Below are positions 1 through 64,000 of a DNA stretch of 64,000 nucleotides, piece after piece (position 1 is the stretch's first letter; every line of letters starts with the position of its first letter). Source of the DNA: Torpedo marmorata (Eukaryota); NCBI GenBank assembly GCA_977017645.1, contig OZ360227.1, positions 55,924,001 through 55,988,000 of the forward strand. The letters are read 5' to 3'. The translations under genes were made by a program, and so were the position numbers. The notes below the pieces were generated by a model. It ran no database searches and was not told the origin of the DNA. It was given only the letters and a program-made list of their open reading frames with translations.

Positions 1-217
1 GTCCACTACACCACCAATCTTTGTATCATCTGCATACTTACTAATCCAATTTACCACCCTATCATCTAGATCATTAATATATATGACAAACAACAATGGA
101 CCCAGTACCGATCCCTGAGGCACTCCACTAGTCACCGGCCTCCAATTTGACAAACAATTTTCCACCACTACTCTCTGGCATCTCCTATCCAACCATTGTT
201 GAATCCATTTCACTACT
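1..217 (-). mobile_element. CR1 LINE ORF2 (RT) fragment
   Basis: Reverse strand encodes [24 protein letters not shown]...[14 protein letters not shown], matching the CR1 RT copies at 7230-7460 and 55249-55698. Confidence 0.85.
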
Positions 218-646
218 TGCGATTCCAAATCAGTATTGATTGAGGCGTATACTTGGATCTCACAGCCTGTCTCGCTGATCTCATGCTTGTTGTTCTCCAC
301 GAAAGTTGCTTTATCTCAGTCTTTTACTGATAAAGGAGGCCATGTGCTCTTCTCCACAGCCTTTCTCACTGGAATGCACAAGCCTCTGGTTTTGTTGTGT
401 TGCTCCAGTCTTTTGCAACTCCAAACTGAATGCTTTTTGCAGGGGTTTGCACCTGCTTTTGCAAAAGTGCAACAAAGTATCTTTCCACAGCCTGTCTCTC
501 TCTCTCTCTGTCTCTCTCTCTCTCTGAGTACAGCCAGTCCTGGGCAAGTTAACTCTTTCAGTACCTGGTCCCAGTGTGTACTCCAAAAGACTTCATCCTT
601 CCTGCTGACCGACCGCAGTCCAAATGGTCAGTCATGGTCCATAACA
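218..646 (-). mobile_element. Truncated LTR of the Gmr1-like family
   Basis: Aligns to the right half of the LTR at 25961-26831 (from about 26401) and ends in the same terminus catggtccataaca; the other terminus is missing. Confidence 0.9.
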
Positions 647-828
647 CCGTACACTTTCCAACATTGTATTTCATCTGCCACCTCTTTGCCCATTCTCCTA
701 GTCTATCCAAGTCTCTCTTCAACCTTTCTGTATCCTCGGCACCACCTCCCCTACCACCTATTTTGGTATCATCTGCAAATTTAGCCACAAAGCCATCTAT
801 CCCATAATCCAAATCATTTATATACTGA
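647..828 (-). mobile_element. CR1 LINE RT fragment
   Basis: ORF 558..866 reads [24 protein letters not shown]...LGEWAKRWQMKYNVGKCTV and then runs into the LTR. Confidence 0.85.
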
Positions 829-1009
829 ACGTAGCAAAATCCCACAGGTAGCAATATACCAATCACCCTAATATGTTAATTAAAAGTGGGAGCAGTCTTC
901 TTTCCTGCCCAACACCCCCTCCCCCTACGTCCTTTTCTTCTTCATCCATCTGCGTTTAAAAGTCTAATCCAATAAACAGCAACCCATCAAGCTTCTTAGA
1001 ACTGCTTCC

Positions 1010-1634
1010 TCTACTTCCTCAGGAGTTTACGGAGGTTTGGTATGACACCAGAAACCCTGGCAAATTTATACAGAGGCGTGGTGGAAAGTGTGCTGACCGG
1101 CTGCATCACGGTCTGGTATGGAAACACCAATACCACTAAGCGTAAAGCCCTCCAAAAGGTAGTGGACACAGCCCAGAACATCACAGGCAAAACCCTCCCC
1201 ACTATTGAGAACATCTGCAGGGAACGCTGTCGTCGGAGAGCAACAGCAATCATCAAAGACCCACACCACCCAGCACACGCTCTGTTCTCACTGCTGCCAT
1301 CAGGAAAGAGGTATAGGTGCCACAAGACTCGCACCACCAGGTTCAGGAACAGCTGCTACCCCTCCACCATCAGACTCCTTAATGACAAAGTCAATCAGAG
1401 ACTCATTTAAGGACTCTTGTGCACTTTATTGATTTTCTTTTGTTCTCTCTGTATTGCACAATCAGTTTGTTTACTTTCATTAACCGTTGACAGTTCTTTG
1501 TTTGTTTACATGTTTACGCTGTGTACAGTTTATTTTTGTGTGGTAATTCTGCTGCCTCCGCAGGAAAAGGGAATCTCAGGGTTGTATGTGATGTCGTGTG
1601 TGTACTCTGACAATAAATCGGAAATCTGAAATCA
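1010..1634 (+). mobile_element. Rex1/Babar-type LINE, 3' fragment with tail
   Basis: ORF 1042..1410 (ESVLTGCITVWYG...KDPHHPAHALFSLLPSGKRYR...RFRNSCYP) is homologous to the C-terminus of 45885..46640; tail ends gacaataaa plus short repeats. Confidence 0.85.
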
Positions 1635-2058
1635 GAACTGCACTGATCACAACAGTGCAGATTTAGAATCACAGTCACACAGCACGGAACAGGCCCTTCG
1701 GCTCAACTCGTCATTGCCATCCAAGTTGGCATTCTGGGCTGGTCCGATTTGCCTGCATTTGGTCCATATCCTTGAAGCCCTTCCTGTCCATAGATCTGTC
1801 CAAGCGAACTTTGAACGTTGCAATTGTATCCACTTCTGTAGCTTCCCCTGGCAGCTCGTCCCAGATATGGAAAGCACTCTGAGTGGAAAAAGTTGCCCCT
1901 CAGGTCCCTGTTTCTTCTCTGCTCTCTAGTTCTACCCTGGGAAAAAGACTGAGCATTTACTTTTTCTATCCCCCCACACCCCAGGGAATAAACATTAGCT
2001 TATCCAGCCTCTCTCTGTACCTCAAGTCCCAGCAACACCCTTTCCAACTCAGTGTGGT

Positions 2059-2798
2059 CTTCCCTATAGCTGGGCGACCAGACCTGTACACAACACTTCC
2101 CTATAGCTGGGCGACCAGACCTGTACACAACACTTCCCTATAGCTGGGCGACCAGACCTGCACACAACACTTCCCTATAGCTGGGCGACCAGATCTGTAC
2201 ACAACACTTCCCTATAGCTGGGCGACCAGACCTGTACACAACACTTCCCTATAGCTGGGCGACCAGACCTGTACACAACACTTCCCTATAGCTGGGCGAC
2301 CAGACCTGTACACAACACTTCCCTATAGCTGGGTGACCAGACCTGTACACAACACTTCCCTATAGCTGGGCGACCAGACCTGCACACAACACTTCCCTAT
2401 AGCTGGGCGACCAGACCTGCACACAACACTTCCCTATAGCTGGGCGACCAGACCTGCACACAACACTTCCCTATAGCTGGGCGACCAGACCTGCACACAA
2501 CACTTCCCTATAGCTGGGCGACCAGACCTGCACACAACACTTCCCTATAGCTGGGCGACCAGACCTGTACACAACACTTCCCTATAGCTGGGCGACCAGA
2601 CCTGCACACAACACTTCCCTATAGCTGGGCGACCAGACCTGCACACAACACTTCCCTATAGCTGGGCGACCAGACCTGTACACAACACTTCCCTATAGCT
2701 GGGCGACCAGACCTGCACATAACACTTCCCTATAGCTGGGCGACCAGACCTGTACACAACACTTCCCTATAGCTGGGCGACCAGACCTGTACACAACA
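2059..2798. repeat. 37-bp minisatellite, 20 copies, derived from CR1 ORF2
   Basis: Unit cttccctatagctgggcgaccagacctg(t/c)acacaaca repeated head to tail without spacers. The reverse complement encodes CVQVWSPSYR, matching the CR1 motif YCVQFWSPHYRK. Confidence 0.95.
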
Positions 2799-2800
2799 CT

Positions 2801-3160
2801 CTTCAAGGTTCCTTTTATTGTCACGTAATAATACATTAAAAATGTAACATACTTTTAACTATTGCTTGCCATAAGGCAGACAAAGAGTCGCCATTAGTAT
2901 TGCCCGGCGCCCCTTTCTGAGTGTCGGTGAATTTTCCTCCAGCGCTCCCGCAGCCTCTGCAGCCGCACAGACTCCTGTTCGATCCTTCGGCAACCCGAGC
3001 TCCAAGTCCAAACGTCCGATATGATCAGGAGGCCTTCAGCGCCCAAGGCCCTTCGGGAGCCCTTCTTGCCCTCAGCACCCTCTTGTATCCCAGGTCCAAG
3101 ACCTGGCTCCCATGAGCCAGTGTCCAGCAGCACATGCAGGTCCCCCAACCGCATTGCCTC
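2801..3160 (-). mobile_element. 5'-truncated copy of the CpG-rich non-autonomous retroposon
   Basis: Similar to the tail halves of 40176-41009 and 48866-49680. It interrupts a CR1 fragment that resumes near 3161. Confidence 0.75.
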
Positions 3161-6011
3161 TCCGAGTGTGATCTCACCAATGCCTTGTACAGCTGTATCA
3201 TGATGTCCCAACGTTTGTACTCATCATCCCGCCCAATGAAGACAAGTGCCAAACAACTTCTACACCATCCTTTACACTTTCAGGGAACTATGCACCTGTA
3301 TTCCTTGCTCTCTCCTACAACACTCTCCAGGGCTCCACCATTTACTGTGTAATGATAATGGTTTTATTGTTATATACATCCTACAGTGTACATATACACT
3401 GAAATTCTTACATGCTGCAGCTGAACAGGTACTTGGTTTAAAAAAAAAAGCTTACAAAACAACGAAAAAAAGGCATACTAAATACTTAGGTAATTGAATT
3501 AAAAAGACAACAAATGCACAAAAATAAATAAATATTCACAGTTCTTGTGCAAACAATGTCCAGCCCTGTGCTATTTTGAGCCATCCATGAACTGAACCCA
3601 CTACCTTTTAATTTAGAAATGGAACAATCAGTGCATAAACCACATCTGATACCTGCTGATGAATAAACCACAGCAGAGCAATGGGTATGATGTCAGTGCA
3701 AACTTTTTTCACGTGCCGCAATCCTGACCTTCACCTCCAATTCGCAGGGGTAGGATGGGGGAGTTCCAGGACTGGTAGGTACCATAGGGGCTTGAGTGAT
3801 AATTGTATTATAATTCGAATGTGTAAATACTGTGTAACTGCAATACTCTAATATTATATTAATGTGATTTTTTTTGTAATCACTGAACCACCTTTGTAAA
3901 AGGGAAAAAAATTCTCACACTGTTATCTCTTTCACAGATACAGGTATCACAGAGGGTAAAGAGAAAGGATAAAAAAGACTGAAATATTAATCAAACTTTC
4001 ATTAACTCCAACTTTATTTTTCCCCTAAAACAAACGACAAGAACAAAAAATAGAAGACAGAAATGCTTTTCATAAATACCTACTTTTCATTTCTCTTTTT
4101 ATAAAATCTCAAGACTTTTGCAAAATATAATACATACAAAGTTTTAAACTATATAAAATGATGATGATAGGCAAAGTCAAAATTAACTTAGGTCCTGGTG
4201 TAAGGAGCTGAGATACGTTCATGAACTATGTACAAATTGCTGGTTTGAGTATTGAGCTGAGAAATCATTCAGGTATAAATAAACTTGCAACAAACCCGTA
4301 TTCAGCTAGAAATACTTATAATTATTTACATTCATTATTCAGAAAAAAATTACATTATTCCTGAAGACTTTTTTGTGCCATAGACTCCAAGGAGGACAAG
4401 CATAAATTAAACATCTTAAATGTAAATTACCCTGCCATTCCACTTCAACCAATCGTGGCCTGGGTCGCCATCTCTTTGGAGGCCTTTAAAGATGTTATTT
4501 CGGAGCAGTATTTCAGAAATGCAACATGGAAATATCTTAGAAAATATTGCAGTTGCTGCGATTAATTCCATTGCTTCGAAACAGGCTGCAGTTCAGCTGG
4601 ACAAAATGCAGAGCAACTGAGTTGAGGGATAGGTGCAGTGACTGTTCAGGTAGCTTTCACCATGTACTGAGCTTTCAAAAACAGGCTATCAGACTTTTAG
4701 TAAAAACACAGAAAGCATCTCGTTTTCTGGATGCGAGGTGGCTCCAAAAGATGTTAGTTGGATGACCATCGCCTGCCTACATTTTGCTCATACCTTGAGG
4801 AAGGCCCGAAACGTTGGTTGTGTATCTTTATCGTTGCTACACTGTTTGACCTGCTGAGTTTCTCCAGCATTGTGTTTTTACTTTTCACCATATCTATTGT
4901 CATGTTTGGGGGGGAGGTGGTGGTAAATACGAACTATGCTTTGAGAAGGGTGACCTTGCAGAGGGCCTATCACATCCAGCAGAGGGGTCATTGAATTAAC
5001 ATCCACTCTAAACCACGGCACTACTGACTGTACGGAACTCCACTCGGGGCCTAGATTGGGTGCTGAAGTCTTCAGGCTGGTGAAATTGGACCCACAAGCG
5101 CCAGCCTCGGAGGTGAAAGTGTGACCAACTGACTCACAGCTAAAACAAACACCAGCTCTTGGGTCGCTCGCCTCTCTCAGCATGAAGCAGCAAAGCACAA
5201 ATACAGAGAGAGAGCACAGAGTGGGCAAGCACACAAGGGTCAGGGAGGAGGAGGTTTCCATCAAAAAAGGGTGCAGAGGTTATCAAGGATTTCACATCAG
5301 TGTCGAGGCTAACTGCAGTGACAGCAGAGCTCACATTTGGGCGACGCCGACTCGTGGACCTGTTACTGTGCTGTAACTCTAAATTAAAATAACTTCACAG
5401 ACGGGGGTCAGAAACACTCCCATTTGGCAGTGTGAAGGACACGGGCATGCACAGTAACACAGAAGCAGGAGCAGACGGTACAATGCCTTGCCCCACCATT
5501 CAACCACAGCCGACTTTCTCTCCCTCAGCACCACTTTCCTGTACGAACCCCACTGACATCCTTAACATCTACAGATTTAACTCAAACATAACGACAGGAT
5601 CCTGTTGATTACCTATCTTTTTCAACCTCATTCTCCTGCCTTCTCCCCATAACCCTTCCTTCTAATCAAGAACTCCCTCTATCTTAAATCTACCCAATGA
5701 CTTGGCCTCCACAGCCGAATGCAGCAACGAATTCCATAGATTCACCCCCTCTGGGTAAAGCAATTCCTCCTCATCTCTGTTCTAAAGGGATGTTTTTGTA
5801 TTCTGAGGCTATGCCCTCTGGTCCCAGACTCCTGCACCAGAGAAAACATGTACCTCCACATATTGAAAACTGGCCACATCAGGGATCCATCGGTGAATCT
5901 TCACTACATTCCCTCTATTGCAAATATATCCTTCCTTACGTAGGGGATCAGACCTGTACGTAATATCCCAGGTGTTGTTTCACCAAAGTCCACAACTATA
6001 GAGCAAAACTA

Positions 6012-8530
6012 ATGGAGAGGATTTTTAAGGATAGGATCTATGAGCATTTGGAGAAGTACAGTCTACTCAAGGATAGTCAGCATGGTTTTGTGAAGGGAAG
6101 GGCAGATGACACCAAGATAGGTGGTGGAGTAGGAAGTGTTGAAGTAACCGAAAGTTTGCAGAAAGACTTGGACAGCTTAGGAGAGTGGGCAAAGAAATGG
6201 CAGATGAGATACAATGTTGAGAAATGCACGGTTGTACATTTTGGAAGAGGAAATAAACAGGCAGATTATTATTTGGATGGGGAGAAAATTCAAAATTCGG
6301 AAGTGCAAAGGGACTTGGGGGTCTTCGTGCAGGATAACCTGAAGGTTAACCACCAGGTTGGATCAGCAGTAAAGAAAGCGAATGCTATGTTGGCATTCAT
6401 TTCAAGAGGAATAATGTATAAGAGTAAAGAGGTGTTAATGAGGCTCTATGGGGCACTGGTGAGACCTCATTTGGAGTACTGTGTGCAGTTTTGGGCCCCT
6501 TATCTCAGAAGGGATGTAATAATGTTGGAGAGAGTACAGAGAAGATTTACCAGGATGATTCCTGGAATGCAAGGGCTAACATATGAGGAACGTTTAGCGG
6601 CTCTTGGACTGTATTCATTGGAGTATAGAAGAATGAGAGGGGATCTCATAGAAACATTTTGAATACTGAAAGGATTGGACGGAGTAGATGTGAATAAGAT
6701 GTTTCCCTTGGTGGGTGAATCCAGGACAAGAGGGCACAGTCTTAGAATTAGAAGGTACCCATTTGGAACAGAGATGAGGAGGAATTTCTTTAGCCAGAGG
6801 GTCGTGGATTTGTGGAATTCGTTGCCACATACGGCTGTGGAGGACCGATCTTTGGGGGATTTTAAGGAGGAGATTGATAGGTATCTGATTGGTCAGGGTA
6901 TCAAGGGATATGGGGAAAAGGCCGGAAATTGGAATTAGATGTGAGAACAGTTTAGATCAGGGTGGAGTTGTGGAGCAGACTCGATGGGCCGAATGGCCTA
7001 CTTCTGTTCCTTTATCTTGTGATCTCACGAGTCTAATTGAGTTTTTTGAGGAGGTAACAAAAGAAATTGATGAGGGTAGGGCGGTAGATGTGGTCTACAT
7101 GGATTTTAGCAAGGCATTTGACAAGGTCTCCCATGAGAGACTCACCCAGAAAGTCATGAGGCACGGGATCAGTGGAACCTTGGCTGTGTGGATAAAAAAA
7201 TTGGCTTGTAGCAAAAAAGCAGAGTAGTAGTGGAAGGAAAGTATTCTGCCTGGAGGTCGGTGACTAGTGGAGTGCCGCAAGGATCTGTTCTGGGACCCCT
7301 GCTCTTTGTGATTTTTATAAATGACCTGGATGAAGAGGCGGAAGGATGGGTCAGTAAGTTGGCGGATGACACGAAGGTTGGAGGAGTTGTGGATGGAGCT
7401 GAAGGTTGTCAAAGGTTACAAGAGGATATAGACAGGATGCAGAGTTGGGCAGAAAAGTGACAGATGGAGTTCAATCCGGATAAGTGTGAGGTGATGCATT
7501 TTGGAAGGACAAACCAGAAGGCTGAGTACAGGGTTAATGGTCGGTTACTTAAGAGTGTGGATGAACAGAGGGACATTGGGGTTCAAATCCATACATCCCT
7601 CAAGGTTGCCGCACAAGTTGATAGGATAGTTAAGAAGGCCTATGGGATGCTGGGATTCATCAATAGGGGGATTGAGTTCAGGAGTAGAGAGGTCATGTTG
7701 CAACTCTACAAATCTCTGGTGAGACCACACTTAGAATATTGCGTTCAGTTCTGGTCACCTCATTATAGGAAGGATGTTGATTCCTGAGATGAAGGGGTTG
7801 ATTTATGATGAAAGATTAAATCGTCTGGGATTATACTCGCTCGAGTTCAGAAGAATGAGAGGAGATCTTATAGAAACATATAGAATTATGAAGGGGATGG
7901 ATAGGATAGAGGTAGGAAGGTTTTTTTCACTGGCGGGTGAGACCAAAACTAGGGGACACAGCCTCAAGATTCGGGGGAGGAGATTTAGGACAGAGATGAG
8001 GAAAAACAGTTTTTCTCAAAGAGTGGTGAATTTGTGGAATTCTCTACCCAGGGAAGCGGTTGAACATATTTAAGGTTCAGTTGGATAGATTTTTACATAA
8101 AAAAGGAATTAGGGGATATGGGGAAAGGGCAGGTAGGTGGATATTATTAAATGGCGGAGCAGGCTCGATGGGCCGGTTGGCCTACTCCTGTTCCTACTTT
8201 CTTATGTTCTTATGTTCTTATGTGGAAGCTATGGAGAGGGTGCAGAGGAAATTTACCAGGATGTTGCCTGGATTGGGAAACAAGTCTGATGAGGCAAGGT
8301 TAGCAGAGCTGGGACTTTTCTCTTTGGAGCATAGAAGGATGAGAGGAGACTTGATAGAGGTCTACAAGATATTGGGGGCATTTAAGAGAATCTTAGACAG
8401 ACATATGAATGAAAGAAAAATAGAGGGTTACGGGATAGGGAGGGTTTAGTACTTTTTTTTAGGAAGGAATATATGGGTTGGCACAACATCGAGGGCCGAA
8501 GGGCCTGTACTGTGCTATAGTGTTCTATGT
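6012..8530 (+). mobile_element. Nested cluster of three CR1 LINE fragments
   Basis: The outer CR1 (QHGFVKGR / LTSLIEFF...HYRKDV / EAMERVQR) is split by two 5'-truncated CR1 3' ends (about 6101-7024 and 7779-8221), each with its own tail; all are in the same orientation. Confidence 0.85.
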
Positions 8531-8554
8531 AAAACATTGATAAATCTCTTTTAA

Positions 8555-8808
8555 AATTTAAATTTAGACATACAGCACGGTAACAGGCCCTTCCGGCCCA
8601 CGAGCCCGTGCCGTCCAATTACACCCAATTAACCTACAATCTCCGGTACATTTCGAACGATGGGAGGAAACCGGAGCCCCCCAGGGAAAACCCACGCAGA
8701 CACGGGGAGAACGTACAAACTCCTTACAGACAGCGCGGAATTCGAACCACGATCCTGATCGCTGGCGCTGTAACCGAGTTGCGCTAACCGCTACACCAAC
8801 CGTGCCAC
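8555..8808 (-). mobile_element. tRNA-derived SINE (V-SINE/HE1-like)
   Basis: tRNA-like head with A box (tagcggttagcg) and B box (ggttcgaattcc), core tgtctgtaaggagtttgtacgttctcccc, and CR1-like tail gggcctgtta. Confidence 0.8.
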
Positions 8809-8930
8809 CCTCAGTTAAAGAGGTCCAAAATGTTCTCCGCATTCTTTTGTGCCTCAAACAGTTGCCCACTTTAAAACTGATGGGTCTCTTTGAGATAAGT
8901 GGTGATCCGAGCTGCTTCTTGGACCTGGGT

Positions 8931-9236
8931 GGCACAGTGCGGCATGTTGGAGCTGCTGCCTCAGAGCTCAGGAGAGTCAAGTTCAACCTTGACCTCGGGC
9001 GCTGTCTGTGTAGAGTTTGCAAATTTTCCCCATTTCCCCCAGGTTCCTCAGAGGCCCCAAAGGCATGCAGAGTTGGCGTTTAATTGGGCGCTGTAAATCA
9101 CCCCCAATAGTGTGGGTGAGCAGTACTGGGGGTGGGGGAGTTGATGAGAAGGAGGGAGAGAATGGGGGGATTAGTGTAAGTAGGTGGTTGAGGGTTGGGG
9201 CAGAGTTAATGGGCTGAAGGGCCTGTTTCCCTGCTG
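8931..9236 (+). mobile_element. tRNA-derived SINE, older copy
   Basis: Head ggcacagtg...gttcaacc, core gctgtctgtgtagagtttgca, tail gggctgaagggcctgtttcc; flanked by an imperfect 7-bp repeat cctgggt/ccaaggt. Confidence 0.7.
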
Positions 9237-9667
9237 CCAAGGTAAGCAATTTAATCGAGAAATATTTATTGGAGTTGAGCTTTTCTGGTTCCCTCAGTAA
9301 TGTTTCAGTAAATGATTTAGTACGCAGCCTTGTATTCTGCAGCTTGCTTGCAGGTTGGACCATGCCTTCCACTAAGAGTTTCAACTCTGCCGAGATTGAG
9401 CAAGTCCGTTTGGCTCTTCAAGCCTCTTCTATCACTCAGTGGCCGACAAGTGCCGCTCAAGTCCCTTACCAATGTCTATAGATGCATCATAGAAAGTATC
9501 CTGTCCGGATGCACCACAGCTTGGGACGAGAACTGCTCGCCCAAGACCGCAAGAAACTGTCGAGACTTGTGAAGGTAGCTTAGACCATCACACATACCAT
9601 CCTCCTCTCTATCGATTCTATCTTACTTCCCGCTGATTTGGAGAGATCCCACCCGGGCCATACTCTC

Positions 9668-9916
9668 TCTCATAGCACTAATAGCCTGAATACGACTGGG
9701 ATTGTCTGATCTCGGAAGCTAAGCAGGCACAGGACTGGTCAGTACCTGGAGGGGAGACCGCCAAGGAACACCAGGTGATGTAGGTTTCTGTGAGGGGTGC
9801 TGGACAAAGTAGCGACTCTCTTGTCTGCCTTACGGTAGACAACAATTAAAGAATTTCATGTATGTTACATTCTAAATGTAGTGTTACGTGACAATAATGG
9901 AACCTTTACCTTTACC
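9668..9916 (+). mobile_element. 5S rRNA-derived SINE (SINE3-type) with Rex-like tail
   Basis: 9668-9787 is colinear with vertebrate 5S rRNA (gtctgatctcggaagctaagcagg...gggagaccgcc...tgtagg), keeping A- and C-box-like motifs. It is followed by about 130 bp shared with the CpG-rich retroposon tail, ending gacaataa and (ccttta)n. Confidence 0.8.
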
Positions 9917-10349
9917 CAGTCCATTGGCACATGACCATGGAAACTAAAGATTTCAAGGATACTTTCTTTCCTGCTGTTGTCAGGCCCTTGAACGGACTTT
10001 TATTAGTAAAAGATGCCCCTTGCACTGTTTAACTGCACTTTTCTCTTTAACATTATACACTTCACCTTTGTTTTATTCTACCACTATCCTTTGCACCTTT
10101 CTCTTTATTTTGTACTATCTGCTGTATTATGTATCGGTTAACCTGCATGCAAAACAAAGTTTTTCACTGTATCTCAGTACACAAGACAATACACAAATCA
10201 ATTCAAGTGCTAACTCTACCCCTCTCTCCCAGTGTGATGTAAATGGGAAAGTTCTGTCGCAGGCCTCATAAAATAAGGTTGTTATTAATCTTTTACATTG
10301 AATATTTCCATCGCCCTTTGAACATGTTTTGACCTGATTCTCCCTCAAG

Positions 10350-11662
10350 TACTTTGGTGCTGTCTCATGTATCCATGATGAGCTCGTTGACTTCATCCAC
10401 TTTGCTGCCAACTTCCACCCCAACCTCAAATTCACTTGGTCCATCTCCAGCAACACTCTCCCTTTCCTCGATCCCTCTGTCTCCATCTCAGGAGACAAAC
10501 TCTCGACAGACATCTTCTATAAACCCACCAACTCACACAGCTACCTCGACTACACCTCTTCCCACCCTGTCCCCTGTAAGGATTCCATTCCATTCTCTCA
10601 AGTCCTCCGTCACCTTCGCATCTGCACCCAGGATGAGGACTTCCATGGCAGATCATCAGAGATGTCCTCCTTCTTCAAACAACGTGGCTTTCCCTCTCCC
10701 ACCATCAACTCAGGCCTCACCCACATATCCTCCATTACCCGCACATCTGCCCTGGCCCCCTCCGCCCCCACGCGTAACAAGGACAGGATTCCTCTTGTCC
10801 TCACCTACCACCCCACCAGCCTCCGCATCCACCATTTCCACCACCTACTACATGATCCCACCACTAGATACATATTCCCCTCCCCCTCCTCCCCTCTCCA
10901 CCTTCCGCAGGGATCGCTCCCTCCGTGACTCCCTTGTCCACTCCTCCCTCCCCACCAATCGTCCCCTTGGGACCTACCCCTGTGACTGCAGGAGATGCTC
11001 CACTTGCGCCCACACCTCCTCCCTCACCACCATTCAGGGCCTCAAACAATCCTTCCAAGTGAAGCAACATTTCACTGCAGGGGTCATCTACTGCATCCAG
11101 TGCTCCCGCTGTGGTCTCCTCTACATCGGAGAGCCTGGATGCAGACTGGGAGATCGCTTCGTTGAGCACCTCAGCTCTGTCCGCCGCAATAGCGTGGATC
11201 TCCCAGTGGCCACTCATTTCAATTCTCCATCCCATTTACTCACCGACATGTCTGTCCGTGGTCTCATGCACTGCCAGACTGAGACCACCCGTAAATTGGA
11301 GGAACAACACCTCACCTTCCGACTGGGCTCCCTCCAACCGGCTGGCATTAATATCGACTTCTCTGGCTTTCGTTAAAACCCCCGCCCCCTTCTTCCCCCG
11401 TCGTCTCTCCATTCCCTGTCTCCTTTCGCACAGACATGATAAATTCTACCTAGTACCTTATCACATCCAATTAACACCTTTTGTTGGTCTGGATTCCTCC
11501 CCCATTGTTTAAATTCTGAGACTTTCTGAGATTTCCTGCTTCTGGCTCATTCTGCTTATTCCTTGAAGAAGGGCTCAGGCCCGAAACGTCGGCAATATAT
11601 CTTTGTCTCCTATAGATGCTGAAAAGACTGGCTGAGTTCCTCCAGCATTTTGGTGTTTTTAC
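10350..11662 (+). mobile_element. Penelope-like element, 5'-truncated (RT thumb, GIY-YIG endonuclease, terminal repeat)
   Basis: Frameshifted RT C-terminus, then CxxC-CxxC linker and VIYCIQCSRCGLLYIGE...RLGDRFVEH...EEQHLTFRLGSLQPAGINIDF. Confidence 0.9.
11557..11597 (+). ncRNA. Minimal hammerhead-ribozyme-like motif in the Penelope terminal repeat
   Basis: tattcc-TTGAAGA-a-gggc tcag gccc-GAAAC-GTC-ggcaata: core-like boxes, 4-bp stem II, palindromic ACGT stem III, and flanks that pair as stem I. Activity is untested. Confidence 0.6.
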
Positions 11663-12714
11663 TCCCTCAAGTACAGAATGGTCCCAGTTCACTTAAATCC
11701 AGGACTGCCATCCTGGTCGCAAAGAATCAACACACCAGATTAAAAAGGGAGGTTGTATCCTGATTAATTATTACAAATGAGGCCATTCAGCCCATCAAGT
11801 CTTGGCCAGATCCTAGCAGGGCTCTCCCGTTTGCCCTCCCCCTAGAGCCTGCACAGTATTCTCTCTCACGCTCATCATCTCCCCTTTGAATCCTTTGGCT
11901 ACTAACCTGTACACAGCGGCATATGCCCGGAACTTGGGAGGAATTGGGGGAGTTTACATTTTGGGGAGGAACCCATGTGGTCACAGGGAGAACGTGTAAA
12001 CTCCACCCATACAGTGGTGGAGGTTCAGGATCAAAACTGAGTCACCAGGCCTGCTGAGGCAGCGGTCTCTAATTACTGTGCCAGGTTAAATCTCCCAACG
12101 CACAGGCAGCCAATGAAGTGCCTCGTAGGTGCACGTTCTGCTGTGATGTGGGAAGCAAAGCGGTCGCGTCATGCACAGCAAGATCTCGCACAGAGCAGCA
12201 GGACATTTGAGGGCAAGAGTTGGCCACAGAGTCCTCCATGTCCATCAGACAGTGAAGGCGGGGCCTTGGTTTCCTGTCTCCATGGAAAATCCCGAGTGTG
12301 ATTGTGTAGAAGAACATAACAATCCAGTAGCAGGCCATTCCAACCCTTGTACCTGACATGCCATTGAGAAAGATTGAGGCTGTTCTTTGAGCTCAGCACC
12401 ACTGAAACGTTTGATTACCTCAAGTGGTTGAGAAGCCATTTCTCCAATTATTGTTTTAAGAGCTCACAGGAGTGTTGTTAGCTCTTGCCTTTCCTTGAAG
12501 TTTTGCCAAGGAAGCTTTGGATGACGTAGCTTGGATTATTCTTTTTCACTGCGTTTTTCCACTTGGAAGCTGGGATTACTGCAAACGTCAATAAGTTGCC
12601 ACAAAGTGACAATGCACGTTGCTCAATAAAAACTTAAACATTGGACATTGTAACACAATGGTGCAACTGGAAGATCTGCTGCCTCTCAGCACTAGAGACC
12701 GGGTTCAATCGTCT

Positions 12715-13230
12715 AAAACCTTGATGAGCTTGCACTTGGAATACTGTGTGTAATTCTGGTCACTTCATTACAGGAAGGATGTGGAGGCTTTGGAAAGGGT
12801 TCAGAAAGGATGTGGCCTGGATTAGAGGGCATGAGTTATGGGGAGAGGTTGTTTTCTCTGGAGCGTTACAGGCTGAGGGGAGACCTGAGAGAAGTTTATT
12901 AAATTATGAAAGATTCAGGTAGGATAGACAGTCACATCTTTTTTCCAAGGGTAAAAAAATGTTACATATTAGAGGATGTGTGTTTAATATGAGAGGGGGA
13001 AAGTTTAAAGGATGTGTGTTTAATGTGAGAGGGGGAAAGTTTAAAGGATGTGTGTTTAATGTGAGAGGGGGAAAGTTTAAAGGATGTGTGAGGCAGGAAT
13101 TTTTAAATGAGAGAGTGCTGGGTGCCTGGGACGGACTGCCAGGGGTCGTGGTGGAAGCAGATATGATAATAATGCTGAGGAGGATTCCAGATGGATTCAT
13201 CGATTTGCAGGGAATACAGGGATATGTATC
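12715..13230 (+). mobile_element. Degenerate CR1 3' fragment with an internal 36-bp tandem triplication
   Basis: cacttggaatactgtgtg...ttacaggaaggatgtgg CR1 motif; unit aggatgtgtgtttaatgtgagagggggaaagtttaa occurs about 3 times at 12972-13090. Confidence 0.75.
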
Positions 13231-13359
13231 ATAAGGAATAGGAGCAGGAGTAGGCCATCTGGTCCGTCAAGCTGCACATTTCTCTGTTCCAATCCTGACC
13301 TCGTGCTGTCTGGGTGGAGTTTGCTTGTTCTAACTGTGACTGCATGGGTTGCATTGAAC

Positions 13360-13661
13360 ATAGAACATTACCTCTCATCCTTCCTTGTTCCAAAGAGAAA
13401 AACCCTTGCCTCATAAAACACGTTCTCCAATCCAGGCAACATCCTGGTAAATCCCCTCTGCAACCTCTCCAAAGCCTTCACATCCTTCCTGTAATGAGGC
13501 GAACAGAACTGAACACAATACTCAAAGTGTGGTCTAACCAGAGATTTGTAGGGCTGCAACATTACCTCACGATTTTTGAACTCAGTCCCCCAACGAATAA
13601 AGGCCAACACTTCATAAGCCTTCTTAACTACCCCATCAACCTGCACGGCAACCTTAAGAGA
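13360..13661 (-). mobile_element. CR1 fragment interrupted by the MITE (resumes about 14683-14720)
   Basis: ORF 13368..13667 LVRPHFEYCVQFCSPHYRKDV; the CR1 continues after 14682 (tgtggatttggaccccaaggtccctctgttcatcc). Confidence 0.8.
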
Positions 13662-13663
13662 TA

Positions 13664-14680
13664 CCATATATGCTGGGGTATTAGACGACTCTTGTATAAG
13701 ATGACCCCCAGCATTTCCACTTAAAATGTAGGTTTTGAGCTATACTCGCTTTATAAGACTACCTCAAGTCTGACACTTACCGCTGACCAGTGGAGTGATG
13801 CTGTCACAATATTTTAAAAGCAAATTACCCAGTAAAGGTTTAAATTTTATTAGCATATTTTAAAATAAACTTGGCGTGGGGGAGCGCTGAGATTCACTGT
13901 TAAGGTTCACATTGTATACTTGGCGCGGGTAGCGCTGAGATTCACTGTTAAGGTTCACATTGTAAACTTGGCGTGGGGGAGCGCTGAGATTCACTGTTAA
14001 GGTTCACATTGTATACTTGGCGCGGGGAGCGCTGAGATTCACTGTTAAGGTTCACATTGTATACTTGGCGTGGGGGAGCGCTGAAATTCACTGTTAAGGT
14101 TCACATTGTAAACTTGGCGTGGGGTAGCGCTGAGATTCACTGTTAAGGTTCACATTGTAAACTTGGCGCGGGGGAGCGCTGAGATTCACTGTTAAGGTTC
14201 ACATTGTAAACTTGGCGCGGGGGAGCGCTGAGATTCACTGTTAAGGTTCACATTGTATACTTGGCGCGGGGTAGCGCTGAGATTCACTGTTAAGGTTCAC
14301 ATTGTATACTTGGCGTGGGGGAGCGCTGAGATTCACTGTTAAGGTTCACATTGTATACTTGGCGTGGGGGAGCGCTGAAATTCACTGTTAAGGTTCACAT
14401 TGTATACTTGCCGTGGGGGAGCGCTGAGATTCACTGTCAAGGTTCACATTGTATACTTGGCGTGGGGGAGCGCTGAGATTCACTGTCAAGGTTCACATTG
14501 TATACTTGGCGAGGGGGAGCGCTGAGATTCACTGTTAAGGTTCACATTGTAAACTTGGTGTGAGGGAGCGCTGAGACTTCGCTGTTAAGATTCGTATTTT
14601 ATACGGCATATCAGGTGACCCCTGGTTTTGGGGTGAAATTTTTAACGTTCAAGGATCGTCTTATATGCCGGCATATATGG
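13664..14680. mobile_element. Non-autonomous Tc1/mariner-pogo-type DNA transposon (MITE)
   Basis: TIRs ccatatatgctggggtattagacga / tcgtcttatatgccggcatatatgg, TA duplication at 13662-13663 and 14681-14682, no transposase ORF. Confidence 0.8.
13870..14603. repeat. 49-bp tandem array, 15 copies, inside the MITE
   Basis: Unit cttggcgtgggggagcgctgagattcactgttaaggttcacattgtata; the last copy is degenerate. Confidence 0.95.
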
Positions 14681-16875
14681 TATGTGGATTTGGACCCCAA
14701 GGTCCCTCTGTTCATCCAGTTATCCCTTAGTTCCCTCCCTCATCCCAAAGACATGTAGTTCAATAGGTAAATTGTCCTGGATGTGCAGGTGTGAGCGGTA
14801 GAATCTGGGGGGAAGCTGGTTCCAGTTTAGGGAGAATATGAAGGGGAGGCAGGATATCGAACAAGTGCAATCAGCGGGGTTTTAGTTTTATTTATCATCA
14901 TATTTGGCACAGACGTGAAGCTGTTCCTGTGCTTTACTGTTGTATGTTCAGTGTAATAAAAAAATGAGATTAATGTAGAGATAGGTTGATGATTGATGAG
15001 GACTTAGGACCTGTTTTCATACAATATCTTTCTATGACTCTGTGACTACACCTGGGAAATCTAGGCACAAAACTTTGTTGCAAAGTGTGTTTTGAGCACT
15101 TTACCTTCACAAGATTCTGACTGAGAAACAAGCAGTTTGTTTACCAATGACGTGAATTTGAATCTAAAATCGCATGGGCCCTTGATCATTACCAAGTTGA
15201 CAGAAAATTGTTCTTAGGGGTGATGGAAGGTTGGCATGAGAAGACAGTGGCTGTGTGACACAGCTGGGGTTTAGCAGGCTGTTGGAGACCACATGGCTGA
15301 GAATGAACAGGGGCATAAGGTTGCCCACCACCACCGACCGAGGATCATTCTGAACCACACACCACCTCTTCATGGTCATTTATATCACTCATCAAACTTT
15401 TATTTCACTCATCAAACTGCCAAACTGCATGCAGGTCACTAATCCAGGACTATCGAGATGTATATTGTCCCATTCCCTCTACTTTTACATGGACACCCTT
15501 GCCTGATGTTTGAGATAATTCAATGCCACCTTTTCCATTGGTTTCATAGAAGTAAAGGTAAAGTGCAGGGTGCTGGTGACCCGTCAGCCTGAGCTGTGGT
15601 TCAGGCTCAGTCAGCTTGCCACTTGAGAGGCATCGAGGTGGCACATGCCCTTCGGCCCAAATCCTCCATTCTGACCAAGTCGTCATTCTGGGCTGGTCCC
15701 ATTTACCTGCCTTTGGTCCCTATCTGTCTGAACCTTTCCTATCCATGTGTGAGAGAAATAGATTGGATGAATGCAGAGTCTTTTGCCCAGAGTAAAGGAA
15801 TTGGTAACCAGAGGACATAGGTTTAAGGTGAGGGGGGGGGGAGGAGAGATTTAACAGGAACCTGAGGGGTAACGTTTTTACACAGAGAGTGGTGGGTGTA
15901 TGGAATTGAGCTGCCGGAGGAGATGGTTGAGGCAGGGACTTCTGTAATGTTTAAGAAAACAAATTGAACAGATACATAGATAGGGTGGGTATAGAGGGAT
16001 ATGGGTCAAACACACGCAGGTGGGACTAGTGTGGGTGGGACATTTTGGTTAGCGTGGGCAAGTTGGGCGGAAGGGCCCGTTTCCACACTGTGTGACTGTG
16101 ACATCTGTCCAGATGTGTCTTGAATGTCGAAATTGTGCCGTCTTCTACAGTTCCCTCTGGCAGCTTGTTCCAGATATGGACCACCCTCTGAGTGAAAATG
16201 TTGTCCCTCAACACCCTCTTAATTCACCCCAGAATTAATCTCGCCCGAGACCTGGTTCTACCCTGGGAAAGAAAAAGACTGTGACATTAACTTTATCCAT
16301 GCCCCTCATGAAAAGGTCACCCTTCAACCTCTAGAGAAGCAAGCCAGCTCCCACGTGCCACACGGTAAAAAGCTTTTTGAGACGTTAAACCCAGGTCACT
16401 TCTGACCACTTTGGATATAAAAGAATCCTTAGTTGTTTTGTGGGAGAGCAGCAGCGAGGGCCCCAGTGCCCCATAAACCAAAGCCCCTGGACAGATTACC
16501 CGCTCTCTCTCACTCTGCCACTCATTAGGCTCCCTGCTCTGGAGTGGCGATGGCCGCGGGGGTTGAAGTGCTCCAAATTGCAACTTCTGTCAGCCGGGAC
16601 ACCGCCCATCCACAGCAGACCAGGAACGGGGGCGGAGGGTTCTCCCAGGGGAGGTTTGGGGTTCTCCGAGCTAGGCTGCGGGCTTCCGTTGGCAAGATGG
16701 TGCCGGGACCCAGGTGGGAGGGGCAGGATAGACAGGAGGTGGTCTCGTTCTGGCTGTGTCAGTGGAATAATCAAGATGGACAGGTCCTGGTGCAAGGGTT
16801 GAAAGGGGTGGGGGGGGGGACTGAAGGAGGGTCCAGTGAGATGGCGTGGGTAAATTCACATTAACCAACACAGTG

Positions 16876-17294
16876 NNNNNNNNNNNNNNNNNNNNNNNNN
16901 NNNNNNNNNNNNNNNNNNNNNNNNNNNNNNNNNNNNNNNNNNNNNNNNNNNNNNNNNNNNNNNNNNNNNNNNNNNNNNNNNNNNNNNNNNNNNNNNNNNN
17001 NNNNNNNNNNNNNNNNNNNNNNNNNNNNNNNNNNNNNNNNNNNNNNNNNNNNNNNNNNNNNNNNNNNNNNNNNNNNNNNNNNNNNNNNNNNNNNNNNNNN
17101 NNNNNNNNNNNNNNNNNNNNNNNNNNNNNNNNNNNNNNNNNNNNNNNNNNNNNNNNNNNNNNNNNNNNNNNNNNNNNNNNNNNNNNNNNNNNNNNNNNNN
17201 NNNNNNNNNNNNNNNNNNNNNNNNNNNNNNNNNNNNNNNNNNNNNNNNNNNNNNNNNNNNNNNNNNNNNNNNNNNNNNNNNNNNNNNNNNNNNN
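16876..17294. other. Assembly gap or masked run (419 N)
   Basis: Run of N. Confidence 1.
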
Positions 17295-18172
17295 GTTCAT
17301 GTCTATATTAAGTCTGTGCTGCCTGACCTTCAGTTGTTCTGGATCTTCACAGGAGAGACAGAGGGGGCTGTAAAGATTGGGAGGAGCCCTGGGTGCTTTG
17401 GAAGTTAATATATGACTGCGAAACTAGGGTGAGGGGTAATTGTGAGGTTGTAGTCCCTCTCTGTTGGCCCGTTTGCCCAGGAAACAGAAATAGCAATGGG
17501 TGCAAAAGGGAGACTCACAGCCAGAACAGCTCGCATTTCAAGTGTGATACAAAATAAGCTGAAAACAGTTTGAATTTCCCAGGCAAAAAATGTCTAATAC
17601 TAGAGCTCATGCATTTAAGGTGAGGGGCGGTAGGGAGTTTGGGAGATGTGGGGGACAGGTGTTTTGGTGCTTGGAGTAGTGGTGGAAGCTGATACAATCA
17701 TGGTGTTTAAGAGGCTTCGGGATGGACACACATGGATATGCAAGGAGTAGAGGGATATATGTCATGTGGAGGTGGAAGAGATTTTAATTTAATCTGGCAT
17801 CATGTTCAGCATTGACATGTGAGCCAAAGGGTCTGTTCCTGTGCTGTACAGTCCTATACGTTTCAGCTGAATTTCATGCCAAACAAAAACTATTTTCAAT
17901 CACACAGCGCTGAAAAAAAGTGAAATAAATTTCTAGGCGATCGCAGATACTAGTACTCTATTAATGTGATGCTTTCACAGTCAAATTGTTTGAGAAAATG
18001 CATTGCCTGTGTTCACATCTCCTGCAGGAGACAAGTGCCTACTCCAGCTGTGACACCCTGTCTGCAGACTTGCCCTGTTTGTACCTGCACCTGTAAACCT
18101 CCCATACCAAATCCCGACACGTTGACTGTCCGGTCCTTCCAAGCATTCTCCCTAAAGCAGTGGCATACCTAT

Positions 18173-18520
18173 TAGACCTGGGTTCGATCCTGGCCTCTGC
18201 TGCTGTCTGTGTGGAGTTTGCACCTTCTCCCTATGACCCCATGAGTTTCCCCCGAGTGCTCCGGTTTCCTCCCACACCCCAAAGATGTGCCAGTCGGTAG
18301 GTTAATTGGTTGCTGTAAATTTCGGCTAATATGTAGGTGAGGGGCAAAATCTCTGAGTGCCGGGAGGAGGGGGGGTGGAGGGGGGGGGGTGGTGGTTGGT
18401 GAAATGCAGGGAGAATAAAAAAAATATTTGTGTAGCATTAGTGTGAATGGGTGGTTGCTGGTCAGCACAGGCCCGATGGGCTGAAGGGCCTGTTTTTGTA
18501 CTGTACATCTCTTTCTCTGT
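18173..18520 (+). mobile_element. tRNA-derived SINE (V-SINE-like)
   Basis: B box gggttcgatcc, core gctgtctgtgtggagtttgcac, tail gggctgaagggcctgttt. Confidence 0.7.
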
Positions 18521-19477
18521 GTTTAAATCAGAATAACTAAATAGAAAATTCAATGAGGTAAACCTCCCTCACCGGACTGTTTCACATAATGATTCTCAAA
18601 CTTCCTTCACTCACAGACTCCTTTACTTAACCAAGCATCACCTCTACAAACCCACAAACACCAATGGTCCCATGGAGCATGGTTCAAGCAATGTGGGAGG
18701 GGGCATACAGTTGCAAGAAACCTTTTAGCAAATCTCCTCTAGGACTGACCAAACTAAAAGTGGCTTTCAATTTAGCAAACTGCATCAGCATTTGTGGTGG
18801 AAAATGCATTGTAGTAAAGATGCAAGTGCTGGGGTAAGTTGGCAACATCCCCGGAGCCTGGCAAATGGACTTGTTCAACTCACAAGCAACCAAAGCAAAT
18901 CAAAGGAACAATAGATTCCAGCTAGCCCGTCAACATGGTTTAGCATTAACACTCAACAAAAGACGACAGACAAATCCTGTACATCATGAATCACAGGACA
19001 CAGTTGTCATGACATGCTGAGCGTTTGATCATTCCTTGTTTCTTTTTTGCTCACCTTTTCATTAGATAATGCGGTCACACTTACAAATCAAAAGCCTCCC
19101 TGATAAAAGCAGCTGTAGCAAAAAAAAACCTCCTTCCTGCTCTTACGTCTGGCTGGCAGTTCAGCTGTTGACTGGATTATATGTATTTTTTTATTCTTTC
19201 CTTGACACTGGGATTCAGTGTCCCTCTGTCGAGGAAGTGGTGAGCACTATGTATTAATACTGGTTGGGTTTGGGAGTAGGGGTGCGTGTGGAATTTCCTC
19301 TGTTGTTAGCAGAGGTTGACAATTTCACCTGTTTTATTAAATTTAGATATACAGCACGGGAACAAGCACTTACGGCCCACAAGCCCGTGCTGCCCAATCA
19401 TACTCGACTGACCGACAACCCCGCAACGCTTTTTGTTTTAAAATGAGTCTCCCAGCTACACCTTGATGATGAAACAC

Positions 19478-19678
19478 AGGAACTACAGATGCTGGAATCT
19501 AGAGCAAACAATGACGAACTGGAAGTCTCAGCAGGTCAGGCAGAATCCATGGAGAGAAATAAACTGCATTTCTGTTTGGGACCCTTTCTCCAGACAGTGT
19601 TGACAAAGGGTCCCAACTGGAAACGTTGACTGTCCATTTCTCTCCACGGATACTGAGTCTCTCCAGCCTCTTGTTGTT
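19478..19678. mobile_element. Palindromic mini-element made of two inverted Penelope terminal repeats
   Basis: tccatggagagaaat...gggacccttt mirrors aaagggtccc...atttctctccacgga. Confidence 0.6.
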
Positions 19679-20251
19679 GACACCTTAATAATGCTCTTGC
19701 TCTGGTTTATTTGTCATGGCTTTCCTGAGATGGCAGGGAGCTGCCTTTAATGGCCAGCCACCCTGCTTGTGAGACCAGATATGGTTATTGAAGCATTGAC
19801 CTGTGATGGGGTTGGGTGAGAGGTCACACCCACACACCCACCTTCAAATCCTCCTGCTTACCTTTTCTGAACAGGGTCTCTGGACCAGGTGTCAGTGGGA
19901 GGGGCTCCTGCCTGAGAAATCCTCCACCAGCATTAGGACAGAAATGCCACTCACCCAAAGGGAGGAAGGGGCTGGGGAACCCCGTTGTTTTATGTAATAT
20001 TCGACTCAAAGGCTAAACTCTGATGGGCACTGCACCGCCCGGCTGTCTTGTTGGGGACTGTGTGCAATGTCAGGTGCTTTCACGTTGCACTCTGAGTTTT
20101 TATAATAGCCCCAGGAGGGGCGGGGGGAAGGGGTGAGCTCCTCTTTTACCCAAGCCCTCTGAGAAGGAACTTTCCGAACTCTGGCTGGCTACCGAGGAAA
20201 ATCGGGCGTGCTGCAAAGGCAAGAGGGACAAATCCGCTTCTCTTTCTGGGG

Positions 20252-20525
20252 CAATACACAATCGTGCTGGAGAATCTCAGCAGGTAACATCCATAGGAAG
20301 TAAAGGGTAACCAATGTTTCGCCCATGCCCCTTCCTCCCTCCTCTCCCCCTCCCCCCACCTCTTTATTCAGGCACCTGCCTGCTCTTTGCTCATACCTTG
20401 AGGAGGGGCTCAGGCCCGAAAAGTTGGTTATTCTTTACTTCCTATAGACGGTGTCACCTTCTGAGTTTTTCCAGCACTTGTGTATTGCTCTACAATTTCA
20501 CAGCATCTACAGACTTTCCTGTTTA
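20252..20525 (+). mobile_element. Short Penelope derivative: inverted arm plus terminal repeat with hammerhead-like motif
   Basis: 20252-20320 is the reverse complement of about 20417-20487; motif catacc-TTGAGGA-g-gggc tcag gccc-GAAAAGTT-ggttat at 20392-20431. Confidence 0.7.
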
Positions 20526-20685
20526 ACTCTTTCTGGGGCAACAAGTTTGATCAGCCCAACTGAACTGCAACCGTGCCAGGAAGTGGGATACTGGATTACC
20601 CAGAGACTGTTGGATAGGGCTCTGAAGTGGACAGTTCAGAAACTCGTCACATGTTGACAGTGTAAAAAGACTCACTGGATAAACA

Positions 20686-21002
20686 NNNNNNNNNNNNNNN
20701 NNNNNNNNNNNNNNNNNNNNNNNNNNNNNNNNNNNNNNNNNNNNNNNNNNNNNNNNNNNNNNNNNNNNNNNNNNNNNNNNNNNNNNNNNNNNNNNNNNNN
20801 NNNNNNNNNNNNNNNNNNNNNNNNNNNNNNNNNNNNNNNNNNNNNNNNNNNNNNNNNNNNNNNNNNNNNNNNNNNNNNNNNNNNNNNNNNNNNNNNNNNN
20901 NNNNNNNNNNNNNNNNNNNNNNNNNNNNNNNNNNNNNNNNNNNNNNNNNNNNNNNNNNNNNNNNNNNNNNNNNNNNNNNNNNNNNNNNNNNNNNNNNNNN
21001 NN
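20686..21002. other. Assembly gap or masked run (317 N) in the fzd5 3' UTR region
   Basis: Run of N beginning 46 nt downstream of the fzd5 stop codon. Confidence 1.
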
Positions 21003-21048
21003 TGTTTACCGTATATACATGCATACATGTGACCTTTTGCCCCGAGAT

Positions 21049-22758
21049 TCAGGCGTGCGTTAGCGCTAGTTGCTTGTGGTAGGTTGCCGAAGTCCTGTTA
21101 GTCAATGATGTACTGGCTTGACTGTACATAGACGCACCGGTCAGCTTCCTAGCACGGCAGCATCTGCTGGTGAACCGTCTCCACGATTCCAAAGTCTTCC
21201 CCGACCAAATCCAAACGCCCGACGTGATGCCGACAGCCAGGCACATGAAATACTTCAACATGAAGACGGCGTACTCGGGCCTGGGGTAGTCCTGGACCCC
21301 GGGACACGGGCAGCTGAGCGACGTCTCCCAGCTCTCCCTGGAGTGCTGTTCGTAGATGAAGCAGGCGACCACGATGGTGGCCGGGACCGTGTAGAGCACG
21401 GTGAAGATGCCGATCCGAATCATGAGCTTCTCCAGTTTGTCCGTCTTGGTTCCTCCTTGCTTGATCACGCTCCGTATCCTGAACAGGGAGACAAATCCAG
21501 CCAGGAGGAAGGTAGTCCCGGTGAACAGGTAGACCACCAGGGGTGCCAAGACGAATCCTCGGAGGTTGTCCAAGTTCTGGTTCCCCACGTAGCAGATGCC
21601 GGCCACCGGGTCGCCGTCCACGGAGCTCAGGGCCAGAGCGGCGATGGATTTGACGGTAGGGATCAGCCAAGCGGCCATGTGGAAATACTGGGAGTAACCC
21701 GCGATGGCCTCGTTGCCCCATTTCATGCCCGCGGCCAGGAACCAAGTCAAGGACAGGATGACCCACCAGATGGAGCTGGCCATTCCGAAGAAGTAGATGA
21801 GCAGGAAGACCACGGTGCACAGGGCGGGTCCCGTGGTCTCGTAGTGGATGTGGTTGTAGTCCTGGTTGCAAGCCACCTTGGCGTGCCCGGCTGCCAGCCG
21901 CACGATGTAACCCACGGACACGAAGAGATAGCAGGCGGACAGGAAGATGATCGGCCTCTCTGGGTACTTGAACCTCTCCATGTCGATCAAGAAAGTGGAG
22001 ACGGTCGTGAAAGTGGAAATGAAGCACAAGATAGACCACAGACCGATCCATAAAGTTGCAAAAGTCCTCTCGTCCTGGTTAAAGTACGGTTGGTAACAAG
22101 GGAAGGCGCAGTTGAGCAAGCGGCCGGTCCTGATCTTGTTGTAGAGCGGGTGACTCTCCTTGGAGATGGGGATCAGAGGGTCTTTGCAGTGACATTTTCC
22201 CGAGCAGTCAGGCTGGTGCCCTGGATAGGACCAAGAGGGTCGCAAGTTCTTCTTGGCCCCAGGACCTTTCGGGGCAACGGTGGGCTTTCGCAACGGAGGC
22301 GACGCCGTGGTCACCTCCGACCTGTTGTAGTCCATGCACAAGTTGTCCTGATCGCCGAGCACCGGGAGTTTGTCGCAGTTCATTCTCTCCGGCCAAGCAA
22401 AGCCATATTGTCTCATCAGAGGAGAGCAGCCGGACTTCGCTCTTTCGCAGACGGATCTGCAAGGCGGCAAGGGCTTCATGTAGTCCGCCAAGCAGATCGG
22501 GGTGTAAACGCTGCATAGGAAGAAGCGGAGGTCCGGGGAGCACTGGATCTCCACCAGAGGCCAGAACTGATGAACCTCCAGTCCCGCCTCGTCCTGGCTG
22601 TCGTGGTTGAACTGATTCGGCATGTACGTGTGGTTATAGCCGATGCCTTTGCACATGGGTACCGTGATCTCCTGGCAAACCATCGCCTTGGATGCGCAGA
22701 GAGCGACCCCCACTAACCCCACAAGACAGAAGCAGACTTCTTGCAAGCGGGGAGCCAT
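21049..22758 (-). CDS. fzd5: Frizzled-5 Wnt receptor, 569 aa, coding sequence uninterrupted
   Basis: Signal peptide, CRD (CQEITVPMCKGIGYN...EAGLEVHQFWPLVEIQCSPDLRFFLCS), seven TM segments, KTLESW Dishevelled motif. ASKA.VC, WPERM, RRFTSRCC and YHKQ favour FZD5 over FZD8. The first in-frame ATG is at 22758; the ORF-track start at 22776 is TTG. Confidence 0.93.
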   Translation of the reverse strand: MAPRLQEVCFCLVGLVGVALCASKAMVCQEITVPMCKGIGYNHTYMPNQFNHDSQDEAGLEVHQFWPLVEIQCSPDLRFFLCSVYTPICLADYMKPLPPCRSVCERAKSGCSPLMRQYGFAWPERMNCDKLPVLGDQDNLCMDYNRSEVTTASPPLRKPTVAPKGPGAKKNLRPSWSYPGHQPDCSGKCHCKDPLIPISKESHPLYNKIRTGRLLNCAFPCYQPYFNQDERTFATLWIGLWSILCFISTFTTVSTFLIDMERFKYPERPIIFLSACYLFVSVGYIVRLAAGHAKVACNQDYNHIHYETTGPALCTVVFLLIYFFGMASSIWWVILSLTWFLAAGMKWGNEAIAGYSQYFHMAAWLIPTVKSIAALALSSVDGDPVAGICYVGNQNLDNLRGFVLAPLVVYLFTGTTFLLAGFVSLFRIRSVIKQGGTKTDKLEKLMIRIGIFTVLYTVPATIVVACFIYEQHSRESWETSLSCPCPGVQDYPRPEYAVFMLKYFMCLAVGITSGVWIWSGKTLESWRRFTSRCCRARKLTGASMYSQASTSLTNRTSATYHKQLALTHA

Positions 22759-22978
22759 TACATCCAGTTTAAACAAGGATCCAGCCGGCCTCTGATGCCT
22801 GTCCTCGAACTCTGCCTCTGAGGTTTTACAGCCCTAATTCCTCCACTGCCGGCAAGGTTAAACACGGCCACACCTGACCACTCTCAAACATAACTGGTTG
22901 GATTTGGACAGAGGTGACTTCAAGTGAAATGTGCGCCGACATCCGAGGTGCCGTCTCGAAAGCAAACAAGGAAAATAT

Positions 22979-23397
22979 CTGGGGGGAGAAACAAAAACAA
23001 AATCTGAACATTTGCTCAACCTTCACGTGGTTTTCCCATTAATGTCTCCACTTTGCGTGTTCTAATCTTATTGCTTTACTTTTGTTGATTAAATTCCTTA
23101 CAATATGCCTTCTGATCAAAATGTCCAGAGCTGCCCCTGTTCCTCGGTCCTCGAATCACCGAGGTGAAAGCACCGGCTCCACAGAAGGATTAGCAGCCGG
23201 TTCAGGTGTAAACTTTTAGAGATGTTCCAATGTTTACTTCTAATGTTATCTCTTGGTAGGTGTTAGGTTCCTTGGCGCCGGACGAATCCTTTCTCCCAAC
23301 ACTCACAAGCGTCTCTCTCCCTCTCCTTACAAAAAACAGCCATAGAAGCCCAGGTAAACTGTCCATCTCTCTCCTACGAACCGCAGTGACCATTTAC
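22979..23397 (-). other. Probable intron in the fzd5 5' UTR
   Basis: Strong acceptor ttttgtttttgtttctccccccAG ending at 22979; candidate donor AAG|GTAAAT at 23397 (alternative GTAAGG at 23330). Mammalian FZD5 also has a non-coding first exon. Confidence 0.6.
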
Positions 23398-23669
23398 CTT
23401 TTTTCGTTGTTTTTCTCTCTCGTTTTCCTTTTCCTCCCTTCCACCTCCTCTTCCTCTATCCGAATGTACTGCTCCTTTGACGCCAGTTGCAGATTGAACC
23501 GGAATACGGCTCCTTCCTCTCTCCTTGCCCTTTGCGCTCCGCTCGACTTGCGGCTCCGCTATCAGATTGTTACTTTTTCTTGAAAACACAATGTAGCCAA
23601 GGTAAAGCTCAAGCTCACCCCTCTGTCAATCTGCGCCAGTCTCGGCCAACCGGAGAGCGCCTTTCACTG

Positions 23670-24060
23670 AAACCCCGCCTTCCATAGTCTTTTTAAGCCA
23701 ATCACCAGCCAGTGTGGGGACGCTCCACCCATTCACAACTTGAGACTCAAAGAAAATAATACAAAGCTCCACCCATTTCAGGGCGACCAATCACGCACCC
23801 AAGCGCTTCCCAGTGATCCCGCCCACTTCAGCATGAACCAATCAAATACCCAAACAAATAAAAGCCCACTTATTATGTTATCAACCAATCAATAAAAGCA
23901 AGGAGAATGACTGTGTGAAAAGTTGCACCATTTTATTTGAAGAGGAATTCATGGTAGTAGTACACAAAATCCTCCTGGATTGGGCCAATCTCCTTTTAGG
24001 ATACCGTTTAATTGCAAAGTAACTTTGGTGTCAGAGTTAAGGCGTAAGAGATTGGATTGT
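23670..24060 (-). promoter_or_regulatory. Probable fzd5 promoter with clustered CCAAT boxes and GC boxes
   Basis: CCAAT at 23698, 23787, 23838, 23885, 23985; ATTGG at 23979 and 24051; GC boxes ccccgcc (about 23673) and cccgccc (about 23818). Repeat-free, directly upstream of the inferred first exon. Confidence 0.65.
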
Positions 24061-25960
24061 ATCTGTCACGTGCGTTTGGCACTCGTACAGGTTTTTTAAG
24101 TACGATGTCTGGAAACTTTGAAACTCTAAACCGGACATCAGTAGTCTGGTTTTTAAATAGAAGTCTGTGTCTTTTCCCTTCACCAACCTTGCAGGGCAAC
24201 TGGTTGTTCAAAGTTATTCTGGTCTGCAATGAATTTTTCATTATTAGCAAAGCAAACATCAGTTATCAGCGCATAAGTCATGGCTCTCTCAACAGATTCA
24301 GAGCAGCTATTTTTGGCAATCTTTGAACCTTTGAGTAAACTGCTCGTAAATTCTAGTTATCTTTTGTTTTAGATTAAAACATTCCGTCGGGGCAGATGGA
24401 GATGGTTCTGCTGTAATAAAGGAAAGCTCTTCCTTGGAACATTGAACCTCTCACACATGAAACACCTACATTTGCACCTTTAACAAAGTAAAGAAAAAAA
24501 ACGTTTGAATGAGTGACGTCTTTTGGGACGTCAGGGAGCAGTTTAAAACCGTGAAGTAATCTTGAACAATGAGTTTGTGTGGTCTTCAAGTAGGTGCCTA
24601 ATCGGAGAAGATCCACTTCCATTACGGGCACGGAACTCTCCTCCACTGTGTTAGACGCTGCCTGAGGAAGGCAGCCAAAGTCATCGGACCCCCCATCACC
24701 CTGGTCACAACTTTTCTCACTGCTCCCTTCAGGAAGTCCGATTTCCGGCACCTCAAGGTTCAATAATCGGTTTTAACCAACAGCTCTGAGGTTCCTGAAC
24801 CTCCCCGTACTATCGTAACCATCACCATAAACGACTCCACAGACCAGAACCATCAAAACCTGCACGCCTGAAACGTCTTGCACCGACTGCAACGTGTATA
24901 TTTATTTATATTTTTATATATTTATTATCTCTTCTCTTTTTCTGTCTTGGCATATTGTGCTAATTTAATTTGTAGTATTAAAATTATGTTCCTGTTTGTT
25001 TGTAGTAAGCACTAATTTCGGTGCATCTGCATATTGTTCATTTTATTTATTTCAGACTTATTGTCAGAGTACATACATGACACATCACATATAACCCTGA
25101 GATTCTTTTTCCCGCGGGCGAGGCAGAATTACCACTTATTGGTAGTGCATGTAAACAAATAAAGAAATGTGAACAATCTGCAATACAGAAAGAGAAAAAA
25201 TCAATAAAGTGCAAAAGTAAGAATCCTTAAATAAGTCCCAGATTGAGTTTGTTGTCGAGGAGTCTGATGGTGGAGGGGAGTAGTTGTTCTTGAACCTGGT
25301 GGTGCGAGTCTTGCCTCTTTCCTAATTGTACTAATGTGTCTGACAATAACCTCTCATCTCATCTCAGGATTTGACAACGGGCTGAAGGAGAGACTGGACA
25401 GTCTAGCACTTTCCATGGGACAGAGGAGGCTGAGGGATGACCCCCTCCCAATGAAACCAGGAGGGGCAGAGATAAGGTGAATGGTTACAGTCTTTTCCCC
25501 AGGGTAGGGGAGTTTAAAACCTCCCATAGGTTTAAGGTGAGGGGGAAAGTTTTAAAAGGGACCTGGGGGACAACTTTTTTTAAACACAGAGGTTGGAGGG
25601 AAAATGCAACGAGCTGCCAGAGGGAGTAGCAGAGGTGAGGACGATCACTACATTTAAAAGACATTTGAATAGATAAATCCAACTCATCAAACCACTGTAT
25701 CACGCACCATCACTGAACTCCTCACTTCCGGTCACCTCCCTGGCACGGCCTCCAACCTTATTGTTTCCCAACCCCGTACCACCCGTTTCTACCTCCTGCC
25801 CAAGATCCACAAACCCAATTGCCCCGGCAGACCCATCGTGTCCGCGTGCTCCTGCCCCACCGAAATGGTCTCCGCTTACCTCGACTCTGTTTTGTCCCCC
25901 CTGGTCCAGTCCCTCCCCACCTACATCCGGGACATTTCACATGCCCTCCATCACTTCAAC

Positions 25961-26831
25961 TGTTACAAAATCAAACCAGCAACAACAGAAGACGCAATGC
26001 AAAAGGGGTAAAATTGAAATTTATATTTATTAAAGACAATTAAACATATAATTTCACAACAATTAACCCCACTATAAACGTCTATAAACACTATTCTTAT
26101 CTAAAAGGTGTGTGTGTGTAAAGCCCAGACCATTACAGTCTGTGCCAAACCCTCATGTAAAAATGGAAAAACTTTCCCCAAAAACCCCAGGTCAGTCATA
26201 AAAACAAGTCAGTCAAAAAAATATAATACAGTCCACAAAAATTCACTCTCTAAGTTCAGGTTCCAAATTCAGCTCTGTGTGCTGGTAGAAGGACTTTTCA
26301 ATGAACGTTGGAGAGAGACAATGACTGTTTATGCTTACGAATACTTGGCTTGTTTTTCCTTCTCTGATGACTTTCCCTTTTCGTAGAGATTCACGAGGAT
26401 TGCGACTCCAAATCAGTATACCACTGATTGAGGCGTGTGCTTGGATCTCACAGCTGGTCTCGCTGATCTCACACCTGTTCTCCACAAAAGTTGCTTTAAC
26501 TCAGGATTTCTCTGAGACAGGAGGCCATGTGCTATTCTTCCAGCCTTTTCCTCTGGGATGCACTAGCCTGAATTTTGCTGTGTTCTCTAGCCTTTGCAAC
26601 TCCAAAACTGCCTGCTTTTTGCAGAGGTTTGCACCTGCCTTTTGCAAAAGTGCAACAAAGTATCTTTTCCACAGCCTGTCTCTCTCTGGTCTCCCTCTCT
26701 CTCTCTCTCTGGGTACACCAAGTCCTGGGCAAGTTAACTCTTTCAGTACCTGGTCCCAGTGTGTACTCCAAAAGACTTCATCCTTCCTGCTGACCATCCA
26801 CAGTCCAAATGGTCAGTCATGGTCCATAACA
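25961..26831 (-). mobile_element. Solo LTR, Gmr1-like family
   Basis: TGTTA...TAACA termini with 4-bp TSD CAAC (25957-25960 and 26832-26835). Confidence 0.95.
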
Positions 26832-28574
26832 CAACAACTTCCAGTTCCCTGAACTCGATCACCTCATGTTTACCATGGATATCCAATCCCTATACACCTC
26901 CATCCCCCATACTGAAGGCCTCAAAGCCCTTAGTTTCTTTCTGGACAATAGAACCAACCAGTCCCCCTCCACCACCACACTCCTCCAGCTGGCAGAACTT
27001 GTCCTCACCCTCAATAATTTATCCTTTGACTCATCCCACTTGCTCCAGGTTAAAGGGGTAGCCATGGTTACCTGCATGGGCCCCAGCTATGCCTGCCTTT
27101 TGTTGGCTACGTGGAGCAATCCATGCTACAAGCCTACACAGGCAAGGCCCCTCAACTCTTCCTCCGCTACATCGATGACTACTTTGGTGCTGCTTCATGT
27201 AACCATGCTCGTTGACTTCATCCACTTTGCTGCCAACTTCCACCCCGACCTCAAATTCACTTGGTCCATCTCTAGCAACACTCACCCTTTCCTCGATCTC
27301 TCTGTCTCCATTTCAGGAGACAACCTCTCGACAGACATCTTCTATAAACCCACCAACTGCCACAGCTACCTCGACTACACCTCTTCCCACCCTGTCCCCT
27401 GTAAGGATTCCATTCCATTCTCTCAATTCCTCCGTCATCGTCGCATCTGCACCCAGGATGAGGACTTCCATGCCAGATCATCAGAGATGTCCTCCTTCTT
27501 CAAACAACGTGGCTTTCCCTCTACCACCATCAACTCAGGCCTCACCCACATATCCTCCATTACCGCACATCTGCCCTGGCCCCCTCCATCCCCACGCGCA
27601 ACAAGGACAGGATTCCTCTTGTCCACCGGCCTCCGCATCCAAAACATCCTCCTCTGCCATTTCTGCTACCTACTACGTGATCCCACCATTAGACACATAT
27701 TCCCCTTGTTACAAATTCAAACCAGCAACGACAGAAGACGCAATGCAAAAGGGGTAAAATTGAAATTACTATTTATTAAAACAATTAAACATATAATTTC
27801 ACAACAATTAACCCCACTATAAACGTCTATAACACTATTCTTATCTAAAAGGTGTGTGTGTAAAGCCCAGACCATTACAGTCTGTGCCCAACCCTTATGT
27901 AAAAATGGAAAAACTTTCCCCAAAAACCCCAGGTCAGTCATAAAAAACAAGTCAGTCAAAAAAAAGAATAATACAGTCCACAAAATCCACTCTCTAAGTT
28001 CAGGCTTCAAATTCAGCTGTGTCTGGTAGAAGTACTTCTGAATGAACGTTGGAGAGAGACAATGACTGTTTATGCTTACAAATACTTGTTTTCTTCTCTG
28101 ATGACGTCCCCTTCTTGTATGTTCATAAGGATTGCAAGTTCCAGAATCACACAGCTAGTCTCGCTGATCTCACGCCTGTTCTCCACAGAAGTTGCTTTTT
28201 CTCAGAATTTCTGTCTGAGACAGGAGGCCATGTGCTCTTCTGCCGGTCTTTTCTCTGACTTCACACAAGCCTGGATCTGGCTGTGTCCTGTAGCATTTGC
28301 AACTCACAACTGACTGTCTGCTTTTCCTGCAGAGATCTGCACCTGCTTTTGCAAAAGTGAAACAAATGTATCTTGTCCAGTCTGTCTCTCTCTCTCTCTG
28401 GTCTCTCTCTGTCTGGGTACACCAAGAGTGCAACAATGTATCTTGTTTGGGTACACCAAGTAGGTGGGGAAGTTAACTCTTTCAGTACCTGGCCGGCCCC
28501 AGTGTCTACTCCAAAAGACTTCATCCTTCCTGCTGACCGTCCGCAGTCCAAATGGTCAGTCATGGTCCATAACA

Positions 28575-28586
28575 CCTCCCACCCGC
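28575..28586 (-). other. Polypurine tract
   Basis: GCGGGTGGGAGG abuts the 3' LTR (GAGGGTGGGAGG in the second copy at 62139-62150). Confidence 0.75.
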
Positions 28587-28706
28587 AAAGGAAATTTTGG
28601 TCTGCAAGAACAAAATTTAGGAAAGTAATTGAGGTGTCACAATATAAACAAAATCTACAATGTTCATCCACAAATACAAAATATGAACTATTTTCATTGA
28701 TAAAGT

Positions 28707-31700
28707 TTAACATCTAGAAAGACAATCAGCAATTGCATTATCTTTCCCTTTTATATGAGTGATTACCAAATTATATTCTTGTAAAATTAGACTCCAATTC
28801 AACAACCGTCAATGCTTATTTTTCATTTTACAAAGAAAAACCAATGGATTATGGTCAGTATACACTATGAGTGGTTTTTGAGCTGTACAGATATACACAT
28901 CAAAGTGTTGTAGAGCCAACACAAGAGCCAACAACTCTTTCTCTATAGTTGAATAATTCCTTTGATGATCATTGAACTTCTTCGAAAAGTAGGATACCGG
29001 ATGGTCAATGTCCTCTTCGTTCTTCTTCTGTAACAGCACCGCACCCACAGCTTCATCGCTCGCATCCACGGCTAAAGAAAACGACTGTTCTAAATTAGGT
29101 GACTTAAGCACAGGTTGGTGGCATAACATGGCTTTCAATTTGACAAATGCTTCCTGACAACCTGTTGACCATACAAATTTTTCTTTCTTTCTAAGCAAAT
29201 TTGTGAGAGGGAGCGCAAGATCAGCAAAGTTTTTACAGAACTTGCGGTAGTAGCCAATCATTCCCAGGAAACTCCTCAGAGTTTTCTTACCAGTTGGAAC
29301 AGGGAACTCGGAAATAGCGACAACCTTTGCCTCTACTGGCGCCAACTGCCCCTGTCCTACTACATAACCCAGATATATAACAGTAGCATGTCCAAACTCA
29401 CTTTTACTTAAATTAACTGTGAGTTTTGCTTTGGACAGTCGTTCGAACAGTTGTTTTAGCTCAAAGACATGCTCTTCCCAGGTCTCACTACTTACAATTA
29501 AATCATCAATGTAAGCACCTGTGTTTTTCAACCCTTGAATCACTGAACTAATCATTCTCTGAAATGTTCCTGGAGCATTCTTCATACCAAAAGGCATAAG
29601 ATTATACTCATACAGCCCAAAAGGTGTTACGAATGCAGAAATCTCCCTAGCCCTTTTTGTCAAAGGAACAGACCAGTATCCTTTTAATAAGTCAATTTTT
29701 GTAAGAAATTTAGCCTTCCCCACCTTGTCTATACAATCGTCTATTCTAGGAATAGGATAAGCATCTGTCTTTGTTACAGCATTTACTTTCCTATAATCAG
29801 TGCAAAACCTAACCGTTCCATCAGGCTTTGGCACTAGAACACAAGGGGAACTCCAATTGGAAGTAGACTTTCAAATAATATTGTTCTTTACCATGTAGTC
29901 AATTTCCTGATCTACCAGTTTGCACTTTTCCGCATTGATTCGATAGGGATGCTGATAAGCGATGGAAATTTTCTGAGGCACATCAGGAAATAAACTTATA
30001 AATTTTAAAAATAACTGACTCATCTCTTCCTTTTCTGAAGTTTTCAGATGAGCCAACTTTGTCTCCAGATTGCGCAAAATCATGGAATTTTCTAACCTCG
30101 GGCTTATCAATTTCTGTGTCCCATGACCCTCTCTGAAACTGGTTTCATCTATCTCCTCCTTACCCTGATCAATAACCAGTACCTCTGGTAAATTTTCAGT
30201 CCCTTTTTGTGGCACCTGTTCAAAATATGGTTTAATCATATTCACATGACAGATCTGTGTGTCTCGTCTGCGATTAGGTGTTTCTGTGACATAGGTGACA
30301 TCATTAATTTTTGACTTAACTCTATAGGGTCCTGAAAATCTAGCCCTAAGAGGATTTGAATGGATGGGAAACAGAACTAATACGTTCTCACCAGGTTTAA
30401 AAGTTCTCATTTTCGCCTTTCGATCATACCAAACCTTCATTCTCTGTTGAGTGGCCTTTAAATTCTCCTTTGCCATCTCACAAGCCCTATGTAATCGATC
30501 CTTAAATTTGGAAACATAATCTAACAGATTTAAATGCCCATCACGATTAATCCACTGTTCTTTTAATAATCTTAAAGGACCTCTCACCTCATGTCCGAAA
30601 ACTAACTCAAATGGACTAAAACCAAGTGATTCTTGGACAGACCCCCTCGCTGCAAATAACAACAAATGAACCCCCTCATCCCAATCCTTTTCCTTCTCAC
30701 AACAATAGGTTCTAATCATGGTTTTCAAAGTCGAATGGAACCTCTCCAAGGCCCCTTGACTTTCTGGATGGTACGCAGAGGATACAATCTGTTTAACTCC
30801 TAGTTCATCAACCACTTGTTGGAAAATGCCTGACATGAAATTACTGCCCTGATCTGATTGAATTTCCCTTGGCAAACCTACCAAGGTGAAAAGCTTTACC
30901 ATAGCCTTTACAATTTACTTTGCTTTAATGTTTCTCAGAGGAATGGCCTCTGGAAATCTGGTGGCTGCACACATAATTGTTAACAAATATTCATTCCCCG
31001 CTTTGGTTTTGGGCAATGGGCCAACACAGTCCACAATTACTCTCGAGAAAGGCTCACTGAAAGCAGGGATAGGTTGCAAGGATGCCACCGGGGGACCCTG
31101 ATTAGGTTTACCCACCACCTGACAAGTGTGACAGGCCTGGCAAAAGCTTACAACCTCCCTTCTCAAACTGGGCCAATAAAATTGTTTCATTATCTTCCTT
31201 ATAGTTTTCTTCACCCCAAGATGACAACCTAGGGGTGTACTATGAGCCAAAGTTATTATTTCATCCCTATATACTTTAGGGATTACAACCTGCTGCACTA
31301 CTGCCCATTCTTCATTGGCAGGAACATCACGTGGTCTCCACTTTCTCATCAACACCCCATCTTTTTCATAATACCCTACTGGCACCTTTTTAATCTCCTC
31401 TTCAGAGAGAACCTTATCCCTCAACTCAACAAGATCAGGATCGTCCTTTTGCCTTGCTATTAACTCCTGTCGGGATAGTGACAAATCTGTGCCTTTAGGT
31501 GTCTTATCAGTGGATGGGTGTAACATAGGAGATTGCTCAACCTTTTCCAGGTTTTCTTGATTATCACTTACTTTTTCTTTTACTAAGTTATTTTCCACTG
31601 CCTTCTCTATAGTGACATTTTTCTTAGACATGGCCCTGGTTATGGCACATGCCGGATAAATATCAGAGTCTTTCTCTGATTTATCAATGACTGGCTTAGT

Positions 31701-33338
31701 GGTCATTCACACTGCAGGAACTACTTTACCCTTGGCCAAGTCATTGCCTAACAACAGTGAGACTCCTTCTACGGGCAACTCTGATCTCACTCCTATTATA
31801 ACTGGTCCTTCCACCAAGTCTGAGTCCAATACTATTTTGTGCAAAGGAATGGACTCTACCTCACCACCAATTCCTTTAATTAAATTTATGTCACGAGTGT
31901 CAGTAGCTTCACAAAATTCCAAGACACTATCTAACACAAGTGACTGAGCAGCTCCAGTATCTCGCAAGATTTTCACTGGAACTTGTTTTGATCCTGCCTT
32001 AACTGAAACAAAACCATCAGTCACAAAAGGTTTAAATACATCTTTAACTTTGTCAGTAAATTTATCTCCTTCCTGGGTGTTATGCATCTTCTCACTCTGA
32101 ATACAAGCATTAGGTGTTGCATCCTTTTCTCTCTTCTTTTTCAACACTGGACAGCTTGCTAGCATATGACCAGCCTTCCTACAGTAGTGGCAAATGGGAC
32201 CCGAGTTGTTTTCCCTTTTCCACTTTCCTTCAACCCTTTCCTTAACACCAATTCCAAATTTACTTTCCACTTGCTTCTGATTATCCACCGTGACCTTTTG
32301 GAAAATTCTACCTGACGTCCACTTAGGCTTGTGGGTTAAAGCATATTCATCTGCTAACTTAGCTGAATTTTGCCAAGTTTTCACCTCCTTTTCATCTAAG
32401 TATGCCTTAATATCCTCAGGAACACACCTTTTTATCTCCTCGATTATTATCAATTCTCTCAATTGATTGTAATCATTGTTTACTTCCTTAGATGTGCACC
32501 ACCTGTCAAAACACACAACCTTTTCATAGGCAAACTCTGTATAAGATTGGGTTGCTGATCTTTTTAAATTTCTAAACTTCTGTCTATAAGCCTCTGGAAC
32601 TAACTCATAAGCCTGGAGTATAGCCTTTTTCACCGTTTCATAATCAGCAGCTTGCTCCGTGGTAAGAGTAGAATAATCTTGCTGAGCTTTTCCTTTTATT
32701 ACACTTTGCAACATAAGAGACCATTGGTCTTGTGGCCATTTTAATTTCACAGCCACCTTCTCAAAATGTTGGAAGTACTTATCTATTTCTGCCTCCTCAA
32801 ATGGAGGAACCAACCTAATTTCCCTACTAGCCAAAAACCCCTCAGCAGGATGACAAATTTGATCTTGGCGCTCTTCTTGTCTCCTCTCATTTTCCAACCT
32901 CATCTTTTCCAGCATATATATCCTATTTTTCTCCTCGTTCTCATATCTCTTTTGTTCTCTGTCTATCTGCATGTCTAATCTCTTTCATTCCAATTCCAAT
33001 TCTAATTTCTTTTGTTCCCTGTCTGCCTCCAATTCTAATTTCTTTTGTTCTCTGGCTGCCTCCAATTCCAATTTCTTTAATTCCAACTGTATGTTTTCAG
33101 AAGGTTTACCCTTGTGAAACTGCTCTAACACGCTCTCCTCCAATTTTTTTTCTTTTATATAGTATTTGACAATTTTTCTCCCAATCTCTGCCTTTTTCAT
33201 AAATGGTTTTACGGAAGCAATGCCCAACTCTGTTGCTATAGCCACTAACTGTTCCTTTTTCGCCTTTTTTAAAGTATCAGTTTCAGGTGATTCCAAAAAA
33301 TGTTCTACATCCGTTGTTGCTGGTTTTTTGTTACACAC
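28707..33338 (-). pseudogene. Gag-pol polyprotein, one 1544-codon frame with five in-frame stops
   Basis: SCAN-like capsid (YELVPEAYRQKFR), knuckle CHYCRKAGHMLASC, protease LRDTGA, integrase HHCC plus DCVGP/SDQG/ERFH plus GPY, RT (FCTDYRKVN, YIDD), RNase H (VDASD, YTDHNPL). Stops at 32985, 31707, 30915, 29871 and 28809 all lie in the same frame. Confidence 0.92.
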
Positions 33339-33418
33339 ACACTAGCTTTTAATTAGCTTTACAAAAGGAATGCCTTAAACCAAACTGGGATTCCTTCAAT
33401 TACCAAGATGGATTTTGA

Positions 33419-33442
33419 TTCAAATCCTAGGACGAGCCCCCA
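33419..33442 (-). other. Primer binding site for tRNA-Pro
   Basis: TGGGGGCTCGTCCtaGGATTTGAA starts 3 nt inside the 5' LTR boundary; the complement of the tRNA-Pro 3' end is TGGGGGCTCGTCCGGGATTTGAA. Confidence 0.9.
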
Positions 33443-34717
33443 ATTTGTTACAAATTCAAACCAGCAATGACAGAAGACGCAATGCAAAAGGGGTAAAATT
33501 GAAATTACTATTTATTAAAACAATTAAACATATAATTTCACAACAATATAACCATTATAAACGTCTATAACACTATTCTTATCTAAAAGGTGTGTGTGTG
33601 TGTGTGTCAAGCCCAGACCATTACAGTCTGTGCCCAAACCCTTTTGTAAAAATGGAAAAACTTTCCCCAAAAACCCCAGGTCAGTCATAAAAAACAAGTC
33701 AGTCAAAAAAAAGAATAATACAGTCCACAAAATCCACTCTCTAAGTTCAGGCTTCAAATTCAGCTGTGTCTGGTAGAAGTACTTCTGAATGAACGTTGGA
33801 GAGAGACAATGACTGTTTATGCTTACAAATACTTGTTTTCTTCTCTGATGACGTCCCCTTCTTGTATGTTCATAAGAATTGCAAGTTCCAGATCAGTATA
33901 CCACTGCTTTAGGCGTGTGCTTGAATCTCACAGCTAGTCTCGCTGATCTCACGCCTGTTCTCCACAGAAGTTGCTTTTTCTCAGAATTTCTGTCTGAGAC
34001 AGGAGGCCATGTGCTCTTCTGCCAGTCTTTTCTCTGACTGCACACAAGCCTGGATCTGGCTGTGTCCTGTAGCCTTTGCAACTCACAACTGACTGTCTGC
34101 TTCTTGCAGAGATCTGCACCTGCTTTTGCAAAAGTGAAACAAATGTATCTTGTCCAGTCTGTCTGTCTCTCTCTGGTCTCTCTCTGTCTGGGTACACCAA
34201 GAGTGCAACAATGTATCTTGTCTGGGTACACCAAGTAGGTGGGGAAGTTAACTCTTTCAGTACCTGGCCCCAGTGTATACTCCAAAAGACTTCATCCTTC
34301 CTGCTGACCGTCCGCATTCTAAATGGTCAGTCATGGTCCATAACACCCTCTCCGCCTTCCGCAGGGACCGCTCCCTCGTGACTCCCTTGTCCACTCCTCC
34401 CTCCCCACCAATCGTCCCCTTGCCACCTACCCCTGTGACCGCAGGAGATGCTCCACTTACGTCCATACTTCCTCAGCATCATTCGGGGCCCCAAACAGTC
34501 CTTCCAAGTGAAGCAACATTTCACTTGTGAATCTGCAGGGGTCATCTACTGCATCCGGTGCTCCCGCTGTGGTCTCCTCTACATCAGAGAGACTGGACGC
34601 AGACTGGGAGATCGCTTCGCTGAGCACCTCGGCTCTGTCCGCCACAATAGCGTGGATCTCCCAGTGTCCGCCATTTCAATTACCCATCCCATTCCCTTGC
34701 TGATACGTCTGTTCATG

Positions 34718-34766
34718 ACCGAATTTCATGACTTGTTCATGACAATAAATTCTGATTCTGATTCTG
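34718..34766 (+). mobile_element. 49-bp Rex1-type tail-only insertion
   Basis: accgaatttcatgacttgttcatgacaataaattctgattctgattctg matches the end of the LINE at 46750-46792; flanked by atg/atg. Confidence 0.85.
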
Positions 34767-35699
34767 ATGGTCTCATGTTCTGCCAGACTGAGACCACCCG
34801 TAAATTGGAGGAACAACACCTCATCTTCCGGCTGGGCACCGTCAAACCGGATGGCATTAATATCGACTTCTCTGGCTTTCGTTAAACCTCCCCCCCCCAC
34901 CCACTTCTTCGCTCGTCGCCTTCCCCAGCCTGTCTCTCCATTCCGTCTCCTTTCGCACAGACATGATAAATTCTACCTAGTCCCTTATCACATCCAATTA
35001 ACATCTTTTTTGGTCTGGATTCCTCCCCCATTGTTTGAATTCTGAGACTTTCTGAGATTTCCTGCTTCTGGCTCATTCTGCTTATTCCTTGAAGTAGGGC
35101 TCAGGCCCGAAATGTCAGCAGTATATCTTTGTCTCCTACAGACACTGAAAAACCGGCTGAGTTCCTCCAGCATTTCAGTGTGTTTTTACTACAATCACAG
35201 CATCTGCAGACTTTCGTGTTTCACTCTGGATAGATAAATAGTTCAGGAAGATCATAGAGTCGTAGACTTGCCCACACTGACCAAAATGTCTCATCTGCCT
35301 GTGTTTAGCCAATATTTCTCCCATCCTATCCATGTTTCTGTCCAATATTTTTTCTTAAACGCTCCAATAGTACCTGCCTCAACCACCTCCTCCGGCAGCC
35401 TATTGCATACACCTGTACATTGTACTGACGTGTATGACAAGAAACTCTCATACTTTTCACACAAGAGAACACATTCAATTCACAAGCCTGACTGCTGGAT
35501 ATCTGTCACGTAAGTCCTCTATTTATGTACAGTATGTATTATTTAATATAAATACTGTATGATAGGAGAGACTGTGATGTCTCTAGCTTAAGCCACTTAC
35601 CATCCAATAAAGCTCTACATAACACAAGGAACAGCATCTCATCTTTAATCCAACCATTCACAAACTTCCCACCTGATCATGTGACTGAACAACTTCAAA

Positions 35700-35915
35700 C
35701 CAAGCAAACAACATCCTGCCGGAGAAACTCAGCAGGTCAGGCAGCTTCCATGGGTGGAAATGGTCAGTCAATGCTTCAGGTCGGGACCCAACCTCGATAA
35801 AGAGTCCCGACCCCAAAACGTTGACTGACCATTCCTACCCACGATGCTGCCCGGCCCACTGAGTCTCTCCAGCAGCTCATCGTTCACTCTGGATTCCAGT
35901 GTCTGCAGCTTTTGT
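35700..35915. mobile_element. Palindromic mini-element of inverted Penelope terminal repeats
   Basis: Arms 35721-35789 and 35801-35870 are imperfect reverse complements around an 11-nt centre. Confidence 0.7.
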
Positions 35916-36694
35916 GTTTCTCCTCCAGCAGTTTGTGCTTTGCTCCAAGTCCCACCATCTCCAATTTCAGATAGATCCTGCGAATGCCCTTTACACCTCT
36001 TTGAGATCAATCCTTTCTTCTCTTGTTCCATTATCGTCCTTGTAAGCTGTATTCCTCTTGTTGTTTACTATCTCTTGCTCTCTATCCCATCACAGACTGT
36101 TCCTCCCTTCTTCCCTTTTCAAATTAAAACTAGTTTTATTTAATGATGGCGACAGTCTCTCCAGAGATGCTGCCTAATCTATATTATCTTTCTTTATTTT
36201 AGATTTCTAATATTAAAACAGATTACTGGGTCCCAAGTTACTTTTATTCATTGGGATTGCAAACCCACTGCTGAATTGGCTGTTAGGTATGGTGGGTAGT
36301 TGTAAAAAAATGCTTTATACATTTATTAATTATTTAAAAATATAATTCTCTGTTAACAATTTTGAATATCCTATTGTGAAGAAAATATAGACATTAAAAC
36401 CCCATTAGCAGACACATCAAACCAGGAGACAGTTAAAAATCCAAATATGCATATGGCATTAGACAGCATTAAAAGCACTTCTGTCACCTACACAGGCTTG
36501 CTCTCCCCCACTACAGACGTTCTCTCTGTTCCCTTCACTCATCCCTCTCTCTGCAATTTAAAACATCCATGTTCTCTGACATCTGATGGAGAGTGCAGAT
36601 ACTGAAATCCTGAACAAAAAGCAAACTGTTGAGTTGACCAATAGACCAGGCAAAAACTGCAGAGAGAAATGGACAATGAACATTTCAAAGTGAA

Positions 36695-37150
36695 AACACA
36701 ATGCTGGAAAAAATCTGCAGGTCAAACACTGTACTTTATGTAGCAAAGATAAAGATACATAACCAATGTTTAGGGCTTGGGTCCTTCATCAAGGTATGAG
36801 CAAAATGTAAGCAGGTGCCTGAATAAAATGGTGGGGGGAGGGGCAGGGGGAGGAGGACAGTCCCAGAGGCAGGAGGTAATAGGTGGATAAGGGAGGGAGG
36901 GCACAGCAGCAAACAGGGGGAGGGGGGATGGCTCTGTGAATGGGGGGGTGTGGGTGGAGAGCTGGAGGAAAGAAGATAGAGGGATGTGGAAGAACAGGGA
37001 GTGGGCTAGCAGAAACCGGAGAAGTCAATGTTAATGCCAACCGGCTGGAGAGTGTCCAGGTGGAAAATTAGGTGTTGCTCCTCCAATTCATGGGTGGTCC
37101 TATTTTGTCAGACATGTCGGCGCGGGAGTGGGGTGCAGAATTGAAACGTT
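36695..37150 (-). mobile_element. Penelope 3' fragment with degenerate hammerhead-like motif
   Basis: Reverse strand encodes EQHLIFHLDTLQPVGINIDFSGF; motif catacc-TTGATGA-aggacccaagccc-TAAAC-att-ggttatg at about 36757-36799. Confidence 0.75.
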
Positions 37151-38123
37151 TCTTAACCCTGCTTCAAGACTGAGAAAGGAGAGGGAGAGGTGGAATTAAA
37201 TAGGAGAGAAGGAGTGGAGAGCAGATGACAGGGGACCAATGAGAGGTGAAGGATGATGGACAGATGGAGCCAGGTGTGAGGTGTGGGGCAGGTTGGAGAG
37301 TGAGAGTTGGAAGCAGACAAAGGGAGGGATATGGAAGTGAAGAATCATTGGTCTAAAGTATTAACACCATTTCTCCCCTAATGCTGCCCTACCTGCTGAG
37401 TATTTCTGTCATTTTCTATTTTTATTTCCAAAATGCATCAGACAGCAGGAAATAAAGGCATACACCATAGAACAGTCAGCTGGTACATCAAAACAGCAAT
37501 CCAGTAAATGTCGGTGACTTAATCTACGTTCTCCCCATGTCTGCGTGGGTTTCCTCCGGGTACTCCGGTTTCCTCCCACCATCTAAAACATACGAGGTCG
37601 TAGGTTAATTTGAGTGTAATTGGATGGCACGGGTTTAAATGACTGGAATCGGCTTCTACTGTGCTGTAAATAAAATGAAAATTTAATAATAAAATTTCCT
37701 GAGGAGTCGAATTTCCCAAATGAGGCTGTGATATGATCTTTTCATATGCTTTCTACAGTACATCTGTAGAAGTTTTTGGTCAATTTTATCTGAAAACTTT
37801 TTAAAGCTGAGACAGAACTATTTTAGTTTCTGTCAGAAGCAAAGGTTGGGGCATTTGGTTCAGCCGGAGACAAGGGCGAGGAACATGAATAAAATCAACA
37901 ACAGACAAACAAAACATCAAAGGATTCAAAATGCAAGAAGATACACGTTGTCACCAAGCCATATAAAGGACATTGGGAGAATAAAGAAGCTTAAAAGTTG
38001 GTCAAAGAGTTATAGTTGGGGTTATAGTTTGACAACTTTGTCTCAGTCTTTGTCTTTTCATCTGCCGGGCTAGTTCTATAGTTATCACCATGGAAATATA
38101 AATAACTATCCCATAAAACATTT

Positions 38124-38898
38124 AAGATTCAAATTCAAAATTATTTTTATTGTCATGTAATAATACAGAAAATGTAATATTACATGAAATTTCCTTTTGC
38201 CTGCCGTAAGGCAAATAAAGCGTCTCCATTAGCATTGCCCAGCGCCCATTACAGTAAGCGAAAGAAAAGTTAAAGAAATTCCCTCCACAGACACTGAGTG
38301 TCCATGGATTCGCCTCCAGCGCTCTCACAGTCTCTCAGGCAACCCGAGATCCAGGTCCAAACATCCGATACGATCAGGAAACATTCAGGAGCCCTTCTTG
38401 CCCTCAGCACCCTCTGGAATCCTGGTTCCGATACCTGGTTCCCATGAGCAGTCTCCAGTAGCCTGCAGCCTGTGTGAGTTCTTCGACCACAAGTTGCCTG
38501 CCGCCCGAAGCCTGTGTGGGTCCTTCAGCCGCTGAGCCCCTCGCTGGTCCGCTGCCGTGGTCACCGTTCTGTAGGCTTTGTATCCTATGCTTCTCCTTCT
38601 CAACAGGGGGTGTTCTAACTGTTTCCTGGTTCGCTGCTCTCCTGGAGTCTGCAACCCCTCATGGTGCGCTGCCCAGCACAGGTGCTGCCATCTTGGGCGC
38701 AGACACCATGGTTGCAGGATTTTTAAAAAGTACTTTCGGTTCCTTTAACAGGCTGCTTAAAGCCTGTTTGGAGCCGTCGCCATCAGGACCAGGTAGTAGG
38801 ACCCTGTGGAGCAACGCTGTGTCTCCGCTCCCTGCTCTCCTGGGTCCACACCAGTGGCAGCGCTCTCGTTACAGCAGCTCTGGCAGCCCCGCCATTTT
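38124..38898 (-). mobile_element. CpG-rich non-autonomous retroposon, older copy
   Basis: Colinear with 40176-41009; starts AAAATGGCG and ends catgacaataaa plus short repeats. Confidence 0.8.
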
Positions 38899-39021
38899 AA
38901 AAAAAATGTTATACTTTACAATCTACTGTAATTGTCCTTTAATTTTAGTTACTAAATTATCAGAGATGATAGGGTTCGCACCTTCATCAGTTTAAATATT
39001 GGGAAGAGCAAATGGACAATC

Positions 39022-39113
39022 TTTAAGACCACCTGCATGTTTGACCAAGTTTTAAGACCACCTGCACGTTTGACCAAGTTTTAAGACCACCTGCATGTTT
39101 GACCAAGTTTTAA
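39022..39113. repeat. 29-bp tandem repeat, about 3 copies
   Basis: tttaagaccacctgca(t/c)gtttgaccaagt. Confidence 0.9.
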
Positions 39114-39214
39114 GCCTTTCCCGTTATGGCTGGGCTGTCAAATTTCCATCTTCTTGCTTTTCAGTGTATGTCATTATAAACCTTGTTCCCTACTTGTTGA
39201 TTTGTTTCCTGCTG

Positions 39215-39870
39215 CAAATCCTTGTCCCTGACTGAATCAGACTCTGCTGCCAACATTCACCCAGCTTCCACCCCACCTTTAAATTTACCTGGACTGCTTC
39301 TGACCCCTTCCTCCCCTTCCTTGACCTCTCTTTCTCCATCTTGGGGGACAAACTATCCACTGATATCTACTGCAAACCAACTGACTCTCATAGCTAACTG
39401 GATTATACGTCTTCCCATCCTGTCCCTTATAAGGTCACCATTCCTTTCTCACAATTCCTGCGCCTCTGTCGCATCTGTTTCCAGGATGAGACTTTCAACA
39501 CCAGGACATCCGAAATGTCCTCTTCCTTTAATAACCGTAGATTCCGCCGTACTATCATTGATAAAGCCCACACCCGTATCTCCCCTATTTCTCGTACTTC
39601 TGCCCTCACCCCACCTCCTCCCAGGCAGAACACGGACAGAGTTCCTCAACCTCACTTTCCATCCCACCAGCCTTCCACACCTTCTGTCCCATTCTCTGTC
39701 ACCTCTGGGCCCCTCCCCCAGCTTCTTTCCCTCTGTAGATATATAATTTCATCTGTTCTATCTTAATCTCGATAAAGTGTCTCGACCCAAAACGCTGACC
39801 GACCATCTTTACCCATGGATGCTGTCTGACCTGCTGAATTCCTCCAGCAATTCTTCGTTTGCTCTCAACA
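39215..39870 (+). mobile_element. Degenerate, internally deleted Penelope-like fragment
   Basis: Similar to 10380-10820 (SSHP...IPFSQFLRLCRIC...SEMSSSF), followed by a terminal-repeat remnant. Confidence 0.7.
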
Positions 39871-40175
39871 CTGGCATCTGATTTAAGCAGGCACAACTTC
39901 AGAACTGAAGGCCGTTCACTTAGAACAGAAATGCGTCGGAATTTTTTCAGCCAGAGGGCGGTGAATCTGTGGAATTTGTTGCCACAGGCAGTTGTGGAGG
40001 CCAGGTCATTGGGTGTATTTAAGGCAGAGATTGATTGGTTCTTGATTAGTCAGGGCATCAGAGGTTCTGGGGAGAAGGCCGGGCAGTGGGACTGAGTGGG
40101 AAAATGGATCAGCTCATGATTAAATAGTGGGGCAGATTCGATGGGCTGAATAGCCTATTTCTGCTCCTATGTCTT

Positions 40176-41009
40176 CAAGATACAAGATTCAATTTATTGT
40201 CATGCAATAAAACAGTGTCATATTACACGAAATTCCTTTTGCCTGCTATAAGGCAGACAGATTCGCCATCGGCAGAAATTGCCTGAAGCGCCTCTTACAG
40301 ACAGAGAAAGAGAAGCAAAAGAGAGTCCCCCCAGAGTCACCCAGTGTCCATAGATTCGCCTCCGCAACCACACAGAGTCCAGTCCAAACCATCGGCAACC
40401 CGCGCTCCAGATCCGAACCTCCGACACGGTCAGGAACCCTTCAGCGCCTTCGGCACCCCCTCGCATCCCGGTTCCGATACCTGGTACCCCTTCAGCCAGT
40501 TTGAGCCAGTCTCCAGCAGTCCACAGCCCGATGTGAGTCTCCCGACAGCAGTCTCCAGCAGCCCACAGCCTCCACGGGTTCCTCGCCTCGAGTCGCCAGC
40601 AGCCCGCCGCACGCATTGGTCTTTCAGCCGCAGAGCCCCCTCACCGGTCCCCCCCGCTGTGGTCACCGTCCTGTGGGTCGTCTCCTCTGCTTCTCCTTCT
40701 CAGACGGGGGATGGTCTCCCCGTTTTCTGGTGCCCTGCGCCAGTCCTCCGCTCCCCTGGAGTCTGCAACCCTTCGTGGCTGCTGCCGATCAGAGGCGCTG
40801 CCATCTTGGGTGCAGACCCCGCGGTCGCGGGATTTTAAATAAAACTACCGTCGGCTCCTTTAACGGGCCGTTCAAAGCCCGTGCGGAGCTGACAGCAGTC
40901 GACTGGGCAGTTGGACCCCGCGGGAGCGCTGTATCTCCGCTCCTCGCTCCCCGCGGGTCCGCACCAGCAGCAGCGCTGCCGTTACAGTGGCTCCGACAGC
41001 ACCGCCATC
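40176..41009 (-). mobile_element. CpG-rich ~830-bp non-autonomous retroposon, apparently full length
   Basis: Starts GATGGCG, has internal CAAGATGGC, no recognisable protein domain, Rex-like stem-loop tail and short aatcttg-type terminal repeats. Confidence 0.8.
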
Positions 41010-42009
41010 ATTTATGGTCTTATAGTCTAATTCTAGATGTGCTTCTAACCCCACATATTCTTTGACATCAAAACAATGCCCATATCCTTACCTCCATTCA
41101 TCTGCTGCTGAAACCCTCAATCACCATTGTATCCATCAGAAATGACCCTTCCAGTTTGAAGAATTTTATCCCAACTTGCACAAATTATCCCATAAGCATG
41201 TTGACTAACATTGGTTCCAGGTCTGGGAATACTCATTTTAAATTCTCATCTTTGCATTCAAATTCTTGTGTGTTGCTTCTGCCTCCCTTGTGACTTCATT
41301 TAGCCCAACAATTCATCAAGATCTCAGGATTGCCACTGCCCATTTACACTAATCCTGCATTGGTCATCATTTTGTATTCTCCCCACATTCATATTGACTC
41401 CCCCAGATTCTACCGCTCACCTACAGACTAGGGCCAATTTAAAGTGGTCAATTAACCTACTCGTTTTACTCATTTCATTTATAAAAGACCCAAGGTTACA
41501 GGATACCGTTCATCAATCTCACAGCCTGCTGGAAGAAGCGATTTCCCAGCCTGGCAGTCCTGATTTTGATGCTCCTGATGCTAGTCGGTCAAAGATACTG
41601 TGTGCTGGATGGTAGGGATCCTGAATAATTCTTTGAGCCCTTCTCTTCCATGCAGGATTGGTTGGTGCAGAGGAGTTGATTATGGGTTGGTGGTTGGAAG
41701 TGGATATCCTCGCTAATTTCACTTTCTGCATACTTCATGAGAACATAAGCCTGCTCCGCCATTCAACATGATCACGGCTGATCTGGCCGTGGACTCAGCT
41801 CCACCTACCCGCCTCTTACCCATCACCCTTAATTCCCTGACTGTGGAAAAATCTACTTGTCTGTATCTTAAATACAGTTAATGAGGCAGCCACTACCACT
41901 TCCTTGGGAAGAGAATTCCACAGATTCACCACTCTGGGAGAAGCAGTACCTCCTCATCTCCATCCTAAATCTACACCACTGAATCTTTTTCAATTAAAAA
42001 AAAGGTGTA

Positions 42010-42221
42010 AATTTTATTCACAGCATGGCAGAAGCCGATTCCAGCCATTTAAACCCATGCCATCCAATTACACCCAATTAACCTGCAATCCCCGTACGTT
42101 TTTGAAGGGTAGGAGGAAACCTACGCAGACACAGGGAGAACGTACAAACTCCTTACAGACAATGCCGGATTCGAACCCGAGTCGCAGGTGCTGTAATAGC
42201 ATTGCGCTAACCGCTACGCTA
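42010..42221 (-). mobile_element. tRNA-derived SINE inserted in a CR1 3' fragment
   Basis: Same head and core as 8555-8808. Confidence 0.75.
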
Positions 42222-42959
42222 GAGCTATGTCCCTGAGTTCTAGTCTCACCTACCAGCAGAAACAACTTTCCTGCTTCTATTTAATTTATTCCTTCTTTCA
42301 TTTTATGTTTCTATAAGTTCCCCTCTCATTGTTCTAAACTCCACCAAGTATAGTCTGAGGCAACAATCTCTCCTCATAGGCTACCCACCTCATCTCCAGA
42401 ATCAACTTGGTGAACCTCTTCCGCGCCACCTCCAAGGACAGTATATACTTCGAGAGAGAAAAAAAAACGTGCCTTCATTTTCTACGGAAGGTAAACATGG
42501 GAGTTAATTTATGCACAACAAGCTTCCATGAGCAACAAATTGATAACTGCCAAATTAAATGTTATTCTGCACAAACTGAGAGAAAAATATTGGACAGGGT
42601 AATGGAAGGTCCCGACTCTGCACCCACGGTACCATCAGGGGATCTTTGATGAGGCATGAAAGATGACACGTCTGAAAATGGAGTGATCCCTTTCACTCGT
42701 GCAATGGGAACAGCGGCCCAGATTATGCACTTAATTCTTTTGTTTGGGTTTAAACTCAACCATGCAACTCAGAAGTGAAAGTGTTAACCACAAAGGCCCA
42801 TTTGTTCCAACAACTTGTGGAAGAGCTACAAATTATAAAGGGAGGTACTTGGAATGACTGAGGAATGACTCGGTTTTAATGGATACATTTTGAGAATCAA
42901 GGGAATAAGTGGATGTTGACAGGGTGTCCATTGTGGCAGTAACACCAGCTGGTGCTAAA

Positions 42960-43547
42960 TGTACCTGGGAGGTGACCTATCGTGGACACTCCACATCTCC
43001 TCGCTTGTCAGGAAGGAGCAACAGTGACTGCACTTCCTGAGAAGACTGAAGCGGACAAGGCTACCGGCCACCATTATGTCAACCTTCTATAGGAGCTCTA
43101 TCGAGAGTGTCCTGGCCGGCTACATCACAGTGTGGTACGGTTGCTGCAGAGAAATGGATCGGAGGTCAATCCACAGGAAAATAAAAGCGACGGAGAGGAT
43201 CACTGGGGTCTCCCTTCTCCCCAACCTCCCCCATTGATGTGATTTACTGAGATCATTGTCTAAAGAGGGCTCGCAAAATCAGGGAGGACCCCTACAACCC
43301 CACACACAGAATCTTCCAGCTACTCCCGTCGGGAAAAAAATACAGAGTTATGAGAGCCAGAACCACCAGGCTGAGAAACAGCTTCTTCCCACGGGCAGTG
43401 AGACTGCTGAATGACTGCTAAAATAACTCTCTGTGACTTTACTATTTATTAATAATATATATATGTACTGAATATGAATATGTCTGTATGTGTGTTTGCA
43501 CTGTTCTGCACCGAGGACTGGAGAAGACAGTTTTGTCGAGTTGACAA
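42960..43547 (+). mobile_element. Degenerate Rex1-type 3' fragment; tail completed after the solo LTR (44444-44465)
   Basis: FYRSSIESVLAGYITVWYG...FQLLPSGK...RLRNSFFP; the tail aataaacttgaacttgaa follows the LTR. Confidence 0.75.
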
Positions 43548-44443
43548 TGTTACAAATTCAAACCAGCAACGACAGAAGACGCAATGCAAAAGGGGTAAAA
43601 TTGAAATTATTATTTATTAAACACAAGTAAACATATAATTTCACAACAATTAACCCCACTATAAACGTCTATAAATTCTATTCTTATCTAAAAGGTGTAT
43701 GTGTGTGTGTGTAAAGCCCAGACCATTACAGTCTGTGCCCAACCCTTATGTAAAAATGGAAAAACTTTCCCCAAAAACCCCAGGTCAGTCATAAAAAACA
43801 AGTCAGTCAAAAAAAAGGATAATACAGTCTACAAAATCCACTCTCTAAGTTCAGGCTTCAATACAGCTCTGAGTCTGGTAGAAGTACTTCTGAATGAACG
43901 TTGGAGAGAGACAATGACTGTTTATGCTTACAAATACTTGTTTTCTTCTCTGATGACGTCCCCTTCTTGTAGGTTCATAAGGATTGCAAGTTCCAGATCA
44001 GTATACCACTGATTTAGGCGTATGCTTGAATCTCACAGCTAGTCTCGCTGATCTCATGCCTGTTCTCCACAGAAGTTGCTTTTTGTCAGAATTTCTCTGA
44101 GACAGGAGGCCATGTGCTATTCTGTCAGTCTTTCTCTGACTTTGCACACACCTGGATTTGGCTGTGTCTTGTAGCCTTGCAACTCACAACTGTGTCTGCT
44201 TTGCAGAGATCTGCCCCTGCTTTTTGCAGAAGTGAAACAAATGTATCTTGTCTAGTCTGTGTCTCTCTCTCTGGTCTCTCTCTGTCTGGGTACACCAAGA
44301 GTGCAACAATGTATCTTGTCTGGGTACACCAAATAGCTGGGGAAGTTAACTCTTTCAGTACCTGGCCCCAGTGTATACTCCAAAAGACTTCATCCTTCCT
44401 GCTGACTGTCCGCAGTCCAAATGGTCAGTCATGGTCCATAACA
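43548..44443 (-). mobile_element. Solo LTR, Gmr1-like family
   Basis: TGTTA...TAACA with TSD ACAA (43544-43547 and 44444-44447). Confidence 0.95.
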
Positions 44444-44574
44444 ACAAATAAACTTGAACTTGAAGTGTCTTGATTCAGTGCTGGTACTTTTGACTTGCTT
44501 CTCATTTGTCTAAATCAAGAGGTACATGGAGAAGAGCAAGGAGCAAGATAAATAACTTTACAGTGCTTCCATCA

Positions 44575-46795
44575 GGCCAACACATCACATGCGAGACCAG
44601 GGGAACCAACACACTCGACCACTGCTACACCACCATGAAGAACGCATACCGAGCAATACCACGACCGCACTTCGGCAAGTCTGATCACCTGGCTGTACTT
44701 CTACTCCCGGCGTACAAGCAGAGACTGAAGACCACAGCACCAGCGGTGAGGACGTCAAAGGTATGGTCGAGGGGGGCGGAGGAGCGTCTGCAGGACTGCT
44801 TTGAATCGGTGAACTGGAACATATTCAAGAACTCATCCATAGACCTGAATGAATATGCAACAGGTGTCACCGACTTCATCAAGAGCTGCGTGGATGAGTG
44901 TGTGCCCACGTGCAAATACAGGGTGTTCCCCAACCAGAAGCACTGGATGAATCAGAGAATTCGCAACCTGCTGAGGGCAAGAACAAGGGCGTTTAAGGCC
45001 GGGGATCGGGATCTTTACAAGAAGTCCAGGCACGACCTGCGGAAGGCCCTCTCTAAAGCAAAGTGGCAATTCCGGAGGAAGCTAGAGACAGAGACAGATA
45101 CACGCCAGCTATGGCAGGGAGTGCAGGCCATTACAGACTACAAAGCGAGGGCGAACACTATAGACAGCTGTGATGCTTCACTACCCGATGAGCTGAACAC
45201 CTTCTATGCCCGATTTGAGAAGAAGAACCAAACAGTGCCTACTAGAATCCCTGAAAAGGCTGAGGACCCTGTGATATCTGTCTCTGAGGGCGACGTCAGA
45301 ACATCATTCAAGAGGGTGAACCCTCGCAAGGCGTCAGGCCCTGACGGCGTACCTGGCAGGGTACTGAAAATCTGCGCCAACCAACTAGCTGGAGTGTTCA
45401 CGGACATTTTCAACCTCTCATTGCGGCAGTCAGAGGTTCCCACCTGCTTCCCGGTACCCAAGAAGAGTAGTGTGAGCTGCCTCAACGACTACCGCCCAGT
45501 AGCACTAACCTCTACTGTGATTAAATGCTTTCAGAGGCTGGTCATGGCCAGAATTAACACGAATCTAAGCAAAGATCTGGACCCACTGCAATTCGCCTAT
45601 CGTCATAAACGCTCCACAGCAGGTGCAATATCACTGGCTCTCCACTCAGCTCTGGATCACCTCGAAAACAACAATTCATACATACAGCTGCTCTTCATCG
45701 ACTACAGCTCGGCCTTCAATACCATTATTCCCTCAGTGCTGGTCAAGAAGCTACAAACTCTAGGCCTCTGTACCCCACTCTGCAACTGGATCCTTGACTT
45801 TCTCATCGGAAGACACAGTCAGTACGAATTGGAAACAACGTCTCCTCCTCACTAATTATCAACACAGGCGCACCCCAAGGATGTGTGCTTAGCCCATTGC
45901 TCTACTCGTTATACACCCATGACTGTGTGGCCAGGCACAATTCCAATGCCATCTACAAGTTTGCCGATGACACCACAATTGTCGGCAGTATCACAAATGG
46001 CAATGAGGAATCGTACAGGAGGGAGATAGATCAGCTTGTTGAATGGTGTAATGACAACAACCTCGCGCTCAACGTCAGCAAAACCAAGGAAATGATTGTG
46101 GACTTCAGGAGGAAGTCAGGGGAACACGACCCAGTCGTCATCGAGGGCTCAGTAGTGGAGAGGGTCAAGAACTTCAAATTCCTGGGTGTCAACATCTCCG
46201 AGGATCTGTCCTGGAGCCTCCACGTTGATGCAATCACAAAGAAGGCTCGCCAGCGGCTATACTTTGTGAGGTGTCTGAGGAGATTTGTTTTGTCACCGAA
46301 GACTCTCGTAAACTTCTACAGGTGTACCGTGGAGAGCATTCTGGCTGGTTGCATCACTGCCTGGTATGGAGCTACCAATTCTCAGGACAAGAATAAACTC
46401 CAGAGGGTTGTTAACTCAGCCTGTGACATCACAGGCACCAGACTTCACTCCATCGAGGACATCCACATGAGGCGGTGTCTTAAAAAAGCAGCCTCTATCC
46501 TCAAAGACCCCCACCACCCAGGCCATGCCCTCTTCACTCTGCTTCCATCGGGAAAAAGGTACAGGAGCCTAAAGGCGAGCACTCAACGGCACAAGGACAG
46601 CTTCTTCCCCGCTGCCATCAGATTCCTGAATAATCAATGAACCAAAGACACTGCCTTACTTTTCGTGCACTATTATTTATATTTTTTTTATAGTAACATC
46701 ATAAGATGGTTATAATATGAATGTTTGCACTATGATGCTGCCGCAAAACACCGAATTTCGTGACTTGTTCATGACAATAAATTCTGCTTCTGAAA
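44575..46795 (+). mobile_element. Rex1/Babar-type LINE, 5'-truncated, end of APE plus RT, one frameshift
   Basis: TLDHCYT...HFGKSDH, KASGPDG, NDYRPVALTS, DYSSAFNTI, PQGCVLSPLLYSLYTHD, KFADD; ORFs 44506..45855 and 45885..46640. Confidence 0.9.
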
Positions 46796-48160
46796 TCAAT
46801 ACATTTAGAAAATGTTCATCAAATAATCATCCTTGCTAATGTAACAAATATGTGTTTATTCAGCCCTGGAGAGATAAGGGTGTTTCTCAGAAGAATTACA
46901 AAACTCTGATTCATCACCTGAAATCAGAGGGATACGGATACAGACATGAAATAATAAGTGGGTGCTGGTACAAGCTGGCAATGGGAGTCGAAGTCCTTCC
47001 ACGTTAGTTCCAGCACTTTTAACTCTTTCAGAAGATTGTTAGGGTGCTGTCAGTCATAGAAAGACACAGCACAGAAACAAGCCCATTGAGTCCATGCCTT
47101 CAACAATGATACACCAATCCCATTTCTTTTTCTCCCACATTCCATTTTTTTCAAAAATATTTTATTTTCATTTTTAACAAACAATGAAACAAGATACTTC
47201 AAACACAGATATCACATTATATAGTAATACAATAAAAGTAACATATATAATAAAAAAAACCCAATTACCCCAAACCTCCCCCCACAAAGAAAAAACAAAC
47301 TAAACAAAACAAATGGTCGACAATGTTTATATAATTACTAATTTCATATATATAAAAGAAAGAAAAACTCCAAGGATTCCCGGCAACAGGGAAGGAACCC
47401 AAAACAAATTAATAGCAAATCTTCTTTAATTTAATTTATCCTGACCCCAAATAATCTAAATAAAGTTGCCAAATTTTATAAAAAATAACCTTTGTTTTTA
47501 ATGTTTTATGTAATTTTCTCCAATGGAATACAACTATTTATTTCTGAGGTCCATCTATCAATAGACAATGGGGAATCTGACTTCCAAGTCGTCATTAAAC
47601 ACTTTCTAGTCACACAAAAAGCTATCCCCAAAAATATAATTTGATATCTGGTTAGGGTGTCCTTAATAGTAGTAAAATTTCCCAAAAGGCATATCTCTGG
47701 ATCTAAAATTAGAGTAACTCCAATAACTTTAGATAAGATGTCACAGAGATTATGCCAAAATTGTCTCAGTTTACAGCACATCCATGTTGAATGTAAAAAA
47801 GAACCAACCTCCGTTCCACATCTAAAACACATCTCTGATAATTCTGGTTTAAATTTATGTAATTTCTGTGGAGTCAAATATAATTGATGAAGAAAATTAT
47901 AGGAGACCAATCTATAACGTACATTTATAGTAATTAACATACTATTCTGATACAATTCTGACCATAATTCTTCATCAATTAGTATACCTAAGTCTGATTC
48001 CCATCTTATCCTGGACTTATTATGTCTCAATTTAGGCTCTTGATCTTGTAACAATAAGTACATTCTCAAAATAAATTTATACGTATTTCCTTCTTGAAGT
48101 ATTTTTTTCCGCATCTGTCAATGAGGGTAGGACCATATCAGGTCCTAAAGTATTCCTAAG

Positions 48161-48838
48161 TGTAAGAGCCATAGGCTCACTACTTACCCGATGTTTTGGC
48201 CGTGGGCGCCGGCGGTGTTCCGGGGCCCGTGGGCCTCTTCCATTAGGCTGCACGTGCGAGTGCCGCCACCGCTTGCGGAGCTGGAGGGTGGCGGCGCTCG
48301 CGTGGTTGGCTCGGCGGCGGCGGCTTCGGCCGGGGCCGGCGTATCCATCAGTGCACATGCGCACTGATGGACTGGGTCGACGCGTGCGCGGTTGTCTCGG
48401 CCCCGGCGGCGAGCAGTTGGAGCCGGGGCCAGCGCGTGTACTACGGAGCATGCGCGGGTGGGACCTGCGCGTTTAAATGGAGGTTCCCCCGCGCGAGTCG
48501 ACAGTTGAAAACCTGAGGAGGGTGAGTTGGGTGGACAATTCCTGTCGACCGTTTTGACATCGTTTAACATCGTTTAGGATCGTTTAATACTTTTGGAACT
48601 CGTTTAACACGTTTAGGAACACTTTTTATAACCTTTTAAATCGTTTTAGATCTTTTTACATTATTTTACATCATTTCAAGAAATGTTTATATTAAAGTCT
48701 GAAGATGACTGCAAGTCTAATGTAAATAAAGGTTTTTTGAACATTTTGGACTTTGTTGGTAAATGAATGAAAACGCGTCGCAGACAAACACCTAACTTAG
48801 CCTCCAAGCGACTATTTTTATTGGACGAAGTCGCTACA
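48161..48838. mobile_element. Solo LTR of a second, unrelated family (678 bp)
   Basis: TGTA...TACA termini with 5-bp TSD CTAAG (48156-48160 and 48839-48843); excision restores the L1 frame YFQLRLYLRNTLGP. Confidence 0.85.
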
Positions 48839-48865
48839 CTAAGATATAAACGTAACTGAAAATAG

Positions 48866-49680
48866 CGGCAGCGCTGCCGCTGGTGCGGACTCGCGTGGGA
48901 GCGGAGATACAGTGCTCCCGCGGGGTCCAGCCGCGCAGTCGACTGCCGTCGGTTCCGCACGGGCTTTGAACGGCCCGTTAAAGGAGCCAACAATGGTTTT
49001 ATTTAAGATCCCGCGACCGCGGGGTCTGCGTCCAAGGTGGCAGTGCCTTTTATCCGGCAGCAGCCACGAGGGGCTGCAGATTCCGGGGAAGCGGAGGACT
49101 GGAGCAGGGCACCAGAGGACGGGAAGATCACCCCCGTCTGAGAAGGAGAAGCGGAGGAGACGACCCATGGGATGGTGACCACGGCAGCGGACCGGTGAGG
49201 GGATCTGAGGCTGAAGGACCAGTGCACGCGGCGGGCTGCTGGCGAGTCAAGGCGAGGAACCCGCGGAGGCTGTGGGCTGCTGGAGACTGCTGTCGGGGGA
49301 CTCACAACGGGCTGCGGACTGCTGGAGGCTGGCTCGAACTGGCTGGAGGAGTACCAGGTATCAGAACCGGGATGCGAGGGGGTGCCGAGGGCGCCCTGAC
49401 CGTGTTGGAGATTCGGATCTGGAGCTCGGGATGCCGATGGTTTGGACTGGACTCTGTGTGGCTGCGGAGGCTGCGGAAGCGCTGGAGGCGAATCTATGGA
49501 CACTTGGTGACTCTGGGGGGACTCTCTTTTGCTTCTCTTTCTCTGACTGTAAGGAATGTTAGAGGCGCTTAGGCAATTTCTGCCGGTGGCGAATCTGTCT
49601 GCCTTGTAGCAGGCAAAAAGAAATTTAATGGAATATGACACTGTCTTATTACTATGACAATAAATTGAATCTTGAATCTT
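48866..49680 (+). mobile_element. CpG-rich non-autonomous retroposon, slightly 5'-truncated
   Basis: Highly similar to the reverse complement of 40176-40981; ends gacaataaattgaatcttgaatctt. Confidence 0.85.
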
Positions 49681-51954
49681 TCAGTCCTTCAAAAGACATA
49701 AGAAGTCCATTTTCATAACAGTCTTCTATATATCTAATTCCTTTCCTATTCCAAATTTCCATTGCACTATTATTAAGAGTCATAGGTATAAGTTCATTCT
49801 TTCTTAAGGATGACCATCTTGGATACAACTTGGTCTGTATCCCTTGAAAGAAGAAGTTTATAGTGATTTTATATATAAACGGAATTTTAAAACTATAACT
49901 AAAAGAACTGATAATCCAATTTTAAAACATTTGCTTAAGATTTGGGGGGATTCCCATGAAGGTTTGGGAATTAAAAAGATAGTGTCACCTAAAACATTCT
50001 CCCACATTCCCATTTACTCCCTCTAGATTCTACCACTCATCTACACGTTGGGGCAACATTCAACGATCAATTAACCCAGCAATCTGCACGCCTTTGGGAT
50101 GTGGGAGGAATCCCGCACCGTCACGGGGAGAATGTGTGAACTCCACGCCGGAGGTCAGGATTGAACCTGGTGTTGTGAGACAGTGGCTCTCCCTGTTGCG
50201 CCCATAAGCAGGGTGCTGATTGTTGGCTTAACTCTTTCACTGACCCATCAGGTTTACTGCAGGATCTTCTAGTCTGGTGCTGAGGGAAAGGTTCATGCTT
50301 TCACTGGACAGAATATTGTCGATGCCTGGGATAGCACTAAGATTTGGGGTTTTCATGGGAAAGATGTCATTGAGCTGGAAACAGTGCAGAAAAGATTCAC
50401 AAGGATTTACCAGGACTTGGATAGGAAAGACTGAATTGGCTGGGACTGTTTTCCCTAGAGTTTAGGAGGGTGACTTTACAGAGGTATAAGAGGGTTTCTC
50501 CCAGGGCAGGGTAGTCTAAAACTGGAGGGCTTCGATTTAAGATGAGAGGGGAAAGATTTAAAAGGGATCTGAGGCGCACCTTTTCACACAGAGGATGGTG
50601 GTTGTATGTAATGAGTTGGTAGAGGTGAGTACCATTGGGGCATTCATCACATTGAGCAGGTACATGGATAGGAAAGGTTTCGAGGGATACAGACCAAATT
50701 CAGGCAAATGGGACTAGTTCAAGTCTCCAACTTGGTTGTCACGGATGAGTTGGGCCGGAGGGCTTGTTTCTGCTCTATAGACCTCTATGACTTGGAACGA
50801 TCATAAAAGTGAGCATGGGTGATTTTGTCCAGCTGAACCATCCTCCCACTGGGAGTCCCTCACTGTGCCACAGAACACCTTCCAGCATTTCAGTTCCTTT
50901 CACTGGAGTGAGTGCAGAGGAGATTCATGAGACGATGTTTCAAATGTGACCCAGAGTCTGGATGGATTCAGCTTCTTTCCTTTGGGCCAGGGGACACTGA
51001 GGGGGGACCTGAGAGTTGTGCAGAATTAGGAGAGGCCCAGACAGAGAGAATCTTTTCTCTGTGGCTGAGATGTCTTAAGACCAGAGGACGGAGGTTTAGA
51101 ATGACAACTCAGAGGATCTGAGGAAGGATTATTTCTTCAAGCAGAGGGTGGCTTCAGTTGGGAACTCACTTCCTGAGAAGGTGTTGGAGGCAATGACACT
51201 CACAAAGTTTACGAAGCATCTGGACGAGCACTTGAATCACCAGGTATTGTGGCCATGGACAAATGAGGTAAATTGTCTAGGATAGATGGTCGTCATAGAT
51301 ACGATGGCCCAAAGGAATTATTTCTGTGTTCTATGACTTTATAAATTCCTCTCTTACTTGTCTAATTTCAGATCTGGAGTGTTGATTCTTTTCTGGTCTC
51401 CACACTTTGACATCAGGGCACCTTTACCCTGAACTCTCACTTGGGAAGCTGACGAGAAGGCTTGCACTTCTGGATTTTAAACCTGCCCAATTCTGGACTT
51501 CATGGAGAAAGGGTAAGGGGGGGGGGGTGCTTTCCCTCCCTTCTGGTTTCCAAGCCAACAACGTGTCGCTCAGCATCACTTCAACAAATCGGCTGGCCAT
51601 GCGGAGCTTGCAGTGCACAAACCGACTGCCGAGTTTCCTACATTACCATCAGCCACCGTAGAAAGTCTGCGATTGGCTTGTGGCATCCTGCAGTTATAAA
51701 ATAAAATAACCAATTCTTGTGATGAACGATTTCATTTTCATTCCAGAGCAACACATCCATGTTCAAGAACAGTTTCTTTCCAACGGCTGTCAGGCTCCTG
51801 AACCTCCCCCTTACTACACTAATCATGGACTCTGCCCTGACACCATAAACAGGATTGTCTGTGCTACCGTTTACTGAGACTCTCCTGATCCGAAATGTTG
51901 ACTGACCATTTCTCTCCACGGATGCTGCCTGCTTGTCTTTGTTAAATTTTGATT

Positions 51955-52197
51955 TTTAAATTTAGAAATACAGCCTGGTAACAGGCCCTTTCGGTCCACG
52001 AGCCCCTGCTGCCCAATTACACCCAATTGACCAACAACACCCGTTCGTTTTGAAGGGTGGGAGGAAACCGGAGGAAACCCATGCACATACGAGGAAAACA
52101 TACAAACTCCTTACAGACAGCGGCGGATTCGAACCCCGGTCGCTGTTGCTAGCGCTGTAACAGCGTTGCGCTAACTGCTACACTAACCATGCTGCCC
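51955..52197 (-). mobile_element. tRNA-derived SINE
   Basis: Same family as 8555-8808. Confidence 0.8.
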
Positions 52198-52329
52198 TTG
52201 TGTGCTCAAGATTTCAGTAACTGCAGTTCTCTCATCACATCTAAATGCTTGGTTGAAATCAACAATCGGTAGAAATTTCTGCCAAATATTGTAAGTATTG
52301 GAAGATTGAACTTCAGATCCTCTCATCCC

Positions 52330-52727
52330 TCACTGTGATAAAAACCTGTCACAATCTGCTATTAGCTCAAAGTATTTTACAATCAATGAAGTACTGTTTG
52401 GTGACCTCTCTGTTATGACACAGGACAAACAGCAGCCAATAAGCAAATAGAAAGTTCTTAAGTTTAGATAACCAGTCATTTTAACCATGATTGATAAATA
52501 TTAACAAGGGACAGGAAATGTGCCCGCTCTTTTTTGAAATCATGCCATGGGATCTTTAACGTGACCCAAGAAAGTAGGTGCACCTCTGGTTAACCTCTCA
52601 TCGAGAGCATGGCAGTTCTAACCTCATTTGTCAGCTTAGATCGTTGTGTGTGAAACGCTGGAGTGGGAATTGATCCCACAACCTTTGCATTCAGAGGTGA
52701 AGGAGCTCCCAGCTGAGCCACAGCTGA
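52330..52727 (-). mobile_element. Ancient DeuSINE-like relic
   Basis: Reverse strand shows a tRNA-like head (gtggctcagctgg...ggatcaattccc), then taaagatcccatggca and agtacttcattg..tgtaaa, resembling my recollection of the Deu-domain SINE consensus. Confidence 0.55.
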
Positions 52728-52784
52728 TCTTGGCAACAGTCTGGAGCCACTCATGACTCCTTACAACTTTTAAAAATTATTCTT

Positions 52785-53031
52785 TTTAAATTTAGAGATA
52801 TATCACGGTGGTAGGCCCTTCCAAACCCAAACAGCCCAAAGACACCAATGTGACCCATTAACCTACTAACCCCGTACGTTTTTGGCGTGTGGGAGGAAAC
52901 CGGAGCACCCAGAGGAAACCCACGCAGGTCACGGGGAGAACGTTCAAACTCCTCACAGATAGCACCGTGTTCGAAACCGGGTCGCTGGCGCTGTAACTGC
53001 GTTGCTCTAACCGCTACGCTAACTGTGGCCA
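52785..53031 (-). mobile_element. tRNA-derived SINE
   Basis: Same head and core as 8555-8808. Confidence 0.75.
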
Positions 53032-54190
53032 CTTTAGTGCTGTATAAATCTGTTTCTCTCAGACCACCTCACCTGACCTTGCTCTCCCTCCACTGAACTC
53101 TTCATTCATGCCTTTGTCACCTCCAGATGCAACGATCCCATTGCACTACTGGCTGGCTCTCATTATTCCTAAGGCCATCCTAAATCATGCTGCCGGGAAC
53201 GTAACTCGCACCAAATACGATTGACGCAATGAACAAATAAACAAACTGCATGATGGAACTGCATCCGTGGAGGGAAGGTGGACAATTAATGCTTCAGGTG
53301 GCAACCCTGCTTCCGGACTGAGAACGGAGAGCGGAGAGAGGGGGTGAAAGGGTCTGGAGGTGATAGGTGGACCATGGAGGGGTGAAGGGTGATGGACGTG
53401 GAGCCCAGTGGGGTGGAGTTGGGAGACAAATGGACAGATGGAGCCAGGAGAGGGGGGGGGGATGGAGACACTGCTAAGGCAAGGAGATGGGTGGAACTGG
53501 ATAAGGGAGAGACAGTGGCCTGATGGAAACATTGGAGGAGGGGATTTGGAGAATGGGGTGAGAAGATGGTGGAGGGAAAAGGAGTTGGGTTACAGGGAGC
53601 TGGGGGGTTGGTGTCAGTGTGAGAGAACCTAGGTGGACGAGGAGAGAGAAAGATACCAAGGTGGAGTGGGCATTTGAAATTGAAGAATTCATACCATTAG
53701 GTTGTAGACTACCCAGACAGAATCCGAGGTGTTTGCTGTTTCGCGGCATCTGCAGTCTCTTGTGCCTCCATTAACTCGTTACCTAGAACCATAGAACATT
53801 ACAGCACAGAAACAGGCCCCTTCGGCCCTTCTAGTCTGTGCCGAACCATATTTATTGCCTAGTCCCACTGACCTGCACCCAGTCCATATCCCTCCACACC
53901 TCTCCCATCCATGTACCTGTCCAAATTCCTCTTAAATGTTAAAATTGAGCCCGGATTCACCACTACAGCTGGAAGCTCGTTCCACACTCCCACCACTCTC
54001 TGTGTGAAGAAGTTCCCCCTCACGTTCCCCCTAAACTTTTCCCCTTTCACCCTTAACCCATGTCCTCTGGTTTGTATCTCACCTACCCTCAGTGGAAAAA
54101 GCCTACCTACATTTACTCTGTCTATCCCCCTCATAATTTTAAATACCTCTGTTAAATCTCCCCTCATTCTTCTACACACCAGGGAATAAA

Positions 54191-54918
54191 TCAGAATCAG
54201 TATTAGAATTTATTGTCATGAACAAGTCATGAAATTCGGTGTTTTGCGGCAGCATCATAGTGCAAACATTCATATTATAACCATCTTACAACAACAATAT
54301 AAAAAATATAAATAATAGTGCACGAAAAGTAAGGCAGTGTCTTTGGTTCATTGTTCATTCAGGAATCTGATGGCAGCGGGGAAGTAGCTGTCCTTGTGCC
54401 GTTGAGTGCTCGTCTTTAGGCTCCTGTACCTTTTTCCCGATGGAACAGAGTGAAGAGGGCATGACCTGGGTGGTGGGGGTCTTTGAGGATAGAGGCTGCT
54501 TTTTTAAGACACCGCCTCATGTAGATGTCCTCGATGTAGTGAAGTCTGGTGCCTGTGATGTCACAGGCCGAGTTAACAACCCTCTGGAGTTTTTTCTTGT
54601 CCTGAGAGTTGGCGCCTCCATACCAGGCAGTGATGCAACCAGCCAGAATGTTCTCCACGGTACACCTGTAGAAGTTTCCGAGAGTCTTCGGTGACATACC
54701 GAATCTCTTCTGACACCTCACAAAGTATAGCCACTGGCGAGCCTTCTTTGTGATTGCATCAATGTGGAGGCTCCAGGACAGATCCTCGGAGATGTTGACA
54801 CCCAGAAATTTGAAGTTGACCCTCTCCACTACTGAGCCCTCGATGAGGACTGGGTCGTGTTCCCCTGACTTCCTCCTGAAGTCCACAATCATCTCCTTGG
54901 TTTTGCTAACGTTGAGCA
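54191..54918 (-). mobile_element. Rex1-type 3' fragment
   Basis: Closely similar to 46068-46792, in reverse orientation. Confidence 0.9.
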
Positions 54919-55753
54919 CAAAGTCCCAACCTGTTTAACCTTTCCCTGTAACTCAGTTCCTGAAGTCCGGGCAACATCCTAGTAAATCTTCTCTGCATTC
55001 TTTCTATCTTATTGATATTTTTCCTGTAGTTAGGTGACCAAAACTGCACACAATACTCCAAATTTGGCCTCACCAATGTCTTATACAACTTTAACATAAC
55101 ATCCCAACTCCTGTACTCAATACTTTGATTTATGAAGGCCAATATGCCAAAAGCTCTCTTTACAACCCTATTCACCTGTGACACTACTTTCAGGGAATTA
55201 TGTATCTGTATTCCCAGATCCCTCTGTTCTACCGCACTCCTCAGTGTCCTACCATGTCCTTTCTTGGTTTGTCCTTCCAAAATGCAACACCTCACACTTG
55301 TCTGCATTAAATTCCATCTGCCATTTTTCAGCCCATTTTTCCAGCTGGTCCAGATCCCTCTGCAAGCTTTGAAAACCTTCTTCGCTGTCCACAGCACCTC
55401 CAATCTTAGTGTCATCTGCAAACTTGCTGATCCAATTTACCACATTATCATCCAGATCATTGATATAGATGACAAACAACAATGTTCCCAACACTGATCC
55501 CTGAGGCACACCACTAGACACAGACCTCCAGTCTGAGAAGCAATCATCCACCACTACTCTCTGGCTTCTCCCGTCCAGCAATTGTTGAATCCAGTTCAAT
55601 ACTTCACCATGAATACCTAGTTTTTGAACCTTCCTGACTAACCTCCCATGTGGAACCTTATCAAAGGCCTTACAAAAGTCCATGTAGACAACATCCACAG
55701 TCTTTTCTTTGTCAACTTTCCTGGTAATCTCCTCGAAAAACTCTATAAGGTTG

Positions 55754-56618
55754 TGTTATGGTCCATGACTGACCATTTGGACTGCGGACGGTCAGCAGGA
55801 AGGATGAAGTCTTTTGGAGTACACACTGGGACCAGGTACTGAAAGAGTTAACTTGCCCAGGACTTGTACTCACAGAGAGAGAGACACCAGAGAGAGACAG
55901 ACTGTGGAGAGATACTTTGTTGCACTTTTGCAAAAGCAGGTACAAACCTCTGCAAAAAGCATTGAGGTTCAGTTGAGTTTGGTGTTGCAAAGGCTGGAGA
56001 ACACAGCAAAATCTAGGCTTGTGCATCCCAGGGGAAAAGGCTGGGAGAATAGCACATGGCCTCCTGTATCAGCAAAATCCTGAGTTAAACAAACTTTTGT
56101 GAAGAACAGGCGTGAGATCAGCGAGACAGGCTGTGAGATCCACGTACACGCCTCAATCAGTGGTATTCTGATTTGGAGTCGCAATCCTCGTGAATCTACC
56201 AAAAGGGAAAGTCATCAGAGAAGAAAAGCAGGCCAAGCATTCGTAAGCTTAAACAGTCATTGTCTTTCTCTCCAACGTTCATTAAGAAGTCCTTCTTGCC
56301 AGCACACAGAGCTGAATTTGGACCCTGAAAATAGAGAGTGAATTTTTGTAGACTGTATTTTTGGGACTGTCTTATTTTTATGACTGACCTGGGGGTTTTG
56401 GGGAAGGTTTTCCATTTTTACATGAGGGTTGAGCACAGACGTAATGGTCTGGGCTTTACACACACACACACTCTTTAGATAAGAATAGTGTTTATAGACG
56501 TTTATAGTAGGGTTAATTGTTGTGAAATTATATGTTTAATTGTCTTTAATAAATATAAATTTCAATTTTACCCCTTTTACATTGCGTCTTCTGTCGTTGC
56601 TGGTTTGAATTTGTAACA
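55754..56618 (+). mobile_element. Solo LTR, Gmr1-like family, opposite orientation
   Basis: Reverse complement of the other LTRs; TSD GTTG (55750-55753 and 56619-56622). Confidence 0.95.
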
Positions 56619-59344
56619 GTTGGTTAAACACGACCTACCATACACAAAGCCATGTTGACTATCCCTAATCAGTTTCTGGATATCCAAATAATTGTATATC
56701 TGATCTCTTAGAACACTTTCCGATAATTTACATACTACTGATGTCAGGCTCACCGGCCGATAATTTCCAGGTTTACTTTTGGAGCCTTTTTTAAACAACG
56801 GAACAACGTGAGCTACCCTTTAATCCTCCGGCACTGCACCCGTGGCTAAGGACATTTTAAATATTTCTGCCAGAGCCCCTGCAATTTCTACACTAGTCTC
56901 CCTCAAGGTCCGAGAGAATATCTTGTCAGGCCCTGGGGATTTATCCACCCTTATTTGCTATAAGACAGCAAGCACTTCCTCCTTTTTAATTTGTATAGGT
57001 TCCATGACCTCACTGCTTGTTTTCCTTACTTCTCACGACTCTGTGCCTGTTTCCTGAGCAAATAATGATAAAAAAACATTTAAGACGTCCCCCATCTCTT
57101 TTGGCTCCATACAAAGCCGACCACTCTGATCTTCAAGGGGACCAATTTTGTTCCTTACTATCCTTTTGCTCTTAATAAACCTGTAGAAACCCTTATGATT
57201 TTCGTTCACATTGTCTGCCAAAGCAACCTCATGTCTTCTTTTTGCCTTCCTGATTTCATTCTTGAGGTTTTTCTTGCATATTTTATACTCCTCAAGTACC
57301 TCATTTGCTCCATGTTGCCTATACCTGCTATACACTTCTCTTCTTCCGAACCAGATCCCCAATATCCCTTGAAAACCAAGGTTCCCTATGCCTGCTAACC
57401 TTGCTTTTCATCCTGACAGGAACATACAAACTCTGTACTCTCAAAATTTCACCTTTGAAGGTCCTCCACTTACCTCACACATCCTTGCCCGAAAACAACC
57501 TATCCCAATCCACGCATTCTAAATCCTTTCTCATTTCCTCAAAATTGGCCTTTCTCCAATTTAGAATCTCAACCCGAGGCCCAGACCTATCCTTCTCCAT
57601 AATTAACTTGAAACTAATGGCGTTATGATCACTGGACTCAAAATGTTCCCCTACACATACTTCTGTCACCTGTCCTGTCTCGTTCCCTAATAGGGGATCC
57701 AGTATTGCACTCTCTCTAGTTAGTACCTCTATATATTGACTTTAAAAACTTTCCTGAACACATTTGACAAACTCCAAACCATCCAGCCCTTTTACAGTAT
57801 AGGAGTCCCAGTCAATATGTGGAAAATTAAAATCCCCTACTATCACAACCTTGTTTCCTGCAGCTGTCTGCTATCTCTCTACAGATTTACTCCTCCAATT
57901 CTCGCTGACTATTGGGCGGTCTATAATACAACCCCATGAGTGTGGTCATACCTTTCCCGTTCCTCAGATCCACCCATATAACCTCAGTAGACGAGCCCTC
58001 TGGTCTGTCCTGCCTGAGCACAGCTGTGATATTTTCCTTGACAAGTAATGCCACTCCTCCCCCTTTCATCCCCCCCGTTCTATCATGTCTAAACCAACGG
58101 AAACCTGTGATTGTCAAATTACAATGGCAGCACTTGGCTTTTAAAATACTCACACCTGTTTTAAAATCCTTCCGCATCACTGCCCCTCCCTTTCTCAGTA
58201 ACCCCCACCATGCAGCAGCATATCTGCACAGTTACACACCCCTGACCTCCCTGCCCAGAAACTAAAATCCTAACCCCTGGAATTCCATCTCAGAGAGATT
58301 TAAGTCTGCATTGCCTTCCTTCTGAGCAACCTTTTGATGTGACTTGCCTCAACATCTCCTTCTGTGGCAGTTCATCAAATTTGTTTAACTCTCCAGTGGT
58401 TAAGCTAGTAGAGCCACTGCCTCACACGTCCAAGGGCCAAGGTTCAATCCTAACCTGAGGTGGTGTCTGTGTGGAGTTTGCACGCTCTCCCTGTGACCAC
58501 GTGGTTTCCTCCCACATCCCAAAAATGAGTAATGTATGTGCTGAGAGTTCATTGTCATTTACATAAGTGCACCGTACAGATGCACTGAAATTCTTACTTG
58601 CTTGAACCACATTATCGTCGGACGAAGATACACTGACGATAGTGGCATAAACTAAATTACCACAATATGCCAATAAGCAAAAGAGAGGATAAATTTAAAA
58701 GGATAAACAGATAAATATTCACAGTTGCAGCTAGTAAAGGAAAAAAAGGGACGCTTCAATAGAGCGGACAGATCTTTCGGTGATCCTGGAGTAGTTTCTG
58801 GTTAGGATTAGGGTAGTACGGGAGATTCAAGAGTCTGATAGCTGTTGGATAAAAACTGTTCTGAACCTGGAGATGCAGGTCTTCAGGCTTCTGAACCTTC
58901 TGCCCAAATGGTGCAGTGAGAACAGGTTGTGACCAGGGTGATTGGACGTCCTTTATGATGTTGGCTGCCTTCTTGAGGCAGTGTCTCACATAGATGTCTT
59001 CAATAGATCGGAGGCTAACACTTTCTGCAAACATCTTTTGTGTGTTTAGAACTATAGAACCTTAGAACATTACAGCATAGAAAACAGGCCCTTTGGCCCT
59101 TCTAGTATGTGCCGAACTATCATTCTGCCTAATTCCACTGCCCATTCCATATCCCTCCATACCCCTCCCATCCATGTTCCCGTCCAAATTTTCCTTTAAT
59201 GTTAACATTGAGCTCACATTCACTTCAGCTGACAGCTCATTCCACACTCCCACCACTCAGTGTGAAGACGTTCCCCCTAATGTTCCCCCTAAACATCTCT
59301 TTTTTCACCCTTAACCCATGTCCTGTGGTTTAATTTTTTAATTT

Positions 59345-59599
59345 AAATTTAATTTAGACATACAGCACAGTAGCAGGCCATTTCGGCCCACGAGTCCGTG
59401 CCGCCCAATTTACACTCAATTAACATACACCCCTGGTACGTTTTGAACGGTGGGAGGAAACCGGAGTCCCCGGGGAAAACCCACGTAGACACGGGGAGAA
59501 CGTACAAACTCCTTACAGACAGCGCGGGATTCGAACCCCAGTCCTGATCGCTGGCGCTGTAAAGGCGTTGCGCTAACCACTACACCACACGTGCTGCCC
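59345..59599 (-). mobile_element. tRNA-derived SINE inside a CR1 tail (about 59050-59655)
   Basis: Very similar to 8555-8808; flanks gtggttt/gtggctt. Confidence 0.8.
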
Positions 59600-59656
59600 C
59601 AGTGGCTTATATCTCACCTAACCTCAGTGGAAGAAGCCTACTTACATTTACTATTT

Positions 59657-60525
59657 TGTTACAAAATCAAACCAGCAACGACAGAAGACGCAATGCAAAA
59701 GGGGTAAAATTGAAATTTATATTTATTAAAGACAATTAAACATATAATTTCACAACAATTAACCCCACTATAAACGTCTATAAACACTATTCTTATCTAA
59801 AAGGTGTGTGTGTGTGTGTGTGTGTGTAAAGCCCAGACCATTACAGTCTGTGCCCAACCCTTATGTAAAAATGGAAAAACGTTCCCCAAAAACCCCAGGT
59901 CAGTCATAAAAACAAGTCAGTCAAAAAAAAAGAATAATACATTCCACAAAATTCACTCTCTAAGTTCAGGTTTCAAATTCAGCTCTGTATCTGGTAGAAG
60001 TACTTCTAAATGAACGTTGGAGAGAGACAATGACTGTTTATGCTTACAAATACTTGTATTTCTTCTCTGATGACGTTCCCTTCTTGTGTTTTCATAAGGA
60101 TTGCGAGTTCAGATCAGTATACCACTGATTAAGGCGTGTGCTTGGATCTCACAGCTAGTCTCACTGATCTCACGCCTGTTCTCCACAGAAGTTGCTTTAC
60201 CTCAGAATTTCTCTGAGACAGGAGGCCACGTGCTATTCTGCCAGTCTTTTCTCTGGGATGCAGAAGCCTAGATTTGGCTGTGTTCTCTAGCCTTTGCAAC
60301 ACCCAACTGTCTGCTTTTTGCAGAGGTCTGAACCTGCTTTTGCAAAAGGGCTACAATGTATCTTTTCCACAGTCTGTCTCTCTCTGCTCTCTCTCTCTCT
60401 CTCTGGGTACACCAAGTCCTGGGCAAGTTAACTCTTTCAGTACCTGGCCCCAGTGTGTACTCCAAAAGACTTCATCCTTCCTGCTGACCGTCCGCAGTCC
60501 AAATGGTCAGTCATGGTCCATAACA
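59657..60525 (-). mobile_element. Solo LTR without TSD
   Basis: Intact termini, but the flanks ATTT and GTAT differ; the left flank is CR1 and the right flank is a Rex fragment. Confidence 0.9.
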
Positions 60526-61241
60526 GTATCTATGGGCACTCAAATCCCCAAACCAGGCTGTGATGCAATCGGCCATTACACTTTCCACAGTACACCTGTG
60601 GAAGTTTGATATATTATTCATCAACGTGTCAAATCTTATCAGAGTCCTTCGAAAGTAGAGGGGTTGGTGTGCCTTCTTCACTGTTGTTTCGATGTGCTGG
60701 CTCCAGGAGAGGTCGTCTGATATGTAGACTCCTCGGAACTCGAAGGAACTAACCCACTCCACCGCTGTTCCATCAATGAAGACAGGTCCCTTATCAAGGG
60801 TGCGAGGTCCCTTAGCCTCCCCTGCCTTAAGTCCACAATAATCTCCTTAGTCTTGCAGACACTGACAGCATGATTGTTGTTCTGGCCCCCAACCAGATTC
60901 CCGATCTCCTTCCTGTATTCTGACTACTCATTTCCAATTATTCAGCCTCCAAACGGTGATGTTTTGTTGGTAGGTTAAATTCACCTCTGTAAATTGTCCC
61001 GAGTGTGTTGATGAGTAGTAGAACCTGGCAGGAGTTTTTACTTTCACGTTTATTGTCACATGTAGCAAGATGCAGTGACAGAGGTTGCTTTGTGAGCAAG
61101 CCAGTTAGAGTCGTGGAGGATAAAATGGAGTAGGGTAGATTAGTGTAAGTACAGGATGGTACAGTGGGCTGAAGGGCCTGTTTCCGTGCTGTTTCTCTCT
61201 GTGATTGTAAAGTGCCTCTGGGCATTGATTACTGTTACTAT

Positions 61242-64000
61242 TGTTACAAAATCAAACCAGCAACGACAGAAGACGCAATGCAAAAGGGGTAAAATTGAAA
61301 TGATTATTTATTAAACACAAGTAAACATATAACTTCACAACAATTAACCCCACTATAAACGTCTATAAACTCTATTCTTATCTAAACGGTGTATGTGTGT
61401 GTAAAGCCCAGACCATTACAGTCTGTGCCCAACCCTTATGTAAAAATGGAAAAACTTTCCCCAAAAAAACCCCAGGTCAGTCATAAAAAAACAAGTCAGT
61501 CAAAAAAACAAAAGAATAATTCAGTCCACAAGATTCACTCTCTAAGTTCAGGCTTCAATTCAGCTCTGGGTCTGGTAGAAGTACTTCTGAATGAACGTTG
61601 GAGAGAGACAATGACTGTTATGCTTACAAATACTTGTTTTCTTCTCTGATGACGTCCCCTTCTTGTAGGTTCATAAGGATTGCAAGTTCCAGATCAGTAT
61701 ACCACTGATTTAGGCGTATGCTTGAATCTCACAGCTAGTCTCGCTGATCTCACGCCTGTTCTCCACAGAAGTTGCTTTTTGTCAGAATTTCTCTGAGGCA
61801 GGAGGCCATGTGCTATTTTGCCAGATTTCTCTGACTGCACACACCTGGATTTGGCTGTGTCTTGTAACCTTGCAACTCACAACTGTGTCTGCTTTGCAGA
61901 GATCTGCCCCTGTTTTTTGCAGAAGTGAAACAAATGTATCTTGTCGGGTCTCTCTCTGGTCTCTCTCTGTCTCTCTCTGTCTGGGTACACCAAGAGTGCA
62001 ACAATGTATCTGGTCTGGGTATACCAAGTAGCTGGGGAAGTTAACTCTTTCAGTACCTGGCCCCAGTGTATACTCCAAAAGAATTCATCCTTCCTGCTAA
62101 CCGTCCGCAGTCCAAATGGTCAGTCATGGTCCATAACACCTCCCACCCTCAAAGGAAATTTTGGTCTGCAAGAACAAAATTTAGGAAAGTAAGTGAGGTG
62201 TCAGAATATAAACAAAATCTACAATGTTTATCCACAAATACAAAATATGAACTATTTTCATTGATAAAGTTTAACATCTAGAAAGACAATCAGCAATTAC
62301 ATTATCTCTCCCTTTTATATGAGTGATTATCAAATTATATTCTTGCAAAATTAGACTCCAATTCAACAACCGTCGATTCTTATTTTTCATTTTACAAAGA
62401 AAAACCAATGGATTATGGTCAGTATACACTATGAGTGGTTTTTGAGCTGTACAGATATACACATCAAAGTGTTGTAGAGCCAACACAAGAGCCAACAACT
62501 CTTTCTCTATAGTTGAATAATTCCTTTGATGATCATTGAACTTCTTCGAGAAGTAGGATACCGGATGGTCAATGTCCTCTTCGTTCTTCTTCTGTAACAG
62601 CACCGCACCCACAGCTTCATCGCTAGCATCCACGGCTAAAGAAAACGACTGTTCTAAATTAGGTGACTTAAGCACAGGTTGGTGGCATAACATGGCTTTC
62701 AATTTGACAAATGCTTCCTGACAACCTGTTGACCATACAAATTTCTCTTTCTTTCTAAGCAAATTTGTGAGAGGGAGCGCAGATCAGCAAAGTTTTTACA
62801 GAACTTGCGGTAGTAGCCAATCATTCCCAGGAACCTCCTCAGAGTTTTCTTACCAGTTGGAACAGGGAACTCGGAAATAGCCACAACCTTTGCCTCTACT
62901 GACGCCAACTGCCCCTGTCCTACTACATAACTCTGAGAATTAACAGTCCCATGACCCTCTCTGAAACTGGTTCCATCTGTCTCCTCCTTACCCCTGTCAA
63001 TAACCAGTACCTCTGGTAAATGTTCAGTTCCTTTGTGTGGCACCTGTTCAAAATATGGCTTAATCATATTCACATGACAGACCTGTGTGTCTCGTCTGCG
63101 ATTAGGTGTTTCTATGACATAGGTGACCTCATTAATTTTTGACTTAACTCTATAGGGTCCTGAAAATCTAGCCCTAAGAGGATTTGAATGGATGGGAAAC
63201 AGAACTAATACGTTCTCACCAGGTTTAAAAGTTCTCATCTTCACCTTTCGATCATACCAAACCTTCATTCTCTGTTGAGTGGCCTTTAAATTCTCCTTTG
63301 CCATCTCACAAGCCCTATGTAACCGATCCTTAAATTTGGAAACATAATCTAACAGATTTAAATGCACATCACGATTAATCCACTGTTCTTTTAATAATCT
63401 TAAAGGACCTCTCACCTCATGTCCGAAAACTAACTCAAATGGATTAAAACCAAGCGAATCTTGGACAGACTCCCTCGCTGCAAATAACAACAAATGAACC
63501 CCCTCATCCCAATCCTTTTCCTTCTCACAACAATAGGTTCTAATCATGGTTTTCAAAGTCGAATGGAACCTCTCCAAGGCCCCTTGACTTTCTGGATGGT
63601 ACGCAGAGGATACAATCTGTTTAACTCCTAGTCCATCAACCACTTGTTGGAAAATGCCTGACATGAAATTACTGCCCTGATCTGATTGAATTTCCCTTGG
63701 CAAACCTACCAAGGTGAAAAACTTTACCATAGCCTTTACAATTGACTTTGCTTTTATATTTCTCAGAGGAATGGCCTCTGGAAATCTGGTGGCTGCACAC
63801 ATAATTGTTAACAAATATTCATTCCCCGCTTTGGTTTTGGGCAATGGGCCAACACAGTACACAATTATTCTCGAGAAAGGCTCACTGAAAGCAGGGATAG
63901 GTTGCAAGGGTGCCACCGGGGGACCCTGATTAGGTTTACCCACTACCTGACAAGTGTGACAGGCCCGGCAAAAGCTTACAACCTCCCTTCGCAAACTGGG
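61242..64000 (-). mobile_element. Second Gmr1-like copy (3' LTR 61242-62138, RH, INT), RT core deleted, continues beyond the window
   Basis: Highly similar to 28575-31172 but lacks 29369-30117; 1-nt frameshift near 62780; first integrase Asp changed to Tyr. Confidence 0.95.

Follow-up and report, generated by a model that had tools for sequence, protein, structure and literature searches.

SINEs with a head derived from 5S rRNA (SINE3) are rare, accounting for 2.3% of SINEBase in its first release (PMC10946416), and the LINE partners named for them in the literature searched are of the CR1/L2, RTE and I types. Closest in build to the element described here are CoeSINE5 of the coelacanth, SINE-1_Pmo of the python and Ped-1 of the springhare, which are likewise short and consist of a 5S head and a LINE-derived 3' part ending in a short repeat; such elements are thought to have arisen when a non-autonomous LINE acquired a head from a small RNA (PMC5786205, PMC3747384). 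Their tails, however, are bipartite and derived from RTE/BovB, whereas the present element combines an elasmobranch 5S head with a tail of Rex1-type architecture. Other vertebrate 5S-headed SINEs (zebrafish SINE3-1, AmnSINE1 and OS-SINE1) depend on CR1-group LINEs (PMC3747384, PMC7245038). These SINE3s, which are of the DeuSINE type, possess a central Deu domain of ~330 bp (PMC4824008) and CR1/L2/RSg-1 tails, in contrast to the ~240 nt of the element, which has no body and whose tail starts right after 5S position 120, leaving no room for a Deu domain. That Rex1 can drive a SINE is indicated by SINE2-5_NV with Rex1-24_NV of a sea anemone, the only SINE/Rex1 pair in the parts of the PMC3747384 table available to us, but this SINE has a tRNA head and a cnidarian host, as against a 5S head and a ray host. 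SINEs described from chondrichthyans, the host group of the element, namely HE1, SacSINE1 and SINE2-1_CM/CmiSINE (PMC3747384, PMC5499810, PMC4824008), have tRNA heads, CR1-type tails (PMC3747384) and V or Deu domains. Finally, 5S/LINE-1 and U6/LINE-1 chimeric retrocopies also carry a small RNA 5' of a LINE 3' end within one insertion; both kinds usually do not spread further, and those with 5S are mostly antisense and truncated (PMC13174262), whereas the element is in sense orientation and nearly complete. A 5S-headed SINE with a Rex1 tail, or one from rays, was not found in full-text searches of the open literature, and an entry in Repbase, Dfam or SINEBase may exist. What is new about the element is the way in which known modules are combined, and no new mechanism is involved. 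Rex1 itself makes up 6.6-9.1% of two ray genomes, rays being among the vertebrates with the highest Rex1 loads (PMC13343379), and its end is described as a conserved 3' UTR followed by an oligonucleotide of variable length (PMC6274825).

The element was located on the plus strand at 9668-9913 of a 64,000-nt stretch of Torpedo marmorata DNA (GCA_977017645.1, contig OZ360227.1, positions 55,924,001 to 55,988,000), the whole of which is referred to as the window. The window consists of vertebrate DNA rich in repeats and contains a single intact gene, frizzled-5, which occupies one open frame at 21052-22833 (-) and whose best protein matches were from Narcine bancroftii (92%), Leucoraja erinacea (90%) and Hypanus sabinus (89%), with sharks at 83-86%; this order places the host among the rays, possibly the electric rays. 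The 5S-headed element lies ~11 kb downstream of frizzled-5, in a region of many nested repeats. Two assembly gaps (16876-17294 and 20686-21002, 736 N in total) were present, the second just 3' of frizzled-5. A Gypsy-type LTR retrotransposon was found at 27706-34346 (coding strand -), with LTRs 92.7% identical, stops interrupting the coding region, a SCAN domain in gag and an integrase ahead of RT/RNase H, a domain order which we take to be Gmr1-like. A second, partial copy lies at 61241-64000, and related LTRs at 217-647, 25957-26835, 43548-44443, 55753-56618 and 59656-60525. Minisatellites were located at 13869-14604 (49 bp x 15) and 12969-13090 (36 bp x 3.4), and self-inverted sequences of 115-160 bp at 19541-19655 and 35716-35875, with an arm identity of 72-74%, could be MITE-like relics. 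A frame at 47509-48117 (-), in which zf-RVT was matched weakly and below cut-off (E 0.001), is possibly the remnant of an L1/Tx1-type LINE.

The only Rfam match above gathering across the 64 kb was to 5S rRNA (RF00001), at 9668-9786 (+), scoring 42.8 bits (gathering score 38; E 1.6e-5), and no second 5S-like sequence was found in the window by blastn, nhmmer or a pattern search allowing three mismatches. The head was assigned to 9673-9787 (+), its 3' end falling on 5S position 120 and its 5' edge between 9668 and 9679. Taking the limits of the type-1 Pol III internal promoter to be 5S positions 50-64 (box A), 67-72 (intermediate element, IE) and 80-97 (box C), we placed box A at 9717-9731 (+; 14/15 against stingray class II 5S), the IE at 9734-9739 (+; 5/6 against the same reference) and box C at 9747-9764 (+; 15/18, with changes at 84, 96 and 97), all by eye. 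Over positions 44-120 the head matched this reference, the class II rows of supplement 1 of PMC3123226, at 66 of 77 positions with no indel, again by eye. The 5S-like head with internal promoter boxes named in the preliminary description was therefore upheld, both by the Rfam score and by the three recognisable boxes. The head also carries C61 and A64, and as A64 occurs in elasmobranch rows only among the rows of supplement 3 of PMC3123226, it derives from the 5S of the host lineage itself.

Upstream of position 44 the head was more changed than the 11 differences in 77 of the 3' part, with 11 differences in 39 positions when published primers and a 5S string served as reference (Fisher p 0.08) and 13 in 37 with the primers only (p 0.015), both counted by eye. 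The first 14 positions matched a published elasmobranch primer (PMC3123226) at only seven, by eye, and the first 5-11 bases (9668-9678) fitted 5S no better than the interrupted Rex1 LINE in the empty-site test described below; being readable as host LINE, they may not belong to the head, which may thus lack a few 5' bases, and the earlier wording of a full-length head was not retained. The stretch 9679-9787 was predicted to fold as a 5S-like two-arm structure (z -2.29) in which helix I is lost, and a T-run scan found no run of four T (T4) as a terminator after the head, and the head therefore does not represent a functional 5S gene. At 33-34 and at 96-97 two neighbouring bases have both changed, and by eye these double changes generate new Watson-Crick complementarity, which is no more than suggestive; several head changes disrupt 5S helices, like plain decay. 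An excess of transversions, considered as a sign of evolution within a SINE lineage, was not found: of 16 changes 9 were transversions, compared with 50% in the window (p 0.40), and the spectrum was ordinary. The changes at 33-34, 73, 96-97 and 102, seen in one copy, are candidate diagnostic positions; by eye, that at 73 is common to the element and CoeSINE5, and that at 96 to the element and SINE-1_Pmo (PMC5786205).

Alignments, folds and the T-run scan placed the tail shared with a CpG-rich retroposon family at 9788-9897 (+), closing with TGACAATAA at 9889-9897. It is followed at 9898-9913 (+) by a short terminal tandem repeat, (ACCTTT)2 at 9902-9913, in place of poly(A), and by host LINE from 9914, so that the tail including its two-copy 6-nt terminal repeat covers 9788-9913. 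The stretch 9785/9793-9906 aligned to 2805-2914 reversed over 88 of 119 columns (blastn E 9e-16), and the scores of the tail against the 3' ends of the four CpG-rich copies in the window (112, 92, 61 and 51) all exceeded the maxima over 500 shuffles (39, 43, 36 and 32, respectively). This bore out the sharing of a tail with the CpG-rich retroposon, with the length corrected from ~130 bp to ~125 nt. The ungapped identity of the tail to the copies was only 61-75% (best 74.5%), and thus none of the four is its direct donor. Head and tail meet without a spacer, the first family-like base following directly on 5S position 120 and in the sense orientation, and the junction lies just beyond a T4-bearing pyrimidine tract of the CpG-rich family. 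T4 runs were present in all four CpG-rich copies, in three of them within the shared stretch, and in the element there was none; the first T run downstream of the copy lies at 9998. Hairpins were predicted in the tail at 9792-9820, 9821-9842 and 9856-9891, two of them predicted to be conserved and the third coming from single-sequence folds. The terminal hairpin is predicted to pair with a probability of 0.98, equalled in 2 of 200 shuffles, and it did not rise above shuffles in two of the four CpG-rich copies; two-sided changes were seen in 1 of the 23 predicted tail pairs.

Near full-length copies of the CpG-rich, non-coding family were aligned at 38128-38900 (-) and 40174-41010 (-), a copy without ~30 nt of its 5' end at 48860-49680 (+), and a 5'-truncated copy, whose tail is the nearest to that of the element, at 2802-3131 (-). 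The last is followed directly after its 3' end by a minisatellite (2059-2800, 37 bp x 20, 98% matches). The family measures ~800 bp, its copies are 66-85% alike, and its CpG observed/expected ratio is 0.56-0.86 compared with 0.45 for the window. Readings of the family as protein-coding or fused to an RT were rejected, since Pfam searches of its long frames returned one DUF1455 match only, below cut-off (E 0.008), and a search of 5,975 longer candidates with one 196-aa frame yielded no match, although the latter is weak evidence. A reading as decayed 5S elements was rejected as well (p 0.05-0.38 per copy, inconsistent registers, joint p 0.05); in the two copies that were scanned, Rfam detected no 5S even at an E threshold of 10, and no tRNA or 5S head was found in the family. 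Target-site duplications of at least 6 bp were absent from the three long copies. Two of these three start with ATGGCG, which also opens several ray Rex1 consensus rows among the matches listed from the PMC13343379 supplement. Six motifs of the family gave six scattered matches in the Rex1/CR1 part of that supplement, none of them in a ray row, over the first 400 bases of each row.

On account of the ATGGCG start and the Rex1-type 3' end, the family looks like a non-autonomous Rex1-type derivative, as far as can be inferred. It resembles the bipartite non-autonomous LINEs RTE-N, RIME and Vingi-N in being short and non-coding, with a LINE-like 5' start and 3' end; as such elements were by 2018 reported for RTE, Ingi, Vingi and R2 only, according to the portions of PMC5786205 available, the family would be a Rex1-type candidate among them, and it is possibly as interesting as the 5S-headed element. 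The preliminary description had derived the latter by head swapping with the CpG-rich family. This part of the proposal was dropped, as the family has no tRNA or 5S head to exchange and two of its three long copies begin like ray Rex1 (PMC13343379). More likely, 5S RNA acquired a LINE-type 3' end, and this step is the starting point of the mechanism considered below.

The largest Rex1-type LINE fragment of the window, at 44494-46793 (+), contains RVT_1 and ALKBH8_N (Pfam), a domain pair which we take to be associated with Rex1, and ends in a 3' hairpin, TGACAATAA and a short repeat; it serves as a reference for tail architecture and not as a direct partner of the element. By eye, the translation of 44494-45852 resembles the rows HypSab_Rex1-13 and LeuEri_Rex1-11 among the matches listed from PMC13343379, and DUF1891 was not mentioned in the ten papers listed by a full-text literature search. 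From the domain pair and this likeness, the reference LINEs of the window probably belong to the Rex1 clade. The motif TGACAATAA occurred 12 times against 0.74 expected; after eight RT C-termini of the RT-plus-ALKBH8_N type it was exact in three cases, variant in three and absent in two, and at 8 of 13 sites, the element included, it closes a hairpin more often than 95% of shuffles. CpG-rich copies and Rex1-type LINEs carry similar short repeats after it. Against eight 3' ends outside the CpG-rich family, including coding Rex1-type LINEs, the tail gave no significant alignment (scores 20-31, shuffle maxima 33-45), and hence no partner LINE was identified. The label of a Rex1-type tail was accordingly kept in an architectural sense, for the predicted 3' hairpin, TGACAATAA and the short repeat that are held in common, and not for any alignment to the other 3' ends (0/8).

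A younger Rex1-type LINE family comprises the copies at 44494-46793 (+), which starts directly after the LTR at 43548-44443, and 54197-54917 (-), which are 94% alike, together with a tail-only insertion of ~50 bp at 34718-34768 (+). Distinct Rex1-type 3' ends were found at 1009-1630 (+), 25049-25313 (-), 43257-43545 (+), 58540-59013 (-) and 61058 (-); these five have unrelated UTRs with the same or a variant end motif, which is partly hairpin-closing. A common end motif on unrelated Rex1-type UTRs suggests a recognition signal conserved across Rex1 lineages. To our knowledge, the RNA recognition signal of Rex1 has been little studied.

The element interrupts an older Rex1-type LINE remnant. 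The left part of this remnant, the end of the RT-coding ORF, lies at 9440-9672 (+) and was recognised by tblastn with the protein of 45798-46637 (aa 168-189, E 4.6e-6) and by DNA alignment, in which it scored 62-97 against shuffle maxima of 43-50 with four of six reference copies. The right part, at 9914-10205 (+), comprises the last codons, the 3' UTR and a decayed end motif at ~10184, and was recognised by tblastn (aa 258-278, E 0.088), by a motif scan and by an empty-site test. In this test, excision of 9672-9913 raised the score to the Rex1 copy at 46793 from 97 to 141 and that to the copy at 54197 from 86 to 126, while the maxima obtained with a shuffled right flank were 121 and 105, respectively, and the flanks met almost gap-free. 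Five of the seven reference fragments stayed below the shuffle maximum, and the two that passed represent one 94%-identical family. As excision restores the collinearity of the host, chance juxtaposition of head and tail is unlikely and the two most likely arrived together as one unit. No target-site duplication of at least 5 bp, a feature of insertions made by target-primed reverse transcription (TPRT), was found at this old copy; TPRT may leave none (PMC4494074).

The element is therefore a real, well-delimited retroposed unit of 5S plus LINE tail in a ray. SINEBase (PMC3531059) describes SINEs as interspersed elements of less than 1 kb, and a SINE3 head as at least 60% identical to 5S over at least 60 nt; the element measures ~240 nt and lies singly inside a LINE remnant, its head matches 5S at 66 of 77 positions by eye, and it contains a putative promoter of box A, IE and box C with no internal T4. 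We assign a probability of roughly 0.6 to the reading that it is an old copy of a ray SINE3 family, one that would rely on Pol III for transcription and on a Rex1-type RT for its spread. Mobilisation of a SINE3 by Rex1-type machinery, as proposed at the outset, thus partly stood: insertion as a unit, the shared tail and the Rex1-like 3' end are in its favour, the window holds a single copy, and the head swapping was given up.

Under the SINE3 reading, a Rex1 RT would have acted on the RNA of Rex1 or of a non-autonomous Rex1 derivative and, after ~125 nt, would have switched template to the 3' end of 5S rRNA (or the two RNAs would have been ligated), giving the founder; such a route has been proposed for other SINE heads (PMC4824008, PMC7245038). 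TFIIIA, TFIIIC and Pol III would then fire from boxes A, IE and C and, the 5S terminator having been lost, read through to a downstream T run. The protein of a partner Rex1 would recognise the tail hairpins, TGACAATAA and the short repeat in trans, leading to TPRT, and the copy at 9668-9913 would have landed in the dead Rex1 fragment and then decayed by roughly 15-20%.

The main competitor, which we consider unlikely, though by far less so than the others, is a one-off chimera, in which the RT switched to cellular 5S rRNA (or an RNA was ligated) during one CpG-rich or Rex1 insertion and the product never spread. Such events are known for L1, with 27 involving 5S in the human lineage (PMC13174262), and a single copy in the window, a seamless junction at the mature 3' end of 5S, an elasmobranch-type head near to real 5S genes and its ordinary mutation spectrum are all compatible with one. 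The window also holds four elements that share the tail without a 5S head, as would be expected if chimeras form a minority (by the argument of PMC4494074). However, known 5S/L1 chimeras of the human lineage are mostly antisense and truncated (PMC13174262), and the sense, near-complete head of the element thus argues for a SINE3. So does the better preservation of the promoter region than of the upstream head, a skew that is borderline here and would not be expected of a chimera, and that has been described for SINE3 heads (PMC10886601). The element is moreover free of T4, its junction falling just past the T4 tract of the family, which points in the same direction, albeit weakly, as one of the four family copies also has no T4 in its tail. 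Finally, one-off events are rare per window: 0.0006 chimeras would be expected per 64 kb at the human rate of 27, compared with 0.1 copies of a family assumed to number 5,000, figures inferred with assumed genome sizes. The SINE3 reading is weakened, in turn, by the single copy, the missing partner LINE, the lack of a target-site duplication (common to it and the three long CpG-rich copies), the ordinary mutation spectrum, the head changes that disrupt 5S helices and the change at 84 in box C, as well as by the two-sided changes in just 1 of 23 tail pairs and the terminal hairpin at the level of shuffles in two family copies.

Searches for further copies bear on the same choice. A second head-tail junction was not found in the 64-kb window, and exact patterns of the junction and the derived head had no match in bacterial and archaeal genomes, which contain no ray DNA and are uninformative in this respect. 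A 55-aa antisense frame across the junction returned no candidate in a word-indexed protein search. In a full HMMER scan it gave 11 matches, each made up of 2-6 matched stretches, a pattern to be expected from 5S genes in tandem arrays; ten of them begin no earlier than query residue 19 and so cover the head only, and one reaches residue 10.

Far less probable is a history of two events, in which the Rex1 remnant first received a 5'-truncated CpG-rich copy, at whose exact 5' end a 5S pseudogene or another 5S SINE was later inserted or recombined. Nested repeats are dense in the region, 5'-truncated family copies exist (2802-3131) and the unit is not delimited by a target-site duplication, but head and tail are on the same strand with no spacer, A tail or repeat between them, the host flanks join directly once both parts are excised, and with one 5S-like sequence per 64 kb, arrival at exactly this point would be improbable. 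That the head is simply a genuine or orphan 5S rRNA gene beside a repeat can be dismissed almost entirely, for although it passes the Rfam gathering score and has a 5S-like predicted fold, it has lost helix I and the oligo-T terminator (no T4), differs from stingray 5S at 11 of 77 positions, stands in no tandem array and lies within the remnant of a LINE ORF.

The SINE3 reading can be extended to a more specific one, in which the element belongs to a ray SINE3 family not yet described, the first SINE with a 5S head to be driven by Rex1, and formed by joining 5S RNA to the 3' end of a non-autonomous Rex1 derivative of ~800 bp that is likewise undescribed; this we put forward tentatively, as a possibility rather than as our expectation. 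If it is true, Rex1 would join the few LINE clades that have given rise to SINEs as well as to internally deleted derivatives, and its recognition signal would be defined as a stretch of ~125 nt with three hairpins. A SINE and a non-coding derivative that keep one tail of ~125 nt would delimit this signal and provide a ready reporter for mobilisation in trans. Copies of the family would furthermore serve as presence/absence markers in the phylogeny of rays and account for stray 5S annotations in their genomes.

What the first reader, a model, noticed from the sequence alone, without database searches (positions are those of the whole stretch)
40176..41009. CpG-rich ~830-bp non-coding retroposon family with no tRNA or 5S head
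Seen: four copies (2801-3160, 38124-38898, 40176-41009, 48866-49680) with a common 3' end and variable 5' truncation, as expected for target-primed retrotransposition. No Pol III boxes or protein domain are recognisable. The two copies with intact 5' ends begin (A/G)ATGGCG, and there is an internal CAAGATGGC, both YY1-like motifs typical of LINE internal Pol II promoters. Inference: a non-autonomous Pol II-driven element using Rex1 machinery that disperses CpG-island-like promoter sequence.
Basis: partly seen in the sequence, partly recalled or inferred. Interest (0 to 1): 0.7.

Follow-up and report, generated by a model that had tools for sequence, protein, structure and literature searches.

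The report
Gene-less Rex1-tailed jumping element, fixed start
An abundant, roughly 830-base repeat in a fish genome (likely a ray or shark) codes for no recognisable protein, starts at a fixed point, ends in a tail like that of Rex1 retrotransposons, and likely copies itself with their enzyme from a predicted built-in promoter.

Summary
The family is real. Four copies lie in the window, 65-85% alike, with a shared 3' end. The 5' end is fixed. Two copies start at the same ATGGCGG. In public contigs of four organisms coverage stops there, and 194 contigs of one other organism run on into unrelated flanks. So it is not the 3' UTR of a longer LINE.

The last ~110 nt form two predicted hairpins plus GACAATAAA and a microsatellite. 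This tail resembles Rex1-type tails in the window, best the diverged one at 1.0-1.6 kb, and not CR1, L1 or Penelope ends. A 5S-headed SINE at 9668-9915 carries the same tail.

The head has no tRNA, 5S or other Rfam match, folds strongly (z -7.9), and carries two YY1/TISU-like motifs about 200 nt apart. A similar motif starts some full-length Rex1-type ORFs.

Best reading: a Rex1-mobilised, ORF-less, probably Pol II element of the SIDE/bipartite-LINE kind. The origin of the head is unproven. CpGs decay about 3 times faster than other sites, so copies are probably methylated, not working islands. New variant of a known kind.

The parts
40176..41008 (-). Full-length copy (younger subfamily), 833 nt, inserted in a CR1-type 3' tail with no target duplication; 5 extra bases at 41009-41013
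   Evidence: host tail continues directly across the site in 985 and 1113 contigs of two runs (table 7)
40740..41008 (-). GC/CpG-rich head predicted to fold into a row of hairpins; starts ATGGCGG (fixed 5' end)
   Evidence: fold z -7.94, 0 of 200 shuffles as stable; windows 1-300 give z -6.4/-6.5 (40k), -4.1/-4.6 (49k), -2.2/-2.4 (38k), while the later windows lie between +2.0 and -1.9; coverage edge and loose ends at 41008
40800..40807 (-). Internal AAGATGGC (TISU/YY1 core), its ATG 204 nt after the first; the frame reads S-A-P-K-M-A-A-P
   Evidence: core sequence from PMC2518114
40681..40701 (-). Purine tract predicted to pair with the pyrimidine tract at 40304-40324 (21-bp long-range helix)
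   Evidence: pair probability 0.89-1.0 in 40k and 49k, absent in 38k; inverted repeat I1 in the 49k copy
40176..40300 (-). 3' tail module: hairpin 1, A-rich linker, GAATTTC, hairpin 2, GACAATAAA, microsatellite; shared with the 5S SINE and like Rex1-type tails
48863..49680 (+). Near-full copy (younger subfamily), about 24 nt 5'-truncated, inside an L1/Tx1-like ORF2
38124..38895 (-). Full-length copy of an older subfamily; with its flank it reads AAAATGGCGG
2801..3160 (-). 5'-truncated copy of the older subfamily
9668..9915 (+). 5S rRNA-headed SINE (SINE3 type): 5S head 9668-9786 joined directly to the same tail
   Evidence: Rfam RF00001, 42.8 bits, whole model matched; 74% over 119 nt to the 3k copy, E 3e-15
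1009..1633 (+). Remnant of a diverged Rex1-type LINE (ORF end plus 3' UTR) with the tail most like the element's; second remnant at 25049-25313 (-)
   Evidence: 56% to the 46k LINE C-terminus; 55-58% to fetched full-length relatives; tail z 5.7-7.4
44466..46794 (+). 5'-truncated Rex1-type LINE (endonuclease remnant, RT, PF09004); related pieces at 54190-54917 (-) and 34718-34768 (+); shares only the terminal motifs with the element

Best explanation
It is an ORF-less retroposon with a fixed 5' end and a Rex1-type 3' tail, likely transcribed by Pol II from a predicted YY1/TISU-type promoter in its own head and likely copied in trans by a Rex1-clade reverse transcriptase. SHOWN: the repeat family, the common 3' end, 5' truncation, the fixed 5' boundary, no recognisable protein or small-RNA head, tail likeness to Rex1-type LINEs, and the same tail on a 5S SINE. 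INFERRED: (1) YY1 binding at the 5' ATGGCGG and at the AAGATGGC about 200 nt in sets transcription at the element's first bases. (2) The Rex1 protein recognises the two-hairpin GACAATAAA tail and primes on nicked DNA through microsatellite microhomology, which would give the missing target duplication and the 5' truncations. (3) The head most likely descends from the 5' start module of a Rex1 LINE by internal deletion or tail joining, as in a SIDE or bipartite LINE, possibly as two ~200-nt units. (4) Inserted copies are likely methylated and lose CpGs.
For: FIXED 5' END. Two window copies start in one column. In 4 of 4 runs laid (organisms A, B, D, E) contig cover runs over the whole element and collapses in the bin holding 41008. 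In run X2, 194 contigs go on past 41008 for a median 255 nt with agreement 0.39, i.e. unrelated flanks, A-rich in element orientation. TAIL. A covariance model built from the 4 element tails and the SINE tail was run over both strands of the window. After its 5 training sequences and one antisense hairpin, the next 6 of 21 matches were 5 Rex1-type LINE ends and one unassigned tail of the same build. The 40k, 49k and 38k tails align to the 1.6-kb LINE end with z 5.7, 7.4 and 6.1, with 0 of 200 shuffles as good. Against two CR1 ends, an L1 end and a Penelope end they give z -1.0 to 2.0. HEAD. AAGATGGC is the TISU core, which lies at +5 to +30 of start sites and binds YY1 (PMC2518114). Mouse L1 uses ~200-bp CpG-rich monomers, each with a YY1 site near which starts cluster (PMC10620060). 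Of 65 fetched relatives of the window's LINE that keep an N-terminus, 26 begin M-A and 7 carry K-M-A or M-A-P-x-M-A, as the element's inner motif reads. Rex1 has no ORF1 and is most abundant in rays, and some ORF1-less CR1-group elements carry 100-500-bp repeated units near the 5' UTR (PMC13343379). Runs of four or more T in the head and body of 3 of 3 long copies argue against Pol III (terminator rule recalled).
Against: No full-length Rex1 5' end from this genome was available (no genome held), so homology of the head to a LINE 5' end is not shown. None of 387 fetched LINE proteins matches the element beyond noise (best 24.6 bits). Two shark N-terminal extensions do not align to any of 18 frames (best z 2.8, antisense). 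Each Rex1 tail match to the model is weak alone (E 0.17-0.87) and leans on the shared GACAATAAA. The 3k copy and the SINE tail do not match the 1.6-kb end (z -0.3 and 1.9), the 3k copy scores z 2.5 against the L1 end, and two other Rex1-like ends score no better than chance. M-A starts are also common in host proteins (recalled), so the internal-Met background (44 of 1124) flatters the count, and the proteins are related gene calls, not independent. Likeness of the outer and inner head units is significant in only 1 of 9 pairings. Tail covariation does not beat shuffles (42 of 500). The name Rex1 is my assignment from domain order and recalled motifs; no call labels it.
Confidence: 0.55

Rival explanations
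1. Captured host leader: the tail is Rex1-type, but the head and body come from the CpG-island first exon of a TISU-bearing host gene or a structured lncRNA, joined to the tail by template switching, as the 5S RNA was in the neighbouring SINE.
For: The 5S SINE shows this tail module being joined to a foreign RNA exactly where the shared module begins. TISU occurs in about 4% of human promoters, enriched in housekeeping genes. No protein-level trace of Rex1 lies in the body. GC-rich heads of unknown origin are described on bird RTE SINEs (PMC4844689).
Against: The inner motif reads like the M-A-P-K-M-A-A start of a fetched full-length relative (P0010). Both motif-led frames close early (8 codons, and 14-34 codons) and have no known product. 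No source gene could be sought.
Confidence: 0.27
2. No promoter of its own: copies are read through from host transcripts, and the folded head fixes the 5' end, by self-cleavage (ribozyme) or by stopping reverse transcription.
For: The folding signal is confined to the first ~300 nt and is very strong. Of 78 predicted pairs, 7 change on both sides among 3 copies. The LINE clades known to give bipartite derivatives mostly carry 5' ribozymes (PMC5786205).
Against: No Rfam ribozyme. My loose HDV-type descriptor found none in 3 of 3 copies, though it had no positive control. An unrelated GC-rich patch at 48200-48530 also folds at z -2.7 to -5.6. The covariation term is only -0.2 kcal/mol. The 5' end falls on a YY1-like motif.
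Confidence: 0.1
3. An ordinary Pol III SINE whose head is an uncatalogued or much-decayed small RNA.
For: It shares its tail with a 5S SINE, and the head is structured.
Against: No tRNA, 5S, 7SL or snRNA match. No B box, and internal T runs in 3 of 3 long copies. At 830 nt it is long for a SINE (recalled).
Confidence: 0.05
4. Fragments of the 3' UTR of a longer autonomous LINE, or a solo LTR.
For: The tail is LINE-like, and two of four copies are 5'-truncated.
Against: The 5' ends coincide and the flanks beyond are unrelated. The window's Rex1-type 3' UTRs are about 140-230 nt and AT-rich. No target duplication and a variable microsatellite end rule against an LTR.
Confidence: 0.03

Closest known systems
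SIDEs / bipartite non-autonomous LINEs (Persaeus from Zenon; RIME; RTE-N, Vingi and R2 derivatives)
   Same: No ORF, no small-RNA head, no Pol III promoter, LINE-type 3' end, defined 5' end, high copy number possible, presumed Pol II transcription (PMC6740152 passages; PMC5786205).
   Different: The tail is Rex1-type. PMC5786205 lists only RTE, Ingi, Vingi and R2 as sources of ORF-less bipartite LINEs, and PMC6740152 adds a CR1/Zenon case. The element is ~830 nt against ~270-350 nt for Persaeus. Homology of the head to the partner's 5' end, which defines the class, is not shown here.
GC-rich-head SINEs of birds (BuceSINE, ManaSINE2)
   Same: GC-rich head of unknown origin on a LINE-derived tail (PMC4844689).
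   Different: Those carry a bipartite AviRTE tail and a GGCCCCGG motif. Here the tail is Rex1-like, and 0 of the 4 window matches to that motif fall in the element.
Rex1/RSg-1-tailed SINEs (SINE2-5_NV with Rex1-24_NV; 5S-headed OS-SINE1 with RSg-1)
   Same: A non-autonomous element riding on a Rex1-type 3' end (table in PMC3747384; placing RSg-1 in the Rex1 clade is recalled). The 5S SINE at 9668-9915 is of this kind.
   Different: They have tRNA or 5S heads and Pol III promoters; the 830-nt element has neither.
Mouse L1 5' UTR monomers / TISU promoters (functional analogy only)
   Same: CpG-rich units about 200 bp long, each with a YY1 site near the start; the extended L1 site shares GCCATCTTGG with the element's inner site.
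   Different: L1 is autonomous, and its monomers are clear tandem repeats. Here the two units are barely alike and no activity is measured.
Known chondrichthyan SINEs (HE1, SacSINE1, CmiSINEs)
   Same: Same broad host group; non-autonomous retroposons.
   Different: tRNA heads with CR1/L2-type tails. I did not align their sequences to this element.

Membership tests
SIDE / bipartite non-autonomous LINE | No protein-coding capacity | tested here: met
   Pfam: nothing above cut-off in 5 of 5 ORFs. No longer protein matches the sense ORF (weak). tblastn of 387 LINE proteins gives noise only.
SIDE / bipartite non-autonomous LINE | 3' end related to a LINE 3' end | tested here: met
   z 5.7-7.4 to the Rex1-type end at 1.4-1.6 kb for 3 of 4 copies; model ranking. 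The exact partner family is not in the window.
SIDE / bipartite non-autonomous LINE | 5' part homologous to the 5' end of the partner LINE | not testable with these tools
   All Rex1-type copies in the window are 5'-truncated, no genome is held, and collection scans were empty. Only a motif-level likeness was seen.
SIDE / bipartite non-autonomous LINE | Defined 5' end across copies | tested here: met
SIDE / bipartite non-autonomous LINE | Pol II transcription from an internal promoter | not testable with these tools
   Motifs only; contigs cannot show starts.
Pol III SINE (SINE1/2/3, SINEU, SINE28) | Head derived from tRNA, 5S, 7SL, snRNA or rRNA | tested here: not met
   the same search does find the 5S head of the neighbouring SINE
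Pol III SINE (SINE1/2/3, SINEU, SINE28) | A and B boxes in the head, no internal T-run terminator | tested here: not met
   No B box; runs of four or more T at about 135-190, 630-690 and later in 3 of 3 long copies (box patterns recalled)
GC-rich-head RTE SINEs (BuceSINE, ManaSINE2) | GGCCCCGG motif in the head | tested here: not met
GC-rich-head RTE SINEs (BuceSINE, ManaSINE2) | Bipartite RTE 5'/3' UTR tail | not tested
   No RTE sequence was at hand; the tail resembles Rex1-type ends instead.
Stringent-type LINE/SINE tail | Conserved 3' stem-loop with compensatory changes | tested here: inconclusive
   92.7% of cells paired over 23 pairs in 5 sequences, against 25-63% when slid; only 1 pair changes on both sides, and 42 of 500 shuffles reach the covariation score.
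LINE 5' self-cleaving ribozyme (HDV-like) | Nested double pseudoknot at the 5' end | tested here: inconclusive
   No Rfam hit; own descriptor negative in 3 of 3 copies, without a positive control.
LTR / solo LTR | Fixed TG...CA ends with a 4-6 bp target duplication | tested here: not met
   No duplication at the 40k site, where the host tail is contiguous; the 3' end is a variable microsatellite.

The most novel reading that the evidence does not exclude
The first Rex1-clade SIDE, and a very successful one: a Pol II 'SINE without a small RNA' whose head is a doubled TISU/YY1 start module. Rex1 LINEs would use that one motif as both promoter and start codon behind an almost absent 5' UTR. The parasite would keep the promoter, close the reading frame at once, and hide the rest of its leader in hairpins so that its RNA competes for Rex1 protein. 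One portable tail module would serve both this Pol II element and a Pol III 5S SINE in the same genome.
Probability: 0.25. Interest if true: 0.68.

Novelty: new variant of a known kind. Interest (0 to 1): 0.45.

Why it matters
If right, it adds Rex1 to the few LINE clades that give rise to ORF-less, Pol II-driven parasites, and points to how Rex1, which has no ORF1 and whose promoter I did not find described in the papers searched, starts transcription and translation. One genome then holds a natural pair, the same tail under a 5S head and under a GC-rich head, for testing the proposed route from bipartite LINE to SINE. In practice it is an abundant, probably unclassified repeat for ray and shark annotation (4 copies in 64 kb here) that could be mistaken for CpG islands. 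It is not a new mechanism of retrotransposition.

Tried and rejected
COLLECTIONS
- Whole genome: none held, so there is no genome-wide copy count, consensus or search for a full-length partner.
- DNA motif scans: 0 hits in viral contigs and metagenome contigs. No match in phages.
- Rex1-type protein scans: 1 and 100 pattern matches, none confirmed.
- Earlier findings: 3 look-ups, nothing.

EXPRESSION AND DEPTH
- No RNA holder listed. Run X11 is only guessed to be RNA. Its higher element-to-CR1 depth ratio (22, against 1.0, 0.25 and 5.5 in X1, X2 and X10) comes from contig depths and is not used as evidence.
- A depth step in X2 at the inner motif (about 300,000 to 80,000) is absent in X1 and is not used.
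- The ratio of head depth to flank depth is not a copy number.

PROTEIN ORIGIN OF THE BODY
- Rejected.

HEAD
- Tandem duplication of the head: 1 of 9 pairings significant, while 2 of 18 control pairings reached z 2.4-2.5; kept only as a lead.
- HDV-like ribozyme: not found.
- Long-range helix: not kept in the older copy, so not claimed as conserved.

PARTNER
- The 44.5-46.8 kb LINE as direct partner: it shares only the terminal motifs and has another microsatellite; z is 3.6-4.2 for one copy and 0.2-1.6 for the others.

LITERATURE
- Ten searches found no description of this element or of a Rex1-derived SIDE.
- Repbase, Dfam and most subscription papers could not be searched, and no supplements were opened, so an existing library entry is not excluded.

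Full report
SETTING. The window is repeat-rich vertebrate DNA with an intronless frizzled-like gene and remnants of CR1-, L1-, Penelope-, Gypsy- and Rex1-type elements (clade names from recalled motifs). The best non-fused protein match to its Rex1-type LINE is from a shark (59%), and rays have the highest Rex1 content in PMC13343379 (passages). A cartilaginous fish is therefore likely but inferred. No whole genome is held.

OBSERVATION. Four copies exist: 40176-41008 (-), 48863-49680 (+), 38124-38895 (-) and 2801-~3160 (-), 65-85% alike. The 40k and 49k copies share one set of indels, and the 38k and 3k copies share another, so there are at least two subfamilies. All end in GACAATAAA plus a short microsatellite. 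The 40k copy sits in a CR1-type tail. Contigs of two runs show that tail continuing without a break (985 and 1113 contigs), so the insertion made no target duplication and added five bases at the 5' junction. The 49k copy sits in an L1-like ORF2. GC is 52-60% and CpG observed/expected 0.56-0.86, against 0.45 for the window. There is no tRNA, no Rfam family, no B box and no protein domain.

THE 5' END IS REAL. The 40k and 38k copies, only 69% alike, start at the same ATGGCGG. Public runs hold the stretch: 12 of 21 listed runs share a fifth of the words or more, from 6 organisms and 6 studies; X1 may be the window's own sample. I laid 4 of the 21 runs, from organisms A, B, D and E: 135,389, 72,679, 4,297 and 3,878 contigs. 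In all four, cover spans the element and collapses in the bin holding 41008. For X2, 194 contigs continue beyond 41008 for a median of 255 nt with an agreement of only 0.39, A-rich in the element's orientation. That table shows 24 of 3,248 loose-end rows, and this row appears for X2 only. A shared upstream sequence, as a LINE body would give, is not seen. Four copies in 64 kb and this number of distinct contigs mean a very abundant family; an exact copy number cannot be taken from contig depth.

THE TAIL. The last ~110 nt fold in consensus into two hairpins separated by an A-rich linker and GAATTTC, then GACAATAAA. Pairing is 92.7% over five sequences, but covariation is not above shuffles. 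The window holds several remnants of single-ORF endonuclease-RT-PF09004 LINEs, which I call Rex1-type. Their relatives are widespread in teleosts, and Rex1 lacks ORF1 while Zenon has a poly-A tail; no call names the clade. A covariance model made only from the element and SINE tails ranks these LINE ends next: of 21 matches, 5 are training sequences, 1 is the antisense hairpin, and the next 6 are 54206-54270, 1527-1620, 34706-34752, 46720-46784, 25054-25133 and an unassigned tail at 3360-3433. Each is weak alone (E 0.17-0.87). Pairwise, the three long copies match the end of the diverged LINE at 1.0-1.6 kb over about 130 columns, including both hairpin regions (z 5.7, 7.4, 6.1). They do not match CR1, L1 or Penelope ends (z at most 2.0). 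The 3k copy and the SINE do not match the 1.6-kb end, and two other Rex1-like ends (near 10.1 and 43.5 kb) score at chance (55 pairings in all). So the mobilising enzyme is likely a Rex1-clade protein of a family nearer the 1.6-kb remnant than the 46-kb copy; the exact partner is not in the window.

THE HEAD. The first 269 nt fold at z -7.9. The signal is confined to positions 1-300 and weakens with divergence: -6.4, -4.1 and -2.2 for the first window of 40k, 49k and 38k. An unrelated GC-rich patch also folds well (z -2.7 to -5.6), and three copies give little covariation, so selection on structure is suggested, not shown. Two ATGGC motifs lie 204 nt apart. The inner one is AAGATGGC, the core of TISU, which in human promoters lies at +5 to +30, binds YY1 and often supplies the start codon (PMC2518114: abstract, section 5, passages). 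The outer one reads AAATGGCGG with its A-rich flank in the 38k copy. In mouse L1, ~200-bp CpG-rich monomers each carry a YY1 site near which starts cluster (PMC10620060, passages). Full-length relatives of the window's LINE often start the same way: 26 of 65 with a recognisable N-terminus (from 387 fetched) begin M-A, and 7 of 65 carry K-M-A or M-A-P-x-M-A. One begins M-A-P-K-M-A-A, and the element's inner motif reads S-A-P-K-M-A-A-P in two copies. This is a motif-level link only. M-A is a common start in host proteins (recalled), the proteins are related, and nothing after the motif matches at protein level. Likeness of the two head units is significant in 1 of 9 pairings.

CpG FATE. Between 40k and 49k, 28 of 140 CpG positions differ against 45 of 648 others. 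Between 40k and 38k it is 48 of 122 against 101 of 615. A Rex1-type pair shows the same excess (8 of 48 against 28 of 673). The definition of a CpG site, CG in either copy, inflates these ratios somewhat. In X1, 121 of 189 listed variant places are C>T or G>A. Of the 37 in-element variants shown (3 flank rows dropped, 244 rows not shown), 13 would restore a CpG in the 40k copy. Copies therefore decay like methylated repeats, and the idea that the family scatters working CpG-island promoters is not supported.

MECHANISM. Shown: family, ends, truncation, lack of coding and small-RNA parts, tail likeness and tail sharing. Inferred: Pol II initiation set by YY1 at the head; recognition of the tail hairpins by a Rex1 protein made from another RNA; target-primed reverse transcription with microsatellite microhomology; later methylation. 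Least certain is the origin of the head: a Rex1 5' start module (0.55 for the whole model), a captured host leader (0.27), a promoterless structured end (0.10), or other (0.08).

COMPARISON AND NOVELTY. It works like a SIDE or bipartite non-autonomous LINE. PMC5786205 (parts 1-4 of 5 read) names RTE, Ingi, Vingi and R2 as the only sources of ORF-less bipartite LINEs and expects Pol II transcription. PMC6740152 (passages) adds a Zenon-derived case and does not mention Rex. Membership is not established, because the defining 5' homology could not be tested. It is not a Pol III SINE. GC-rich-headed SINEs of birds (PMC4844689 and PMC7245038, passages) are a precedent for the rival. SINEs with Rex1-type tails are known (PMC3747384, table passages; PMC6274825, passages on the Rex1 3' end). 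Described shark SINEs have tRNA heads (PMC5499810, passages). Ten literature searches found no account of this element; Repbase and Dfam were out of reach and supplements were not opened.

VERDICT. A real, abundant, apparently undescribed variant of a known kind; interest 0.45.

Noticed in passing
window 9668-9915 (+): 5S rRNA-headed SINE with the same tail as the element, lying in a decayed Rex1-type ORF end (9420-9640); a SINE3 on a Rex1-type tail.
   Followed up: partly
window ~48184-48862: Unclassified ~680-bp insert in the L1-like ORF2, about 10 nt from the 49k copy. It has a very GC/CpG-rich half with a 28-bp palindrome (48344-48371), all 4 GGCCCCGG of the window and strong folding (z down to -5.6), then an AT-rich half with 10-bp repeats (48551-48676). 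Single copy in the window; no terminal repeats found.
   Followed up: partly
proteins P0010, P0012, P0059, P0015, P0125: Full-length Rex1-type ORFs often begin in a TISU-like context (M-A-A, M-A-P-x-M-A-A). Two shark gene models have long, repetitive N-terminal extensions before the endonuclease (about 150 and 290 aa), which may include host exons.
   Followed up: partly
window 27706-34347 and 25957-26835, 43548-44443, 55750-56622, 59656-60525, 61241-64000: Gypsy-type LTR retrotransposon with both LTRs, several solo or partial LTRs (78-95% alike), and a second partial copy at the window end.
   Followed up: no
window 2059-2800: 20 copies of a 37-bp unit, 98% alike, resembling a CR1 ORF fragment and abutting the tail of the 3k copy.
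   Followed up: no
window 13869-14604: 15 copies of a 49-bp unit, 94% alike.
   Followed up: no
window 21049-22833 (-): Intronless frizzled-family ORF, 594 aa stop to stop, FZD5/8-like by recalled sequence, with a CCAAT-rich upstream region near 23600-23900.
   Followed up: no
window 3360-3433 (-), 25305-25365 (+), 10140-10210 (+), 44446-44465 (+): Further short LINE-type tails ending in ACAATA plus different microsatellites, pointing to many Rex1-type lineages with one tail grammar.
   Followed up: partly
window 34718-34768 (+): About 50-bp extreme 3' stub of a Rex1-type LINE inserted into a Penelope-like ORF, 96% like the 54-kb copy's tail.
   Followed up: no
run X2, window place 40303: 146 contigs match the pyrimidine tract and then leave into other sequence (median 61 nt, agreement 0.46): a sister family with another tail, or low-complexity matching.
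   Followed up: no

Follow-up and report, generated by a model that had tools for sequence, protein, structure and literature searches.

The window, that is, the whole 64-kb stretch of DNA analysed here, is repeat-rich vertebrate DNA, with repeat types that suggest a shark or ray. A Frizzled gene lies on the minus strand at 21052-22833; its uninterrupted reading frame spans 594 codons and encodes Fz and Frizzled domains. An LTR retroelement (27706-34347, minus strand) carries SCAN and zinc-knuckle domains, in-frame stops and an integrase placed ahead of RT/RNase H, an order that we take to be Gmr1-like. A second, partial copy of this element runs from 61241 to the end of the window, and copies of about 900 bp, several of them solo-LTR-like, are found at 25961-26832, 43548-44443, 55750-56622, 59655-60525 and 61241-62140, with a partial one at 217-647. 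A minisatellite with a unit of about 98 bp occupies 13866-14604.

The LINE from which this analysis started, designated here Rex A, is a 5'-truncated element of Rex1/Babar type at 44494..46795 on the plus strand, with one frame break near 45810 and a stop codon at 46638-40. The coding part (44494-46640) contains RVT_1 and PF09004 domains, and its match begins near residue 259 of a 969-aa ORF from an outside locus. The search for protein relatives of this LINE returned 5968 sequences, and both domains were present in 118 of the 120 relatives listed. The pair RVT_1 and PF09004 together with the structure of the end presumably identifies the element as Rex1/Babar, an assignment made with no match named Rex1 and with an ORF2 tree that holds no named Rex1 sequence. 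Loss of the apurinic endonuclease is described as frequent in Rex1 LINEs in passages of PMC6274825. The element ends in a conserved 3'UTR end followed by an oligonucleotide repeat: its tail (46753..46793, plus strand) opens with GAATTT at 46753-58, continues with an upper stem that spans C46759 to G46773 around a short loop and with ACAATAAA at 46774-81, and closes with a degenerate TTCTGA-type repeat.

Further copies of Rex-type LINEs are scattered over the window. A second, 5'-truncated Rex A copy (54197..54925, minus strand) is 94% identical to the first. A 52-nt Rex A insertion at 34715..34767 (plus strand), which is missing from the paralogous repeat near 11257, consists of the hairpin, ACAATAAA and three repeat units only, as would be expected if copying starts in the repeat beside the hairpin. 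A second subfamily, Rex B, is represented by two 3' fragments, at 1009..1635 on the plus strand, with a CAGGG/CTCTG stem and an AATCT flank, and at 25049..25313 on the minus strand. Another Rex-type tail (3355..3420, minus strand) has no ORF within 1.5 kb upstream, and a further Rex family at 58545..59013 (minus strand) retains an ORF C-terminus, a 3'UTR and a decayed tail. In the region 43520-44465, a solo LTR (bounded by TG...CA) interrupts a Rex-type tail at ACAA, and the ACAA on both sides of it forms a 4-bp duplication.

At 9668..9915 on the plus strand lies a SINE with a 5S head. The head (9668-9786) corresponds to the Rfam 5S_rRNA family (RF00001, model positions 1-120) at 42.8 bits, compared with a gathering threshold of 38, and is joined directly to a tail of about 115-130 nt in common with the CpG-rich family described below; similarity to the CpG-element tail starts within a few bases of the end of the head at 9786. 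This tail is LINE-related, being composed of a Rex-type hairpin and a repeat. The SINE sits within an older Rex ORF remnant, which resumes after it (9915..10200, plus strand) and has a decayed tail of its own. A DeuSINE, of the type of OS-SINE1 and zebrafish SINE3, would carry a Deu domain between head and tail; the layout seen here leaves no space for such a body. On sequence grounds, the 5S SINE is 5S RNA joined directly to the tail of the CpG family. It is present in one copy in the window and may be a one-off chimera of 5S RNA and tail.

The CpG-rich element occurs in four copies of up to about 830 nt, with a CpG observed/expected ratio of 0.57-0.87 against 0.45 for the window. A full-length copy (40174..41010, minus strand) starts with ATGGCGG at 41008 and ends in TTGAATC-type repeats; a divergent full-length copy (38128..38897, minus strand) starts with ATGGCGG at 38895. 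The copy at 48860..49680 (plus strand) is without the first 25 nt or so and is 85% identical to the 40174-41010 copy, and the fourth copy (2805..3160, minus strand) is 5'-truncated and has the tail closest to that of the 5S SINE (77% over 96 nt). A 74-bp minisatellite at 2059-2800 begins right at the 3' end of a CpG-element copy. The element carries no tRNA or Rfam head: ARAGORN predicted 0 genes, and the six Rfam matches obtained at E<=5 over 38000-50000 were all far below gathering. No A/B-box-like match was found in its first 260 nt. The element was rejected as a tRNA-derived SINE on account of the missing tRNA head and of internal TTTT runs. A coding role was likewise rejected: indels between the copies are frame-breaking or of mixed frame in 49 of 59 gaps, and the longest sense frame had no protein relatives among 5975 longer and 1302 near-length candidates, which is weak evidence.

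Contig depth was available for four runs over 45700-49800; all four consist of contigs and two are presumably RNA, so that they are uninformative on expression. In run X1, depth dropped about 4000-fold between the bins flanking 46796, just where Rex A ends. The summed depth in the same run, which gives no copy number, was far higher over Rex and the CpG-rich element than over 48166-48576, and it rose toward the 3' end of the CpG-rich element. Among the joints and loose ends listed, none links the CpG-rich element to a Rex ORF. A repeated element at 47070-48165, which adjoins Rex A, had raised depth in all four runs, and its minus strand contains an open frame of 203 codons that matches no Pfam family.

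The initial annotation had quoted five tails of similar make-up from these LINEs, the SINE and the CpG-rich element, and all five are present as written (46753+, 40235-, 9851+, 1571+ and 25105-, the sign giving the strand). The element labels that it had attached to them proved correct as well, in view of the LINE domains, the 5S_rRNA head and the raised CpG ratio, and the stem change that it had reported for a second Rex subfamily, CAG/CTG instead of CAT/ATG, is real. A relaxed scan of the 64-kb window revealed further copies at 34721+, 54237-, 38192-, 49620+, 3407-, 58593-, about 10165+ and 2850-, the last with a partly deleted anchor. A strict motif, defined as AAT(T/C)T, five anchored pairs and GACAATAA, matched eight times in the window on both strands; across 300 dinucleotide resamplings it turned up 0.007 times on average and at most once. 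With a core motif this short and rich in A/T, unrelated elements might in principle have come by a similar end through chance or convergence. This explanation is extremely improbable in the face of eight matches against 0.007 expected, of a motif that always takes the 3' end of an element with a microsatellite next to it, and of a SINE tail that is 77% identical to a CpG-element copy over 96 nt. Several mobile-element families of this window thus end in one common hairpin, as predicted for their RNA.

The same end was found well outside this genome. An alignment of 29 ORF2 sequences led to 57 outside loci, 54 from metagenomes and three from genome contigs, which presumably represent host DNA. 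Of these, 37 reach the C-terminus with at least 120 nt beyond it and could be assessed, and 28 of the 37 end, by inspection, in (A)TTT-C, a stem, and G-ACAA(A)TAAA; a clear tail was not found in the other nine. Further sequence follows the tail in 27 of the 28, mostly a repeat of 5-8 nt, the exception (L037) being cut by the contig end. The common outside end can be written as AUUU-stem-ACAAUAAA-microsatellite. Because 28 of 37 outside loci share it, the tail is, as far as comparison of sequences goes, the general 3' end of the Rex1/Babar-type LINE clade and not private to this genome. The ORF of one outside locus (L007) is 82% identical to Oncorhynchus proteins, and those of L003 and L004 are 78% identical to a Xenopus protein. 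Three loci (L055-L057) place a vertebrate-type Rex LINE in prokaryote genome records, presumably through host contamination. In viral contigs, two protein scans and one DNA pattern found nothing. Two outside loci have a second short Rex-type tail just downstream of the first (L016 at 3073 and 3268; L026 at 3677 and 3741), which resembles the 52-nt insertion of the window.

The structure of the tail was examined in 38 sequences anchored by sequence motif only, 12 from the window and 26 from outside, the latter obtained after L004 and L016 had been dropped as duplicates and L037 as cut off, and L026 had been added. The letters TTT, C, TG and ACAA are near-invariant among them. The span between the anchors varies from 13 to 40 nt with no common loop sequence, and pairs 0, 1 and 2 of the upper stem are kept in 36, 37 and 35 of the 38 tails. 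Covariation was assessed by our own tree-aware simulation, rather than by R-scape, on the ORF2 tree of the 30 ORF-linked tails. Pair 2 occurs as U-A in 23 tails, as C-G in four and as G-C in two, with one mismatch; it is thus paired in 29 of 30, where the null model gives 21.8 on average (P=0.0003), and same-branch changes number about 3.5, compared with 0.6 under the null (P=0.006). It is the only pair that passed the pairing test, and four slid controls showed no pairing enrichment (P 0.33-1.0). One of these controls, L2-R3, likewise showed an excess of same-branch co-change (P=0.013), and the G-test as the sole measure of covariation was rejected because slid controls were significant too; since the controls are raised in both co-change and G statistics, only the pairing measure discriminates. 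RNAalifold, applied to a separate MAFFT alignment of 26 tails, returned one helix of seven pairs, four of them with two-sided changes, and left ACAAUAAA / CAAUAAA unpaired. Folding of single tails was modestly better than that of shuffled sequences (z from +0.65 to -3.2, with 3 of 11 below -2). Deeper pairs were discarded (pairs 3-6), as pairs 3-5 reach 36-38 of 38 only when a one-base 3' bulge is allowed per sequence, which is circular.

The upper-stem hairpin is real and covariation holds there. By the tree-aware pairing test, one pair of a structured 3' end is thus kept by compensatory change, as in LINEs of the stringent type. Of the covarying stem-loop put forward in the initial annotation, the upper stem stands on this one pair; its lower stem, in which no pair covaries, does not. 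As a separate observation, one extra 3' base after the third stem pair, mostly U, improves pairing in L001-L003, L006, L007, L011 and L056 and likewise in the window tails 58556-, 3371- and 10185+, the register having been chosen by pairing. This extra base is reminiscent of the hinge of UnaL2.

The lower stem matters for a second proposal, in which the tail folds into a two-part stem, a bulged ACAAU between the two parts is the element recognised, and all tails belong to one network around the Rex A LINE. A bulged ACAAU needs a lower stem to close it. Such a stem is indeed predicted for Rex A with a probability of 0.7-0.9, its partner extending into the first repeat unit, and a bulge and a mismatch do matter in eel UnaL2 (PMC1636434). 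The first three lower pairs (UUU with AAA, U-A or U-G) are possible in 32 of 38 tails. They hardly vary, although one outside tail has C-G there: the middle U is replaced by C in four tails, with A as the partner in three, both Rex B copies included, and G in one. Beyond this the lower stem fails. All six pairs are possible in only 3 of the 38 tails, all of them Rex A, and five pairs in 5; 10 of the 38 pair at position -4 and 15 at position -5, and the predicted lower pairing probability exceeds 0.5 in four tails. None of the lower-stem pairs tested on the 30-tail tree covaries (P 0.25-0.91), and the lower stem is absent from the RNAalifold consensus of 26 tails. A lower stem that is complete in 3 of 38 tails, broken in Rex B and without covariation argues against the ACAAT bulge as the recognition element, and we infer that ACAAUAAA is better described as a single-stranded flank with, at most, a weak three-pair U-A clamp. 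The companion claim that the apical loop is not what is recognised holds up: the loop varies in length and sequence and the conserved letters lie at the base of the stem, which favours recognition at that base.

The kinship of the tails bears on the network part of the same proposal. Scores were computed over the last 110 nt and compared with a background of 26 outside tails (26±5, with a maximum of 36 for the SINE tail). For the 5S SINE tail, the scores are 108 and 95 with two CpG-element copies, 58 with the remaining two, 32-37 with Rex B and 22-23 with Rex A, the last of which lies inside the background. Two CpG-element copies (c41 and c48) reach 43-56 with Rex B, where the highest background values are 44 and 40, and 28-41 with Rex A. 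Rex A is thus no nearer to the tails of the SINE and of the CpG-rich element than unrelated Rex tails from outside are, so that a single network around this LINE was an overstatement, and the proposal of a bulge and a network centred on Rex A is, as a whole, very unlikely. None of the LINEs that have an ORF in the window comes close to the SINE or CpG tail, and a Rex-B-like family, other than Rex A and not present with its ORF in the window, is the likely partner LINE. An upstream hairpin said to recur among these elements is predicted in the 5S SINE and in the CpG-element copies; the prediction is weak for Rex B and negative for Rex A. Among the outside tails, this hairpin reaches z<=-2 in 1 of 26.

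The origin of the CpG-rich element itself deserves separate consideration. It combines a LINE 3' end with the absence of a protein, as do bipartite non-autonomous LINEs, and it may be a Pol II-type bipartite derivative of Rex1. Two copies begin at the same ATGGCGG, and a similar start, (A/T)TGGCGGCGC, ATGGCTGCC or ATGGCTCCC, lies 160-440 nt upstream of the ORF at 9 of the 16 outside loci in which the N-terminus is present. The missing tRNA or Rfam head, internal TTTT runs that argue against Pol III, and the non-coding nature of the element (49 of 59 gaps in mixed frame, no protein relatives) point in the same direction. However, the shared start comprises only about 7 nt and ATGGCGG is found at five places in the window, a search of the 57 outside loci with the 700-nt body gave no match (best E 0.13), and the leaders of outside Rex elements are shorter and T-rich, the full-length Rex elements compared being those of other hosts. 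That the element, instead of being a parasite with a borrowed tail, arose by internal deletion from a Rex1 family not seen here, as a bipartite copy bringing together the 5' and 3' ends of that family, is therefore conceivable but on the unlikely side. Full-length outside Rex-type elements start with (A/T)TGGCGGCGC or ATGGCT(G/C)CC followed by a GCAGC-type stretch (L009, L010, L013, L016, L017 and L026; L001-L004). Open ORFs of about 960-980 aa are present at some of the outside loci.

With a probability of roughly 0.78, our analysis favours a hairpin tail that is clade-wide in Rex1/Babar and is likely bound at the base of the stem by the ORF2 protein, which probably also copies the SINE and the CpG-rich element in trans. 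The hairpin would sit between the conserved AUUU and the conserved ACAA(A)UAAA, just ahead of a short microsatellite, and the Rex1 ORF2 protein, to judge from stringent LINEs, would bind the tail at the stem base. On the model of eel UnaL2, priming of reverse transcription would take place in the repeat. Both the 5S SINE and the CpG-rich element would be passengers copied in trans by Rex1 ORF2, and the SINE might have originated when 5S RNA was joined to the last 115 nt or so either of the CpG-rich family or of a partner LINE that the two have in common. A longer chain of events, in which ORF2 reads the flanks and not the loop, unlike in L2, and this tolerant signal allowed a CpG-rich, Pol II-type bipartite derivative to spread and then to donate its tail to 5S RNA, giving rise to a SINE3 without a body, is speculative and appears rather doubtful.

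The conserved letters at the end of the tail allow another reading. The main reason for keeping AAUAAA could be polyadenylation, with Pol II transcripts ending a few repeat units further on and the hairpin alone serving as the signal for ORF2. Cleavage takes place 10-30 nt downstream of the hexamer, which would fall within the microsatellite, and AATAAA is intact in 31 of the 38 tails. Yet none of the 38 tails has an A7 run within 30 nt, the clean repeat, detected in 18 of 31, begins 0-8 nt after the hexamer, and ACAATAA is retained in the 5S SINE, which is presumably transcribed by Pol III; moreover, the conserved G-A-C-A ahead of the hexamer and the AUUU flank are left unexplained. We regard polyadenylation as the main role of the hexamer as somewhat improbable. 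A dual role is compatible with the favoured model of a tail bound by ORF2 at the stem base, and the hexamer may also end Pol II transcripts.

The outside locus with the Oncorhynchus-like ORF (82%) carries the same hairpin motif, and the salmonid LINE RSg-1 is presumably itself a member of the Rex1 clade. In salmonids, HpaI, SlmI and the 5S-headed OS-SINE1 are paired with RSg-1 (passages of PMC3747384 and PMC5135761), and RSg-1 resembles the present case in that one LINE tail is common to several SINEs, one of them 5S-derived. OS-SINE1 is listed there as a DeuSINE, whereas in the SINE described here the 5S head runs straight into the tail. A further difference is that the CpG-rich element, the second passenger in this window, starts with neither a tRNA nor a 5S head. 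In Nematostella, SINE2-5_NV is likewise paired with a Rex1 LINE, Rex1-24_NV, but it has a tRNA head and its host is a cnidarian (passages of PMC3747384). For Rex1 itself, passages of PMC6274825, in which the word 'stem' does not occur, describe a conserved 3'UTR followed by an oligonucleotide, and in Rex1/Babar this conserved end and oligonucleotide repeat are as in the tails reported here. The initial annotation had suggested an undescribed system. The clade-wide distribution of the motif, together with the conserved Rex1 3'UTR end (PMC6274825) and the shared salmonid tails (PMC3747384, PMC5135761) that stand in print in these passages, speaks against this: sharing of a LINE tail by passengers is already known from salmon, and no new kind of system is involved.

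Similarities extend to other LINE clades. In eel UnaL2/UnaSINE1 and zebrafish ZfL2, which have stringent L2 tails, a 3' stem-loop and a terminal short repeat are both needed for mobility (PMC5135761, PMC1636434), and both features are found in the tails described here. For eel UnaL2 the loop is suggested as the contact (PMC5135761) and a bulge and a mismatch are required (PMC1636434); the suggested contact in UnaL2/ZfL2 is the loop GGAUA, whereas here the loop is unconserved and the conserved letters flank the base of the stem. Vertebrate SINE3 families use CR1-clade partners and bird SINEs with GC-rich heads are mentioned in passages of PMC7245038, and elephant shark SINEs have L2 tails according to passages of PMC5499810. 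Bipartite LINEs and the bird SINEs with GC-rich heads are like the CpG-rich element in being short and non-coding and in having a LINE 3' end and no Pol III head (passages of PMC5786205 and PMC7245038). In the passages of PMC5786205, bipartite elements are reported only from RTE, Ingi, Vingi and R2, so that Rex1 is not among the four clades; the bipartite origin of the CpG-rich element is putative.

Our literature search, which had Repbase and Dfam outside its scope and does not establish absence from print, found no paper that draws the Rex1 hairpin or describes either passenger. Possibly new are the non-coding CpG-rich element of about 830 nt with a Rex1-like 5' start and the short 5S SINE, which is too compact to accommodate a Deu body. 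If the 5' part of the CpG-rich element is Rex1-derived, Rex1 would be the fifth LINE clade reported to make bipartite elements. The motif itself, AUUU, a hairpin with a free loop, ACAAUAAA and a microsatellite, provides a short and testable Rex1 3' signal, with which orphan repeats of fish can be traced to a Rex1 carrier and a first mobility assay for Rex1 can be designed.
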